64,000 nucleotides of DNA from Mytilus californianus (taxonomy: Eukaryota): NCBI RefSeq assembly GCF_021869535.1, contig NW_026262745.1, positions 70,742,001 to 70,806,000 on the forward strand. The letters are read 5' to 3'. The notes under the pieces are model-generated. The model was not told where the DNA came from and searched no databases. It worked only from the letters and a program-made list of their open reading frames with translations. Positions 1 through 64,000 of the stretch are shown here, one piece after another; position 1 is the first letter of the stretch, and each line of letters starts with the position of its first letter. The position numbers were made by a program, and so were the translations under genes.

Positions 1-1
1 C

Positions 2-1734
2 CACATCGTATATAAGTGAACACAAGTCGGAGTAGTCGTTCCTGATCATGTATTCATACACTTCCTTCGTATTTGCCTGCTGTTTTTGGCATTTAAGCAG
101 TATGTAAATTATTTCTCGGAGAAGATAGTAGGGTTTGTCACCTCCATTATCCTTGCTTTCAACGCCATATCGTTTTAGAAGATATAAACAGGTAACTTTA
201 AAGTCATATGTCTTAACATATGAGGATAATGATAACGCTCGTTTTATCCACTCAGCAGCTGTGACGAGTTCATCTAAGTCGTATAAACATGATGCCATTC
301 TTTTGGCAATGTTGTATTCGCTTGGACCTGATAAAGCTATTCCGTGTTGCAAATAATCAAGAGCATAGTGAAGAAACTCTTTATTCTTAACCACATAGGC
401 GCCATATTTGTTGGTGGATGGGAACTTGGCAATCTTCTGACATATTCTTGCCAATATTTCCATATCAATGGCAGATCCTTTTGATTCGAAGCATCGTTGT
501 GTGCTGCTTGAAAGTATTGCCAAGACAATTCTCTGTTTGTCGTTAAATGCAAATCGCCTAAACTTTCGGCAACTTGCATACGCGTACTATAAGCGAACCA
601 GTTCATGGTAAAACATTCTGTTGATTTAGTAAGTATTGCTTCAGCCATTTCAAGTCGCTGTCGTTTTACATGCGAATCTTTCTCTTTCGAAAGATGGAAT
701 AAAGCACGTCCATATTTATTCATTACAAATGAATCGGGTATTATTTTCTGCATGTCATATGCCTTTCTTAATGGTATCATTGGGTCTCTGATATATTTGA
801 CAAATGACTCATCTTTAATGAACTCAAAATCTGTAGGATTATTTTCAAGTGTCTTGTGTCGTTTTATTAATATATGGCCTATTTGTGCAAGTGATCTTGA
901 AATGTAAGTTCCTTTTTTATCAATGTCATCTGTCATGTTTGCAACATTTAAAAACATTTCAATCGCCTTACAGGTAGCATCCAAGACATCTTTTATTCTA
1001 TGTTCAGTTCGTTGCCTTTGTAGTGAATCGACATGACGATTCCATGCCTCCCCAATGTAATACGACCATACTATTTTGTATGGATATTTGCTGCAGATGA
1101 TTTGGGCCCTTTCAAATTGTTGAAGGGCTGTGATTTTGCGAAGAAAGTATTCGTTTGTTCTACTGCATTGGATAGATTGTTCTAAATTACTGATAGTTTG
1201 TTTGTTGTGGAAAACACATTTTTGAAGCACTAATCTTCTTTCTTTTTCGCTTCTTTGGTGTTCTGCCTGCAGCAGCTTGTGTGCATCAGTTAATTTGCTG
1301 CTTGCAATGTTTTCAATATTAGCTGACATATCGTGCACCAATGCATACCCTTGTTCCAAAAGACAAACAGCTTTATTGACCATGTCTTTTTCTTGGGTGC
1401 TATTAATGATTTTTTCCATGCGTTGTTTGCATCTTGCTGCGTCCGATAGTCTATGCAATCCCTTATAAATCTGTTCTAGATCGGACAATGCATTTAAATT
1501 GTTTTTATTTTCCCTTAGAATATGTTCAAGATTTTCTTTTGCATAACATCGCAATCTTGGTAGTTTTGTTTTCAAAATAGCAATCATATTATTAAGAACA
1601 TTATGTACACACTTATGCTCAACTTGCAGTCGTATTTTAAGTCCTTCTATTTTATCATAAATCATTTGGATGTCTAAAACATACATCAGATTAAGATTCA
1701 GTCCAAATAATCCTGGTATGATGGTACTATCCAT
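2..1734 (-). CDS. TTC22: TTC22-like tetratricopeptide-repeat protein; frameshift at ~495; 3' end runs off the window
   Basis: ORF 337-1734 has IPGLFGLNL, NLNALSDLEQIYKGL and KAVCLLEQGYALVHDM, which match from memory the TTC22 motifs PGHFHLEMQL, NLNAWANLAHVYGRL and ARCLAEQGYAHGFDV. From ~496 an adjacent frame stays open to the window edge (RCFESKGSAIDMEILARICQKIAK...YNIAKRMASCLYDLDELVTAAEWIKRALSL...) and continues the TPR-like helices. Confidence 0.7.
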
Positions 1735-3211
1735 CCTGTTATGTATTCAAATACTATAGTACACTATTTGCCATAATACTCCTTAATTCTGACTCATCTG
1801 TAAAACAAATTTCCATATATATTAATTTTCATTGAAATGAATGTTTACAAAATTTCATGCACTCTGCTCAAAGTACAAATAAATATAAAAACCTTAAATG
1901 AGATATACAAATTATCTCGCAAAAATTGCGACGAAAAAGCTTTTGCAAAAAGTAAAAACAATCGCAATCGAAAATGCAAAACAAATTTTAGATTTCTAAA
2001 TGTACAGTATGTCAAATGAATCATAATGATCATTTGTCATGTACTGTGTGGACCTATGTACTGGCAGATACTTTCATTTATAATACCATCTATAGTTTTC
2101 TGTATGTTTGTTTTGTTTTTGCACGTCTAAGTGTAATTGTCGGGCTAAATCTTGACAGAAATTTTAATGTTTGATTTCTTTGCCAGATTTGTTTCGTTGG
2201 TAATACTCTATTGCTTTATTCTTCAAATTACAGTTGTGGCGTTCTTGATGTGGGTGGTATATAATCAAACCAAAATTATAGTATTGAATTTTAAAATATT
2301 TTCGTATCGAACATGACTGAGGAGACAGTAAATGCCGAATTGTGCATCTGGTGCAGTAATATGTTTACCGTTAATATTGTTATATGTAATATTGTAATGT
2401 GTTGTTATAAATAAAATAAACTAGTAAATCAGTATATTTTGTATGCACTTCAAATAAATGATTGAACTGCCTAGTATGTACATATTGGTTTACAAACCAC
2501 ACATTTGCTACTGATGCCAGACAATAAACGACAATTTTTATTAAAGATAGAAATCCAGCCTTTGGGCATGATGATCGTACTCAGACTCAGGTATCAACAG
2601 CTATCAAAAGTAAAAAAAACAAAAATACAAAACTTCAAGAAAAACGTCCTTTATCAAATGGCAAAACCAAAAGCTCAAACACATCAAACGAATGGAAAAC
2701 AACTGCCATAATCCTGACTTGGTACAGGCATTTCCTTGTGTCAAAAATGGTGGGTTAAACCTGGTTTAATAGCTACATAATTAAAACCTCTCATTTTCAT
2801 AAAATTCCATTATATTGACAACCATGAGTGAACAAAATCAAAATACTATGTATTTGTTGCTTCGAGCACACTTTTGTACTCCCGAGTACTGAGTAAAATT
2901 TAATGACCGAGAGCCAATGAATGTATTAATTAATTTTTGTTTTCTCCGTTTCATCTGTAATTCATGTGAGCTTATTAATCATTTTATCATACATTCATGT
3001 GCACGAAATATATCATTTACATTATATTTCTTAAGAGTAGTTCTGACATTTGAGTAAATTTATTTATATTACTTTTTAAATCAGTAATTTAATATGTAAA
3101 CCCTTTTTGGCGGTATTACATGTAGTTGCCGATATCATGCCAATCAGGTCCACTAAAAATATCCAATTTTATTTATATACTTAAACGAATATCAAAATCA
3201 GACATGGATCC

Positions 3212-3322
3212 AGTGGTTAGCAGGTAGGTTTATTTTTTAAGATATGATAGTGGTTAGCAGGTAGATTTGTTTTTTAAGATATGATAGTGGTTAGCAGGTA
3301 GATTTGTTTTTTAAGATATGAT
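3212..3322. repeat. 37-bp tandem repeat x3
   Basis: agtggttagcaggtagatttgttttttaagatatgat starts at 3212, 3249 and 3286. Confidence 0.9.
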
Positions 3323-3361
3323 GATCTTTTGTCATACATCTAAAAACATGTACATGGATAT

Positions 3362-3605
3362 AGGAAGATGTGGTATGAGTGCCAATGAGACAACTCTGCA
3401 TCCAAGTAACAATTTATAAAAGTAAACGATTATAGGTCAAGGTACGGCCTTCAACACGGAGCATTGGCTCACACCAAACAGCAAGCTATAAAGAAATTAC
3501 TAGTGTAAAACCATTCAAACGGAAAACCCAACGGTCTAATCTATATAAAAACGAGAAACGAGAAACATGTATGAACTACATAAACAGACGACAACTACTG
3601 TAAAC
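3362..3605 (+). mobile_element. Abundant dispersed non-autonomous repeat (aagatgtggtatgagtgccaatgagacaactct family)
   Basis: The same head recurs at ~19333, 28904, 30476, 42946, 46831 and 49318 (+), and inverted at ~29560-29635, 47150, 57895-58110 and 61350. Superfamily not determined. Confidence 0.75.
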
Positions 3606-4268
3606 ATGGTCGTTTTATTTGTTAAACCATTTTACCTATTGAATTGCTTCCTTAGTTGCACATTTCCGTTTTATAGTATACATTATTGTCGAATATAATA
3701 TTCTAATCAAATTGGCAATCGACCTTTCGTTTTTTTAAAGGTTTGAGCGTTCCGTATGATGGAAGACAGTAAATCGGTACGAATGCTCACAACTTATTAA
3801 AAAAGTGTTGATATTCGAAAAAAAAATCTAAAGGAGTTTGCATATATATCAATTGCCTGTTTCCTGCCCTTATCCAGCATACACAAATTTCTATGGACAT
3901 TCTAATTTTCCGAAATCAATCGCTGATCACATACTTTTCATAAGCTGACTATTTGAAGGTTTAATTTGTTATCGTACTTACATGTATAGTTCTAAGAGTT
4001 ATCATTTATCATAAAAAAAAAGTTCAGAGTTTAGCAATTAAACCAGAAAAAAGACAAGATTGTTCAGCAATTTATATGTTGATTATGCAGTAATAATGTA
4101 TTAATTTGATGACAGAAAAATAGACTTCATTCCAAATTAATAACTACAAAACATCTTCTTAAAGTGTTACTGCATCTGTAAAATTTGAAATGATGACATT
4201 TTTCCTGTTTTATCAAAACCAATTGCTCTTTTTATAACAAGAGAAAAGATAAATCATTTATACGTAAT

Positions 4269-5552
4269 GAAAGGGTCGATAGAGACACTTGCTTTGATGT
4301 CTATAGAAAGTGTTCATATCAGCAGGTGATATTATAAGTAAGGAAAGGGTCGATAGAGATTCTATGGTGCCTTTAGGAAGGAGTCATATCAGCAGGTCAT
4401 GTTATAAGTAAAAAAAATGGTCAATAGAGACACTTTCTATGATGCCTACAGGGAGGGGTTAATCAGCAGATGATGTTATGAGTAAAAAAAAGGTCGATAG
4501 AGACACTTTTTATGCTGCCTATAGGGAGGGGTCATATGAGCAGGTGAAGTTATAGGTAAAGAAGGGGTCGATAGAGACACTTTCTTTGGTGCCTTTAGGA
4601 AGGGGTCATATCAGCAGGTGATGTTATAATTGAAGACACGGTCGTTAAGCACATGCTATGGTGAATTTAGGGAGGGGTCATATCAGTAGGTGATGTTATA
4701 AGTAAAGAAAGGTCGATAGAGACACTTTCTTTGGTGCTTATATTATAGGGAGGGGGTCATATCAGTAGGTGATGTTATAAATAAAGAAACAGTCGATAGT
4801 CACACTTTCTTTGATGCATATAGGGAGGGGTCATATCAGCAGATAATGTTAAAAGTGAAGAAAGGGTCGATAGAGAAACTTTCTATGGTGTCTATAGGAA
4901 GGGTCATATCAGCAGGTGATGTTATAAGTAAAGAAAGGGGCGGTAGAAACACTTTCTATGGTGTCTATCGAAAGGGGTCATATCAGCAGGTGATATTATA
5001 GGAAAGGAAATGGTCGATTGAGACACTTTCTATGATATCTTAAGGAAGGGGTCATATCAGCAGGTGATGTTATCAGTAACAAAAGGGTCGATAGAGACAC
5101 TTTGTATGATGCCTATAGGGAGGGGTCATATCAGCATGTGATGTTACTAGTAAAGGAAGGAAATGTAGAGACACTGTTTATGATGCCTATAGGAAGGGAT
5201 CATATCAGCAGGTGATGTTATAAATAAGGAAAGGGTCGATAGAGACACTTTCTATGATGCCTATACGGAGGGGTCATATCAGCAGGTTATGTTATAAGTA
5301 AAAAGAAGGGTAGATAGAGACACTTTCTATGGTGCCTTTACGGAGGGGTCATATTAGCAGGTGATGTTATAAGTAAAGAAAGGATAGATAGAGACACTTT
5401 TATGGCGACTATAGGAAGGTCGTATCAGCAGGTTATGTTAATATTAAAGAAAGGGTCGATAGAGACACATTTTATGGTGTCTATAGGAAGGGGTCATATC
5501 AGCAGGTGATGTTATAAGTAAAGAAAGGGCCGAAAAAGATACCTTTTATGGT
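4269..5552. repeat. ~75-bp minisatellite, ~17 copies
   Basis: Unit aagggtcgatagagacactttctatgatgcctatagggaggggtcatatcagcaggtgatgttataagtaaagaa, repeated with substitutions and small indels. Confidence 0.95.
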
Positions 5553-5789
5553 TCATCTTTCACAAAAAAATACATAAAAAAATGAGAATAATTGTACATT
5601 ACATTCAACATATTTAATGCAAAGTATATTTTTATCAGATCTACATCAGGATGTCATCTTTAGTCATACTGTATGATATAAGAGCAAAGTCCTTTAAAAC
5701 CGCTTTTAATATTTTAAAGAATGATGAATTTTGCCTTAAGCCCAAAGGTGACTCAGGAACAGAAATATGGTCACTTTTGGTTTTTGAAC

Positions 5790-6150
5790 CGACAGTAAAG
5801 TCCATGTGAATGTTTGAGTGTCCGTTTGGTCGTGTTGAATGAATAAATGCGCAGCCACGTCGGGTCAGAAAGGAGATTTTTTTTCCTTTGTGTCGTGAAG
5901 AGATAGAGTGCCAGCTCTCTGCACGTTAAGAACCCTTTAAAGAACTCCTTGAAGGGTCCGTAGGTGGGTTGTTGCAAGGCTAAATTTCAATTTCTTTATT
6001 CAATATACTCTCATTTTCTAGTGGGATTTCCAATTTCTCGACATTCATTTTAATTGATTAAAGACCTTCCGGTTGTATTCATTATGGATTTGTTATCATC
6101 ATGAGCATGCATGAAATATTTGAAACTGAACGTAAAACAAACCACAATCA
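5790..6150 (+). mobile_element. Degenerate SINE-like repeat (copy A)
   Basis: Core ctctgcacgttaagaaccctt...ttgttgcaaggc...tcaatatactctcattttc and tail catgaaatattt...aaaccacaatcaat are shared with an inverted copy at 12250-12600. Confidence 0.55.
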
Positions 6151-9100
6151 ATAAATGTATTACTACTCTTAATATCAGTGTAAAAGTTAAATATACTTCT
6201 TCCACTTGTGCTATGGGGTATATGTTGAATAATAGAACAATGATTAATTGATGAAGTTAATCTTAGTACACAAGAAAAAAGATAAAGCAAATTAACAATA
6301 GTGGTATAAAGGTTCCTCTATGAAAGTATATATGTAATTAAAAAAAAGTAATAATTGTTTGTTTTTATACAAAATATAAAATACATTTACACCATGAATA
6401 CATTGAAAGTATAAGGATTTCCTACATTTATCATGATAATCATGATCACTAACAACGTAGTCAAATATCAGAATGACTACCCTCCCCCTTTTAACCCTCG
6501 TAAATTACTGGAATCTATCGTTTTGCTTTAATTATAAATCATAGTGCAAATGATATTAATTGTATGATTAACTTCTTTTAGAGGTGTCCAAACAATAATA
6601 CTTTAAGAAAAAATATAACCTAACAGTCATACGTTTTAAAGGAATATAAGTTAATGTCCTTCTATAAGTTCAAATAATTTCATTTCACTTATTTTTTTCA
6701 CTTTGCAAGATTAAGAAAATATTGTTTCCAAATTAATTTATGTATTCTTATTGTGAACTATAAAAAAGACAAAACTGTCAACAGTGTATTCCAAATTTTA
6801 CAAACCATTTAAATTATACTTTCTTGCGATCTAACATAATTAATTTCTAGCTATTATTTATCTTAATTTGATTAATAAAGTAACATGGCATAAATTTTTC
6901 AATTTATAATCGGTTAATGTACAAAGGGAAGCAACTTTAGTTGTTCTACATAGGGGCAAAATTGGCAGGTTAATGGTGCAAAATCAGCAGGTGCCGTATC
7001 AGCAGATGAGTGATCCAGACCCGTCTCCATTTACTTATCACTTCTATGTAAATCAGATGATGTCAGCGTCTGATATCGCCAGGGCTGACGCGGACGCAGA
7101 CACGCGAAGCTTACATCTAATACTAGGACAGGTGACATTGCCATAACAATAATTAGTCAAAAGTAATACAACAAGTACATTAATACATGTAGGACGTGAA
7201 AAAAATGCATATGTCAATTTATATTAAAGTGAAAAATAGCAATCAATAGAACGTTGTGAAGTGCATATGAATGTAATAATTATATAATCGAATAATAGAG
7301 GAAATAAATATATTATACATACATGACTTCCTGATAGAATACGTGTTTTATTGTCCGGTTATAAATTGAGTTTACATAACTGTATACTATATGTTTTCTG
7401 AAAACCAGTATTTAGGTCATTAAATCGATATTGTGCATAGTCTTTTGAAATGCTCTGTTTAGTCTTTTAACATGTTTAATCAACCTATTTTTACAGTATT
7501 GTTCAAGCTCGTTCCTTTATGTGAGATTATTATTTTATAATTTAATGAATTAAGTCAGATATTATATAATTTGTAGGTCATCAATTTTACACAAATACAT
7601 ATGCATATCATATGTGTACATTACAATGCATTGATTCATGCATTTGTAGGTGCCAATTTAGTTGCACGTTTCTTTCTTTGCTGAGTATATTATTATGCTC
7701 ATAGTTGGAGATTGCTAAAATAGTGAGGTAAATAAAAAAAGAAGAAAAATGGTCACAAAAAAGAGAAAAAAAAAATACGACATTAATGGACTGTAGATGG
7801 TGGAGCTAGAATGTATATTTATTCAACTGTACAACTGTACACATAATTTTTGGGGAAAATCAACTGTTTTATGTTTTCTATATATACAACAAAATAATAT
7901 CATGCCCCCTCCTCCCCCATCCCCCCTGTTAAAAAAAACAATATTTAACACTGTTGAATAACTTTCCTCATTGAAATGATTGATGAACAGAAAAATATCT
8001 AATAGAATAGTGCATTATATATTAAAGTATGTACACACCATCGTGCATTATCTGTTAGTAATAGATGTAATTTCTGCTATCTGAGGTGCGTTAGCCCCGA
8101 AGATATGAGACGATTACATTTTATTTACATAGAAGTGATCAATATTTTATCTTTTCGTTTGTTCTAAAAATTAGTTTTGGACAAAGCAGGAAAATTGTCA
8201 TTATCTAAAATTTAGTAACTTTTTTGGAGATGTTTTGTAGTTATGGATTTTGAATGCAATCTTAATTGTATCTGTTTTCTCTCATCAAATTGATACCGTT
8301 ATCACTGCTTTTGTTTGCCAATATGAGTTCCTTTACTATCTTGTATTTTTCAGGTTTGATTGCCAAAATCTGAGCTGTTTGCTTATAAATGGAATAAATT
8401 TCTGAAAGATACAGCAATATCCTTTTGTCTCTTTCTAAATTATCATGAATCATATAGAATAATGACATGGCGTACACTAGGGACACCAAATCGGCTAACG
8501 CCTTTTGGATACACAAAGTGCTCGGATGAAGATCATATCGTGTTTACACCTTAAATTTTACTCCGAGCACAGATACGAGCACAGATAAAACCTGTGCAAT
8601 TGGAAATGTTTTAAGGGATGCTGGAATATAGAAGCATAAAACGTATATATATTTTGTGTTTCCCAAAATTTAAAATTTGAGTGTATTTGCTGTTTGTTAT
8701 CTTCGCCCTGTCATAATTTCTCTATTTATAGCAGTTTTTAAAAAAAATAGGCAAAACTTTCATTTTACACCTATGTTGTATTTTAAGTCATGTCGGATGA
8801 AACTATAGGATTCCGATTATCTGTCAAAAAGTCAAAAACAAGAGAAGCAAACATCCTTAAACTGTTAATCCGAAAGCATGCCGTACTTCAACATACATCG
8901 GCATATATATATATATATATATAAATAACAACGTAATCATTGTTATAAACTATACAGGAAACATGAACATGAACACGAGTTGTATGTGGATATAAAAATA
9001 TACAGATGTACACCTAGGATTTTAACTTTTCCTGATATGGATTTATATAGATTATAGATTATGTTTGTCATGTGCTTAATTTGTTTACAAATATTAAGGT

Positions 9101-10498
9101 CATTTTACCAGCTGATTAGTTTGATGATCACATGTACAGTTTTCGGAAAATTATATTTTTTAAATCGTACGTCGATTTATATAGCATTGTTCGACACGAT
9201 CAAGGTATATGAAAATACAATATTTTGCGAGATCGACATTGTACGGGTACACATGGTACATATATGCATATGTTATCATGGTAATGGGACAATGGAACCA
9301 AATAAAAAACGAACGAACAGAGTAAAAAAAGACGGTAACAAACATAACTTTACGACAGAAGGCGGATTGAATGGGGTGGTATAACATTGTGGGTTACTTT
9401 ACGAAACCCCTGTATGCGCCCCCGTGTTACATAACACATGCATATTATGTGAACAATTTTAGAACAGATCAATATTACATGAACGTTGTTGGTTACGTAT
9501 ATCAATCGATCAACATGTATTTTCAGTGATACATAATATGTATATATCGCTATGTGACTAACATGACTAAATACATATAAAATACTTACATACTTTTCAA
9601 TTTCAAAGTTCACAGATCTACAAATATGTACAGCATTACCATTATTCACAACCTTGACGATTATCACTGAGTGTATAACATGAATAACTCCGACAAATTG
9701 TTGTGCTCGGTTTGTTGTGCATGTTGTGTATACATAGCCAGGATATAGATGTTTAATTATTGTTTTATTGATAACCTGGTTTATTTTGTTTCAAAGACTT
9801 GAATTTACCGTACCGCGGGGTTATTATTAGATTAAACCAAAGAGTAAAAATATATATATATATATATACATGGTATGTTTGCAACCCGACCAAAGGGCAG
9901 AAAACAGTCACAGGCCACAATGGGTCTTCAACACAGCGAGAAAATCCCGCACCCGGAGGCGAGCTTCAACTGGCCCCTAATAAAAATGTGTACTAGTTTA
10001 ATGAAAATGGACGCCACACTAAACTCCAAAAATATAAATGAACTAAAATTAAAAATGAAAATGTATACAAGAGGGTCTGTATGGGGTTTACAGAATAGAG
10101 AATAATGGCCATTATACTGCCTAAGATTACTGCAAAAAATTGGCCCAACAAATACGGAACAGACAATCATGGGAAGCCAAAATATAAAGAATAGAGAATT
10201 ATGGGCAAAAATATAAAAGAATAGAGACAAATGACCTAAGAAATTAAAGAATATAGAAAAAAAGATTCCCCATCCAGATCCGTATACCATATGTATTCTC
10301 TTTTACGTACATTGTAACACTACATTAGAAAAAAGTAAAATAATAAAAATACCGAACTCCGATCAAAATATGTGACCGATTTAGCTTGTTCTTCATAAAA
10401 TATGACAAATCATACTTTCTAATTAAAAACATTGTTATGTGGCACTTATATCGGAGATGTGTTTCAATTAATTAAATTTTTTCCGGTATTAGAGTATA

Positions 10499-11810
10499 TT
10501 TTTAGCTCCCCTGGCCATCTGGGCCAAGTTAGCTTTTCTCATCACTTGGCGTCCGTCGTCCGTCGTCGTCCGTTAACTTTTACACAAATTTTCTCCTATG
10601 AAACTACTGAACCAAATTTAACCAAACTTGGCCACAATCATCATTAGGGTATCTAGTTTTAAAAATATGTCCGACGACCCCGCCTACCAACAAACATGGC
10701 CGCTATGGCTAAAAATGGAACATAGGGGTAAAATGCAGATTCTGGTTATATCGCTGAAATTAAAGCATTTAAAGCAAATATGAGACATAATAAAAATGTT
10801 CATCAGGTTAAGATCTATCTGCCCTGAAATTTTCAGACAAATCAGACAACTCGTAGTTGGGTTGCTGCTCCTGAATTGATAATTTTTTGGACATTTTGCA
10901 GTGTTTGGTTATTATCTTGAATATTATTTTAGATAGAGATAAACTGTAAACAGCAATAATGTTCAGCAAAGTTAGATCTACAAATAAGTTAACATGATTA
11001 AAATAGTCAATTGACCTCTTAAGGAGTTATTGCCCTTTATAGTCAATTTTTAACAATTTTTGGTAATTTTTGTAATCCTTTACAAAAATCTTTTCCTCTG
11101 AAACTACTGAGACAAATTTAACCAAATTTGACTACAATCATCATTAGGGTGTCTAGTTTAAAAAATGTGTTCGATGACCCCGCCTTCCAACCAACATGGC
11201 CGACATGGCTGAAAATAGAACATAGGGGTAAAATGCAGGTTTTTGTTTATTATTTTTTAAACCGTTATAAATAGAGAAAATCTGAAAGTAGCAAAAAGTT
11301 CAGAATAATGAGCTCTACCAAATGTTAATATACGTAAAAACTGTAAGACAAATTTTTATAGGAGTTATTGCCCATAAATGACAAATTTTACCATTTTATT
11401 TTCCTTTTTGCCTATTATCATGAAAACTATGATATTTAGAGAGTAACATTTTTTTTTCCGTTATGCCTTATATGATTTAAATTATAATAGATAAATAAAC
11501 ACTTTAAATCACAAAAATGATCAGCGAGGCAAGATCTATTAAAAAGTCTGCCGATATAGTAAGTCTTCTGTCACTCTTCATAGGAGTGATTGCCCTTTAA
11601 TGAGGATTTGTTTTACCCTCTTTTGTGTTTTGAGCAAAAACTAAAGAAGACAAAGAGAAACTAAACAGACTTAAAGATCAGTAATACAAGATCAACAAAA
11701 TAGAGATTTTTGTCATGAAGTCTATTCAATCTACAATGTTGGAGATTGTCCTTTGTTTGATATGCACATAGACCAAGTTGAGCGACACAGGCTCGTTAGA
11801 GCCTCTAATT
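10499..11810 (+). mobile_element. Helentron-associated (HINE/Helitron-N-like) non-autonomous element with internal ~500-bp duplication
   Basis: Head tttttagctcccctgg, (cgtc)n microsatellite at ~10550, duplicated block at 10590 and 11092, and 3' hairpin caggctcgttagagcctctaattt. Confidence 0.7.
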
Positions 11811-12249
11811 TTATTTCCGGATTTAATTTACGATGATGTCTTACATTCCTGAGTGGTTTGGAGAACAGGACGATTGTCAATATATTACTACATACAATCT
11901 TTAGACACAAATGCATAATAAAATGCAATTCTTACTTTTGATTACACAATTTTACAACCTCTCTCAGCTTTAGCTAGTTTACCAATATGAAGTGTCGCTC
12001 CCATACGGTGAGACAAGAGGAACGTATTGACAGAGTCGTCCATGTGGATTTTAAAAGGACGAAAAAAGGCGAAGGTCAATATGGACACTTATAGTACCGA
12101 TATAAATATCTTGTTTGGTAATTTTTCTGGTTCCTAAGGCCTGGGTTGGATAACATCCCTTTTAAAAAAATTATCGGAATTTACAACATGTTTTAGGATT
12201 TTTCATTCGCTTTAATGCAATAAGCCGCAATAAATAGCAAACCAGAAAT

Positions 12250-12600
12250 CCATCCATTCGATTGATTGATTGTTGTTTGATAAACGTCCAGCGACAAATA
12301 TTTGATGCGTGTTCAGGATGATAACAACTTTCTAATAAATACAATATGCAGGTTCTGCAATGGAGGCTGTCCAAAACGAAGGTCGGCCTCGGTGAAATTT
12401 TGATTGCCACTCGAAAATGAGGGTATATTGGATAGGGACAGAAATGTTGCCTTGCAACAAGGACACCTCTTGTAACCCTAAAAAGTTGTTACAAGGGTTC
12501 TTACGTGCAAAGAGCGCGGCAGTCTCTTTACACGAGGCATTGGACATATACATGTATCGTCCCCATTCTGAGGGGTGGACAGAGGCAAATTTAAGGAAAC
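12250..12600 (-). mobile_element. SINE-like repeat (copy B, inverted)
   Basis: The reverse complement contains gctctttgcacgtaagaacccttg...ttgttgcaaggc...tccaatataccctcattttc and the tail tcctgaacacgcatcaaatatttgtcgctggacgttt...caatcaatcaat, homologous to 5790-6150. Confidence 0.6.
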
Positions 12601-13884
12601 ATCTGAATGAGGGGGTAGGGAAGTTGGAGTGAAGGGGGAGCGGGGATATTTTGGAATTCTTTTACCGATTTTTGTCTTGGAGTTAGGGAATGCAAGTGGC
12701 AGTAGATGGGGAGTTGGATTTGGGTGATAGGGTAGAGGGAATTAGGGACACCCCTATCCAACCCCTTCGTCTAGACCGGACGAGGCTGTGTATTTGTACA
12801 TCCCGCACAGCCAAACGAAAGCTAAACTTTGGCAAGGGGTTTACTTCGGTCAGAAGAAGATCGAGAATGACTCCATATTTCTATCCATCAGTCACCCTTT
12901 CATCATTGCTAATGTCAGTTCCATTGTTAAATTCTCCGGTGTAAGTACGCATGGAAACTTTATTTTTTCAATGTCTTACTGAAATATGGCTTCTTATTCA
13001 AATTTATTGTTATAAAAGTGTACATATATGCTGACTCTAAATTCGAATTATTTACTTTATTTACTAGCACATTTCTTTTAACAGTCTTATCCATTTGCAC
13101 GAGTAATTAGGAAAACCTATTAAATAAAAATCCTAAGAATTACACTATCTACACAGTCAAAAAAAAGAAATCCCAATGGTTACCAGATTGACGGACAAAC
13201 ACTCATTATTTTTAACATTGTGAATTGAACATTGTCCTATCTCCGCAAAAACAACACTTCTTTTCATATCTTGTTAAACTATTTTTACAAATATGGCTGT
13301 GGATACTCTGAGTACAGACAAAACGAAGCATCTAGGAAAGTAATCAGGCATGGCTGGACCTACACAAATAAAAGTTATATGCATTTTACAATGTGTTTTC
13401 CTTCAGAAACAAATAAAAAAAAAAAAAAAGAAGCTCACCTGGATTTTGGTCTACAGAAGATAGCAAAATAAACATACAACTGAGTTTCATTGGATACGGT
13501 CCATGCACTCGTTTACACTTTAAATCAAATGTTGTTGTCCAGATAAAATATTCTCCCTCTATTGCCGGTAGAAACTAAACCAGTTCACATCAACAAGAAC
13601 ATGTATATGAGGGAGGCTTCTCAAACCGCCTTCCTAGAGGCGGATTATGGTGTAAAAAGGGGGCTCCTCATGGGGCTACATTATAAGATAATAAAATTAT
13701 GGTTAATGCATAAACTTTTTACATGTCACACTAGCTCCAAACGTTGTCTAGTTTTGCCTCCCCTTTCAAAATCCTGGATCCGCATCATTTAAATTCGCAA
13801 CATAGTTTATTTTGGCTATTCTACAGGCAGGTATAAAAAAATAAATGAATAGCAAAATCCAGTTGAATTTTTTCAAGGACGTAT

Positions 13885-14100
13885 AAGGGAGCTACCATTT
13901 GATTTTTATGGGGGGGGGGGGGGGGGGGGGGAGGCTAGGATGAAATTTGAAAAAAATGTAGGACACGGGAGTTTTGAGTAAAAAAAAAGCAGGATGGGCA
14001 ACTTGGCATAAAAAAAAACGAGGATAAACTAATAAAGAAAAAGGCAGGACCGAATAGAGTGAAAAATAAAAAGGCAGGACAAAATTTTTCATCCTAGCCC
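13885..14100 (+). mobile_element. Truncated MITE-like element with poly-G tract
   Basis: agggagctaccatttgatttttatg(g)n-aggctaggatgaaattt ... aaaatttttcatcctagccc. The inner inverted repeat is present but the outer right arm is missing. Confidence 0.55.
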
Positions 14101-14383
14101 TAGTGTATTTCAGTTTTCTTTTTAATAAAGAGACTCACTGACCATAGGGTACTTCTCACGCTGAAAACACAAAACAGTTTTGTGGTTCATATTCACACCC
14201 TTTCTTGGTTATCTCCCATGTATGATCATGTAGACAGAAATTACAAATGTAAACAACTTGGGCGTGTTTTATTGGTCTCTTCTGTACATCTCCAGAATAT
14301 CTTCTGGTGAAGCGTCCAAAAAAATGAGTCTGGGCATCTTCTGGAGATATCCTGGAGAAGAACCAATAAAATACATAATCAAG

Positions 14384-17285
14384 ATGGCGTCAAATGTAGC
14401 CGAATTTTTAATGTTGGATGACTTAACCGACGTTTCTGACGATTTATCAGTTACATCATCTCATTCTAACGACATGACTGTAATTGTGTTCTCTGTTTTG
14501 GCATCATTGTAAGTATAAAAACAAAGTTAATCCAGGAAACTATGCAAAAAGTTACGACAAAACAGACGATTTTTCGTTCCCAATTGTTAATAATCCATTT
14601 TTGGACGGTAAGGGAACGACCATTTAACTTCTAGGGGTGGGGGTTATTGTTTTTTTTTCTAAAAAAATATGTTAATCCCCAATTTGACGAAAAAAAAATT
14701 TCTGGTCAAGCGGATGACAAAAAAATATTCTGAATTCAAATTCCCCCATACATTATAGTATTAAATTTTGAAAAAAATAATCTGATTGATCGCGTTGATA
14801 AATTTATATGTTCCTTTTGCCTCTTCTATAGGTCACAACTTCTTCGCCGTGCCCGTGTTTGTAGTCGCGTTTATTTATATTTTTTTAAGTATAACTGGTA
14901 AAATATTCCTTAAGTCTTAGATCGTGTAACCACAAATTGATTAAACCTTCGACCAAAATCTTACATTTAACAAAGTTTTGATGAGGAAAGGAGAAGGTTC
15001 ACGAAGGGCCAAGTTTTTTAAATCGGGCCAAAAAATTACAAATTTCACATAGGCTTGTGATGATAAGTACTATTAAGACAAACATATATATTTTTGGCAT
15101 CTTCCTTTAAAATTTATGAAGCTATGACCTCTTAAATAAACATTATTTGTATTTTAAGGTCAATTTTGGTCATTTTTTTCAATAATTTTAATTGTTTTTG
15201 GCATAATTAACATTGGCCGCCATCCGGCCACGATCCAAAAAGTTTTTAAATTGATGAATTCTATATCAAAATTGGAATCTTTTGGTTACAATACATTTTT
15301 CAAGCTTTTAGGTCTGAAAATTGCACAAAATCGTCATACGTTTTTGTACATCGTACCAATCTTTTAAGCTAAGCCAATTGCAACAGATTTTTATAGTTGG
15401 TTCTCATCTTGTTCTTTGACACCATTGTTTAAGCTAAGGAGAAGGATTGAGCGCTCCTAAATGTTTCGAACCATGCCCACATACTTTATATGCCTGTCCA
15501 AGTCAGGGGTGTTATGTTGTTGGTTCGTGTCTGTCATATTTATTTTTCATAAACAGTTTTAATTGTAATTTTAGCCGTCAGTTTTCTCTTATGAATTGTT
15601 TTTTTTTTTTTTGTCTTCATTTTTTAATGTCAGGGCCTTTTATAACCAACTTTACGGTATGGGTTTCCTATTGTTGAAGACCGTACTATGACCTATATTT
15701 GCTTATATCAAATTATTTGAACACTGGTGCATAGTTATCTGTCTCATAGGCAATCACGCAATTAACAAAGAAAATTGGTTTGGAAAATTCGCTATGTTCA
15801 TTATGTTTTTTTTTTTCGTTATGCTTTCTTAGCTAAATTTCTTTTTGTCAATGTTTCTCTGATGTATGATCGAACATACACCTTGTCTGTCTATATCAAA
15901 TACGTTTAAAGTAACCAAACTATATTGTTTTTGTATATATATAAAAGATATACCCGCAGACTTAATCTGATGTCAAGTAAAATTAAGAACAACTGGTTTT
16001 AGGGAATGAGGTGACGGTGGGGGAGTAGAGAGGAGGTGTTGTGCGAATTATCTTCACAAATTTCTTCAGTTTCTTCGCATGGTTATTCACATTTCATTTA
16101 TTTCTAGCCTTTTTGTGTTTCATATACTATATGATATTCATTCTGATCCTATCTTGGACAGTGTCCATTCTTCTTGTGCTGTATCTGTACCCATGAACCT
16201 GCGTTTTATTTTTTTCAAAGAGAACATATGAGTCATACAAATAACTACAAGGTTCTTCGTCTAATTTCAGAAACAGATCTCATCATGTACGGATACAAGG
16301 TTATATAGACACGGTTGTGAACAATTATATAGCCACAGATTTTAGAAGAATGTTTCGTCTCACCCGTCCTTGCTTTGAATCACTGCTTGAAGTTTTATCT
16401 ACTAGGCCTGAGATGGAAGTACGTCCAGACATGTTCGGGGGCCGCGAACGAGTGGGTCTTGAAAAAACCGTTCTAATTGCACTTAGATACTTTGCTCACC
16501 AGGGAAACATTAGATCCATATCAGAACTGTTTGATGTTGCGGACTCAACAGTGGTTATATGCAGAAATAGAGTAGTTGCAGCTTTGATGGCGCTAAAAGA
16601 AACCTATATTAAATGGCCATTAGACCATAGAAAGCAAAGACATATATCAAATAAATTTCAAGAGAAAAGGGGATTTCCTGGTGTTATTGGTGCGATCGAT
16701 GCTACGCACATTCAAATACAACCACCGAACGAACACCCACAAGCATATGTGAATAGAAAATCCTATCACAGCATCATTCTTCAAGCTGTTTGCCTACCAG
16801 ATACCTCATTTTCAAACTGTTTTATTGGATGGCCTGGAAGTGTGCATGATTCTCGAGTTTTAAAGAACTCAGAGTTATGGGCGGAAGGTGAAAATGTTTG
16901 TGGAGAAAATCATATAGTTGGGGATGGTGCTTATCCTCTTAACCAATGGTTGCTAACGCCTTATCGAGACAATGGCAATCTTAACGCTGAGAAAAAACGT
17001 TATAATTACATTCATTCATCCACAAGAACTGTAATTGAACGTAGTTTTGGAATTTTGAAAGGACGTTTTCGCAGATTGCATTTTATTGAAACCAAGGAAA
17101 TGGAAACATCCTGTGATATAGGTGTTTCATGCTGTGTCCTTCACAACTTTTGTATCCAACACGGGGACATTGGCGAAGAATTCATAGAGGAAGATTATGG
17201 GAACTGTCATGCAGCTGCAGTCCAGGCCGACAATGACAATACAGGTGCAACTAAGAGAGACGGAATAGCCAGAAACTTACGTTAG
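14384..17285 (+). CDS. HARBI1: Harbinger (HARBI1-family, DDE_Tnp_4) transposase, 2 exons: 14384-14508 and 16271-17285, ~379 aa
   Basis: Catalytic motifs GAIDATH, VGDGAYP and VIERSFG are intact. Exon 1 (MASNVAEFLMLDDLTD...LAS) ends TT|GTAAGT and exon 2 starts ttcag|A AAC AGA, so phase 2 matches and gives ...NRSHHVRIQGYIDTVVNNYIATDFRRMFRL. The symbol marks the family, not orthology to the domesticated host gene. Confidence 0.92.
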
Positions 17286-17778
17286 TGATATGAGAACTTA
17301 ATCTTCATCATAAAACATTTATAAACCTGTTCTGTTCTCTATGTTAAGTATTGAAAACATCAATGTAATCCTATTTTATAAGGAATCATTTCATTGTTCA
17401 TATTAAAATCTTTAAAATTATAGTGCAGTTTGTTCTCAAATTTTGTAAACTTATTTGGTCGTCTCGTGGACATTAATCTAATGTCTCTATCTATGTGAAA
17501 GAGAAGCCAAGTTAAGTTGTAGTTACTTAGTACACAAGCTAACCAACGTAGGCAATGGGGATGCATGAAATGTAATTGAGGGTGTCAGTCTAATTATTGG
17601 TGAATCAAATGTATGTGATTTTACAGTTTACATCATGAGACAAGAATTCGAATAATATTTATTTCATAATTCTCCAATAAACATAATAACAACAACTTAC
17701 TGTTGTGAAACTAATTAGATGATTAAAATTAACAATCGCAATTGTAAATATCATCCAAAATAATAAATAACACACTGT

Positions 17779-18290
17779 TGTAAAATAAATCAAATTAACA
17801 ATTGTAAATTTCAGGTAAAAAAAACACCATTTTGTTGTAAAATAAACCAAATTAACAATTGTAAATGTCAGGTAAAACCCCGGGTAAAACATCATACTGT
17901 TGTACTTTTGTAAAAAAAACAAATTAACAATTGTAAATGTCAGGTAAAAAACATCATACTGTTGTAAAATAAACCAAATTAACAATTGTAAATGTCAGGC
18001 CGGTAAAAAACACCATACTGTTGTACTGTTGTAAAATAAACCAAATTAACAATTGTAAATGTCAGGCCGGTAAAAAACATCATACTGTTGTACTGTTGTA
18101 AAATAAACCAAATTAACAATTGTAAATGTTAGGCCGGTAAAAAAATCATACTGTTTTACTGTTGTAAAATAAACCAAATTAACAATTGTAAATGTCAGGC
18201 AAAACATCATACTGTTGTACTGTTGTTAAATAAACCAAATTAACAATTGTAAATGTCAGGCCGGTAAAAACATCGTACTGTTGTAAAAGA
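17779..18290. repeat. ~55-67-bp tandem array (~8 copies) inside the Harbinger
   Basis: aaaataaaccaaattaacaattgtaaatgtcaggccggtaaaaaacatcatactgttgtactgttgt is repeated between the transposase and F-box stop codons. Confidence 0.9.
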
Positions 18291-18501
18291 AATTAAGTTT
18301 TGAAGTTCCATTTAGTATTCAACACATCACATACACGAAGTCAATGTCTATGATTTATTTAGACCTGATAATGCAAAAGTAAACAATCTTTTTAACATTT
18401 TGAATAAAAGAAACCTTTAGAAATTCTATGCACAGCTACTAACTCAAACAACATAATATTAAACACTCACACTTGTGTTTTGTCTATAGACACTTACATA
18501 T

Positions 18502-19202
18502 TCAAAATAACCAATAAGCACGCAATTGTATCTTTCCCTCATAATATGTGTCTATGAAATTGCATGCATTCTGGTAATGTGAGGCTAGTTCAAACGACAA
18601 ATGGGCTCCCATTAATGTGGGACAAAATGTTAAAGCTGTTAAAAATTCGTCATAGGTACACATGATACCACATGCATCTAAATATTCAAGACTTAAATTT
18701 CTCAAAGTATCTAGAATAGAACTCATCATGACCTGTGTAAATGAAAGATAAAGGTAGGTCAGCTTAGACAGTGGTTTTATATTTTCGAGTTGTTTATCAT
18801 TTATTTTTGTTGATGACAGATTAAGCACTTCTAAACTTAGTAAGTATTTTAGGAAGGAAATATCTGACAATGGACACTCGGTAAAGTCTAAAACAGTTAG
18901 GTTACTAGCATTTACAAGGCCATACATAATATGGTTAAATCTCTCTACACCAACTGTATACACTTGACCTCCAAGTTCTAATACTTTCAACTTTTGTGGG
19001 AATGTAGTAACAAGCAACAAGACATGTTCGTCAATATGACAACTGTCCTCAAATGCTACATTGCTATACAGTGATGGGTGTTGTCTGATAATCGTCCAAA
19101 ATCTAACACAAACTTTTGACACATTTCTCAATAATTCACAAACAGGTATAAGCTGCATTATTTTGACAAAAATCTCATCATGTAAATCCATTAAGTTTAA
19201 TC
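18502..19202 (-). CDS. F-box / leucine-rich-repeat protein exon carried inside the Harbinger
   Basis: F-box LMDLHDEIFVKIMQLIPVCELLRNVSKVCVRFW is followed by LRRs LKVLEL, LTVLDFTEC, LEVLNLSST, LTYLYLSFT and LEYLDACG. There is a strong phase-1 acceptor tattttctatttttacag|GA at 19203/19202. The ORF-track extension 19203-19362 is probably intron. Confidence 0.85.
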
Positions 19203-19590
19203 CTGTAAAAATAGAAAATAAAATAAACGTTTTAAGATTTTCTAAATCAACATTTACATATAAAAACAAATCTGATGGCAGTAGAATTTTAGTTTTCTCA
19301 TATACCCGGTACATGATAGAATATAAACATAAGGAGATGTGGTATGATTGCCAATAATACAACTATCAACCAAAGTAAAAATGAAGTGGATATAAGCAAT
19401 TATAGATAACCATACGGTCTTCAACAATGAGAAAATCCCATACCGTATAGTAAGCTACTAGTATAAAAAGCTCTGACACGGAAAATATTAAAAAAAATGA
19501 TAAGAGAAATCGAACGGCATTATTTATAAAGTACATTCATTGTAAATGTGCACACTTTTCTTCCATCTATATGACAACTGTCATCTCTAT

Positions 19591-22500
19591 TTATTTTTTC
19601 ATCTCATTAATTAGTTCCCTAAACATATTCATTTTCTCACTGTGCATTCTAGCTTTCTCAGCTTTTTCTTCTTCTCTTTCCTTTTTTTGTTCCTCCATGT
19701 ATTGTTTCAAAAAATCTACAACGTCAGGAGAAGGACCACTTCTACGCTTCTTTTCATTTTTAGGGGGCTGAACAGGTTCCGTTTCTTTGTCATTATCGTT
19801 GTCGACTTCATCAACTTTGTCATTGTCATTGACAACTTCATCTACCTTTCTTTTATGACACGTATTTAAGATTTTCGTACCTGATGTGGTGCTTGGTTCT
19901 ATTGTAGGATTTCCACCGAGAATTTCCTCCAGTTCTTCCTGGAAAGCACACGACTTCTTATCAGCACCAGATCGGTTGTTGTGGTCTCTTGTTCTTTTCA
20001 GGGCTGTAATTAATGTTTTCCATTTCCCCATCACCTGTTCCCAGGTAAACTTGTATCCATTAGATGCTAGTTCTTCTGCTATGCATAACCACATTTTCTT
20101 CTTTGTGTTTTTCCCTTTTTGTGTTGCATCATCTCTTTTTTTTATTTCAGCTAGTAGAATTTTGGTTGCTGGTACGTTCCAAAAAATTGGCTGGGTTTCC
20201 TCAGAAGACTTACTAGTAGATGGCATTGAGTCTGTAGTTGAGTCTTCTGTTGGAGCTGTCCGGCTTTCGACTCCTGAAGAAAAAAATAAAAATATAAAAT
20301 CAGTTGAAAAGGGCTTAATTAATTAAATCGATCATCTTTGTTAGCCAAGGGTCATGGATCGTACAGAACTGAGAGTATTCACAGTGTTAAAAGCTAGTTC
20401 GAAGTCAAAACCCACTTTTAAAAAGTCATGTATCTTGGCGACTGTTTTTTTCTCTCAAAATATGTGAACATTTGTATAGAAAGCACATAGAACTACGAAA
20501 ACCATTATAAATAGCATTAGGTATGAACTAGACAACAATAACAAAAAAAATTAGGTTTAATATTTTATATATAAGCAGAAAATACAAATAATATTTCGTT
20601 TTTATCGCATTCAGTTTGGTTCAACTTCGTCAAAATAAGCTAAAGTTCGAAAATATATTCTAATCAATTTCTGACAGCCAAAATAAGGACAATATGTTAC
20701 AACATGGCGTTATGGCAAGGCGTATAACTATTTATTTGATTTTCTCATAATATATATCAGAGATCTTATATGATAAATAAGATATCTCACTAAATATATA
20801 AGATATCTTATATCATTAAATTTTTGTAATATATCTTATATATTATATGAGATATCTTATATATTACATAAGATATCTTATGTACAATAAATAGTTTATA
20901 AGATATATTCCATACTTTATATGATATCTTCTAAAGTTTATAAATATCTTGTAAATTATATGAGATATAAACTATATAAGATATCTTATAAACTTTATAA
21001 GATATTTCATATCGTATAAAACATATCTTATATACTATATAATATATACTATATAAAATATCTTAAATACTATATAATATATCATATATACTATATAATA
21101 TATCTTATATACTTTATAATATATCTTATATATTAAATGTATAAGATATAAGATATACAATATAGAATAATACTATATTTCATATACTATATAAGATATC
21201 TTATATAATATATAAGATAAGATATATCACATAGAATATAAGATATATCATATAGTCTATAAGATATCTTATATACTTAAAAAGATATATAGTCTTAATT
21301 TATAAGATATCTTATAAATATCATTTATTTAATATATGTTATATATAATAATATCTATATAAGATATCTGATTAAATTTGGAAGATACCTTATAAAATAT
21401 ATAAAATATCTAAAAAAGTATATAAGATATCTTATAATAAGCTGATTATAGATGATATCTTATATAGAATATAAGATATCTTTAAAAGTTTATGAGGTAT
21501 CTTAAATAGTTTATAAGATATCTTATATAGTTCATACGATATCTTATATAGTTTATAAGATATCTCATATAGTTTATAAGATATCTCGTATAACTTATGA
21601 GATATCGTATAAAGAAAATATATAAGATATACTATAAATTATATGAGACAGCGGTGTAGGTAGGCCCAAATGATGTGTACTCAATGAAAGGGAAGGAAGT
21701 CTTACGGCGAGTGGTCTCGGGCCGCTCAAGACACACCGAGCTCTGGGGTAATGGTGCAAAATCCTGCATTCTCGCGATTTCCTTGGACTTAAACAAGCCT
21801 TACAGGAATCCTATTTCATCAGTAATAAGTCAACTTTTAAAACTGGAATATATGATAAATAAATTTAAAAAAAATATATAAGTTAGAGAAAAACAAACTT
21901 CTAATGTGTGGTGAATTGATAAAGATTGGATATTAAGTACAATTAAAATATAAAATCAAGTGCAACCACCATATATTTTAATTGTTACCTATTCAGTATC
22001 AGCCGACTATACATTAGAATATCCAAATTTTTAAGCCAAAACCGTCTGTGCAACTTAAAGGGTATTTTTAATGGGAATAGATAGAATAAATAGAATCACA
22101 TTTCTCTATATTTTATTTTATAAGTGAACAAGCAGTCTTTCTTTCAGCTTTTAATGCTCAAATTTAATTCTAAAAATCAAGGACAATTTCTGTTCCTTTC
22201 TTCTACTGATGATGTTGAAAACCGTGACTGCTGAAATTTATTTTCCACGGTATATTTTCCATGGTCTCTTTAGCACGTCATATCTTATTTCGTCAATTAT
22301 CTTGAAATCTTCAGAAAAAATGTCAGGGTAAGGAGGCATAGTAGACGTTACAATTGTGTTCTGACATCCCGAAAATTCAGCTAGATTAAGTGTTTGCATC
22401 ATCTACACAATCATGATGCAGGTTCCGTCAAAGAAAAGAGTAGACCAGTTTTCGGATCGAACTGAATATAGCTACAAAGTGACTATTAACATATGTGTGT

Positions 22501-25108
22501 ATAATACTTTTCAATGTATTCTATTAATTCATGCAGTTTTATTCTTACTAGATTTACCATATTTTATTTTTGTAAAATTTTCGATGTGTACGCAGCTGCC
22601 TTTTTTGTGTACTGATGGCTACGCGCCTGTGAGATATCTTATAAATTTATATAATATATCCAATAAACTATATGAGATATCTTATAACAATATAAGATAT
22701 CGTATAACTATATATTAAGATATCGTATAAACAATATAAGATATCTTATAAACTATATATGATATCTAATAGAATATATAAGATACCTTATAAACTATGT
22801 AAGGTATCTTATTCCAAATATATATAAGATATATCTTATAAACTTTATGAGATATCTTATAACATATATAAGGTATCTAATAAAGTATATGATATATCTT
22901 ATATTATATACTATATTAGATATTGTATATACGATATAAGATATCGTATATATACTATATACTATATATGATATCTTATATACTATATGATATCTTATAT
23001 CTTATATACTATATAAAATATCATATATACTATATACTATATAAGATATATTATATACTTTATAAGATATCTCCTAAAGTTTATAAGATATCTTATTAAT
23101 ATTTTTTATTTAAGATATATTATGTACTTTATTAGATATCTCATATAAGTAGTTAAAATGATATATAAGACATTACGATATCATATAAACTATATAAGAT
23201 ATCTTATAAAGTTTATGAGATTTCTTATAACGTTTATGAGATATCTTATAAAGTTTATGAGATATCTTATAAAGTTTATAAGATATCTTATAAAGTTTAT
23301 GAGATATCTTGAAGTTAGAATAAATAATAAAACGCCTTGCTATATGGAGTGTTTATTTTTTTCAAATCTATTTACAACTATAATTTTATGGAAATCAGAC
23401 ATTGGTACAAATGATTTCAGGACTTAATTTCGGTATGAAATAAAAAATTGAATCTCTTTTTAGCTCAAAGGGAGTGATTATCAGACCATGTTATCAGACA
23501 TATATCCTGTATAAATTCATTGAAATCAGACATTGGTAAAAATGAATTTACAAAACAATTCATACTCTGGCATTTGTTAGTCTAGTATGCTTTTATTTAT
23601 AATTTTAGTTCATTTATTTGTATCGCAGTTAAAGACTACGATCTGTAATAGTATACATGATTATTTAGGGGTCAGCTGGAGACCGCAGCCGGGTGTAGGA
23701 TTTTATCGCTGTGTTGAAGACTCGTAGATGGCCTTGGCCTGATTTGTGCTCTTTGGTCGGGTTGTTGACTCCTTGACACATCCCCCGTGTCCACTCTCAA
23801 TTTTATTTATAAATGTGGATTTGGTTATGAAATAAATAAAAAATACATGTATTCCAACTAAGGGGTGACCATTCGATAATGGGGTGGGTGTGATTTTAAT
23901 CTGATTGCCTTCATTTTAACATGTTGATATCAAAGCTTATAATTATTTGTTTCTGTGGTTGTGCCACGCGAAAATATTTTGACATTTGTATACTTCTTTG
24001 TCCCACTATTTTGAGTATTAGGATTTTCGTTTGCATCCTGTCTTATGTAAGGTCAGATGCGGATTCAGAGGGGGACTCATGGGTCCCCCCCCCCTTTTGT
24101 TGGAAAAATTTGGTTGATTATATAGGGAATCACTGAAGCATGACTAGAGCGGGGCCCCCTCTTAGACAGTCATTGTCCCCCTTTTTGAAACTAGTGAGCC
24201 GCCACTGAAGGTTATTTATTTTCAGCTCCTAATACCATTCGACAAAACACATTCTGGGAAATTTCTTTTGACCGATTTTAGTCTAGGAGTGAGATTTAGG
24301 GAAGGGGACTGAATTGGAAGTTGGGAGGGGATAGGAAAATTGGAATCAGGAACCCCATGTCCACCCCTCTTGAGGCAATACACTATTTTTTGTATGAATT
24401 TTGACATGTTTCTGAAGGGGAAACTTTCTAGCTTTCACGCTTGTCAAAAAATGACAAACAAATCTTTAAGGGTAGTCACAAAATAATAAGTTGAATACTA
24501 GTTGTGGGGAAGACAAATATAATTATGGTCATAAAATGTCAATAATCAAATTTAAGGGTTATTATCCCATCTGTAGGTATGTGTATTACGAAATTTTTAA
24601 ATCATACTAATACCAAAACTGTAAAAATACGGAATACTCTGAAAAGAACAAACGTCACATTTTAAAAACTGTTTATACCCAAAGGAAACGTCGTTCACAG
24701 CCAAAATATGTGTTGTTTTATATTGCATTTAAAAAAAATGGGATTTTGCGGCAATCAAGTCAAGAATTTTACAAAAAATGCTAAACAACATTTAAATTAA
24801 ATAAAAACGTGCTAAGTCACCGGAGTCGAGTGCACCGTGGAAATATTTTTTTTTCTATTTAAATATCCGTCGGAAAAGTTAAAAAATAGACAATAAACGC
24901 GTGGTTATATTTTTTTATTTTTTTTTATACCGCTTTAACTGGTGTCTCGTAATTATAACACTATTACAAGCAAATATTTACCTTCATCAAGCTTATCATC
25001 CCTGCAGGGATGTCCAACAAAGGCTGTCATGCCATAAAAGCGCTTCTCGCAAAGCTCACACTGTATAATATCTGCATTCATTATTTCTCTAATACTCAAC
25101 GACGCCAT
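19591..25108 (-). CDS. Harbinger Myb/SANT (trihelix) DNA-binding partner with N-terminal C2HC-like finger; exons 25108-24982 and 20273-19591
   Basis: Exon 2 has FWNVPATKILL...KKKMWLCIAEEL...FTWEQVMGKWKTL...CAFQEELEEILG and a C-terminal coiled coil. Exon 1 (MASLSIREIMNADIIQCELCEKRFYGMTAFVGHPCRDDKLDE) ends G|GTAAAT, which matches the phase-1 acceptor ttcttcag|GA GTC at 20273. Confidence 0.8.
20713..23342. mobile_element. Inverted pair of AT-rich ATAAGATATCTT arrays (foldback-like), nested in the Myb-gene intron
   Basis: Outer ends TGGCAAGGCG (20713) and CGCCTTGCTA (23342) are inverted and each is flanked by TA. The arrays span ~20745-21650 and ~22630-23310. The inner ends are also inverted-similar. 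Confidence 0.65.
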
Positions 25109-28100
25109 GTTTTTTTATGTGCTCTGCTGTCTAAACCACCTATGTTAAAAGAAGAGGAAGAAGAGGGCCGGAAGATCTTCCGAGTTCAAAAAAACAGAAA
25201 TGGACCTCTTCTGGCTCTCTCCCGATGAACAAAAAAACACGCCCCTTGTTTATAAGATTTTGTATTTAGTGTTTGATTTACTGATCAAACGGATTTTAAG
25301 CTGCATTTATTTCAATTGATAAGTGTTTATCTTATGACATAGGTGCCATCACTAACACCCAAACTGTCAAGAGTTACTGGGGTATACATGGTATAGAAGT
25401 TTAGTCACTTTGGTCTTAGTTCGGACTCCTTGATAACTCGGCCCATACCAAAGTCGGCCTGTAACAAAATCGGCCTTTAACAAACTCAAGAAATGATCAA
25501 TAAAATCTTTGAAAGTACTGAAAGGTTCATCTTGCAGTTAACATTTTTATGTCAATAATTTTGTGCAACAGCTTGCGTGTTGATCAAATTCTAAATATAC
25601 ATTGACTGTCAATAAGGTCACCAACTATTCAATACGCCCTTTACAATGACAAAGATTATTGATAAACAATCTAATTGTCAAATATTTATTATTTAATAAC
25701 ACAAGTATAGCTTTTAAATCAGTAATTTTTTTTTTATTTCATACATGACATGCATGACATATATATATAGCTACAGATTTATATGATTCATTCAATCATT
25801 GTAATTATTAACATGATTAATACATGTAATATATCTGAACTAACACAAAATTAAATCTGCCCTCAATTACATTGATTATTGATTATAGATAAAATTGTCA
25901 TCTTTTTATTGTTTCGTGAACACAAATCAAGGTTATAAGTCTACAAAACTTTTATTTTATTACTGTTAGGGGTCAGTTAAGGATTTTTGCAGCTTACATG
26001 TTGGTTAGTAATAGAAAATATTTTATGTACAGATAAATGCCTTTTATAAGTTATTTATTAGATTTGAATTACTTTTTAATTTCTGAAATATTCTATTGTG
26101 TAAATGTGTCAGTTTAACAATAAATCATTACTAAGATAGAAATTTATAACATAGGTAAAAAAAAGTAAGAGACTTTTTGGTGACCTTTTAACAAGGCAGA
26201 ATCGTGAACTGTGACATGGTTTTCTTTTTTTGGTGTATAAATGGGAGGTGCAAAATCAATAGGGATTGCATGGAAAACTTCTGCACTATATTTACATTGA
26301 TGACATTCACTTGTATGGTTCTGATAGTTTTTTTTCTTATAATGATTAATGTTCCAATGTACACATTTGTTCATACATCTGAGTCACAGGAACACAACAA
26401 ACAGCAAAATTATGATGACCATATTTTGACCTCTAGATATCTCTTGTGAACTTTTGGTTATTTGTGTCCTTGGGTTGCTGACTAACACAAAAATGGACAA
26501 ACAGGGACAGATCCTTACAGACATTTCAGTTTTCTAGATGTATTTATTTACACTCTTTGTGATTTTTTAAAACTTGCTGGATTAAACCTTATTATAATTC
26601 CAAAAACTTGTATGTTTTTTTTTGTTTTAGGCATATATGTTGGTGGGAATTATAAGAATTAAAAGGTGTTTTTGTTGTTTATCAATATGTAGAATAGTTA
26701 CTGTGAATTTATTTATTATCATGGGTACCAATTTTCACAGATTGAAGAAAAGTTGTATTTTTGTAGCAAGGTATCTGATTTGTGGTATTGCCAAAGCTAC
26801 CATGGTTACCATACTAATCTATGTATACGATAGAAAATTCTTAAATCGATAAACACTTAAATTGGTACAAATGTAGTTAAGGTAGCTGGCTATGGGGGTC
26901 TGAATGTTTGACTATAGATTTTTCTAAAACTTCTTTAGAAGACTATTGGGTCATTGTACTCTCAAATTTCAATAAAAATTGGGGGTCACAGACCTTGTTT
27001 TTTGGTTGAAATGCATTGAAATCAACAAAATCACAGTTATTTTATATGGGTTATTAATTATATAGGGGAAACTTGATTTTTCCATATTGAGGAAACATTA
27101 CACAATAGAATTGCTTAAATCTCAATGAGGGAATTGCTTTTCATAAATACTTCCAAAATTCTAAATAGAAATAGAGGGTCACCTGGTCACAGACCTTATT
27201 TTCTGGAAAAATTTAAAAAAAAACGCAAATTGTCTGATCAAATTCAATATAATTATCTCCCCTTGCTTTTTCTGAAATTTTTTTCATACACTTAACGAAA
27301 TTAAATTTTTTGATAGATTAATTCCTTAATTTCAAGTAAAACATGTTGTTGTTGTCTATTGAATGATACTTAGTAAAATATTTTTAAACCAGAAAAATAA
27401 TTTGGCAACACAAGGGTTGCTCAGAAAAAAGATACTCCATCTACCTAAATTTGCCTTTACAAGCAAAATCCATGAATAAATGGATGAATGATACAATGGC
27501 AACACAAAATGATGAATCCATAACTTATCTTAGTCATGTTAGTCATGTAGTTGTTATTACAAACTTACTACATGTATTATAGAAGTCATTCTGACTATTA
27601 TCATGATTATTTTGCATTTCAGTGCTTCATTTCATTCTATACAGGAAGGTTTGGACGAGGGGTCCTTCATTTTCTTTATTCTTAAATTTTTTAAGCCATG
27701 TTTTCTCTATTCTTTTTTAATTTTGCTCATTTTTCTCTTTTCTTTATACATTTTGCCAATGTTTCTCTATTCTTTATCATGTTTATATTTAAGCATCCCA
27801 TTATTCTTTACTTTAAATATTTTCTGCCCATTTTACTCTAATATTCTTTATTTTTGGTACCCATTTTTTTTGCAATTTTTTTCTGTATACCCAATCCTCA
27901 TACACTGATAATATCCTTAAAAATGATAATTGTCCAATGACATGTATAATTTTAAAAAAAAAACTTTTGAAAAGTGACATTTCTTGCACATTTGAAAAAC
28001 ATATTTCCAGAAGATGCTGGGTATACTTTATTTCATATACTCAGAAAAAAAACTAGTTACATTGTATTATATGTTGTATATACTTCTTATAAAATCAGAT

Positions 28101-28653
28101 GTATTAATCTTATCAGTGTTTGTCTGGATTATTTGATAATGACATCCTGTTCATAATTCCATCATCTATCTTATAAGTACAAATAATCAGGGGATTAGTA
28201 CAAATGTTTCAACATTTTTGTACATATTAGCCAATTTTTTTTACAAATCAGTCAGTCCCACTTGAAAATTAGCAGCAGTTGTAGACAGATAGAGGGCAAA
28301 TTTATTGTAAGTTTCAATTCCAATTTTGAAAAATTGTAAAAGTTTACGAGGTGTTTTCACCTAGCATGCTTAGAAGTCATTCTGTTACAAGTGAAAAGTT
28401 TTACAAAGGGATTGTAAATACCATTGCAAGTTTGAGCTCTATGGAGTTTCACATCATATGCATTCTACCTATTTATCATGGATAAAAAAGTCATTCAGTC
28501 ATAACATTAGAATGCCAAGTAAGTTGATAGAATTTTAAATGATAATTTTAAACTCAGTGTAATCATTGTTTAAAAGATGAATAAAATTTATTCTGAATAT
28601 AAAAATATATCTAATTCATAACTTCAAAAAATATTGTTTGTTCTTTTCAGGTA

Positions 28654-31600
28654 ATGTCTAAAAAAGTTTTAATCACTGGGAGCATCAGGATTATTAGGCC
28701 GAGCTGTATACAAGGAATTTGTGAATGAAGGATCATGGGACGTTTTGGGCCTGGCGTTCAGTAGATGTACAGGAAAATTAAGGAAATGTGACATAACTAA
28801 AGATGAGGAAGTGAAAACTGTGATGAAAGAGTTTAATGTAAGTGTTGATGACCTGCAATTTTTGGAATGATTGCTTTAAAAGTTCTAATCATAAGAATAA
28901 GAAGATGTGGTATAATGGCCAATGAGAAAACTCTCCCAAAGAGACCAAATGACACAGAAATTAACAACTATAGGTCACTGTACTGCCTTCAACAATGAAC
29001 AAAGCCCATACCGTTTAGTCAGCTATAAAAGGCCCTAAAATGACAAAATTAATGTAAAATAAATCAAACCAGAAAACTTACGGCCTAATTAAGGTACAAA
29101 ATAATAATCAGCATATACTTAATAAACTTTTTGAAAATTTGTGTTTTCATACGAATGCAAAACTTTGCAGCCATATAAATGGTATGATGTCATTTTGTCT
29201 TGTTGTTGAGTCTTTTTGTGTGCTTAGTGCAGAACTGATGTCTTTTGTCTTGATGCAAGTTGTTTATTTTGGTTTGTGCCAATCTGACAAATCAAGCCAA
29301 TCACATCTGATTTTATTTAGAGAGTTATACTGTTACACCACTGACTGAAGTAAGGAGGAAGGGGGTGGGGTTGAGCACTTATTAACATGTTTAACCCCTT
29401 CTTTGTGTGCCTGTCCCAAGATAGGAGCATGTTTGTCAGTATTTGGGGTTGGTTGCTCACAGTCTGCTATTTTTTTTTTATTGTTCTTAGCATATATATC
29501 AGGCTGTTTTTTTTTCTCTTTTGAATTGTTCCACATGTTGTAGTACCAGAGCCCTTATAGTGTACTATATATTCACATTATTTGGTCTCTGGTGGATAGT
29601 TGTCTCATTGGCAACCATATCACATCTCCTTATTTTTGTACTAATGCTGTAATATTATTATATATATACATTATTACAGCCATCAGTAGTTATACATTCT
29701 GCTGCTGAGAGGAAGCCAGATGCTGTTGAACAGAAACCAGAAGCAACACAAGAGCTGAATGTATCAGCAACCAAAGTAGTCTGTCAGAATGCAGGTATTT
29801 TTCATGTTCACATAAAACTTACTATTCCTACTGAGTCTGAAAGTAAATTGTGCATGATGCATGGATCTATTATCTGGTCTAAAAATATCAAGCATGTCGT
29901 TGTTAAAGTAATATTTAAAATTGGAGTTATCTTCCTTTGTCCAATTCATAGTATTGCATTCCAATGCTTAATACAATGTAATGCTTAATTTTTAGTTCCC
30001 ACTGCAAAATAAATGCTATCTTTACACTTCAGTGCTCATAGGCTTTTTTATATTAAAAAGTCAATAGGATATATGGAACATAATTAACATTTGTAAAAGA
30101 GACATGTATCTTGACAGCATGAGACAACTAAAACATGTGTCATCAGCAATTGCAAATGCATTATAAGAATGTTTGATAAATCCAATGCTTATGTTCTGTA
30201 TAAATTTTGTTGCTACTCTTGACACCTATTAAGTTTGGCAGTTATTTTTCATGGGCTATGTTCCTTTAATATAAGAAATTCCCTGACCAGCATTATAAAG
30301 CCTCTGTTTCATTATCCATGAATGGGTATTCTCTATCCCTTAGATACTTAGCCATAGTTTTTTAGGGTAAAAATTGCACAAATTACAATGGATAGAATCC
30401 ATAAAGTTACTAGCTGGTTAGCTATATTTTAGTAATCTTTTGAGTTTGTTTCTATCCATGTCTATATAAATTAAGGAAATGTGGTATGGTTGCCAATGAA
30501 ACAACTATCCACCCAAACCAAATGACGTAGATGTTAGCAACTATGGGTCACAGTATGGCCTTCAGCAATGAGCAAAACCAATGCTACATAGCAAGCTATA
30601 AAAGGTCCCAACACAACAAAACGTGCGACAATTCTAATAAGAAAACAAACGACCTGATTTATATACATAAACAAATAAATACACATGTGATATACACTTA
30701 CAAATGAATACCAGTGTATTACAGGCTCTTGACTTAGGACAGATACATACAGGATGTAAGCAGTATATTTATAATATATACTCAAATATAAATATAAAAA
30801 ATGATGTGTAAGTGTATTACCATACTAACATGTATCATGCTTATTTAGAAAAATAAAATTTAAATTACGCAAGTAACAAAAAGTAGTGCATGGCTTATAA
30901 AGCAATCTGTTATACCATCAAAGGGAAATAAATCATTCAATGCCTAAATTTCTTTCTAAACAGATTGATTTCATATGTATCTTTACTGAGGATTTAAATA
31001 TAGAATTAAACAATTCATACATTGTCTTCAAATATAAATTTTATGTGTACAAGGCTTAGAAACAGGTAGAAAGGGAGGCTTTGCTGAGCATTTCTATCCT
31101 GTTTTGAGCAGAAATAAAATTTATATTTCATGACAATTTATATTTATTATACATCCCCCCCTCCCCCCCCCCCCCCTCCCCCCTCCCCCGTAGCGGAAGG
31201 GGCATTATGTTTTACCCTTGTACGTCTGTACGTCCGTCCGTCCGTCCGTATGTACGTACATCCCAAAATTGGTTTCTGTTCCCTAACTTCAGTTTGCCTC
31301 AACCAAATGTTATGAAACTTATACACAGTGATCATTACTACATAACACAGATCCTGTTTGAATTTTGATAGCATCACTTTTATCGTTCTAGAGTTATCTA
31401 CCTTTACAAATGGAAAAATTGCTGAAATATTTGTTTCTGTTCTCTAACTTAAGAGTGCCTCAAACTGAATGTTATGAAACGTATACACAATGCTTATTAC
31501 CACTAAACTCAGATAAAGTAACAAATTTTGGTAGCGTCACTTTAACACTTCAGTTGTGTCCCTTTATAACGTTATATGCAAACGGGGGCATCATCTGTGT

Positions 31601-34600
31601 CCCATGGACACATTCCCCATTTATTCTTTATATACTGCATTTCCTACAACTGTTCAAAATCAAATATTTAGGGTAAAAACCATCATTTTTTTAATTTGGA
31701 GCGAATGACGTAAAAATTCCGCTTACCTGTAGTTTTAATGACGTCTTAAATAAAACACAACTGAAAGGCATTGTCAACATCATAAACAAGGTGATATACG
31801 GTCAGTGACTGTATATCACAAATGATTATACGGTCCATGCAATTTGACTGCACAAATAGCACAGCTACAGTATTTACCATTTTATCAGGTTTTCAGTTGG
31901 TAATTATTAAAAATCATTAAGTCAAATTTCTAGCGCTAGCTGATTTGGTATGGTATTTATTGATAACACATTTATTTACTTTTTTTAGCTGCTGTTGGTG
32001 CTTGGGTATTATATATCAGTACAGATTACGTGTTTGAAGGATCATCACCTCCATATGCCGAGGATGCTACCCCAAATCCACTTAACAAATATGGACAAAG
32101 TAAATTTGAAGGTGAAAAGGTCACAATGGAGGTTAGTCAAGGTAGACATCTAATTTTTCAATATTAATGTTAATATCTTATTTGAAGCTTTCATAAAATT
32201 GTGAAAGATAGCTGTTTCTTACATGGAATTGGGTTCCATCTTAATTTAAGTAGATATGAATATGATTTAAAAAAAAAAGATAGTATCAACAAAAATTGGT
32301 ATAGATTGATAATTTCAAAAATAGCTTAGAATAGTTTAAAAAGACTGTCAATTCATTTGTTTAAATTTGATTAGACTGAAGTAAAGAACCACATGTTGAA
32401 AATTGGTTTAATATTCATAAAAGAAAATCAACCAGTTGACCCTCAAAGATGGCATCCAACATATCCAAGGAAAATAAGTCCAACCACTATTTCATCATTG
32501 AAAACTATCTATAGAATTATTGCAGTAACAAATGTAAAATATTATTCTACCATACATATGTTAGTGCAATAATCCCTTTGAAATTTTTCATTGATGTAAT
32601 AGAAGTTGGAGTTATTTCCCTTGGATCAATCTTGGAAGGCCAACTGGTTGATTTTCTTAATCACTTACCAATCATAGGATTTCGCTCCTCTGTTTCAAAA
32701 AAACAAGGTGTTTAAAAGACTGTTAAAGATTGATAGAATATGAATAAGGGAACTTAAAAATTAGAAAAAAATGATAGGTCTGTGTTCTAGTTTTTGAGAT
32801 ATAATCAATAGAAAATTTGGCGGGAAATAGTTCTCTCTAGATTTTTCATACATTTAACAATGACACCTTTTTCCTTTCAAAAACTATGAAAAAATAACAA
32901 GGATTTTATAAGATTTTCAAAAATGACTTAAAACTATATACAATAAAATTCTGAAAAGAAAAGTATGGGTCAGTGGGCAAAATTTTTATTGGCACTACAT
33001 GGATAAAACTAGAGGATTCAGAATATCTGACAAAAAGTCAAAAACAAGAGTAGCGAACATCTTTAAACATGTGGTACAGCCAAGTTGGACCAATAGAAGA
33101 TCCTTAATAGATAGTAGTATTGAATAAGATGAGGCTTAAACAAATAAAAATCATTCAGGAAAAAAAAAATTTCTGAAATCTAGTAGTCAGTATATATTTG
33201 AAGTTGATTTTGATTTTATAAAAGATTGGGCGAAGGGAAGTAACTCTGACTTGTGTATCGATGGGAAATAATCAACTGTAAATTTAGAAATTATTGTGAG
33301 GTTTTTGTTAATGCGAATAATGTGACTTACAAATGTATCGCAATAATAAAAAGTCGCATTCTGATATCTGATACATATATTTGTATGCAGATTTTTTAAC
33401 ATTGCAATAATTAATCTCGCATTTTTGTCCATTTTTAATAAATCGTAGTAATAAATGCACGCAATAATTTCAGAATTTACAGTATATCATTGTGTTTTGT
33501 TTGTAGATAATTCAATATTAAGAGTGCCAATTCTGTATGGAGACATTGAGTACTTGGATGAGAGTGCTGTATCTACACTATTTCAGAAGGTCACAGACTC
33601 ATCTAAACCGTGTCCTATGTCAGATTATGAACGACGTTTTCCAACTCATTGTGATGACATAGCATATGTGATAAGACAGTTAGCAGAGAGAAGGATCACA
33701 GTAAGTTCTTGAAATTTTACATTGCGTTTAAAAATACCATTAAATGTTTCTTATGTAATAATACATCTGCAGCTTTTTTACCAAAAAATATTTAAATTAA
33801 ATTGACCAAGTTGTCCGGAAATCATGGAAGTGTTCAGTATTTTCTTGTAAAAAAGAGGCTAAAGATACCAAAGGGACATTCATAAGTCGAAAACTAACTA
33901 ACAAAGCCATGGCTAAAAAAGAAAAAAAGACCACCAAAAAAACAAACACAAAACACAACATAGAAAACTAAAGACTGAGCAACACGAACCCCACCAAAAG
34001 CTAGGGGTGTTCTCAGGTACTCCAGAACAGATCCTGCTCCACATTTGGCACCTGTTGTGTTACACGTGTAAATACAAACCAGCTGTTGATTGTAAGATTC
34101 TTCATGAAAACAGTTCCTGGAATAGTTAATCAATTATTTACAAAAGCAACTCTGTCCATCTTACTTTCAAATTAAATTTGCAATGTAAATTATAAATACA
34201 GTGTACCTGGCTGCAAATTTCACAGGACTTTATATTATGGTTTCAGTATATCTTTTGATGAAGTCAAGCATATTCACTTTATTGTCGCCTCTGATGTTTT
34301 ATAAATTCTAAGTAATTTATTAAATAAAGGTATAAGATTATTTAGGTCATCAAAACAAGTATTTTTGTGCTTGTTTAATCATTTGATTTGTATACCGACT
34401 AATACTTGAATGTGATTTGTCGGTTAGAATGAGTTCCTTGGTTTAGACTTTGATAGAGCATGTTGCTGGATCTACTCCTGTAACCAATGTAGAAACTATG
34501 ATGATGTCACTCTGTTATATACAGTATATGTATGATAATAAATTTGAAATTGGCAGAAAATATGAAAAAAATGTTTAGTTGAGAATTTTAAAGATAAAAC

Positions 34601-37600
34601 ACACTTTTTGTAGAGGTTTATTCAGTTTGCAAAATGGTTTGTGAGTTAATGGGCCAAGGTAACACATCAACAACCTCTAGAAAAAATGTGTTTAATCCTA
34701 CAGAAGTTTTTGATTGCGAAGTGATGGTTTTAATGCAGTACAGACTGCTTTTATTGAAGAATTATAGTGCTTTTATGCTCTGGAAAAGATAGATAGTTTA
34801 TCACAGGCGCTTTAGGATTTTATTGTATTCTAGCAATAATCTTAAGGATTTAAAAAAAAGTTTTTATTACAATGTAATAAAAGAAAGGGCCATTCATATA
34901 TATTTTTTTTAATCGTGAAGATATTTGCTAGAATAAGTGAAAGAGGGAAAATAAGTTGAAATACTCAAGAATTTTACTTTAAATGAATTTAAAAAAGGGG
35001 AGGGGAGGGGTTCATTCCCCAAACACCTGTGAATAAATTAATGGTTGTTTCAGTTGCAATGGTATAGCTTTATTAGTTTCCTAACAAAATATTTTACAAA
35101 TATTTGATATCCTCCAAATAGTTTTTTTTTTACTGAATTCAGTGGTTTTACTGAGATTTTTACTTGAAATTGAAGTGAGATATCAGTGTTTGATCAGTTA
35201 ATCATGTTAATAGTCATATTCCATAGCTAAATGAGTTGAACATTTTTTATCTGTGTCATTGCAGTGTTCTTTCCAGGGGTTATAGTGTCATGGTTCCATA
35301 TTGGTGTTATATCTTTAACCATGGTGATATCTTAAGGTTGCAATTCTGTAAATATAGACAATGCAATTTCCCATAGGAACTCCTTTTTCAGCTAAAACTG
35401 TGCCACTTTTACTGTGAAGTTTCGTAAAAAATTATATCCCAGAACGGAAAGTTTATATGCACTACTTTTTTATTCAAAGGTCATGAAGGTCAAAATATAG
35501 GGCTGTGCGGCATATTTTCAACATTGATATGCCCTGAACTTCTAACAGTTTAAACTTATACTAAAATTCTATACTACCCCTACCTCCATTTTTGGACGCC
35601 TAAGAATTAAATTTTAGGCGCTACCATGTTTTTCTATACTGGTAACATTCCCAAGTTATGTCTCTATGAGATGAAACACAGAGATCATATCTGGGAACCA
35701 GTACGTTAACAAATTAACATATCTATAAATATTATATATCTCCCCAAAAGAGGCGTGGCTTGTGAAACAGCTGTATTTACAAAGTGCCACCTAAAGAGAT
35801 TTGATAGTAGAATGTAGTATGCATGTGATGCTTTAAATTAAGGGAGCCATCATTGTGTTATTTGAAAATACTTGTGAAAAAAGTGAAAGTTTTTGTATGA
35901 AAACAATATCTAATATTATTACACATTGAATTATAAGTGCCACTATCAGAGTTTAGGGGGAAAATATGAAGATAGCAAATGGGAAGTCAAAATCATAAGT
36001 GGCTATGGATGATTGGAACCTATCAAGCTATTACAGTTAACGGTGCCAAGCTGCAGCTTTTAAAATTGTCAGCTGGAGGTGGTAAATAAAGGCAACAGTA
36101 GTATAATACTGTTCGAAATTCATAAATCGATTGAGAAAAAAACAAATCCGGGTTACAAACTAAAGCTCAACTGTGATAGTGACGCTGACACTTTGAAAAG
36201 CTGCAGCTTGCCACCTCCAGCTGTGATAGTGATACTGACACTTTGAAAAGATGCAGCTTTCCACCTCAGGTTATGATAGCGACACAGACACTTTAAAACT
36301 ATTAGTACCAGTATCATATTGAAGGTGGAGGGCTGTACATCCTATCAATATTATAACAGTTTTGGTGAACTGCTGCCTTTTTGTGTGGCAGTGTCACTAT
36401 CACAGCTGTAGGTGCCAAGCTGCAGCTTTTTAAAGTGTCTGTGTAGCTATCATAACCTGAGTTGGGAAGCTGCATCTTTTCAAAGTGTCAGTATCACTAT
36501 CACAGCTGGAGGTGGCAAGCTGCAGCTTTTCAAAGTGTCAGTGTCACTATCACAGTTGGATCATCTGAGGTGGTAAGCTGCAGCTTCTTCAAAATGTCAG
36601 AGTCACTATCACAGCTGGAGGGGGCAAGCTGCAACTTTTCAAAGTGTCAGCGTCACTTTAATAGTTGGAGCTTATTAGGTGGCAAGCTGCAGCTTTTAAA
36701 AGTATCAATTCCACTATCACAGCTGAAGGTGACAAGCTGCAGCTTTTTAAAGTGTCAGTGTCACTATCACAGCTGAATGTGACAAGCTGCAGCTTTTTTA
36801 AGTATCAATGTCACTATCCCAGTAGGAGGTGGGAAGCTGTAGCTTTTTAAAGTGTCAGTGTCACTTTCACAGCTGGAGGTGACAAGCTGCAGCTTTTCAA
36901 AGTATCAGTGTCACTTTAACAGTTGGAGGTGGGAAGCTATAGCTTTTCAAAGTGTCAGTGTCACTTTCAAAGCTGGCGGTGGGAAGCTGTAGCTTTTCCA
37001 AGTATCAGTGTCACTATCACATTTGGAGGTGGGAAACTGTAGCTTTTCAAAGTATCAGTACCACTATCACAGTTAGAGGTGGTAAGCTGCAGCTTTTTGA
37101 AGTGTCAGTATCACGATCACAGATTGGGGTGGAAGGATGTACACTATCAAAATTTTAATGCAACAATCATGATTTGAGAGGGTTACCTTATCAAACTGTT
37201 ACTCCAGATTCACGGCTGGAGGTGGAGGGCTTTTCTCTAAGTTCTGAGGACTAAAATCAATTAAACTATTAGTACCAGCATCACAAATTTAGTCAGATGA
37301 CTATTTCATGTCACAATATTAATTTCACTACAAAAGATGGAGATAAAGGACTGTATACTATCAAACTGTTTGTATCACTATGCCCGTTGGAGGCAAAGAG
37401 CTGTACTCTATTAGTGCCACAATCAAAGACGGATACTGAGGACTGCAATATATATAAGTATCATAATTGAAGGTAGAGGGCTGTACTTTAAGAGCCGCAA
37501 TTATTCATTGGAATTGAGGGCCGTATCTACCATATCAAACTATTAGTACCAGTATCATATTGAAGGTGGAGGGCTGTATTATTTTAATTTGTTAGTTCAC

Positions 37601-40600
37601 CAATCACAATTTGAGGTTGAGGGCTGTACATCCTATCAAAATATAAGTACCTCTATGACAATTGAGCCTCCTCATAGGGTTTTTGATTATGTGATTACTT
37701 GGCCGTTTTTATAGTGATTATTTGATTACCAGACCAAATATTTCATGATTATTTGATTATTTGATAATCCAGGACTGTATTTTTGATTATTTGATTATCT
37801 GTTTAAAAAAGTGATTAATGACTATGTGATTATATTGGCAAAAAAATTGTGATTATGTGATTACTTGGACACCCTCATGAGGGGCCTCACAAATGGAGAT
37901 TGAACACTGCATTCTGTCACACTACTATAGTGCACACATCACAGTTGGTATCAAACTATCAGTGCCAAAATCAAAGTTTGAAAATGAGGACTGTACTCTA
38001 TTCGAGCCTCTTTGAATCTGTCAAAATACAGTCATGGTTTGGGAAACATCAATGGACTGAATAGCACACTGGAAAAGGGAGCACTTTCTCAGGAGCAGGA
38101 ATTCATAGGACTTATGAAGCAAAAAACGTTTATTTTAGAATCAGAAGTGTGAACTCAAAATACAAGATGTAGATTTTGAAAACTGTATGAAGTTGGTAGA
38201 TGACTTGTTGAGTGAAAAACATCAGGTAATATTTGAATTTAAAGTTAATTTAAATACATTGTACTTGTAAAGAATGTATTAATTTTGCATAATGAATGAA
38301 TTACTTTAAGAAAGAGCTAATACTTTATTGTTAAATGTTAAATATAAATATGAAATATATCAGAAATAATGTATATTATGGGGTGCATTGCATTTGCACC
38401 AATTTTTACAAAATTCAATCAAACATTTGCGCTGCAAGGTTACATTTCATTTAAGCCAAATATAAAAACTACATTTGCGCCATTTTACAAGTTACATATA
38501 AAGGAAAAGTTAAAATATGCATTGCTATATCGTGAATAAGATTTTTTTCAGAGTATTCCCCCTGGGTAACTTCGTGAGTTCATACTCATTTCTAATATAA
38601 AACAGAGAGTCACTTAGGTTTAAATTTATATAGTGTTCATATGTTTGAGGTGTCAAGATGGACATTGTTAATTCTGAGACAAACAGACCATTTGCTCAAT
38701 TGAATTGTTCCATATTTTTCATTTTGCTTACGAGTATTTTGTCAGAACAAACTTTTGGTTTTACTCCAGTGTTCCTGTATAGTGCTTTCTTTAAAGATTT
38801 ATGATCACGTTTATTTATAACAGAACTGTGTTTTAACATTATATAATATGAAAAATCTCTTTTCAATAACGTATCAGTGTATAGAGCTTTCATTATGGTT
38901 ATGATGACTGGTTTCAGATTAATAGTTTTATTATGCTATCAAACTGTGTGTTAAAGTTATTATAAAAAGTCTCTTTTGAATTAAACATTTTTTTATACTA
39001 TTTACCTGTATCATAGGTGCAAATGAAATTTTTTATGTTTAGTGCAAATGAAATATGGTTTGTGGCGCAAATGAAAGAATTTTTTGGTGCAAATGAAATG
39101 CCAATTGGAGCAAAAACAAAGCACTAATATAATGCATCATATGATTTTTTTTGTATTTGATAAAAAAACTGTAAACTAAAGCAATTCAACACACAGTTAT
39201 TTTTTTACAATGTTTACACTGAACAATGTTTTAGCAGAAAAAAGTGATCAGATATTAACATTTTCATTTTTGTTTTGTTTATTTTGTATATTATTTTGTT
39301 AGCAATGGTTAGTTACACATTTTGTTGTATATTTTAGAGTTATATGTGGCCATTCTACCAACCAGTGGACCCAATAGCCTTAGGCCTCTATGATTACTTT
39401 GAGATAGTCAAGAAACCAATGGATCTCAGTGCAATAAAGGTGAGAGTAATAAACAAAAACAAGTGCTTTAATATGAACATATATGAGAGAAATAAAGTGT
39501 TATGGTGTAACACCACTAATTTGGGCCCATTCAGGAAGCACATACCAGAAAGTAGTACATATTTAACACAAAATAGTTCCTAGGGATGGGTGTAACTTTC
39601 AAAATATGTAGAATATTTAGGTAATTTTGGTATCAAATGAAAGCAGAATGACTGGTGATCATTGTAGAACACTTTTTGACTAAAAATTTTGAATAATAAA
39701 AAAAATGCATGACATTTTAAAAAGAGGGTACATTTTACCTGTTTGTCAGATCTGAAGTACCTGTTTTGGTACATCCTAAGTTCTGGGAACCAGTTCTTTC
39801 TTATATGCCGTTAAAGGTATGTTGATTTTTTTCAGTAAAAGACACCATAAAAAGTTGCTTTGACATGCAATGATTGTCACTTTATTTGAAATTAAAACAA
39901 AAGAGCTGTGCCTGCTTGAAATAGAGGAATTTAACATAGAAAGCAATGGTGCCATGAATTAGTGGTGTACTTCCTTATGAGACTTTGTACAACATATTCC
40001 ATTTTAAACTAAAACATGAAATTTACTGACATATTTGATTTTGTTAACAGGTTATGTGTACTAAAAAATCATAAATAGCTATTGTAAAAATAGAAACAAA
40101 CTGGCCATAAGATGTTAATAAGTCATAATTGTGTTACCCTTACCCTGGTTAGCTTATGGTAATATACTTATTACTGTTTCAATAATATTAAACAAGGATA
40201 TTAATTTCATGGTCAAGCTGACAATCAAACTAACTTAGCTTTGATAGTTGTGTACTTTTAGATACTCTGGATTTCAGAATGCATATCTCTTTTTAATTGA
40301 ATTATTTTGTTTTTCTCATTTTTTGATTTTTGAGACCCAATATTGATATTAAGGCAAATTAAGAGTGTCTTGTGGTGTATTTTTTTTTTATAATTTACCC
40401 GACTTGGTGGTCTCTTGGTAGTGTGCCTACCTTGAGTGTTGGAGGATGTTGGTTGATCCCAAGCCGGGTCAAACCAAAGACTTGAAAATTGGTAATTGCC
40501 GGTTCTCTGCCAAACACTCAGCATTAGGCAGTAAAGGCAAAGACAGGTTAGTTTCATTTCAAAATAATCTGCACTGGAAAAGGTGACATGTCTCCTTGTG

Positions 40601-43600
40601 GACTGTAACCTTGTGAACAACCACGTTGAAAATTCAGCTCATCTTGTAAACCAAGTACAAAGCAGGGTTAATATTTAAATCACATTAACATGTTCCGGTC
40701 CTGAATATGCATTTAATTTGCCACTGGACGTTAAAAAGCCATCATCATCCTTTTTATACGACTGAAAAAAAATTTTGCGGTCGTATATTGGTATGACGTT
40801 GGCGTCGTCGTCGTCGTCCGAAGACTCATTGGTTTCCGCACATATAACTTTAGTTTAAGTGAATGGATTTCTATGAAATTTTACCATAAGGTTCAATACC
40901 ACAAAAGGAAGGTTGGGATTGATTTTGGGGGTTATGGTACCAACAGTTAAGGAATTAGGGGCCAAAAAGAAGCATTTTTCTAGTTTCCAGACAATCACTT
41001 GTGGATGGTGTATGGATCTCTCTGAAATTATACCACAAGTTTCCATACCACAAAGGGATGGTTAGGATGTCCTTTGGGGGGTTATGGCTCAAACCGTTTA
41101 GAAATTAGGGGCAAAAAAGGGGGAAAACAAAGGTGTCCTGGTTAATGGACAAAAACTTTAGTACAAAACAATAATTTAAAGCAGTGTAAGGGAGGTAAAT
41201 CAAATACATCATTTGAATTACCCCCCTTACACTTCTTTTAAATTATGTATAAAGTAATGATTAATGAACTATTAAGACAATTTAAAAGCAGTGTAAGGGA
41301 GGTAAACCAGATACGTTTTGATTACCTCCCTTGCAATGCTTTTGAATTATGTTTAAAGAAATGCATATTTAGAAAGGAAGGCCAGTAAAAATATCTGCAA
41401 ATGTTGCATCTATTTTTTTTTTACAAAAAATCCATATGAAAGATTTATTAGGGGGGTAAAAAGAAATTGTGGGGGGGTCATTTTTTTCTCATTTCAGATT
41501 TCAGAAATTAAATTCTTCAAATATAATTGTTTCCAAAAAAAAGGGGGGGGGGGGGGGGGGGGGGTTAATACGCAACAGCATAGTGTATTGCACAAAAGCA
41601 AAAAAAAAAGAGGGGGGTAATTTTTTTATTTTTTTTGTGGGGGGAGGGGGGATCAATTCGCAACAGCAAAGTGTATTGCATAAATATAAATTCAAATCAT
41701 ATAACCAATTCTAAGTTCTTTGACTACAGTTATTCTGTTTCAGAAACCTTTTATATGTCAAATATTTAATTACAATCCAAATTCAGACCTGTATCAAGCG
41801 CGAATATTGCGTCCATTTTTGCCCCAACTGTTCAGGGTTGGACCTCTTAGGTCGTATCCAGCTGCGCTCGGCAAAGCAATTTATTTATCATTAATTATTT
41901 GACCATGTTTTTTTTCAGAATAATTTAGAATGTTGTCTATACAAATCAGTAGATGAATTTAGTGGTGACATGCAACAGCTCTACCAAAACTGCTTTCTAT
42001 ACAGTGAACCAGATACTGAGATTTATAGGATGGCAAAACAGTTAGAAGAATACTTTGAGAAGGCAATGGAAACAACCAAAAGTGATGAACCAGTGGGAAT
42101 GGATTCACCTGCTGAAAATTCTTCTTCAGGAAAGGAAATGGCTTCAGCAATGGAAAATTTACAACTGGAGGTGAATTACGATTCACAGTGGCGTTGTTTT
42201 TCGCACAGTTTTGATTAAGTGTTATTATATTTAAATAAATGTTTACACCGATTTATTCTTGGTGTTTTGACTGGTTCACAAAGTAATATACACTACAGCT
42301 GAAAAAGATTTTTGCTTTTTATTCCTGTACACAGGGGAACAGGTTGCAAAAACTGGTTGTCAAAACTTCCAATTCCTGCATACTTTCGCATTGACAATTT
42401 TGATACAAGCTTTTGTACTAACATTTCTATAAATTTAGATGAAAGGTACCAATTTGAGTGGACATTGATTGTCTGACCACTATAGACAGGTGGAATATGC
42501 AAAATTCTTGTGAGCTGTATTGGGGAAATTTTGTAGAAAGCAGGCCTCTACAATAACTTTTTTTCCAACTTGTCCAGTAGGACAAGTACATACCAAAACT
42601 TACTTGTCCGAATGAAATTGTAACTTGTCCAACAAAAATCTTAATAATAACCTTTTTTGCATTTTAAGATGATTCAAGGAACAAAATGAATTAAAACAAT
42701 AGAACAGAATTTGATTTATATCTTTTGAAATACCTTTTAAAAATATGAGTCAGAACAACTGAATCTAGTAATGTCACAAGACTTAAGTTCTAGTTTTCAT
42801 CAATGCCAAAGTCTCATTAGACTCTACACATGAGGCACCGTCTGATAGGCCTGTCAATATCCACTCATTGGATTTGTATCCTGGTTTTTTAATTTGAAAA
42901 AAGTTTATTCAAATTCAATCAATAAAAAAAAAAAGAAGATGAGGTATGATTGCCAATGAGAGTACTCTCTGCAAGAGACCAAATGACACAGAAATTAATA
43001 ACTATAGGTCACTGTATTGCAAGTATTGTTTTTTCTTCTATATATGATCAAATATGATTTGGGAATTTTATGGTAAATAATTTCTTCATTTTTATTTAAA
43101 AAATATTTTGTTAAAAAAAAATAGGGTATGGTATTTATTATAAAGCAACAGAATAAGGTAGGAAAACGAGGTTACTGATTTGTCTTGGTCCCGAAATGTC
43201 TCCTGTCTCCTGCGTTGCCAGAATGTCTATTAATCATGTTTATTAAATATGTCTCCTAGGTGCCAAACTGTCTATTAAAATTGGAGCCGAATCGTTTTGG
43301 AGCTGGTGACGAACTGTTTTGTAAAGTTACCTTCCTTATCTACAAAGAGCATCGCTGATTCGGATCAGTAAGACTGGTTTCCGAGAATAGTATGCCTTTT
43401 ACCTGTTTAAAAGTACCTGACAAAGAACCAGTTTTAAATTATCGATTGCAAGTAAACATGTCAAATTAATACTTGTGTTTATCTTCTTTTCTTGTTTTTT
43501 GTTTATAATTACTTTGTTCATCAAAGTTGGATTAAATTTATTTTCTGCTTAATAATTTAACTTGTCCCGTCGGACAAGCTTGATATAGCTTTTACTTGTC

Positions 43601-46600
43601 CGACCTTTTTAGGCAGTTAAGCTGCCTTATGCGAGCACCCTAGATTTGTGTTCTACCCAATAAATGCTGAAATACATGCCATTGTTATTATCTAGCTGGC
43701 TATTATGTTATTTATAACTAATTGTACATTTTTTTAATACTTTTATTTCTGGAATACAAAAAATATGACCAGAAAAACCTTAAATGATCGTCGAACTACC
43801 CAAAACTTTTGAAGTTGCACATAGGAAGTAGTGCTCAATAGAAATCCGTACGTAGTTTATTATCCCCTGTGCTTTTGGCTACGATGTCAAAGAACAATTG
43901 TATGAAATATTTCATCGCGGAAAATCTATATTTACAAGTCGTTTATATTTCCCAAATGGCAAAATGCGCAGGAATATTGTTCATGTACAACAAATCTCTA
44001 TGATAGAGGAAATAAAGTTATATAAGTGGGTGGTAATTTCTAACTTATCTTGCCAAATAAGGTTGTTGTTATTTTATGAATGAAACGAGGTCATGAAAAC
44101 AGATGTGGAAATCGACGTTGATGGGATGTTTTAAGTAATGTGGACAACTCGTCCCCGAGACAAGTCGGACCGAATCCACTCAAACCGTCTAAGAAGACAA
44201 CTTTGACCGTTTGTCAGATTTACTTAGGGTTTCATAAAATATTAGACTAACATGTCTAGCGGAGCCATTTATCTTTTGTTTGTGCATTGGGGTCTATTTA
44301 GGGGTATTTGGAGGGGCCTGAAGAAGGGAGGGGTTTACTATAGAACCCTATGGGATTTTATTTTTTTAAATTTTCAAATGACTATTTCTCGAAAACAGTA
44401 GGTGATAGACACATGCAGTCTTCAGTAATGAGAACAGGACAATACAAAAAATCAACCAAAATATAGGGTGAGTCCCTGGGGGTCATCCCAACCCCCTTTA
44501 ATTTGAAAATGTACTTTTATCTTGTAAACCATCGCGATCCCCACCCCTAAACAATATACATACTTGAATGGGACAATTAAAAAAATCAAATGAAAATAAT
44601 TTGGGGGAGTCCCCAGTGTCGTCCCACCCCCTCCTGTTTGAGAACTTGGAAATGGTCAAGATCCCCACCCCTAAACCATATATATTCATGTATGGGACAA
44701 TAAAACAAATCAAAAATGAAATATAGAGTGAGTCCCTGGGGTCACCCCATCCCCTCCTGTTTGAGAACTTGTAAACAGTCGAGATCCCCACCCCTAAACC
44801 ATATATATTCATGTATGGGACAATATAACAAATCAAATGAAATATATGGGGAGTCCCTGGGGTCACCCCAACCCCTCCTGTTTGAGAACTTGGAAATGGT
44901 TGAGATCCCCACCCCTAAACCATATATATTCATGTATGGGACAATAAAACAAATCAAATGAAATATAGGGGGAGTCCATGGGGACACCCCACCCCCTCTT
45001 GTTTGAGAACTTGTAAACAGTCAAGATCCCCACCCCTAAACCATATATATTCATGTATGGGACAATATAACAAATCAAATGAAATATTTGGGGTCCCTGG
45101 GGTCACCCCACCCCCTCCTGTTTGAGAACTGGGAAATTGTCGAGATCCCCACCCCTAAACCATATGTATTCATGTATGGGACAATATAACAAATCAAATG
45201 AAATATAGGGTTGAGTCCCTGGGGTCACCCCACCCCCTCCTGTTTGAGAACTTGTAAACGGTCGAGATCCCCACCCCTAAACCATATACATTCATGTATG
45301 GGACAATAAAACAAATCAAATGAAATATAGGGGGAGTCCCTAGGGACACTCCCGCCCCTCCTGTTTGAGAACTTGTAAACAGTCAAGATCCCCACCCCTA
45401 AACCATATATATTCATGTATAGGACAATATAACAAATCAAATGAAATGTATGGGGAGTTCCTCGGGTAACCCCACCCCCTCCTGTTTGAGAACTTGGAAA
45501 TGGTCGAGATCCCCACCCCTAAACCATATATATATTCATGTATGGGACAATAAAACAAATCAAATGAAATATAGGGGGAGTCCATGGGGACACCCCACCC
45601 CCTCTTGTTTGAGAACTTGTAAACAGTCAAGATCCCCACCCCTAAACCATATATATTCATGTATGGGACAATATAACAAATCAAATGAAATATTTGGGGA
45701 GTCCCTGGGGTCACCCCACCCCCTCCTGTTTTAGAACTTGGAAATTGTCGAGATCCCCACCCCTAAACCATATGTATTCATGTATGGGACAATATAACAA
45801 ATCAAATGAAATATAGGGGAGTCCCTGGGGTCACCCCACCCCCTCCTGTTTGAGAACTTGTAAACGGTCGAGATACCCACACCTAAACCATATTTATTCC
45901 TGTTCATCATTTCAAAAAGATTTGAATGACATACAGGGTCAATCTCCTTGGTGTCACATATGCATATCACTTTACCAAACCAAACCAATATGAACTGGAC
46001 TTTGCCCAATGTCAGGAGACCATGGGAATGACGATTATGGGGGCTTTGTTTGGGAGACTTCGTAACGGCATCCTGTTACAATTATTTCTTGTTTATTATA
46101 AAAAAATTTTGATCCAAAAAATGAGTCTAGATTATTGAAGTTACTTTAATTGTTTATTAAATTATTTCTGAGCCTATAATAATTTTCATTTATAACTCAT
46201 TTTAAAGAAAACATATAAATCTTTCAAGCAGTGTAAAGCCCGAGAATGTTTGACCAACTGTTTTATAATCACCTGTCATTTTATCCAAACTTGGTATGGA
46301 GTAACATCATGCACTTGGGGTTGAAGATGGGGGTCATTTACATTGATATATGAGTTGCTTTTGAAAACCTTGATGAAATTTTAATTAATTTGCCTTAATA
46401 ATCAATTCATTTAATGAACATAAATGTACAATATACGAATGATTAATGTTTGTTCTTTCAAATCTTAAAAGAAAATTGAAGCAACATTGCCACAGTTTTC
46501 ATAATTACGTTTGCCTTGGTTTTTGGTTAATTGCCTACAGCGCTTACAGTGCTTTGATTTTCCTCTGGTACCGGACAATCGGACAAGCGTTATTGTCGAG

Positions 46601-47621
46601 CCCTGGAAAGACATAACACTGCATCAATTATGGGTATTTTTCTAAATGTTAGATAATAATTACACTGTACTTTAAATTAAGGTATTTTCCATGTAAGAGT
46701 ATTTTCCTTAATTAATATTAATTTTATTTTTTTCATTCAAATCCCGAAGAGTGAATGATAAAAGAGTCATCCTATTGTCTTTCAATTTAAAATTTGCTAT
46801 TTTCTAAGCATTTCCGTTCAGTATTAATAAGAAGATGTGGTATGAGTGCCAATGAGACAACTCTCCATCCAAGTCACAATGTATAAAAAGTTAACAATTT
46901 TAGGTCTTCAAGTTCTTTATGGTTTCAATACTCTCAAATGTTTTTTTTTTTTTTTGGTTGACATAAGTCAGGAGCATATCACTAACAAAGGTTATACCAG
47001 ACACATATGTCATGCGAGATGAACTCATGTTGTCAAGTTATATATAATTAGGGCCTGTTATATATAGCTTACTCTATTGTATATGTTTACTCATTGTTGA
47101 GAGCAATACAATGATTTTTAGTTAGGGAACATAAATTCATTTAATTTGGACTCTGGTGGATAATTGTTTTGTTGGCAATCATACCACATATATATCTAAT
47201 ATGTTCATATCAGTAATAACTTTTACCATGTTTACACTTGAAACATTCTTGTTTACTTCTACATATCGTAATTAAAAAACGTTATAAACCAATCCAAAAT
47301 GGAACTGTAATTAAAATAATATCTGATACTTTTAATTTGTTTTAATATTTGATTTTTTCTTCACAGGATAACAGTATAAAAGGAGTATACCATTGGAGTG
47401 GTGATGAAAATATGACTAAATATGACATGGCTTTAGTAATGGCAGAAGTGTTCAGTCTTCCTTCAGATCATATTCAACCAGACAAAAAGCCTTCACCTGG
47501 AGCCTCTAGACCATTTAATTCTCAGCTTAGTTGTCAGAGACTGAACGACCTAGGAATAGCAAAAAATAGCCAGTTTAAAAGCAAGATTCTTAATGTATTG
47601 AAGCCATATTACAAGACATGA
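28654..47621 (+). CDS. MAT2B: Methionine adenosyltransferase 2 subunit beta (RmlD-like SDR fold); exons 28654-28837, 29680-29794, 31989-32141, 33507-33700, 47367-47621; +1 frameshift at 28678-80
   Basis: Motifs [69 protein letters not shown] and [14 protein letters not shown]. All introns are GT-AG and phase-consistent once one extra G is removed from exon 1 (~299 aa). Confidence 0.93.
31150..31625 (+). mobile_element. HINE-like non-autonomous element
   Basis: C-rich head, (gtcc)n microsatellite at ~31230 and 3' end gggggcatcatctgtgtcccatggacacatt with a gtgtcc/ggacac hairpin. Confidence 0.55.
33275..33484. mobile_element. MITE with TIR ACTGTAAATTYAGAAATTATTG (Tc1/mariner-like)
   Basis: Terminal inverted repeats actgtaaatttagaaattattg / caataatttcagaatttacagt; second copy at 47638-47833. 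Confidence 0.75.
35335..35792. mobile_element. MITE with TIR AGGTTGCAxTxTGTAAATA
   Basis: Inverted termini; an oppositely oriented homologous copy lies at 54743-55192. Confidence 0.7.
36400..37130. repeat. 50-bp minisatellite (~14 copies), decaying into related repeats to ~37980
   Basis: Unit gctgcagcttttcaaagtgtcagtgtcactatcacagctggaggtggcaa, with period 50 at 36421/36471/36521. Confidence 0.9.
37664..37888. mobile_element. ~220-bp MITE, TIR GAG(G/C)CyCCTCAT, 6-bp TSD
   Basis: Ends gagcctcctcat...atgaggggcctc with flanks acaatt/acaaat. The sister copy at 48728-48943 has a perfect ATGTAT TSD. Confidence 0.75.
38139..42170 (+). CDS. BET-like bromodomain encoded by three exons (38139-38225, 39338-39439, 41919-42170) inside MAT2B intron 4
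   Basis: Joined translation: [29 protein letters not shown]|[34 protein letters not shown]|[50 protein letters not shown]...LQLE. It has WPF and PMDL motifs, and all junctions are GT-AG phase 0. Confidence 0.88.
40390..40748 (+). mobile_element. tRNA-derived SINE (Meta-SINE-like), near full length
   Basis: tRNA-like head with gttgatcccaagccgggtcaaaccaaagac, central aaaattggtaattgccggttctctgccaaacactcagcatta, and tail tcctgaatatgcat...ttgccactggacgttaaa followed by (cat)n. Confidence 0.65.
40750..41885 (+). mobile_element. HINE-like non-autonomous element
   Basis: Head tttttatacgac...gtcgtata, (cgt)n microsatellite, G-rich interior, and 3' end ggtcgtatccagctgcgctcggcaaagca. Confidence 0.6.
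42541..46605. mobile_element. Non-autonomous TIR element with 5-bp TSD (hAT5-like), carrying a nested satellite-bearing element
   Basis: TIR CAGGCCTCTACAATAAC (42541) / GTTATTGTCGAGCCCTG (ends 46605); GAAAG on both flanks (42536-40, 46606-10); subterminal ACTTGTCC/GGACAAG repeats. Confidence 0.75.
44525..45890. repeat. ~121-bp tandem satellite array (~11 copies)
   Basis: Unit gagatccccacccctaaaccatatatattcatgtatgggacaatataacaaatcaaatgaaatataggggagtccctggggtcaccccaccccctcctgtttgagaacttgtaaacggtc. Confidence 0.95.
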
Positions 47622-47637
47622 TTTACTTTTATTTTGA

Positions 47638-47833
47638 TACTATAAGTTCAGAAATTATTGTGAGGTTTTTATTTATGCGAATAATGCGACTGGGTGAGTA
47701 TCTCAATAATATATATATAAGAAATCGCATTATGATATCTGATGCAGATTTTTCTGAAATCGAAATAATTAATCTTGCATTAGTGTCAAAATTGTAATAA
47801 TAAATGCACGCAATAATTTCTGAATTTACAGTA
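47638..47833. mobile_element. Second copy of the ACTGTAAATT-TIR MITE, immediately after the MAT2B stop codon
   Basis: tactataagttcagaaattattg ... caataatttctgaatttacagta; homologous to 33275-33484. Confidence 0.75.
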
Positions 47834-48727
47834 AGTTAAATCTAATCTGCATCACTATTACCTTCATTTTTAAGGCAAAGTTAACATATATTAGGTAAAA
47901 ATTTCAGAAATTACAACTGGTGAAGTATAAGTAGACTGTCCACTGTAGATTGGTGATTGATACAAAATTCATATCAGTCTTAGACTAAGATATTGAATTA
48001 TATTAATAGATTTTTAAACACCTTAGGTGTTTGTCAATATAAAATATAAACCAACTTAATTTTGCTGTTTTTTTGCCCTTTTCAGTTGACTTCACAACAA
48101 TTTATGTTCAGAAAATGTTAACTTTGATAAAAGAGAAAATCCTTGTTTGACAATTTTTTCACAATATGTATTAATATTATTTTTATATTTAGGGAAGTTT
48201 GAAAAACAAATTAATTTATACTTGTTCACAGTAACCTACTTGTCGAAAAAAGAGTTATGAAAATGCTAGAAGAAATGATGAAGCATTTGAAGATCAATAA
48301 ATGTGAATGTCAAAAGGAATGCTTTATTTTTAATTATATTATTTGATTTTAATTTTACTTTTTAATTTGACTTGTTTCAAGAATATTTGTTTTTGTATTA
48401 TCTGTCTTTTGCCCTTTTTGCCACTGATTATTACAAAATTAAGATATTTGTCATATGTGATTCAGGATGTTTGTTGCTTTATTGTTTGTTAGCATTATTC
48501 TTTAATCTGAAGTAGAAATAAAATGGTCATGATGGTTTTTTAATGGGGGTAAAATTCTGTTATATATATATTACTTTTACATGTTTTAGTGTGCTGATTT
48601 TCTTTTATTGATATTTGTATTGAAAATAAAGTTCCAATGTGTCATTTTTGTTTGTATGTGTTCATGTTTATGCTTTTTTCGCTTTTTGTGTTAAAATTAT
48701 CAATTTTGTGCATCCTTTATTATGTAT

Positions 48728-48943
48728 GAGCCTCCTCATGGGGTTTTTGATAATGTGATTACTTGGCCGTTTTTATAGTGATTATTTGATTACCAGACAA
48801 AATATTTCATGATTTTTTTATTATTTGATAATCTAGGACTGTATTTTATTATCTTGTTTAAAAGAATAATTAATGATTATGTGATTATATTGGCAAAAAA
48901 ATTGTGATTCTGTGATTACTTGGACACCCCCATGAGGGGCCTC
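48728..48943. mobile_element. Second copy of the GAG-TIR MITE, TSD ATGTAT
   Basis: ATGTAT at 48722-27 and 48944-49; internal gattatttgat repeats as in 37664-37888. Confidence 0.8.
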
Positions 48944-51900
48944 ATGTATTACTGAAGGTTTGTATCACAACTAATTTGTAACTTTTTGTTTTCTTAGTTT
49001 GTCAGATTATAAACGTATGATAGGGTATGCTTTTACGATTACGTCTATGTAAACTGTCAATTTAAAGATTGTAAAGAAAAAGATTTTCAAAATTGTGTAA
49101 GTAAAGTAAAATTATTATAATATCTGATCAAATAAATTTGATAAACAAAACAAATGCAAAAATTTAATCATTGAAATGGATTAGCCCTTCAAGAAAGAAA
49201 TAAATCTTCACTTTTTTTTATTCTTTTCAATTTGAATATGGCTTAAGTCATTTTAAGTCTTTTTGCATGATAACTGAATAGTGATTTGCAATGAGCATGC
49301 AGGCACAAATAGATATAAGAAGATGTGGTATGAGTGCCAATGAGACAACTTTCCATCCAAGTCAAAATTTAAAAAAAGTAAACCATTATAGGTCAAAGCC
49401 TACATTAGATAAAACTTGTTATTTTATAATTACTAATTTATTTTACGATTTGTTTGTAAAGTGGGTGTGTGTTACTTTAGAAAATTATATACAAGTACAG
49501 AGAAATACAGTTCCCACTGTAAACCAAAATGATTTAAATGATGTGGAAATTTATAGGTTAGTAGAGAGTTATATTATTATATGGAGGATTATTTAAGGAC
49601 AGATAATAAATAATTTATGAATTATCTTTGTCCTCAAAATTATTAATCTCTTTTAAGCTCACCTTGCCAAAAGGCATTTTCTGATCACCTGCAGTCTGTC
49701 ATCATAGTCATCCTTTGGTCTACAATCATCCGTTAACTTTCACAAAAATCTTCTCCTGTGATATAACTCGACCAATTGGAACCAAACTTCACCATATTAT
49801 CATCATTAGGGTACCTAATTCAACAAATGTGTTGAATAATCCTGTTTGCCAATCAACACGGCTGCCAAGGTTAAGTATATACCATATCGGTAAATTCAAG
49901 GTTTCTCTATTATTTTAAAAATGTTTTAGATAAAGGAAACTTGAAAGGGCATTCAAAAATTACAGAATATAAAGATCTACCAACTGTTTGTTAGGACAGA
50001 CATTTTAAAATGTCTTCTTATAGGTGGTTTTGCCTTTAAATTAAGAAATGCAATTTTGGTTTTTTTGGAAACTTTAATATACATTGTGGGGTTAAGTTAA
50101 ACTTTGGTTTCTGTAGACCAACTTTTAAAGTTTCAATTAAGGAGAAATCTTCTACTTTGAAATCTGTTTCATGCTAGTATGAATACTAACATTAGCAACG
50201 CTTTTTGTTTCTTCTAAGAAATAATAAGATACTCCGTTTATTGTGCATTAAAAGTTACACACCATTGATGGGACCATGTGTTCAACGTGTGGAGGTCACT
50301 GCTCAGAGTTTGAAAACACCCAGATATGTCATCAATTTGTTTGACAAGGGAAGTATCATCAGCAAACAGTTTAATATTGCTGATAATTCCATCTTTAATA
50401 TCATAAACATAGATAAGAAAACACAGTTTTGATTAAGACGAAAAAATTACATGGTTTGATAATACAAATAATTACCATCAAAACACAATTCTCTTTTTAA
50501 TTTCTTGTCATGGTTAGAAAATACATTATATAACACCATTACAAACTCAATCCCAATAGGTTGAGTATCCATAAAACAAGGTTCAACCCGATTTTTCTTA
50601 CAATGTCCTGTATGAAGTCATGAATATGGCAGTTGTTATCAAATAGTCCGTTTATATGTTTGATGGCGTTTTTTTTGTTGCAGTTCAGTGTGTCTGATGT
50701 TCCATTGATATCGCTTATAGTTGATGTGTTTCCCTCGGTTTTGGTTTTCGACCCGGATTTGTTTTCGCATTATCAATTTATGATTTTTGAACAGTAGTAT
50801 ACTACTATTGTCTTTATTCAAAAGAGATAAACTATGGAAATGATTCAAGGAGCAATAATCAACACATAATTAAAAGGAAAGCAATATAATCCTTCACTTT
50901 GTGTGTTTTTTTAGTATTGCATGTTTTTTGTTCTTCAAAATTAGAGTTTCACATATAACAAGATAAATTCCCGTGTTATTAATGTTGTTATTTTTTGATT
51001 AATTTTCTGCACAATACTGAATTGTCTTAGAGTAATTATATTCGATTAAAAATCAATGTGAATGGGATAGAGAATATCGTAACTTTACTGTCGGGGTGGA
51101 TGGAATACACGTTGTTTTGGAAATAATAACAATAAATTTTCCTCAGTCGAACCTCTTTTAGTTTGAATCATTAAACATTATTAGAAAAAGAACTACAATA
51201 TGATAAGATATCTTGATTACAACGAGTCATATGTGTTTGAACAAAAAAACTTACAGAACATTTAAGTACAGTTCAGTAAATAGCACATATCATATGGCCT
51301 TTTTAATATCACGAACATTGCTCGAGGGATTACAGAGGCAGATTTAGATGGGCCCAGGGTTCCCGCCCTCCTTTTGTGGAAAAAATGAGGTTGATTATAT
51401 AGGATATCACTAAAGCATGACTGTACCATGTTCCCTTTATGAAAATTTCTTGATCCGCCACTGGATAATATTGGTTGAGGGTTGATACGGTGTGGGATAT
51501 TGTAAAAAGTCATATACACTTCATAATATACTTCAAGTATATGTTGTTTTTATGTGACATGACAATATACAGATTAAGGGTTTGATAAAGCCTTTTCAAC
51601 AGTGACTGATATCGATGACGTAACGTCATACATATTAAAGGTGTGATAAAGCCTTTGCAACCATGACTGATATCGATATCATCACAGATGACTGATACAG
51701 CACGATAGCCACTGACCGTATTACATATACTATTTATCTGTATTTACTACGAAGTATATAATAAATACATGTATATGTGTACTATATTTGTATTATGTAA
51801 GAGACGCTTACCCTGCCAATGCATCTAGTATCGCTCCATTTGGATTTTAGATCGGTCCCTCAATTTATTTTTGTTTCCGTGAATTGTTTCTTCTTAATCA

Positions 51901-54742
51901 AATTTTATAAGTTACCTTTGATGTATTGATTTTCTTTTGCCTTGACAAAAACACTTAAGAGTTTATGTTTCTAAAACATAATATTGACATTCGGACTATT
52001 ATCATTCGTTATAAATAAACATAACGGAAAAACAAACTACGAAACATCAGCTAAAAAGTCACAGTAACCAAGGAAACGGGACGTGACCACTGTTTCGGAG
52101 TTTGTGAAGACGATAGAACATTTAATTTTTTTATTTATTTGATAACCGGGAGATAATTCAATATGATTCGTTTACATTCGGCCTAATGAACTAGCACGTT
52201 AAAAAAAACCGACTCACTTGTCTCCATGAAATGATGTCAATACATATTTTTTGGCGCTGCACAAGGTCTTCCGCTCTTGCACGTTGCTATTTTACTCTCA
52301 TTTCAATTAAACAAAGAGACGCAGTTCAAAAACTAATCGTGCACACCTTCTTTAATACATTTTATACCAGGATGTATTCTTTATTTATAATTCTTCTACA
52401 TATCAGAAAATAATTATGTTTAGCTCTCCTTCAATTTAAAGAAGTGGGTATCCGTGTAGTTGCATTTTATTTTTGCGTACTTACAAACTAGTTTTAACTC
52501 GGGTAATAGGAATGGTCTTTGGTGCTGTTAAATGACTAGTATCTCTTCGGTGATGATTTGCCCTTCATGTTTTATTTCAAGTTATAAGTTATAAGTTCGT
52601 AGTTTGTTCAATTCATAGATATGTCGATTAATTTAGAAGTTACGCAGTGTGTACATGTATCTTAGTCATCCGTTGAAACCTGATGTCACTATTTAACAAT
52701 GGCTTTGGTTTTGCTCGTATCTGCTGAAAAAAGTAAAATCACAAAAATACTGAACTACGAAGAAATTCAAAACGGAAAGTCCCTAATCAAATGGCAAAAT
52801 CAAATGCTCAAACACATCAAACGAATGGATAACAACTGTTATATTCCTGACTTGGCACATGCATTTTCCCATATAGAAAAGTGTTTACTTTGACAGCGAT
52901 CTATAAGTTATTAATCTTGAAGAACTACAAGGTATGGATCTTTGAAAACGGTAAAAGAAAAACGATAGATTCCAAATGGATCATGCAATGGTTAAGCTTC
53001 TATTAATAATCACACGATTCTACACATTCGTTTTTCTAATAGAATCATTAAGATTTCTTTAAATGTTCACATAATGATATAAATAAAGGCAATAGTAATA
53101 TACCACTTTTAAAAATTCATTAATCGATTAAGGGAAAACAAATGAGAGTTAGAAACTAGTACGTAATTCGAGAGAAAATATATCAACCAAACAAATTGCA
53201 CCAGAAAAAATAGGGACATAGAATTGAAGCAAAAGTTATTAAACTGGATTGTCTTATTCCTCATAATTTACAAAACAGAGGGTTTGAAAGGACGCTTTTT
53301 AAATTTTTAATTCAACAAATGACATGCATAAGCATATACAATGTAAAATCTGTAAAGTACATTAACAAAATCATTGAAAGATGAGACATACAATGTGCTG
53401 TCTTCAAATTTCATATAATATAAATATAACATACGCATGTCTATGCTCAAATCAATATTTCGATACGTACCGGAAACATCTATTTAGTACGTTATTTTAT
53501 GACAGTGATAATTTGGGTAGGAATCTGGAGAATCATACTTTTCATCAAACAATTATTGTATATTGACGATTTACGATTAACAGTTTAGATTATTCAATTG
53601 GAATTGGAGCAAATTTTAGGAAAATTAATAGGTTGACAATTACCGATGCAGTTAGGTTCATACGGCGAGTTGCGTTCGTATGCCATTGTTTTTGAAATAA
53701 TGTATTGATACATGTTTATTGTTCTTTAACGTAAAGCGTAAGATTCATAGTGTCTATTCGGTTGAAATCCGAAATATGATTATTAGTCAGTACTGGATTA
53801 ACAACAAGAATATATATAGAAAATAAAGAAAACTTGAAAAAAACTCTTTGCGTTTTTAAATTCAAATTTTTCAGAAGCCGAATTTACCCCAGTGGATAAC
53901 TATTAAATTTGACTGGAAGACGAATGAAGCATTTAATTCATTGCTAAGCCTTGAAAGAGCGATTCAGGTTAAAATGGCCTTTTAATCTCACAATTGGTTT
54001 ACTAGTGACCTTAATGTATATCTCTTACAAGCAAATAATTACCAGATGGATTTGATAGGGATATATATATCTCCAACTTGATCTGTGTAAAGTATGGAAC
54101 TTGTCATTATTATGATATAGTTGAAGAAAACATGAAATTGACAATTTTATTAGATTTTAACGGGAATTTTTTTTTAAATTCAAATAAGAACACCATTATA
54201 TTACTTTAACAAGTTTTGTTAGTACAAAAAGTATCCCTCATTTTATCATAATCCATTTCATTATAAAACGACCCATTTAACGTACAATAAGATGTCAAGA
54301 TTTCATATTTGATCAGAAAAAGCGATCATCTATAAATTCTCACCAGTAGCTGAAATGAAAAGCAAAAGCAAAATTAATATGGTACACAAAAAACTTATAT
54401 CGGAGGCGATACTTTTTTGTATAAAAAAGGGGCGAAAGATACCAGAGGGACATTCAAACTCATAGATCGAAAATAAACTGACAACGCCAAGGTTAAAAAA
54501 GAAAAAGACAAACAGACATATAAAGCTTCATATTTCAGAAGTTAAAATACTTTATCTCTATGTTTTGTGCATATTTTTTTTTTCTCAATGTTCAAACATT
54601 GTTTCTCAGATACTATAAGCAGAATGCTAACAATATTTGTTGTTTGAAAGTGTTCGATATATATGCATATCTGGCAAGTTTAATCTGTCATTAGACTTAT
54701 TTCTATTGTTAATAAGTTTTTGGAGTATGCCTTATTTCTTAT

Positions 54743-55192
54743 AGGTTGCACTTTGTAAATACAGCTGTTTCATAAACCACGCCTCTTTTGGGGAGATACA
54801 TAATATTCATAGATATTTTCTTTTGTTTACGTACTGGTTCCCAGATATAATCTCTATGTCTCATCTCAAAGAGACATAACTTGGGAAAGTTACCAGTATA
54901 AATGCAAATGGACGACAGTGGAATTGAATTCTGAGTAAGACATTAAGTGAAGGGAGTGGTAGTGCAGCATTTTAGTATAAGTTGAAACTCTTAGAAGTTC
55001 GGGCCATATAAATGTTGAAAATATGCCGCACAGCCCTATATTTTGACCTTTGAATAAAAAAGTAGTGCATATTAACTTTCCATTCTAGGCTATAATTGTT
55101 AACAAAACTGCATAGTAACAGTGATCCAATTTTAGCCGTAAACGGAGTTCTTATGGGAAATTGTATTGTCTATATTTACAGGAATGTAACCT
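54743..55192. mobile_element. Second (inverted) copy of the AGGTTGCA-TIR MITE
   Basis: aggttgcactttgtaaatacagctg ... tatatttacaggaatgtaacct; reverse-complement homolog of 35335-35792. Confidence 0.7.
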
Positions 55193-57057
55193 AAATACAA
55201 TAATTAATAGGTTCACTACATATTGTATATGATATTATTGTAAAGTGTACATGTCTGCCTGACAGGTTCCATCTGATCTTGACCTTGTTTATAGGTCAAT
55301 GAACAGTGTTTGTTGTCTAGTATGCTTTTCTGATACTGTGGAAATATTTTCTTCATAGATACCAATTTTCCTGGTTTGAGGAAAACTTATATTTTCTCAA
55401 ATATTTGACTTTGTGGAACTGACAAAGTCTGTTTACAAGCCTTTTGAAAGTATGTTCTTCGGCGGACATTTAAATTACAAGTTTTACTATGTCAACGAAA
55501 TCCACGAAAATTGGTATACTACAGTACTGTATTCTGATAATATACATGATAAATGGTGTATTGAAACAACTTTATTTGGTGTATGGATAGTTGCAAGATG
55601 CACATGTTTTTCTTGTTGGCTTTTTCTTACCTTGACCCCATTTTTACTGTTCTTTGATTAAAGCAAGGTTTCTCGATTTTATGTCTGTTACTCTTATACC
55701 GTATGCAATATGTCAACTATATAAAGTATATGAAAGGATGGTCTCATTATTGGGTAATGGAATGAATTGAATATTTGATGATAATTATAACTATGTGTTT
55801 TAGTGAATAAATGGACAACTATGTGTTATACATGTTATATATAAAACAGGAAGGACCTACAGTACGGAAGTAGTTCAGTTCAACGTAGATTTTTTCGTGT
55901 CACTTTTTTTGTTATATCCGTAAATATATGGTACAGGTACAGTTATATTTTATTGATGTTATGGCTAGGGTTGGTTTCAATCATTAATTGGAGTGATAAA
56001 CCATTTCTACAAAGAATTAACCATCAGTATAAGAAATAAAAAAAACAATTTATTGACGTAGAACCCTAATATTTCTGGGTGTTTTATTTGAGAATCTATA
56101 AAATATATCAACCACACACATGGTTTCTGTTTTAGAACTGTAATGGTTTTAATGATACCTTTCTGAAACAGTTCTAGAAAGGAGTCAAAAGAGAAACAAC
56201 AAAATCTGTCTCAATTGAAACTCTTGGGGACTTTAGATTGTGCTTTGTTATGGCAAACATTCGGTTACACTAGGTTCACAACATATACAGTTTGATATGC
56301 CTGGGCTTAAAATCATGAATGGTTTAGACAGGTTTCCGGTTTTTGCAAGATTCAATTTACACATATTTCACTTTATACATTTTGTTTTCGTATGAAGTAA
56401 AAAGTGTGCATTTAAATTGGCAAAGAGAAGAGAGAAGAGAAATTAAATGAATGTTTTTGTGTGAAAATTGCCGAAAAATTGTAAGATACTTTTTTCAGAA
56501 CCTTAGTTATACATGTTATATGCAGGAGACTGTTGGTCTAATAACGAAAAAAGAGAAACATAAGCGCCCAATTACTACAAAAAAAACCATTTACGGTATA
56601 ACAAAACAGGAAGTGATTGCAGATCGAAAAATATGAAATACATTACAACTTATCATAAACAATTTTCAGATGAATTATCACATCATACTGTAACACAAAA
56701 GTAAAATGGAACTAATAACATTCATGCTCAGTCAGTAAAATAAACATTTAAAGTGTCGTCAAGCAGAAAGAGGATTGACAAAAATATCATCTTTTACCAC
56801 TACGGCGTGTCAGTCCAAGTATTAACTTTTTTCTACACACAAAAGCAAAGCCACGAGCGTCAAGGTGATAGCAGTATACCACTCGCTCAGTGAATGGGGT
56901 CGAGGTTGTTGTTTTTCGGACAAAAAACGACTGCAAAGGACAATTCTGAAAAGAATCACGTTCACTGCAACTAAAATGTGTAAAGCAAAAGTGTTTATAT
57001 TGAATTGAAACTGACAAAGAAAACACTGGTACTTTAATATATCAAGATACTTTTTAT

Positions 57058-59718
57058 TCATATTCTACGTATCATTAACGTTGTTGATTTTAACGAATAG
57101 TTGTATCCTCTCCAACAAGGCCATACCATTCCTTTAGATTTGAGTTTGGTTTCGCCTTTAAGATAGGCTCCGTTTAGATTTGATTGATAACACTTGTTAT
57201 ACCAGTATCCTCCATTGTAAGAATTCGCACAGTTGATGTGGTGGTTATCATTGTCCTGGTCGGTAGTCGAGAAAAGAATGCCATTATGACCAGATAAGCA
57301 ATCTCCTGTAACAGACGAATTTCAAACTGTAAGACTGCATTCAAATCTTACTGCATGTTCATTTTACCTTTGCTTTTTGTCCGTTTAATTTTTAAAAAAG
57401 TGGTCATAGTTTCCACTGCAGAAGTTGTTTTCCAGTTTTAAGGTTGATGGGAAAAGGAAATAATTACTGTGTAGAATAAACTCAAGCAAGTTGAACGATC
57501 ACTGTGTTTTGTTCGGAGTCTGACTATAATATTTACCGCGTGCATACATGTACATGGATTTATAGAACAAGGCATTATGTTGATGATGGTACGCTTCATG
57601 TGCAGGGCACCTTAAACGCATTTTCAGCACGATCATATGTTTATGTAATATGTTTGTGTTATATGAATATTAGAGCAATACGCTGAGCCAGATGTTTATT
57701 CTGTCAGTGTACAAGGTAAAACTCCACAGGAAGACATTTATTTTATTGATTTTGTATTTACATTGTGTCATAGATCAAATTTATTCGTTCAGTGTATGTT
57801 CTCTTCTGTTAATGTGTCTTTTGATTGAGTTTAGCCATTTCAATTTATATTTTAGAGTGTGTCTTTTTTATGTTGTAGTGTTACACTATTGTTTCAGATA
57901 AGGGCGAAGGTTAGTACCTATTAAAAAGTTTAAACACGATGCAATTGTTTGCACATGTCATTTTTGGGGACCTTTATAGAAGCTGTTCGGTGTTAGCCAA
58001 GGCTCCGTGTTGAAGACCGTACTTTGACCTATAATGGTTTACTTTTACAAATTGTGACTTGGATTAGAGAGTTGTCTCATTGGCACTCTTACCACATCTT
58101 CGTATATCTATGTAAGAAAGCATGATTATGAAATTAATAACCAGTCATTTCTGAGGCGTTATGGTACCGAACTTTGCCACATAAGTTGTAAATGTTAACA
58201 GTTTTTATATGTGTGTTTTTTTAATTTTTTTATTTGTTTATTTTTGTGAGTAGTTTTTCTTCATCAACTGAAATTTTTGAGATACACAAAATTTACTCGT
58301 TTATCAAATAGGAAAGTTATTGTTTAAACATTTTTAAGTTTTTATCTGGCTTTTGGGCATTTTTTTTTTCTTTTTCAGTTAAACCCAAATTGCTTGGTCT
58401 TTTTATTCCATAGACGGGAACATTCTAAACAGCGCACTACAGTAATGGAAATGTAATATGATTTATTGTAAGTACATACTAGTACCTGCATTTCCACTAT
58501 AACCACTAATTGTCAGTTTGTATTTTGATTTTGCATCTCCAACTGAAAACTTCCTATATAAAGCATATCTGGCCTCTCCGTCGAAATCCGCAAGATCTAT
58601 TCTTAATTCAAAGTTACCTCCGGAAGTTAAAATATGCATTTTCTCATTACCTAGAAACGAAACATATTCACGATAAATAATAAGCATGAACAAATAATGT
58701 ACAAAATACAATGAATTTACATTAATGATCAAGATTAAATTACATGAATTAAGATACCTGAAACAAGAACACTTAAACCTGTAAGACATAAAAAATCCTA
58801 TATGAATATATAATGAAAAAGGAATTCCAGAAAGTCAAAACTAACATCTATTTAGGACGGTTTATGTTCATTTTATTCTATTTTAATACAACACTATAAC
58901 ATATTCTCTAAGCTATCATTAAAGGGTCACATAACAAAATAGTATTTGAAAAAAACCAAACCCAATTTGAGGAAAGTGTTTAATAAAAATTACACTTTTA
59001 GTATGAACCTACCAAGCCAGTGTTCTCCTTTAAAATTACCAAACCCGTGTTCATATTCTTTCCAGGTTCTGTTGAAATCTATTTTTCAATTAAATCGTCT
59101 TTGAATAACCTGAATAAAATACCAACGTCACGTAATAGATACATATCAAGTGAATAGATTGTTTTGTCTGTTGAGTATCTTGGTATATTATCTCACGAAG
59201 GAGTCACTGATAACAGCTACTGTGGTATTTTGTTCTGTCCGTTGTTTTTGATAATTACTTTTATACTTTTATAGATAAATATTATACTTTCATAGAGGAA
59301 GTAAAGTATATTTGTACACATGTGTCTTTTCTATTGCATACTAACTGACCGGTTGTTGAACTGTTGAACTGAAGAAAGCATTCGATCCAACTTTACAGAA
59401 TGTTATGCATTATTGATAATATTAAAGACAATGTAATTATTAACATGATTAACGTTTTTATGTGTTATTCAACAGTAAAAAATATTCATTAATTGTTTGG
59501 AATCTACGACGCACAATTATATCCAAATAAATCGTTTCTTAAGAAACGTTTGTTTGTTTTTTGAACGTTTTATATATTTAAACTCATTGTCCAAGCTTTG
59601 CCTTGATTGGTCAGTTTACAGTAAACGTCAAATGGTTTTAGCCCTGGCGGGAAGATCGTATAAACTCCACTTTTACAATGTGCTGGGTCTATCTCTCCAC
59701 AGTCTTTAGGTTTGGCAA
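57058..59718 (-). pseudogene. Fibrinogen-related domain (FReD; ficolin/angiopoietin-like) gene, exons 59718-59588, 59109-59013, 58650-58486, 57305-57058; disabled
   Basis: Exons encode PKDCGEI...SGVYTIFP...FDVYC...AWT | VIQRRFN*KIDFNRTWKEYEHGFGNFKGEHWLG | NEKMHILT...ELRIDLADF...YRKFSVGD...YKLTISGYSGNAG | DCLSGHNGILFSTTDQDND...CA...GGYWYNKCYQSNLNG...YSLKSTTLMIRRI*. There is an in-frame TGA at 59088-86, and the first donor reads ATGAGT instead of GTGAGT. Confidence 0.88.
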
Positions 59719-62700
59719 CTAAAAGGTTAAATGTTATTGACAGTTTAATAGGTTTGATAGTTCTTTGTGTATTTTCAATTACAAAAGATTTCATTCATAT
59801 TACTTTTTACAAATACTTGCGTATGAAATTTTAAACATAACTTGTTTAAAGCGTTTTAGCTTGATAAAAAATATTTGAATTTAAACATTTTGTCAATTTT
59901 CATATTAGCAGAAGGTACAACTTTTGGAAGAACAATTAGAACATGTATATAATAATATGATTGTGTTCTTCATAATAAGAAACAATTATTACTATTTGCA
60001 ACATCTTGCGTATTATATTTTTATTTAACAAAAAAGTGTTTAAAGCGCTTTATCTTTGTAAAACTTAAACGGTTTGTAATTTGCATATAAGATGTAGGTA
60101 CAATTTTAGAGAAAACAATTACAACATGTATCTAATAATATGAATGTTTTCGTCATAAGACTGGTACATAAATTTTTACATTACCTTCTGAATATCAAAA
60201 GTAGACGATCGTTAAACTTTGAAGCGAAATACAAATAAGAATTCGATAATGGCATGTTTAAGCTTTTTGAAATCAAGTAGTAATGTTCAGACGTCATCGA
60301 GTGTATATTAATACATATTTAAATTTAATGATCGATTTTAATTTGTTGGCAGAAAACATTCTTGTTGGCAACTTTTCTAAAAAAAAATGCATGCAAAAGC
60401 CACATAAATAGCTCCGTTGTTTTAAAACAGAGTCATTTGTGTTTTTTTTTTATTTGTTGTTATATCGAAATAAGGTAAAACAAATGGTGTTATCGCTAAT
60501 GACAAACTATCCTTAAAGAGACAAATTGACATGGATATAAGTAACTGCTTGTCACCATACGACTTTAACAATATCAAAACCATGCCACGTGGTATAAGTT
60601 ATTAAAGGCTTCAAAATGACAAAATGTAAATCATTTCCTAAAAAAAACCAACAACCCGTTTAATTATAATTTGATGAACGAAAAGAAACCCTGACTTGGG
60701 ACATGCATATACAAAATATGGCAGGATTAAATATTTAACGCGCAGCAAACTCGCCCTAATGGGACAATGGTGTAGCTGAAAACACTTGGGCCAAAATGCA
60801 TAAGATATCAATTTAGGAGTGCTTCAAGTTATTGAAAAGTATGTCAAAGCCATTTATAACTAATGAATGAATCACTCATCTTTTCATTTACAAAATTATC
60901 AAGTGTAAAATAAGTCCGACCTCGCGCAATGCCATACTTTTAAGTAATAGAAATTTAGAACCATAAGTGGTCATACGTGTATAGCAATATACATATCTAC
61001 CGAATATATTTATATTTATTATCAAGAAAATCAAAGTACCGACCAAAATATATTCAAATATCACTATGTAAAAAAGAAAATACTGCATACAACGGCAAGC
61101 TTAAAAAATTGTCCTACCTGGACACCAGTTATTGATAAAATTTCCTCGTCCATGTTAACACCTTTCTGTGAAAATTTGTTTGTAGAATGATTATTTCATA
61201 ACTCTGAAGAGAGACTTCGATTATCTCACAAAAGTTATATTAGATGTTTTTTTTTTTGGCATTTTGTTTTAAGTCTTCACATATTTGTTTTGAAACTTGG
61301 TTATCTGCAGTTTACTAGAAAACATCTGAATTCAAAATGAATATTGTGAAGAGTTGTCTCATTTGCAATAATACCACATCTTCTTTTTTATATGTAAATT
61401 TAACAAACAAACAGTTAATTTTATGTATTCTTGATACGCAAGATATTGAACTTATTTATGAATCATGTCGCTAACGTGACTTTCTCTTTTAAACATTTTT
61501 CAAACCTAAATTAACAAATGATGTGTTTCTGTTGACATTAGAATATTTGTTGTTCCTTTTTAGTGTTATTTATAGATTAACAGAATTTTGTAACTAGTTG
61601 TTATCTTACCGTTAACTGCAAAATAAACCTTATACAACTCCAGGTTTTTTTTTATCATCATGTTGAAACCCGTCATAATAACTTCAGAATATTTCATTAA
61701 GCACGACGGATAATTATTCATCTTTATAATTTTATCAATTATTTACTCAAACATTATTATTATTGAACTAGCATATGTTTATGTTTCCTTATATTGTAAA
61801 CTTGATATTTAATTGTGGATGAAGTTCGTTTAATATCTTGAGAAATGTTCCTACTCTGCGAATTTGTTGTGGTAACGATGACAACAAAAGTTGTAATCGG
61901 AATATTTTCGATAAGAACATTTTGCTGAATGGTACATGCATTTCGGGAACAATCTACCATTGTGAACTGTAGAAAAGTGTTGACTGTTTTATTGATTTTG
62001 TAATTTGATAATGTAACATGTGTTTCTATGCATGTTTCTCTGACTATACACTGTACAATGTGTTACATTTTTCCCAGGAGAATGTAAAACATCTATAGTA
62101 AGGTAGTTGGATTACATATCATCAAATTTGCATTTTTTCATCGATTGTACAGTGCAAATTAACAGTACAGTAACATTATAATTTGATTTTGATAGGACAG
62201 TCGAACATTTGTTGAACGCTGGTTTGTTACATATTTGTATGTGTATTAATGTTTGTATGTTCAAAATAATTCTATGATTTACAAATATATACCTTCAATC
62301 GTTTTTCTTTTTGTACATATATACAGTCCATTCTCAATTTGAGACATTCCAAAATGAATTACAAGTCTGTGATATATATTAAATAATCTATTTTGAAATG
62401 CGTCACACAATTTGATAATCATCAAATTAATTTGGACTTTTTTTCGGAAAATGCAGTAGTAACGTAAGTTTTTTTGATGACCCATCTTACCTGTTGATTT
62501 GGGGTTAAAAGTCTTTTGAATCATATATAGAAAATAAGTCACAAGACATTTTTTTTTGAAGTTTCATGATATTATGTGTATTTAGGTCATACAATGTATA
62601 TGAAGTAAATATCAATGGCATTTTGTATGTTTATCGTCTTGAACTCGACATATTTGGGAAAATTTATGAAATATTTCATCTCAAAAACGAAAGAACTGTA

Positions 62701-64000
62701 CTTTCGAAAGTTTTTCAGCTGCTACCTAGTTGAAATATAAAAAGTGAAATAACAAACTTAAAGATTAAAAGTAATATTATATCTTAATATTTAAGAACAA
62801 ATATAACACTACGACAATTGATAAGCCAGTGAGTAGATTGAAACTAGTTTCCTTAACATGAAAATATTCATTTGACTTATTCATTCACATAGAAGTAATC
62901 TCTAATACTAATTCTCTGTAAGGACCATACTTTTTGAATAGGAGCTTAGAAATGTATGTTCTTAGAATTCAGTCATACTTTGTTAAATTACTCATCTCAT
63001 CATAAAACATTACTGGAAGACATTTTTCTTGGAAAAACTTTGTGCGTTACCATGGTTACGGGAGCCAATAACTTTCGGCTCTGTTTTATACCTTTTTAAG
63101 TGAAAACGACCATTTTCCAGTCTCAAATCAAACCAAACAACTAAATATTGAACGAAATGTTTTCCCATTTATGCATTATATACTTTATTTGTAATATTTT
63201 TACTACATCTCATTCCTTCCAGTTAAGCACATTCTCAAGAAAAAAATCGCACGAACATGTGCTAATTTCAGAAGATTTACAATTTCAGAATTTTGCATTT
63301 TTTGGCTTTATTTAATCTAACTTTACTAAAATTTGTATTTTGTTCCCTTAGTAGGTATATCATGAATAAATTCAGAAAAAAATAAGTGAGGTCTCGCTGG
63401 ACAACCCATTACAAATCATGCTTAAAAAAGCATGAATTGGTATTTGGTCAAATTTGGCCAATACAACCAAGATCTTTATTGTCAATTTGTTTTAACAATT
63501 GCTCATACAAACGATCAGTAGTTATATGGATCACTGTGTGGTATTCAACTTAAAAAAAATCAAAATGAAAGGAATTCTTTAATTTTGTGTGCATATCAAC
63601 AAATTGTTACCACAGTAACAAACATTTTTTAAAAATTCAAGTAATTTATATGAATGATAAAGAGAAAAATACATAAAGATATCTATGAATGAAATTTGTT
63701 TATCACCATACCAACCATACTAACTTAAATTTTAAATTTTTTGTTTCCCATGATTTTTCCCTTCAATCTTCATCAGATTCTCTCTGATCATGTTTGTTAA
63801 ACAGAACTTGACAAACAGGTGACTTCAAAAAGGCAAAAAAAACTTCTTACTCTTCTAAAAAATCTGAGTTTAACTACTTTTTGATAGGATATAGTTGCGG
63901 ATCTATATTTTGATAGTTTTTTTGTGTAGTGCCCACCATTAAGTAATATGTTTTCTTTGGGTTTTTTTAAATGACTAATTTGCTGATGTTTTTTTTAAGA

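Follow-up and report, generated by a model that had tools for sequence, protein, structure and literature searches.

A Harbinger transposon of Mytilus californianus with a putative F-box/LRR last exon in its Myb gene

In the window, as we call the whole 64-kb stretch of Mytilus californianus DNA analyzed here, positions 14260 to 25244 hold a complete PIF/Harbinger element whose transposase, Myb and F-box frames are all open. The element is intact and was probably active recently. We regard it as fairly probable that this is a mussel-lineage Harbinger with a Myb gene of three coding exons, of which the F-box isoform would act as a targeted SCF receptor.

Element ends, transposase and related copies

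The sequence GGGCGTGTTTT has exactly two matches in the window, in inverted orientation and with CTT on the outer side of both (Table 1). This agrees with the initial annotation, in which TIRs and a CTT duplication enclosed a DDE transposase, a Myb/SANT partner and an F-box+LRR exon. Homology with related elements ends at the same boundaries, at window position 14257/14258 for L002 and L011 and at 25246 for L006. A copy in Mytilus galloprovincialis, with 84.5% identity over 497 bp, stops at 25246. Of the five CCAGAAG sites in the whole 64 kb, three are no more than 90 bp away from an end of the element, and the CCAGAAG/CTTCTGG motifs at the left end may be where its DNA-binding protein attaches. 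The AT-rich arrays of the 4.7-kb first intron probably represent filler added later or a nested repeat; the Mytilus counterpart of this intron is only about 1.6 kb long.

Table 1. Features of the element (window coordinates)
Feature	Position	Strand	Basis
Left target-site duplication, CTT	14257-14259	.	Direct reading; same triplet at 25245-25247
Left TIR, GGGCGTGTTTT, with imperfect continuation to about 14277	14260-14270	+	Homologous to termini of L002 and L011
Left subterminal palindromic region, two CCAGAAG/CTTCTGG motifs	14284-14363	.	Repeats in inverted and direct orientation
Transposase exon 1, 125 nt, donor CATT/GTAAGT	14384-14508	+	Homologous first exon in Mytilus L003 and in L002
Transposase exon 2, acceptor ..tttcag/AAACAG, DDE_Tnp_4 domain and stop codon	16271-17285	+	Pfam; open spliced frame
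Tandem repeat, 67/127-bp period, between the two converging 3' ends; outside the coding layout	17774-18285	.	Tandem Repeats Finder
F-box+LRR terminal exon (putative), acceptor ..tttttacag/GA (phase 1), internal ATG 19191, stop 18504-18502	18502-19202	-	Open frame, homologues, AF2
Myb/SANT-like exon, acceptor ..ttcttcag/GAG (phase 1), stop 19593-19591 overlapped by AATAAA	19591-20273	-	Pfam, open frame
AT-rich 21-bp arrays (20752-21611 and 22632-23310, mutually inverted) in the 4.7-kb first intron	20743-23310	.	Repeat search
Shared first coding exon of the Myb/F-box gene, 127 nt, phase-1 donor GAAG/GTAAAT	24982-25108	-	Open frame; conserved
Right TIR, GGGCGTGTTTT	25234-25244	-	Second of only two window matches
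Right target-site duplication, CTT	25245-25247	.	Direct reading

Once spliced, the two transposase exons give an open frame of 379 amino acids, and the open reading frame at 16317-17285 matches Pfam DDE_Tnp_4 (PF13359) at 2.8e-36 over profile positions 1-158 of 158. Identity with the L003, L011 and L002 transposases is 54-72% at the amino-acid level, and the nearest named relatives of the protein are bivalve proteins labeled "putative nuclease HARBI1".

Three independent Mytilus insertions with different flanks show the same layout, a zinc-finger-like exon, Myb and F-box/LRR converging on the transposase, between homologous TIRs flanked by 3-bp duplications; the F-box exon is thus shared by separate TIR-bounded copies, a check that the initial annotation had proposed. 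The Mytilus element L003 spans 10880-20392 (duplication CTA/CTA). L006 is 99.2% identical to it over exactly 9536 bp and has its own duplication (CAG/CAG), while the Mytilus copy L004 has 99.65% identity over 7.8 kb from the TIR, with CTG at its one available end. These near-identical copies sit at unrelated loci, and decayed and truncated copies also exist. It is very improbable that the locus is instead an immobile cluster of domesticated host genes with an ordinary host F-box protein. Harbinger transposase and Myb genes have repeatedly been co-domesticated, according to two papers (PMC9710019, PMC9392472), and Tegillarca has a solo F-box/LRR exon inside a host-like gene model. However, the unit has TIRs and 3-bp duplications at its ends both in the window and in Mytilus, several copies are nearly identical at unrelated places, others are in decay, and the sequence cluster holding the window transposase has four members.

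The DDE_Tnp_4 transposase, the Myb/SANT-like second gene, the short TIRs and the 3-bp duplication place the element in the PIF/Harbinger (PHIS) superfamily. The strict PIF/Harbinger group duplicates TWA (PMC4482050), and we rejected an assignment to it, the duplications seen here being CTT, CTA, CAG and CTG. The NuwaI group is described as having CWG duplications and TIRs starting with GGG (PMC4482050, Han et al. 2015). The TIRs studied here begin with GGGCGTG, GGGCGTA, GGGCATG or GGGTGTA, and CWG is represented by CAG in L006, CTG at one end of L004 and a plausible CAG in L002, as against CTT in the window and CTA in L003. Judged by TIR and duplication, the window element thus appears to be of a GGG-TIR, 3-bp-duplication type closest to NuwaI, with which it also shares the animal-only distribution and the transposase plus Myb/SANT reading frame, although no F-box has been described for NuwaI. 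Canonical PIF/Harbinger elements (Harbinger3_DR, Ping/Pong) resemble it in their short TIRs and 3-bp duplication, in encoding a DDE_Tnp_4 transposase and, separately, a Myb/SANT-like protein, and in the convergence of two genes that are driven from opposite ends; the window element differs in the duplication (CTT, CTA or CWG, not TWA) and in a partner gene that adds a zinc-finger-like first exon and, as predicted here, an alternative F-box+LRR last exon. A survey of 380 PHIS families reported only two open reading frames per element (PMC4482050). Our literature search found no paper describing a Harbinger with an F-box/LRR exon, just as the initial annotation had known of none.

The F-box/LRR sequence and the Myb gene

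The F-box/LRR exon is open over 229 codons from its ATG, as in the uninterrupted exon of about 230 amino acids seen in the first reading of the sequence, with an AATAAA at 18359, about 140 nt past the stop. When this stretch (33% GC) was shuffled 5000 times, no frame of that length arose (the longest reached 147 codons). L003, L004, L006, L007, L009 and L010 each have a homologue in the corresponding position. In L007, L009 and L010, too, the Myb frame is directly followed by the F-box/LRR frame, and in L001/L002, whose termini are homologous, the F-box/LRR sequence converges on a related transposase. The pair of Myb and then F-box is present in at least five diverged lineages and the F-box/LRR frame is open in at least six. 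That the frame arose by chance, or came with an unrelated nested insertion in the window copy only, is next to impossible given the shuffles and the fact that independent copies and lineages carry this exon in the same place; nothing was found in favor of such a one-off origin, which the initial annotation had named as what would count against it.

The open reading frame of the Myb/SANT-like gene (20226-19591, minus strand) matches Pfam Myb_DNA-bind_4 (PF13837) at 9.4e-11, and the gene is kept in L003, L009, L010 and L011. Upstream, the first coding exon encodes a zinc-finger-like motif, Cys-x2-Cys-x12-His-x-Cys, which is conserved together with its position and phase in Mytilus L003 and L004 and in L001/L002; the Pfam matches of this exon are of C2H2 type only and all below threshold. 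Its donor is in phase 1 in the window, Mytilus and L001, and a strong phase-1 acceptor precedes the F-box exon in all the lineages compared. Splicing from the shared first exon into this acceptor would keep the reading frame, and in the window and Mytilus so would splicing from an internal GT donor of the Myb exon, located in the window after base 19968 (TCTG/GTGCTG). In L009 and L010 the F-box exon has no ATG, so the start codon must come from upstream exons. The Mytilus RefSeq gene LOC143072474 is annotated with two predicted isoforms, X1 (ZnF-Myb-F-box-LRR, 365 aa) and X2 (ZnF-Myb, 259 aa), and M. edulis has an equivalent pair of gene models; the Logan open reading frames of the F-box/LRR family are unspliced genomic reads. 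Because of the phase-1 acceptor, the missing ATG in two lineages and the RefSeq isoform pair, the F-box/LRR sequence is best read, on sequence grounds, as a terminal alternative exon of the Myb gene. The description of it as a third coding unit or cargo therefore stands in part: it is a real, conserved component of this Harbinger lineage, but it is not free-standing.

The splice forms predicted for M. californianus need not be equally widespread. The Mytilus X1 models use the same internal donor position as the window, where the donor (CTG/GTGCTG) is weak, and L007, L009 and L010 lack it. The fusion of Myb and F-box may thus be lineage specific, with a zinc finger-F-box protein as the general product.

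Fold, conservation and selection

Alone, the window protein misses the Pfam F-box threshold (E 0.008) and scores 16.4 bits against the 24.3-bit cut-off of Pfam F-box-like, whereas the homologues P0006 and P0143 clear the Pfam F-box cut-off at 3e-10. A profile of the first 52 residues, built from the family including the window copy, matched only F-box proteins of the PDB at E < 0.2, among them cyclin F (6.5e-7), SKP2 (1.7e-5), FBXL3 and FBXO31. Downstream of the F-box, matches to Pfam LRR_4, LRR_8 and LRR_1 are below threshold (best 2.2e-5), an alignment with FBXL2 covers query residues 4-153, and the LRR part is the best-conserved portion of the protein.

The AF2 model of the window protein (pLDDT 95.2, pTM 0.91) has alternating strand-helix repeats. 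In a Foldseek comparison with the PDB, SKP2 came first (7z8t_F, E 1.9e-7, TM 0.58; 1fs2_A, TM 0.62), followed by FBXL2, FBXL3, KDM2B and FBXL17, and the top Swiss-Prot matches were likewise F-box/LRR proteins (FBXL15 and SKIP1, TM 0.66-0.67). The model of the Mytilus fusion places a beta-beta-alpha first exon and three Myb helices ahead of the F-box and LRR. As modeled, then, the product folds like an SCF substrate receptor of the SKP2/FBXL class, with an N-terminal three-helix F-box leading directly into a curved LRR and the best structural matches in that class; the differences are an identity of only 12-21%, a short LRR arc of about six repeats and, in the window copy, the absence of Leu-Pro.

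In the conserved Leu-Pro of the F-box, the window copy and L007 have histidine in place of proline (Leu-His) and Mytilus family A has threonine (Leu-Thr), and since the window protein also falls below the Pfam threshold, SKP1 binding is not assured. Another reading, which we consider doubtful, is that the F-box has decayed and now caps the LRR structurally, and that the isoform works without SCF, as a protein-binding or competing form at the element ends or on the transposase, akin to the truncated repressor isoforms of the P element. The two altered lineages, the low Pfam score, the stronger conservation of the LRR part and the N-terminal module common to this isoform and the canonical partner would all suit it. 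Against it, other lineages retain the canonical Leu-Pro-Asp/Glu-Glu F-box at a Pfam value of 3e-10, the 52-residue profile finds F-box proteins only at E < 0.2, and the whole-chain fold matches SKP2/FBXL including the F-box helices.

The substitution pattern indicates that the exon evolves under purifying selection. Between the window and L007, dN is 0.13 and dS 0.39 (ratio, 0.34). Other pairs, from lineages only 27-53% identical, give dN/dS values of 0.11-0.50, to be read with the saturation of dS in most of the deep comparisons, and differences by codon position follow p2 < p1 < p3 (e.g., 0.19/0.37/0.58 against L001). The initial annotation had suggested computing this ratio across copies. 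DNA transposons capture host fragments, and the exon could have been taken once from a host F-box/LRR gene by an ancestral mussel Harbinger and carried along with no benefit to the element. The Saccostrea (oyster) element L011, whose transposase is closer (70%), lacks the F-box exon and fits such a passenger; it also tells us that the exon is an accessory module, dispensable for transposition as such. Nevertheless, we judge a mere passenger quite improbable in view of the dN/dS of 0.1-0.5 at such divergence, the frames open in at least six lineages, the conserved acceptor and phase with upstream exons needed for the start codon in two lineages, and the lack of any closer host paralogue among 1.84 billion representatives.

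A possible ubiquitin-ligase receptor of a transposon

Under the targeted-receptor reading that we favor, a single promoter at the right end would drive the short zinc-finger-like first exon, from which three proteins could be made. Splicing to the Myb/SANT exon and use of its proximal poly(A) signal would give the canonical Harbinger partner (269 aa), splicing directly to the F-box+LRR exon a protein of 275 aa, and splicing through Myb to the F-box, by way of the internal donor after the third Myb helix, one of 377 aa. The long isoform would retain the targeting module of the element (the zinc finger, alone or together with the three-helix domain of Myb) and carry an SCF substrate-receptor module in place of the partner's C-terminal tail, so that the SKP1-CUL1 ubiquitin ligase would be brought to the transposon ends or to the transposase. 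The substrate would be chosen by the LRR arc, and the likeliest roles would be turnover of the transposase or transposition complex, i.e., self-regulation, or removal of a host repressor.

Parts of this scheme have parallels. The P element makes a splice-variant repressor that is a truncated transposase; there too, alternative RNA processing yields a second protein with the same DNA-binding N terminus, another C terminus and a regulatory role, but the variant predicted in the window is an accessory Myb protein that gains a whole ubiquitin-ligase adaptor module. F-box mimics are encoded by viruses and bacteria (polerovirus P0, nanovirus Clink, poxvirus ANK/PRANC and Agrobacterium VirF), again selfish elements with an F-box protein that presumably redirects the host SCF ligase, although their sequences are unrelated and their substrate domains are others. 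To our knowledge, none of these four belongs to a DNA transposon, and none forms a fusion with a DNA-binding protein of the element that encodes it. Host F-box genes with captured domains of transposable elements are also on record, namely Caenorhabditis F-box A2 with a Mariner HTH and zebrafish F-box::CxC7 (PMC12062965, which makes no mention of Harbinger, Myb or molluscs). They likewise join an F-box and a transposon-derived DNA- or zinc-binding domain in one polypeptide, but they are host families that took up the domain, whereas the fusion predicted here lies inside a TIR-bounded, multicopy transposon, beside the transposase.

A bolder version, which we hold to be unlikely, is that an animal DNA transposon has its own SCF receptor, delivered by its own DNA-binding module, which would eliminate a silencing or restriction factor of the host at the element ends. 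If true, this would be counter-defense through the hijack of a ubiquitin ligase, as plant viruses do with P0.

Structure and classification of the window element

The 11-mer GGGCGTGTTTT has only two matches in the 64-kb window, inverted with respect to each other, at 14260-14270 and 25234-25244, with CTT directly flanking both on the outer side. These terminal inverted repeats (TIRs), already reported with their CTT duplication in the initial annotation, were found by direct reading and confirmed by a pattern search; an inverted-repeat search of the whole region returned only pairs of AT-rich arrays. We consider these ends true boundaries because homology to relatives from other sources stops there, within 1-2 bases. 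Three open reading frames lie between the TIRs: the DDE transposase on the plus strand and, on the minus strand, its Myb partner and the uninterrupted F-box/LRR exon of ca. 230 aa, all three as described before. The F-box stretch has 33% GC, and none of 5,000 shuffles reached an open reading frame of 229 codons. Both genes of the element are spliced and begin ca. 125 bp inside its ends, and the two-exon layout of the transposase is also found in the Mytilus family (elements of M. edulis and M. galloprovincialis that are distinct from the window's own family). The first minus-strand exon is named only zinc-finger-like, since all its Pfam matches are below threshold, and the intron that follows measures 4.7 kb in the window versus ca. 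1.6 kb in the Mytilus family. Of two AATAAA signals, one overlaps the stop codon of the Myb frame and the other is located ca. 140 nt beyond that of the F-box frame.

Features of the window element and terminal repeats of the M. edulis relative L003
Feature	Position	Strand	Details
Transposase exon 1	14384-14508	+	donor GTAAGT
Transposase exon 2	16271-17285	+	spliced product 379 aa
DDE_Tnp_4 ORF	16317-17285	+	Pfam 2.8e-36
First minus-strand exon	25108-24982	-	127 nt, phase-1 donor, Cys-x2-Cys-x12-His-x-Cys motif
Myb exon start	20273	-	polypyrimidine tract and AG acceptor, phase 1
Myb_DNA-bind_4 ORF	20226-19591	-	Pfam 9.4e-11
Internal GT donor	after base 19968	-	just past third Myb helix, in frame with F-box exon
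F-box exon start	19202	-	polypyrimidine tract and AG acceptor, phase 1
229-codon ORF	between the other two ORFs	-	LRR matches and weak F-box-like match (E 0.008)
L003 TIRs, GGGCGTATTTGTTTGG and GGGTGTATTTGTTTGC	10880 and 20392		CTA at both flanks

The window element belongs to PIF/Harbinger (PHIS), as its transposase, its Myb partner, the short TIRs and the 3-bp duplication show. The target duplications of this element and its relatives are CTT, CTA, CAG and CTG, the classical TWA not being among them. The NuwaI group is described as having TIRs that start with GGG and CWG-type targets (Han et al., PMC4482050); the GGG starts and CWG-type targets of our elements fit this description, but CTT and CTA do not. 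We have kept the classification at "NuwaI-like," a match made on the descriptions of TIRs and duplications.

CCAGAAG/CTTCTGG motifs cluster in subterminal palindromes of the element. CCAGAAG occurs five times in the 64-kb window, and three of these sites (14301-14344 and 25208-25214) are within 90 bp of the element ends, inside small palindromes; they are candidate binding sites of the Myb/zinc-finger protein. Similar motifs appear at the ends of the Mytilus element (L003, 20290-20370). As for the internal repeats, a tandem array with a 67/127-bp period and 83-92% matches (17774-18285) fills the gap between the 3' ends of transposase and F-box, and two AT-rich arrays of 21-bp units in the first intron (20752-21611 and 22632-23310, within 20743-23310) are mutually inverted and resemble a foldback-type insert. 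No RNA genes were detected in the element by Rfam or tRNA scans.

Identity and distribution of the F-box/LRR exon

The F-box of the window protein is by itself under the Pfam threshold, but homologues are over it: two of them (P0006 and P0143) match F-box-like at 3e-10, and another two (P0014 and P0013) are also over the F-box cut-off. A profile of the first 52 residues, window copy included, matched cyclin F (6.5e-7), SKP2 (1.7e-5), FBXL3, FBXO31, CDC4 and FBH1 among solved structures, with no unrelated protein at E < 0.2, and the full-length profile aligned FBXL2 across residues 4-153. AlphaFold2 modeled the F-box/LRR protein with a pLDDT of 95.2 and a pTM of 0.91. Foldseek placed SKP2 at the top of the PDB matches, followed by FBXL2, KDM2B, FBXL3, FBXL17 and TIR1 among LRR proteins; F-box/LRR proteins also hold the top ranks of the Swiss-Prot structural list, and the ESM Atlas feature search agrees with this fold.

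The first protein search gave five anonymous matches, and the Mytilus proteins were reached only by an exhaustive HMMER scan, in which a small set of full-length relatives stood amid thousands of generic LRR matches. One cluster of relatives consists of 365-aa proteins of Mytilus edulis, M. galloprovincialis and M. trossulus, in which the zinc-finger-like exon is followed by Myb helices one to three, an F-box and LRRs. At L003 (M. edulis), the TIRs enclose, in this order, the first exon, a Myb exon whose Myb frame is full-length, the F-box exon and, converging on them, a transposase gene with 54% identity to its window counterpart. The M. galloprovincialis copy (L006) is 99.2% identical to L003 across 9,536 bp, precisely from TIR to TIR, with unrelated flanks and a CAG/CAG duplication. 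A second M. edulis locus (L004) is 99.65% identical to L003 for 7.8 kb from the TIR, has another flank and ends inside the transposase. The F-box exon is therefore shared by independent TIR-bounded insertions, the outcome for which the initial annotation had proposed to look. A SET-domain gene model is found 4.4 kb past the truncated copy (L004:22010-23345); SET-bearing Harbingers had been mentioned in the initial annotation, and this proximity is probably a coincidence. At L006, the element lies no more than ca. 5 bp from the terminus of a second Harbinger (L006:9590-9857), whose terminus, first exon and intron start are 80-86% identical to the right end of the window element (24266-25246). 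The window's own family is thus also present in M. galloprovincialis, where elements of both families are arranged end to end.

Two metagenome scans for more loci found none. L007 belongs to the window's own family (85% identical in nucleotides), and a deletion has removed sequence between the N-terminal part of its Myb and the F-box exon. L009 and L010, two anonymous contigs, each have a Myb_DNA-bind_4 frame followed 16-135 bp on by an F-box/LRR frame, which shares 47% (L009) and 30% (L010) identity with that of the window. L001 and L002 are decayed and have no Myb exon, but their termini are homologous and the first exon, the F-box/LRR exon and a transposase of 72% identity are still present. 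In these two, as in L012 and L013 (all four from ENA ERZ26273167), the F-box exon comes ca. 300 bp after the first exon. We rejected these four loci as extra copies and counted them as a single insertion, since they are copies of one >14-kb unit, which is 92-98% identical among the at least four contigs that have it. The unit, flanked on the transposase side by a satellite of ca. 31-bp period, might be either a segmental duplication by which a dead copy was multiplied or a larger repeat. A solo intact F-box/LRR exon of this same F-box/LRR family, with its own acceptor, was found in Tegillarca granosa (CM056594.1, L005:24045-24755); neither Myb nor transposase lies less than 10 kb away. In a gene model of seven exons (KAJ8319296.1), which overlaps a WD40 gene on the opposite strand, this exon is the last one, possibly either a domestication or an annotation artefact.

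The window and Mytilus families are hardly alignable outside the coding exons, BLASTN finding little beyond the transposase core. For the F-box exon, the closest and unsaturated pair (window and L007) gave a dN of 0.13 and a dS of 0.39, a ratio of 0.34; the ratio of the window to L001 was 0.19 and to L009 0.21, every finite pair fell between 0.11 and 0.50, and differences increased from second to first to third codon positions. The initial annotation had proposed dN/dS as a check, and the values are below 1; as dS is saturated in deep pairs, our reading relies on the closest pair, the codon-position patterns and NG86 where finite. Neutral decay of dead copies is included in these ratios and brings them nearer to 1; the active lineage is therefore under stronger constraint than the figures indicate.

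One relative departs from this pattern. In the oyster Saccostrea cucullata (L011:6955-13444), the transposase is 70% identical to the window's, closer than that of the Mytilus family; the element shares the left terminus and has a Myb of 64% identity and a zinc-finger-like first exon. There is no trace of the F-box exon, with just 660 bp between both 3' ends; the exon was therefore lost there, or has moved between lineages. In either case, the exon is accessory and not required for transposition as such.

Predicted splicing of the F-box exon into the Myb gene

A strong phase-1 acceptor precedes the F-box exon in every lineage examined. L009 and L010 have no ATG near this exon, which can thus be translated there only as an extension of an upstream exon. 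The internal donor in the Myb exon is present only in the window and the Mytilus family. In the window, the predicted spliced products, all of them open, are ZnF-Myb (269 aa), ZnF-F-box/LRR (275 aa) and ZnF-Myb(N)-F-box/LRR (377 aa). Equivalent forms appear among the predicted products of RefSeq gene models: M. galloprovincialis LOC143072474 has two, X1 (XP_076103514.1, 365 aa, ZnF-Myb(N)-F-box-LRR) and X2 (XP_076103515.1, 259 aa, ZnF-full Myb), and M. edulis has the counterpart pair XP_071127511.1 and XP_071127512.1. Logan ORFs of the Mytilus cluster were rejected as spliced transcripts, being unspliced genomic ORFs. The AlphaFold2 model of X1 begins with a beta-beta-alpha first exon of low confidence, which a disordered linker connects to three Myb helices (pLDDT 71-90); beyond a short junction come the F-box and LRRs (pLDDT >93).

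The initial annotation had considered the F-box/LRR a separate third unit, or cargo; the phase-1 wiring and the X1/X2 models indicate instead an alternative exon of the Myb gene. The observed architecture is thus confirmed and that reading partly supported: the component is real and conserved, given the homologues over the Pfam cut-off, the fold and the independent copies, and its function is a proposal. Myb and F-box identity matrices agree only in part (both group the window with L009, and the L010 F-box is an outlier), so we do not claim co-divergence.

Possible role and significance

Harbinger elements are textbook two-protein DNA transposons. Work on Harbinger3_DR and Ping/Pong showed that transposition requires the Myb-like protein, which binds to subterminal sites as well as to the transposase; to our knowledge, the regulation of both proteins is little understood. 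The F-box isoform would retain the shared N-terminal module, in the window and the Mytilus family also the three Myb helices, with an SCF receptor in place of the C-terminal tail. It would bring SKP1-CUL1 to the element ends or to the element's protein partners. Self-regulation, in which the transposase or the post-cleavage complex would be turned over, seems somewhat more probable than an attack on a host repressor. The main rival is a competitor isoform with a role outside the SCF, since two lineages have an atypical F-box: Leu-His takes the place of the usual Leu-Pro in the window and L007, and Leu-Thr in the Mytilus family; four other lineages keep Leu-Pro.

In the part of the literature covered by our searches (Harbinger with F-box, third ORF, bivalves or Mytilus, and transposon-encoded F-box; Repbase and Dfam were outside this scope), no paper links an F-box to a Harbinger. 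No F-box is mentioned in a survey of 380 PHIS families (PMC4482050), in one of teleost Harbingers (PMC9179366) or in the paper on a curated bivalve transposon library with 58 PIF-Harbinger consensus sequences, and a screen for co-occurrence of transposon domains and F-boxes reported no cases other than families of host genes, in Caenorhabditis and in zebrafish. In databases the proteins are labeled "uncharacterized" or "F-box domain-containing protein," and the Mytilus entries under these names are transposon isoforms, a point that bears on annotation. We know of no earlier cut-and-paste transposon that carries a ubiquitin-ligase adaptor, and a lineage splicing in an F-box/LRR would be the first. 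The system looks testable, with small proteins, copies that seem both young and intact, and host mussels of commercial importance; cell-culture assays for Harbinger transposition are already available. The F-box/LRR module could set the lifetime of the element's own transposition complex or attack host repression.

What the first reader, a model, noticed from the sequence alone, without database searches (positions are those of the whole stretch)
18502..25108. One first exon, two or three products: splice-phase wiring of ZnF, Myb and F-box
Seen: the Myb exon (cag|GA at 20273) and the F-box exon (cag|GA at 19202) both have phase-1 acceptors matching the G|GTAAAT donor of the zinc-finger exon (24982). 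A phase-1 donor-like site TCA G|GTACGA at 19881/19880, just after the SANT domain, would also join in frame (…PSTTS-G-LNLMDLHDE…). Only ~390 bp separate the Myb stop from the F-box acceptor, about half of it a repeat insertion, which leaves little room for a separate promoter. An AATAAA overlaps the Myb stop. Inference: alternative terminal exons could yield ZnF-Myb, ZnF-Fbox-LRR or a DNA-binding ZnF-Myb-Fbox-LRR fusion, that is, a ubiquitin-ligase adaptor tethered to transposon ends.
Basis: partly seen in the sequence, partly recalled or inferred. Interest (0 to 1): 0.8.

Follow-up and report, generated by a model that had tools for sequence, protein, structure and literature searches.

The report
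Mussel transposon splices Myb to F-box
A mobile Harbinger DNA transposon in a mussel genome is wired so that its DNA-binding Myb gene can also be spliced onto an F-box/LRR (ubiquitin-ligase adaptor) exon; public gene models of a sister element show this two-product design, but RNA from this copy could not be examined.

Summary
The stretch is the minus-strand half of an intact 10,985-bp PIF/Harbinger transposon (14260-25244, CTT duplications). This scan noted the same element before (s1-320582).

The idea is partly supported, by comparison only.
- **Sister family:** in a sister Harbinger family of Mytilus, RefSeq annotates one gene with two products. Isoform X2 is finger + full Myb (259 aa). 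Isoform X1 is finger + Myb cut at an internal phase-1 donor + F-box/LRR (365 aa).
- **Third subfamily:** the F-box exon has the same phase-1 acceptor, no start codon, and lies 133 nt after the Myb stop.
- **Donor position:** the internal donor sits elsewhere in each subfamily. In the window family the sister's position (19968) is weak.
- **Finger-to-F-box joint:** no model joins the finger exon directly to the F-box exon.

I rate this a new variant of a known kind, interest about 0.6.

The parts
14257..14277 (+). Left target-site duplication CTT (14257-14259) and left terminal inverted repeat GGGCGTGTTTTATTGGTC (14260-14277)
   Evidence: Homology to the M. coruscus copy L005 stops at 14257.
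14384..14508 (+). Transposase exon 1 (ATG 14384, donor ATT|GTAAGT, phase 2)
   Evidence: Read. tblastn shows the exon conserved in L005.
16271..17285 (+). Transposase exon 2 (DDE_Tnp_4), convergent with the Myb/F-box gene
   Evidence: Pfam DDE_Tnp_4 E 2.8e-36. Acceptor tttcag|A read.
17774..18285 (.). 67-nt minisatellite between the two convergent 3' ends
   Evidence: Tandem Repeats Finder
18502..19202 (-). F-box/LRR exon: phase-1 acceptor cag|GA at 19202, in-frame ATG 19191-19189, stop 18504-18502. AATAAA at 18359-18354 lies downstream.
   Evidence: AlphaFold2 model has pLDDT 95.2. Best fold matches are FBXL2-SKP1 and SKP2. Profile hits to FBXL2 and FBXL17.
19203..19880 (-). Candidate alternative intron (678 nt). 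It holds the Myb C-terminal coding part, the Myb stop 19593-19591 with the overlapping AATAAA, and the dispersed repeat 19322-19524.
   Evidence: Inferred from the annotated intron of the sister family in L008. Use not tested.
19876..19884 (-). Candidate internal phase-1 donor CAG|GTACGA (last exon base 19881)
   Evidence: Best GT of the exon by the crude matrix. G|GTAC is kept in L003, L004, L005 and L014. Used as donor in M. edulis model P0015.
19963..19971 (-). Position homologous to the sister family's annotated donor. Here it is the weak site CTG|GTGCTG (last exon base 19968, phase 1).
   Evidence: Not GT at all in L004 or L015.
19591..20273 (-). Myb/SANT-like exon (Harbinger ORF1 type), phase-1 acceptor cag|GA at 20273
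   Evidence: Pfam Myb_DNA-bind_4 E 1.1e-10. Acceptor conserved in L003, L004 and L005.
20274..24981 (-). Intron 1, about half palindromic TATAAGATATCTTATA-type repeats.
   Evidence: Collinear at about 83% identity in L005.
24982..25108 (-). First coding exon with a C-x2-C-x12-H-x-C motif, donor AAG|GTAAAT, phase 1
   Evidence: 90% identical in L005 with the donor kept. The same motif spacing and phase occur in the sister exon at L008 11027-11122 and in P0166.
25227..25247 (-). Right terminal inverted repeat (25244-25227 read on the minus strand) and target-site duplication CTT (25245-25247)
   Evidence: Homology to L005 stops at 25246.

Best explanation
The stretch is the Myb-like (ORF1-type) gene of an intact, mobile PIF/Harbinger transposon of a Mytilus mussel.

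The gene has a short first exon with a CCHC-type putative zinc knuckle just inside the right end. A 4.7-kb intron and a Myb/SANT exon follow. 388 bp after the Myb stop comes a further coding exon for an F-box plus leucine-rich repeats of SKP2/FBXL type.

Most likely one promoter makes two proteins:
1. Finger + full Myb. This is the canonical partner that binds the element's ends and works with the transposase.
2. Finger + Myb domain + F-box/LRR. It arises by splicing from a phase-1 donor inside the Myb exon (here most likely 19881) to the phase-1 acceptor at 19202, which removes the Myb C-terminal tail.

The fusion would be an SCF substrate receptor carrying the element's own DNA-binding domain.

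Shown: the anatomy, mobility, conservation of the sites, the fold, and the two annotated isoforms in a sister family.

Inferred: that this element uses the same scheme, which donor it uses, and every statement about function.
For: - **Element:** TIRs and CTT duplications are present. Transposase, Myb and F-box ORFs are all open.
- **Mobility:** an independent insertion in M. coruscus (L005) has its own CAG duplication, and all three splice sites are kept there.
- **Sister family (L008, with a convergent Harbinger transposase):** RefSeq LOC143072474 has two isoforms. X1 is XP_076103514.1, 365 aa, finger-Myb(cut at ...SKSG)-F-box/LRR. X2 is XP_076103515.1, 259 aa, finger-full Myb. The same pair is annotated in M. 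edulis. The same junction appears in M. trossulus and in the independent model CAG2216130.1.
- **Third subfamily (L015):** phase-1 acceptors, no ATG at the start of the F-box frame, and only 133 nt after the Myb stop.
- **Start codon:** Met at the F-box start is present in only 3 of 9 relatives.
- **Donor scores:** the top-scoring GT of the Myb exon is in phase 1 and just past the Myb domain in all three subfamilies. In the sister family it is the annotated donor.
- **Window-family donor:** G|GTAC is kept in five copies that differ by up to about 25%.
- **Selection:** F-box dN/dS is 0.44, against 0.34 for the transposase, with a synonymous excess at p = 0.02.
- **Fold:** SKP2/FBXL2-like.
Against:
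- No annotated protein of the window's own family shows a finger-Myb or Myb-F-box junction.
- No spliced form of either family came from Logan assemblies. The Logan contigs I fetched were collinear with the genome.
- The donor used in the sister family is weak at the homologous site here (19968), so the donor must have moved.
- The window copy does have an ATG four codons into the F-box exon and an AATAAA on the Myb stop, so separate expression is possible.
- The F-box of the window family has LH instead of the usual LP and misses Pfam's cut-off.
- RefSeq isoforms are models. I could not see their transcript support.
- The donor matrix is my own rough table.
Confidence: 0.6

Rival explanations
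1. The F-box/LRR ORF is a separate third gene of the element. It would be transcribed from its own start in the 388-bp spacer (perhaps in the repeat insertion) or translated from its own ATG at 19191 on a read-through RNA. The acceptor at 19202 would be unused or would serve only a non-coding leader.
For: An ATG lies four codons into the exon in the window, in P0001 and in the sister family. AATAAA overlaps the Myb stop. ORF callers list stand-alone 228-aa forms. No fusion of the window family is in the databases.
Against: The Met is missing in 6 of 9 relatives, and subfamily 3 has no ATG at all. The spacer is only 133-234 nt in the other subfamilies. The acceptor and its phase are kept in four subfamilies. 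The sister family is annotated as a fusion in three species. The AATAAA at the stop is not conserved in L003 or L008.
Confidence: 0.17
2. The main F-box product skips the Myb exon. The finger exon (donor 24982) would splice straight to 19202 and give a finger-F-box-LRR protein without the Myb domain.
For: Both sites are phase 1 and the junction codon would be Gly. The same compatibility holds in the sister family.
Against: No such protein appeared in the searches that would have caught it. A roughly 262-aa form of the sister family lay within the length range and of the cluster listing. All annotated fusions keep the Myb domain.
Confidence: 0.1
3. The F-box/LRR exon is a passenger: a captured host gene piece with no role for the element. 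The matching phases would be chance.
For: Capture of host fragments by DNA transposons is common (general knowledge). 10 of 29 GT sites are in phase 1 anyway. The M. coruscus copy has a stop in the F-box.
Against: The exon sits in the same place, between Myb and a convergent transposase, in three subfamilies whose F-box parts are only 37-53% identical. The ORFs are intact in the window and in many sister copies. dN/dS is 0.44, similar to the transposase. The predicted fold is confident.
Confidence: 0.05

Closest known systems
Sister Harbinger family of Mytilus: RefSeq LOC143072474 isoforms X1/X2 (XP_076103514.1 / XP_076103515.1). M. edulis has XP_071127511.1 / XP_071127512.1.
   Same: The order is the same: TIR, CCHC-type first exon, Myb exon, F-box/LRR exon, convergent DDE_Tnp_4 transposase. 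All junctions are phase 1. The finger motif has the same C-x2-C-x12-H-x-C spacing.
   Different: Identity to the window is only 37% (F-box), 45% (Myb) and 54% (transposase). Its internal donor lies 29 codons further upstream and cuts the last 12 positions off the Myb_DNA-bind_4 match. The window's candidate donor would keep the whole domain. The public records call these proteins uncharacterized and do not link them to a transposon.
Canonical two-gene PIF/Harbinger elements (e.g. Harbinger3_DR, PIF/Pong ORF1 + transposase; PMC2836001, PMC9179366, and my own knowledge)
   Same: DDE_Tnp_4 transposase plus a Myb/SANT-like second protein, short TIRs and a 3-bp target duplication.
   Different: Canonical elements are described with two proteins. 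Here a third coding module (F-box/LRR) hangs on the Myb gene. I found no paper describing this.
Host F-box genes that captured transposon domains: Caenorhabditis F-box A2::Mos1 HTH and zebrafish F-box::CxC7 (PMC12062965)
   Same: An F-box is joined in one polypeptide to a DNA-binding or zinc domain of transposon origin.
   Different: Those are host genes that took a piece of a transposon. Here the fusion is encoded inside an apparently autonomous, still mobile element and is optional through splicing. That paper does not mention Harbinger, Myb or molluscs.
P-element repressor isoform made by intron retention (my own knowledge, not checked here)
   Same: One transposon gene gives two proteins that share a DNA-binding N-terminus, depending on whether an intron is removed.
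   Different: In the P element the alternative product is a truncated transposase. Here the alternative product gains a ubiquitin-ligase adaptor module.
Virus-encoded F-box proteins such as polerovirus P0 and nanovirus Clink (my own knowledge, not checked here)
   Same: A selfish genetic element carries its own F-box adaptor, used there to send host proteins to SCF.
   Different: Those are viruses with no sequence relation to this element. They have no DNA-binding fusion partner.

Membership tests
PIF/Harbinger DNA transposon | DDE_Tnp_4 (PIF-type) transposase | tested here: met
   Pfam PF13359 E 2.8e-36, 125 bits against a cut-off of 24.8. The two-exon ORF is open.
PIF/Harbinger DNA transposon | Second gene for a Myb/SANT-like DNA-binding protein | tested here: met
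   Pfam PF13837 E 1.1e-10, 42.2 bits against a cut-off of 27.
PIF/Harbinger DNA transposon | Terminal inverted repeats and a 3-bp target-site duplication | tested here: met
   18-nt TIRs with 2 mismatches, CTT on both sides. L005 has CAG on both sides.
PIF/Harbinger DNA transposon | Copies at unrelated sites (mobility) | tested here: met
   Homology between the window and L005 ends exactly at the TIRs, and the flanks are unrelated. Fragments are present in L006, L007 and L014.
F-box/LRR (FBXL, SKP2-like) SCF substrate receptor | F-box motif by sequence | tested here: inconclusive
   The window protein gets F-box-like at 16.3 bits, below the 24.3 cut-off, and has LH in place of LP. Its aligned relatives pass: P0017 at 40 bits, P0189 at 37 bits, and P0166 at 22.7 bits on PF00646 against a cut-off of 20.5.
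F-box/LRR (FBXL, SKP2-like) SCF substrate receptor | Three-helix F-box followed by an LRR arc (fold) | tested here: met
   AlphaFold2 pLDDT 95.2, pTM 0.90. Best Foldseek matches are FBXL2-SKP1 (6o60_C, E 5.8e-7) and SKP2 chains (TM up to 0.64). Profile hits to FBXL2 and FBXL17.
F-box/LRR (FBXL, SKP2-like) SCF substrate receptor | Binds SKP1 and assembles into SCF | not testable with these tools
   Needs co-immunoprecipitation or a complex prediction. Neither was available.
Two-isoform Myb / Myb-F-box gene as annotated in the sister family | Phase-1 donor of the finger exon, phase-1 acceptor of the Myb exon, phase-1 acceptor of the F-box exon, open frames across all joints | tested here: met
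   for the window, for L005, for the sister family, for subfamily 3.
Two-isoform Myb / Myb-F-box gene as annotated in the sister family | Usable phase-1 donor inside the Myb exon | tested here: inconclusive
   A good candidate exists (19881, CAG|GTACGA, conserved), but not at the sister's position. That position (19968) is weak here.
Two-isoform Myb / Myb-F-box gene as annotated in the sister family | Junction-spanning transcripts | not tested
No spliced contigs were found.
Classical C2H2 zinc finger | C-x2-4-C-x12-H-x3-5-H | tested here: not met
   The motif is C-x2-C-x12-H-x-C, with no second His. Pfam zf-met gives E 0.048, below its cut-off. It is a putative CCHC-type knuckle, with spacing conserved between the two families.

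The most novel reading that the evidence does not exclude
A living family of DNA transposons in mussels makes, by optional splicing of its end-binding Myb gene, an SCF ubiquitin-ligase receptor that carries the element's own DNA-binding domain. The element could then direct ubiquitination of proteins sitting at its ends. The targets could be host silencing or chromatin factors (counter-defence) or its own transposase (self-limitation). This would be a strategy so far known from viruses but not from transposons.
Probability: 0.25. Interest if true: 0.8.

Novelty: new variant of a known kind. Interest (0 to 1): 0.62.

Why it matters
Harbinger elements are textbook two-protein transposons. A clade that has kept a third, ubiquitin-ligase adaptor module across at least three deeply diverged subfamilies, and that reads it as a splice variant of the end-binding protein, points to a transposon tapping the host's protein-degradation system at its own DNA.

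That would add a mechanism to the transposon-host conflict, and it would be a natural example of a DNA-tethered degrader. It also shows the reverse direction of the F-box/transposon-domain fusions reported for host genes (PMC12062965).

It bears on annotation too. RefSeq lists these as ordinary 'uncharacterized' mussel genes in many copies.

Tried and rejected
- **Sequencing runs:** The look-up of sequencing runs was busy once. On the second try it listed no holder on record as RNA.
- **Word search with the F-box:** only three relatives.
- **Metagenome scans:** both found nothing. An alignment query was not accepted.
- **Gene models P0007 and P0014:** these looked like fusions but are stitched from a transposon fragment and far-away exons.
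- **M. edulis model P0023:** it uses a first exon that lies outside the TIR, not the finger exon.
- **Logan and JGI contigs L001-L004 and L010-L013:** I hoped these were transcripts, but all that could be compared with a genome locus are collinear with it.
- **Apparent extra mini-exon in L002/L004:** it is the two ends of a MITE with long inverted repeats, inserted between Myb and F-box.
- **AATAAA at the Myb stop as a conserved switch:** rejected, because it is not conserved in L003 or L008.
- **Literature:** no paper on a Harbinger F-box module turned up.
Full report
**1. Observation**

- The first coding exon runs from the ATG at 25108 to G at 24982 and is followed by GTAAAT. It is 127 nt, so the donor is phase 1.
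- The Myb exon begins at 20273 after ttcttcag and the F-box exon at 19202 after tttttacag. In both, the first two bases complete a codon.
- TCAG|GTACGA has its last exon base at 19881 and is also phase 1. Joined to 19202 it would read ...PSTTS-G-LNLMDLHDE.
- The Myb stop (19593-19591) is overlapped by AATAAA (19595-19590) and lies 388 bp from the acceptor.
- 19322-19524 of that spacer is a dispersed repeat with at least eight other copies in the window.

Pfam supports Myb_DNA-bind_4 (E 1.1e-10) and LRR. The F-box (16.3 bits against a cut-off of 24.3) and the 'zinc finger' (zf-met E 0.048) are below threshold. The finger is C-x2-C-x12-H-x-C, not C2H2.

**2. Context**

The stretch is half of a PIF/Harbinger transposon.
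- On the plus strand lies a two-exon DDE_Tnp_4 transposase (14384-14508 and 16271-17285; Pfam E 2.8e-36). It is convergent with the Myb/F-box gene.
- The ends are 18-nt inverted repeats beginning GGGCGTGTTTT, at 14260 and 25244. Each is flanked by CTT.
- All three ORFs are open in this copy.
Another note (s1-320596) told me the genome is a mussel.

**3. Other copies of the same family**

- *L005.* A M. coruscus locus is collinear with the window from TIR to TIR and unrelated outside. It has its own CAG duplication, so this is a separate insertion. It has lost half the transposase, has breaks in Myb and one stop in the F-box. It keeps the finger donor, both acceptors and the G|GTACGA site.
- *Selection.* Between the two copies dN/dS is 0.44 for the F-box, 0.34 for the transposase and 0.21 for the finger exon. 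Each has a synonymous excess at p about 0.02. The counts are small, and decay after insertion blurs them.
- *Donor conservation.* Three more copies or fragments (L003, L004, L014) keep G|GTAC while neighbouring third codon positions vary. One M. edulis gene model (P0015) uses that site as a donor, joined to an unrelated exon.
- *Spacer repeat.* The repeat in the spacer is shared by the family, which fits a position that tolerates insertions.

**4. The key result**

An exhaustive HMMER search with the F-box/LRR part gave mostly generic LRR proteins plus a handful of full-length relatives. One of them, P0023, has a 136-residue N-terminal extension.

Its 90% cluster holds 365-aa RefSeq models from M. 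galloprovincialis (XP_076103514.1, LOC143072474 isoform X1) and M. edulis (XP_071166754.1, XP_071127511.1), and an independent M. edulis model (CAG2216130.1). All read as follows:
- a CCHC first exon;
- a Myb_DNA-bind_4 domain ending ...DHNSKSG;
- then FMDLTEEL... F-box/LRR.

A partial M. trossulus model has the same junction.

Isoform X2 of the same gene (XP_076103515.1, 259 aa) and its M. edulis twin carry the same first exon and the full Myb protein.

In the genomic locus L008:
- the first exon lies just inside a TIR-like GGGCGTATTTG;
- the X1 donor is CAG|GTAATG inside the Myb exon;
- the Myb frame runs on to its own stop when the donor is not used;
- the F-box acceptor follows 234 nt after that stop;
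- a 376-aa Harbinger transposase lies convergent downstream.

So 'one first exon, two products' is already annotated, unremarked, in a sister family. That family is 37% (F-box), 45% (Myb) and 54% (transposase) identical to the window. To my knowledge NCBI's pipeline builds extra isoforms only on transcript alignments, but I could not inspect that support.

**5. A third subfamily**

P0016 and P0030 (F-box 53% identical) again sit next to a convergent transposase (L009). In L015:
- the Myb exon has a phase-1 acceptor;
- the F-box exon starts gacag|GA in phase 1, only 133 nt after the Myb stop;
- its frame begins VNLLVLPDE with no ATG.

Across nine relatives that cover the position, only three have Met there. 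A 43%-identical relative (L001) has an acceptor at the same distance and phase. The F-box exon therefore looks like a coding exon that must be entered by splicing.

**6. Which donor**

With a rough donor matrix of my own, the best GT in the Myb exon is in phase 1 and just past the Myb domain in all three subfamilies, but at different residues:
- 102 in the sister family, which is the annotated donor;
- 130 in the window, which is 19881;
- 134 in L015.

At the sister's position the window family has a weak site (19968, CTG|GTGCTG). L004 and L015 have no GT there. This fits a donor that has shifted while the phase was kept, and it makes 19881 the best candidate here. It is still an inference.

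**7. The protein**

An AlphaFold2 model of the window's F-box/LRR part is confident (pLDDT 95.2, pTM 0.90). Its best matches are FBXL2-SKP1 and SKP2 in SCF complexes. A family profile also reaches FBXL2 and FBXL17.

The window fusion through 19881 would keep the whole Myb domain. The sister X1 loses the last 12 profile positions. Both lose the acidic and coiled-coil C-terminal tail.

**8. What could not be done**

I sent none of those letters to any search afterwards.

No junction in this element has therefore been tested. No holder of the stretch is on record as RNA, and no spliced contig was found. No model joins the finger exon directly to the F-box exon.

**9. Reading**

The best explanation is a Harbinger ORF1 gene with an optional intron that begins inside the Myb exon.
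- Retained, it gives the usual Myb partner.
- Removed, it gives a Myb-F-box/LRR receptor.

What the fusion does is unknown. I favour a DNA-tethered SCF receptor acting on a protein at the element's ends, but nothing here tests that.

The rivals are a stand-alone third gene, a finger-F-box form, and an inert passenger. All are weaker for the reasons listed under each.

**10. Comparison and novelty**

The held literature describes Harbingers as two-protein elements, and it describes host F-box genes that captured transposon domains (PMC12062965). I found nothing on a transposon-borne F-box splice variant.

Another note of this scan reports an F-box/LRR gene in a Sola1 transposon of the same genome (s1-330653; not checked). 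I rate this a new variant of a known kind.

Noticed in passing
window 20740-21640 and 22640-23330 (intron 1): About half of the 4.7-kb intron is made of palindromic TATAAGATATCTTATA-type repeats forming long imperfect inverted repeats. The M. coruscus copy carries the same filling at about 83% identity, so it travels with the element.
   Followed up: partly
window 17774-18285: A 67-nt minisatellite (about 8 units, 92% matches) sits between the convergent 3' ends of the transposase and the F-box exon.
   Followed up: partly
L005 11605-11613 (M. coruscus): A deletion derivative of the element. The segment matching window 16830-18498 is missing, with one breakpoint a few bases after the F-box stop codon and the other in the middle of the transposase.
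   Followed up: partly
L002 95-185 and L004 about 800-900 (JGI samples 3300006078 and 3300006079): In a copy that is 75-81% identical, a MITE with roughly 90-nt inverted ends (GGGGTAAAGCTGATGACC...) is inserted between the Myb stop and the F-box acceptor. This is another insertion tolerated in that spacer.
   Followed up: partly
L008 10001-10097: The M. edulis model P0023 starts in an exon about 780 nt outside the element's TIR. That exon has the same length (97 nt) and phase as the element's own finger exon. It may be a host promoter reading into the transposon, or a prediction artefact.
   Followed up: no
window 18488-18493: A perfect GTAAGT lies four bases after the F-box stop codon, which could hint at an intron in the 3' untranslated part. 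Its use is unknown.
   Followed up: no
window 337-1734 (minus strand): A 465-aa open reading frame, the longest in the window, has no Pfam match at E 0.001.
   Followed up: partly
If the two F-box modules are related, the module may move between transposon superfamilies.
   Followed up: no

What the first reader, a model, noticed from the sequence alone, without database searches (positions are those of the whole stretch)
33701..47366. Bromodomain exons inside MAT2B intron 4 can splice in frame into MAT2B
Seen: MAT2B exon 4 ends in phase 0 (ATC ACA|GTAAGT) and exon 5 starts in phase 0 (cag|GAT). Between them on the same strand lie three exons of 87, 102 and 252 nt, all phase 0-0. They encode a complete bromodomain plus linker and end GAG|GTGAAT. 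Inclusion would insert 147 aa between RQLAERRIT and DNSIKG with no frameshift. Established: MAT2B regulates MAT2A, and the complex supplies SAM locally on chromatin. Inference: a MAT2B-bromodomain isoform would couple a histone-mark reader to SAM synthesis. The alternative is a same-strand nested bromodomain gene whose start I could not locate.
Basis: partly seen in the sequence, partly recalled or inferred. Interest (0 to 1): 0.85.

Follow-up and report, generated by a model that had tools for sequence, protein, structure and literature searches.

The report
Optional bromodomain cassette inside mussel MAT2B
Three intact exons in the last intron of a mussel MAT2B gene (the regulator of the enzyme that makes the methyl donor SAM) encode a bromodomain copied from a BET chromatin-reader gene; they fit MAT2B's reading frame and have been kept by selection across Mytilus species, but they were skipped in the RNA examined here.

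Summary
Exons 38139-38225, 39338-39439 and 41919-42170 (+ strand) are AG/GT-bounded and phase 0-0. They encode a complete BET-BD2-like bromodomain between two MAT2B exons, and inclusion adds 147 aa in frame. The cassette lies in the same intron in M. californianus, M. galloprovincialis, M. edulis and M. coruscus. Its two internal introns match those of a bivalve BET gene, so it began as a DNA-level copy of three BET exons. The bromodomain core shows dN/dS 0.10-0.30, against about 1 for flanking intron read as codons. NCBI RefSeq models for M. galloprovincialis (450, 447 and 421 aa) contain this insertion. M. californianus models join exon 4 to A to B. Among the 120 best MAT2B homologues, only Mytilus entries carry a bromodomain.

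Three results weaken the case. One RNA-seq run gave about 16-22x depth on MAT2B exon 4 and zero on exons A and B. Four of six sampled sequences carry a disabling lesion. The acetyl-lysine-anchoring Asn is Ser or Thr in every copy.

Best reading: a genus-specific, selected, rarely or conditionally included cassette. It is auto-annotated in RefSeq, and my paper search found no description. The link from chromatin reading to SAM synthesis is inference. The window's MAT2B exon 1 carries an apparent 1-nt frameshift.

The parts
28651..28837 (+). MAT2B first coding exon (ATG at 28654). It carries an extra G at 28678-28680 (GGG against GG in M. californianus and M. galloprovincialis) that shifts the frame between MSKKVLITG and ASGLLGR.
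29680..29794 (+). MAT2B coding exon 2 (phase 0 to 1)
31989..32141 (+). MAT2B coding exon 3 (phase 1 to 1, donor CAAG|GTAGAC)
33507..33700 (+). MAT2B coding exon 4. It ends ...RQLAERRIT in phase 0 with donor GTAAGT. Depth was about 16-22x in RNA run X8.
36166..37122 (.). 50-bp satellite array in the intron. It is conserved at this place in other Mytilus species and is translated by mistake in ab initio gene models P0002, P0003 and P0060.
38139..38225 (+). Cassette exon A (87 nt, phase 0-0): N-terminal linker plus the start of helix alphaZ. TAG lies directly upstream in frame, and there is an in-frame ATG at 38187.
39338..39439 (+). Cassette exon B (102 nt, phase 0-0): WPF shelf and ZA loop. It has the same length and boundaries as the middle BD2 exon of a bivalve BET gene.
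41919..42170 (+). Cassette exon C (252 nt, phase 0-0): helices alphaA, alphaB and alphaC, with Ser in place of the acetyl-lysine-anchoring Asn, then a C-terminal linker of about 34 aa. Donor GAG|GTGAAT.
42171..42239 (+). Read-through tail if the exon C donor is not used (16 codons, stop at 42216-42218), followed by AATAAA at 42234. This is a possible alternative 3' end and was not tested with reads.
47367..47621 (+). MAT2B last coding exon (DNSIKG...KPYYKT, stop at 47619-47621). It encodes the C-terminal part of the protein. In human MAT2B the extreme C-terminal tail is what binds MAT2A.

Best explanation
The three exons form an optional in-frame cassette of the MAT2B gene that is specific to the mussel genus Mytilus.

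Origin (shown by comparison): three consecutive exons encoding the second bromodomain of a BET gene were copied as DNA, introns included, into the last intron of MAT2B in an ancestor of the sampled Mytilus species.

Use (inferred from gene models and selection, not seen in reads here): splicing exon 4 > A > B > C > last exon inserts 147 aa. The insert is a short linker, a four-helix bromodomain, and a disordered linker of about 35 aa. It sits in a surface loop between a helix and a strand of the MAT2B Rossmann-like fold. Both halves of MAT2B stay intact, including the last coding exon, which in human MAT2B supplies the C-terminal tail that docks into MAT2A.

The bromodomain core has been kept by purifying selection about as strong as that on MAT2B itself, so it has been translated in this frame. 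The canonical skipped isoform dominates in the RNA examined, so inclusion must be rare, tissue-restricted or stage-restricted.

Likely function (inference): the isoform tethers MAT2B, and through it the SAM synthetase MAT2A, to acylated lysines on chromatin or other proteins. Because the anchoring Asn is Ser or Thr in all copies, the domain is an atypical reader whose ligand is unknown.
For: - Exon anatomy and domains.
- Same cassette, same boundaries, between the same MAT2B exons in M. californianus, M. galloprovincialis and M. coruscus. In M. edulis and a second M. coruscus contig it lies upstream of the MAT2B last exon.
- Intron positions match the Potamilus BET gene (KKHS|AYAWPF and GTIK|EKMEV, middle exon 102 nt).
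- RefSeq products of 450, 447 and 421 aa (M. galloprovincialis) and 304 and 301 aa (M. californianus) contain the junctions. No separate gene is called at either locus.
- dN/dS: whole cassette 0.21-0.55. Bromodomain core 0.10-0.30 (binomial p from 7e-5 to 0.03). MAT2B 0.10-0.47, with interspecies comparisons mostly 0.10-0.17..
- Control: flanking intron read as codons gives 0.66-1.5, with 16-19% divergence against cassette dN of 0.05-0.07.
- Third codon positions vary most (31/23/43 variable columns).
- AlphaFold2 model of the M. galloprovincialis cassette: residues 11-110 have pLDDT mostly above 90. Foldseek top hits are BRD2/BRD4/BRDT BD2, rmsd 0.8 A over 102 columns.
- Full-length model keeps MAT2B at pLDDT above 90 on both sides of the insert.
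- MAT-beta binds MAT-alpha2 through its C-terminal tail: PMC4107924.
- A Thr-for-Asn bromodomain (PHIP BD2) still reads H4K12ac: PMC8653789.
Against: - RNA run X8 (about 1.55 Gb read, 6% of the run): depth 0 on exons A and B on both strands, against 14-22 reads on exon 4. About 50 reads would be expected at full inclusion, so inclusion there is below roughly 6%.
- No joint 33700>38139 or 38225>39338 was listed in any run. The 985-nt transcript contig of X2 runs from exon 4 into 310 letters that lie outside the stretch, which fits a direct join to the last exon.
- No transcript-derived (Logan) protein with the cassette turned up in the length ranges searched.
- Four of six sampled sequences carry a disabling change. 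M. californianus: exon B donor GT>GA and a -1 in exon C. M. edulis: -1 in exon C. M. coruscus contig 1: TAG as the last codon of exon A and a +1 near the end of C. M. coruscus contig 2: exon B acceptor AG>AA and a +2.
- RefSeq models are computed. They could rest on alignments of the earlier ab initio Mytilus proteins rather than on RNA, and I could not see their evidence lines.
- The Asn that anchors acetyl-lysine is absent.
- The window's own MAT2B exon 1 is frame-shifted.
Confidence: 0.55

Rival explanations
1. The cassette once worked but is now being lost. In the window's lineage it is effectively silent. The intact frame here is what remains of past selection, and the RefSeq isoforms are annotation products or splicing noise.
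For: Zero RNA depth on exons A and B in X8 and no cassette junction listed in any run. Independent lesions in four of six sequences, at least three of them substitutions that cannot be homopolymer errors: GT>GA donor, TAG, and AG>AA acceptor. dN/dS is higher in close pairs (0.36-0.44) than in deep pairs (0.21-0.23). Linker dN/dS is 0.3-0.6 or more.
Against: Core dN/dS remains 0.20 between the window and the closely related M. californianus sequence (p 0.002), and 0.10 between M. galloprovincialis and a lesion-bearing M. coruscus copy. Cassette dN is 3-4 times lower than the divergence of adjacent intron. Two high-quality sequences are fully intact. Several lesions are 1-nt indels in A or G runs in older long-read assemblies and may be errors.
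Confidence: 0.27
2. The cassette serves mainly as an alternative 3' end. MAT2B exons 1-4 splice to A (B, C) and the transcript ends in the intron. The product is the N-terminal two-thirds of MAT2B fused to part or all of the bromodomain, without the MAT2A-binding tail.
For: The M. californianus RefSeq products (304 and 301 aa) are of this form: exon 4 > A > B, then read-through of the mutated donor to a stop. In the window, exon C read past its donor ends after 16 codons, with AATAAA at 42234.
Against: The M. galloprovincialis models all continue into the last exon. The exon C donor GT is kept in all six sequences, and in-frame indels (+3, +3, -6) occur as well as frameshifts. A protein lacking about 84 C-terminal residues of the fold is unlikely to be stable, and removal of the C-terminal tail abolishes MAT2A binding in human MAT-beta.
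Confidence: 0.1
3. An independent bromodomain gene nested on the same strand, with its own promoter in the intron and translation starting at the ATG in exon A (38187).
For: There is an in-frame ATG at 38187, conserved in five of six sequences. Ab initio models in M. edulis and the older M. galloprovincialis assembly (P0060, P0153) treat the exons as a separate gene.
Against: Exon A begins at a conserved acceptor with TAG directly upstream in frame, so it needs an upstream exon. No conserved coding block lies between exon 4 and exon A; only TEs and a satellite do. Starting at 38187 would remove the N-terminal linker and the first residues of helix alphaZ. RefSeq calls only one gene at the locus in two species. 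No RNA coverage was seen upstream of or on exon A. The ab initio models that separate it translate satellite DNA or run into the next gene.
Confidence: 0.06

Closest known systems
Second bromodomain (BD2) of BET proteins (BRD2/BRD3/BRD4/BRDT, Drosophila fs(1)h)
   Same: These are the best sequence and fold matches: 41-49% identity, Foldseek rmsd 0.8 A over 102 columns. WPF shelf, PVD, the ZA-loop length and the conserved Tyr residues are kept. The two internal intron positions and the 102-nt middle exon match those of a bivalve BET gene.
   Different: It is a single domain with no BD1, no ET domain and no C-terminal motif. It is embedded in a metabolic regulator. The acetyl-lysine-anchoring Asn, at least 90% conserved in the 50 BET-like relatives aligned, is Ser or Thr. 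BD2-typical His is Thr.
MAT2B (MAT-beta), regulatory subunit of methionine adenosyltransferase II; PDB 2YDX, 4NDN
   Same: The host gene is a clear orthologue (E 2e-96 to human MAT2B, RmlD_sub_bind), with GxxGxxG and a last coding exon that aligns with the C-terminal part of human MAT2B. The canonical Mytilus product is about 300 aa, as in other molluscs.
   Different: None of the non-Mytilus entries among the 120 best-scoring MAT2B homologues (of 2381 hits from molluscs to vertebrates) carries a bromodomain. The insertion falls at human RQLAEKRML|DPSIKG.
Atypical (non-Asn) bromodomains, e.g. PHIP/BRWD BD2 (Thr) and TRIM28 (Thr)
   Same: A small hydroxyl residue replaces the anchoring Asn. PHIP BD2 shows that such a domain can still read acetyl-lysine (H4K12ac), using an extra water (PMC5977933; PMC8653789).
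   Different: They belong to different bromodomain subfamilies, and Ser is not among the replacements listed for human bromodomains (Tyr, Thr, Asp). [quoted passage not shown]
Lineage-specific exon shuffling or exonisation that creates an optional domain-insertion isoform
   Same: Symmetric phase 0-0 exons were copied into a phase-0 intron, so every combination stays in frame. Models with and without exon A exist.
   Different: The result joins a chromatin-reader fold to a subunit of the SAM-synthesising enzyme. My paper search found no description of this pairing.

Membership tests
Bromodomain (Pfam PF00439) | Profile match above the curated cut-off | tested here: met
   Exon C alone scores 32.9 bits against a cut-off of 21.7. 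Exon B covers profile 16-43 and exon C covers 45-83. PF00439 is precomputed on the orthologous products.
Bromodomain (Pfam PF00439) | Left-handed four-helix bundle with ZA and BC loops | tested here: met
   In the AlphaFold2 model of the M. galloprovincialis cassette, residues 11-110 have pLDDT mostly above 90 and the helices are in canonical order. Foldseek gives rmsd 0.8 A to BRD2 BD2. The model is of the orthologue, which is 86% identical to the window's product.
Bromodomain (Pfam PF00439) | Conserved Asn at the start of the BC loop that hydrogen-bonds acetyl-lysine | tested here: not met
   Ser in the window (LYSEPD), and Ser or Thr in all cassette copies, against Asn in at least 90% of 50 BET-like relatives. 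It therefore belongs with the 'atypical' bromodomains; ligand binding was not tested.
BET family | Two tandem bromodomains plus an ET domain | tested here: not met
   There is only one bromodomain. No further BET-like coding block was found in 33701-47366 on either strand. The cassette derives from a BET gene but is not a BET protein.
BET family | BD2-type sequence and gene structure | tested here: met
   Best PDB and database matches are BD2 of BRD2/3/4/T and fs(1)h. Intron positions are shared with the Potamilus BET gene.
MAT2B / RmlD_sub_bind (host gene) | Profile and orthology to MAT2B | tested here: met
   PF04321 matches the flanking exons. The Mytilus orthologue matches human MAT2B structures at E 2e-96. 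All five coding exons were found.
MAT2B / RmlD_sub_bind (host gene) | Intact reading frame from the start codon | tested here: not met
   The window has GGG where M. californianus and M. galloprovincialis have GG (28678-28680), which shifts the frame after MSKKVLITG. Whether this is an assembly error or a null allele was not resolved.
MAT2B / RmlD_sub_bind (host gene) | C-terminal tail that docks into the MAT2A dimer | not testable with these tools
   The last exon is present and is retained in the cassette isoform. Its role is known from human MAT-beta (PMC4107924), but the mussel tail differs in sequence.
Alternatively spliced cassette exons | Canonical splice sites, and lengths that keep the frame | tested here: met
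   AG/GT at all six boundaries. Lengths are 87, 102 and 252 nt, and both flanking introns are phase 0.
Alternatively spliced cassette exons | Junction-spanning RNA reads for inclusion | tested here: not met
   No 33700>38139 or 38225>39338 joint was listed, and depth on A and B was zero in X8, X1 and X2.
Alternatively spliced cassette exons | Purifying selection on the encoded protein | tested here: met
   Core dN/dS is 0.10-0.30, against 0.66-1.5 for adjacent intron read as codons.

The most novel reading that the evidence does not exclude
Mytilus makes, in particular tissues or stages, a MAT2B isoform with a built-in atypical bromodomain that places the MAT2A/MAT2B SAM synthetase on acylated chromatin. 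This would be a natural 'Rosetta-stone' fusion showing that local SAM synthesis on chromatin is a selected function.
Probability: 0.3. Interest if true: 0.8.

Novelty: new variant of a known kind. Interest (0 to 1): 0.6.

Why it matters
Work in mammals holds that the MAT2A/MAT2B enzyme is brought to chromatin by partner proteins, so that SAM is made where histone and DNA methyltransferases use it. That recruitment is indirect and hard to test. A selected gene fusion that places a chromatin-reader fold inside MAT2B would be independent evolutionary evidence for the link. It would also offer a simple system: compare one isoform with the domain and one without. The case is also a clean, datable example of domain gain by DNA-level exon copying, with symmetric phase 0-0 exons landing in a phase-0 intron. 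Finally, it is a caution for annotation: three earlier Mytilus gene models at this locus translate satellite DNA or merge neighbouring genes.

Tried and rejected
- Homologue search with exon C alone was blank. The tool's length window (46-147 aa) hid the longer relatives. The exhaustive representative search then found them.
- The look-up of encoding contigs for the 447-aa product found nothing, because only the longest product of a gene is stored. The 450-aa product worked.
- Alignment A1, which mixed MAT2B proteins with bromodomain fragments, was misaligned and was discarded. I used separate alignments A2 and A3 instead, so in the full-length model the bromodomain itself has low confidence.
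- A scan of metagenome contigs for more distant cassette relatives found none.
- Words search of earlier findings for 'bromodomain': nothing. The two notes near this place concern a Harbinger transposon and do not bear on this finding.
- X1 and X2 hold 0.54 and 0.32 of the sampled words of exon C plus its tail. I first read this as expression and then rejected it, because the same runs also hold low-depth contigs of unique intron, so they contain pre-mRNA or DNA traces.
- A high-copy transposon cargo was considered and rejected. Exons A and B are single-copy or less in the DNA run of organism B, while neighbouring intron bins reach depths in the thousands. No 16-mer of the exons recurs in the window.
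- A retrocopy origin was rejected because the introns are retained at BET positions.
- The single read-laying run could cover only 33480-39470.
Full report
**1. Observation**

- MAT2B's fourth coding exon (33507-33700) ends ATC ACA|GTAAGT in phase 0.
- The last exon begins cag|GAT at 47367 in phase 0.
- Between them, on the same strand, lie exon A (38139-38225, 87 nt), exon B (39338-39439, 102 nt) and exon C (41919-42170, 252 nt).
- Each of the three has an AG acceptor and a GT donor, is open throughout, and is a multiple of three long. Together they give 147 aa.

Pfam places exon B on Bromodomain profile positions 16-43 and exon C on positions 45-83. The flanking exons fall on RmlD_sub_bind 145-201 and 205-285. 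PDB searches align B and C with BD2 of BRD4 and BRD2. Those alignments also show that the Asn which anchors acetyl-lysine (KYNPPD in BET proteins) is Ser here (LYSEPD).

**2. Rest of the intron**

The rest of the intron holds transposon fragments, a 50-bp satellite (36166-37122) and a 121-bp tandem array (44521-45903). No further BET-like coding block occurs on either strand. A TAG sits in frame directly upstream of exon A, so exon A needs an upstream exon. The only internal start is the ATG at 38187. If the exon C donor is not used, the frame closes after 16 codons, and AATAAA follows at 42234.

**3. Relatives**

An exhaustive profile-free search with exon C found close relatives only in Mytilus, plus one 713-nt metagenome scaffold. 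Every other hit was 42% identical or less. Three older ab initio models contain the exons: M. coruscus CAC5403523.1 and CAC5412068.1, and M. edulis CAG2246155.1. All three also translate the intronic satellite, so they are partly artefacts.

A second search found NCBI RefSeq products for M. galloprovincialis:
- XP_076071389.1 (450 aa) and XP_076071391.1 (447 aa) read exons 1-4, A, B, C, last exon.
- XP_076071392.1 (421 aa) is the same without exon A.

M. californianus XP_052078081.1 and XP_052078083.1 (304 and 301 aa) read exons 1-4, A, B and then run on into the intron. RefSeq calls only one gene at the locus in both species.

Among the 120 best of 2381 MAT2B homologues, only Mytilus entries carry PF00439. 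The set includes scallops, oysters, a pearl oyster, an ark shell, Dreissena, gastropods, cephalopods and vertebrates. My paper search found no description of such a fusion.

**4. Synteny and state of the exons**

I fetched five loci and aligned them to the window. The window is 93-96% identical to M. californianus up to about 39504 and only 77-87% identical beyond that.

| Sequence | Exon A | Exon B | Exon C |
|---|---|---|---|
| Window | intact | intact | intact |
| M. galloprovincialis | intact | intact | intact |
| M. californianus | intact | donor GT>GA | -1 |
| M. edulis | -6, in frame | intact | -1 (and a +3 insertion) |
| M. coruscus contig 1 | last codon TAG | intact | +1 near the end |
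| M. coruscus contig 2 | intact | acceptor AG>AA, +2 | intact |

The M. californianus donor change explains why its RefSeq products read through after exon B. Some of the 1-nt indels lie in short homopolymers in older long-read assemblies and may be errors. The three substitutions cannot be. In the M. edulis contig and the second M. coruscus contig, MAT2B exons 1-4 were not found in the 10 kb fetched upstream.

**5. Selection**

I used Nei-Gojobori counts.
- The whole cassette gives dN/dS 0.21-0.55. For window against M. galloprovincialis there are 20 synonymous and 22 non-synonymous changes, with binomial p 1e-5 against neutrality.
- The 101-codon bromodomain core gives 0.10-0.30 in all eight pairs tested.
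- MAT2B gives 0.10-0.47, and interspecies comparisons are mostly 0.10-0.17.
- The linkers give about 0.3-0.6 or more.

As a control I read the adjacent conserved intron blocks as codons in all three frames. They gave 0.66-1.5 against M. galloprovincialis and M. coruscus, with 16-19% nucleotide divergence. Cassette dN is 0.05-0.07. Variable columns by codon position are 31/23/43 in the cassette and 20/13/48 in MAT2B. The domain has therefore been translated in this frame and constrained over the divergence of these species (dS about 0.2-0.3).

**6. Origin**

The nearest non-cassette relatives are BET proteins, at 41-49% identity. In the BET gene of the bivalve Potamilus, BD2 is split at the same two places: KKHS|AYAWPF and GTIK|EKMEV. 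Its middle exon is exactly 102 nt. The cassette is therefore a DNA-level copy of three consecutive BET exons, not a retrocopy.

The metagenome scaffold L007 carries an exon-C-like exon with the same acceptor, a GTAAGA donor, phase 0-0 and Ser again at the Asn position. This hints at an origin older than the sampled species, but its source organism is unknown.

**7. Structure**

With 55 aligned sequences, AlphaFold2 folds the M. galloprovincialis cassette as a canonical bromodomain. pLDDT is above 90 over most of residues 11-110, and both tails are disordered. Foldseek's best matches are BRD2, BRD4 and BRDT BD2, at 0.8 A over 102 columns.

In the full-length model, MAT2B is confident (pLDDT above 90) on both sides of the insert. 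The insert lies between a helix that starts at residue 202 and strand 372-375. This corresponds to human RQLAEKRML|DPSIKG. The bromodomain itself has low confidence in that model because the alignment held no bromodomain relatives.

Human MAT-beta binds MAT-alpha2 through its C-terminal tail, and deleting 15 residues abolishes the complex (PMC4107924). The full cassette isoform keeps the last coding exon, which aligns with the C-terminal part of human MAT2B. The truncated M. californianus products lack it.

**8. RNA**

I could lay reads only once, on at most 6000 letters. I chose 33480-39470, which covers exon 4, exon A and exon B.
- In the stranded RNA run X8 (same organism label, about 1.55 Gb sampled), exon 4 has 14-22 reads. 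Their direction fits a plus-strand mRNA.
- Exons A and B have zero depth on both strands.
- No joint into exon A, or from A to B, is listed for any run.
- A 985-nt contig in X2 holds exon 4 at its positions 479-675. The 478 letters before exon 4 fit exons 1-3. The 310 letters after it lie outside the stretch, which fits a direct join to the last exon.

At full inclusion about 50 reads would be expected on A and B, so inclusion in that sample is below roughly 6%.

Limits: this is one sample of unknown tissue, and only 6% of the run was read. The loose ends at 33700 were not among the rows shown. X1 and X2 hold part of exon C's words, but they also hold low-depth contigs of unique intron, so that is not proof of mature mRNA.

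**9. Reading**

The anatomy, the shared intron positions, the genus-wide synteny, the selection on the bromodomain core and the RefSeq models together favour a real, optional MAT2B cassette. A chance arrangement or a separate nested gene is less likely. The negative RNA result and the lesions in four of six sequences show that inclusion is at most minor in ordinary tissue, and that the isoform is dispensable in some haplotypes.

The proposed function is inference only: tethering the SAM synthetase to acylated chromatin. The Ser or Thr at the anchor position leaves ligand binding open. PHIP BD2, with Thr at that position, reads H4K12ac (PMC8653789). [quoted passage not shown] Thirteen of 61 human bromodomains lack the Asn (PMC5977933).

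**10. Verdict**

The cassette is a new variant of a known kind: domain gain by exon copying. It is already present as automatic RefSeq isoforms in a congener, but my paper search found no description. I put my confidence in the functional-cassette reading at about 0.55, and interest at 0.6.

Noticed in passing
window 28654-28700: MAT2B's first coding exon has GGG at 28678-28680 where M. californianus and M. galloprovincialis have GG. The ATG frame (MSKKVLITG) runs out of register with the Rossmann motif (ASGLLGR...), which continues in the +1 frame behind a TAA. This is either a homopolymer error in the assembly or a null allele of MAT2B.
   Followed up: partly
window 36166-37122; L001 about 11880-12670; L003 about 9520-10330: A 50-bp satellite array is conserved in the same MAT2B intron in other Mytilus species. 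It has long open frames (150-nt periodicity) and is translated in three deposited gene models (CAC5403523.1, CAC5412068.1 named 'BRD4', CAG2246155.1). Those proteins are partly artefacts.
   Followed up: partly
window 25245-48200 against L005: Similarity to the M. californianus reference is mosaic: 93-96% up to about 39504, then 77-87% across exon C, the rest of the intron and the last exon. This suggests a very divergent haplotype or a recombinant or introgressed segment. The two M. coruscus contigs differ from each other just as much (dS 0.2-0.3).
   Followed up: no
window 44521-45903: A 121-bp tandem array (11.4 copies, 88% matches) lies in the intron between exon C and the last MAT2B exon. 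It has long open frames on both strands.
   Followed up: no
window 33880-34079, 35280-35879, 36080-36279, 37680-37879, 38680-38879: These intron segments have very high depth in both DNA and RNA runs (thousands-fold in DNA contigs, 30-90 reads in RNA). They are high-copy, transcribed transposon fragments. RNA depth over this intron therefore cannot be read as MAT2B pre-mRNA.
   Followed up: no
L007 (ENA metagenome scaffold, 713 nt): An exon-C-like bromodomain exon (49% identical, same acceptor, GTAAGA donor, phase 0-0, Ser at the Asn position) occurs in an environmental metagenome assembly. It probably comes from animal DNA in the sample; the source organism is unknown.
   Followed up: partly
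L002 (M. edulis GCA_905397895.1 contig): Here the cassette and the MAT2B last exon lie downstream of a minus-strand fibrinogen-C gene, and MAT2B exons 1-4 are not found in the 10 kb upstream. This could be a partial duplicate, a much larger intron or a misassembly. The newer M. edulis RefSeq product (302 aa) is canonical.
   Followed up: no
P0153 (M. galloprovincialis VDH92696.1): This older gene model starts at the ATG in exon A, reads B and part of C, and then continues into an unrelated protein with a PF14920 match. It appears to merge the cassette with another gene.
   Followed up: no
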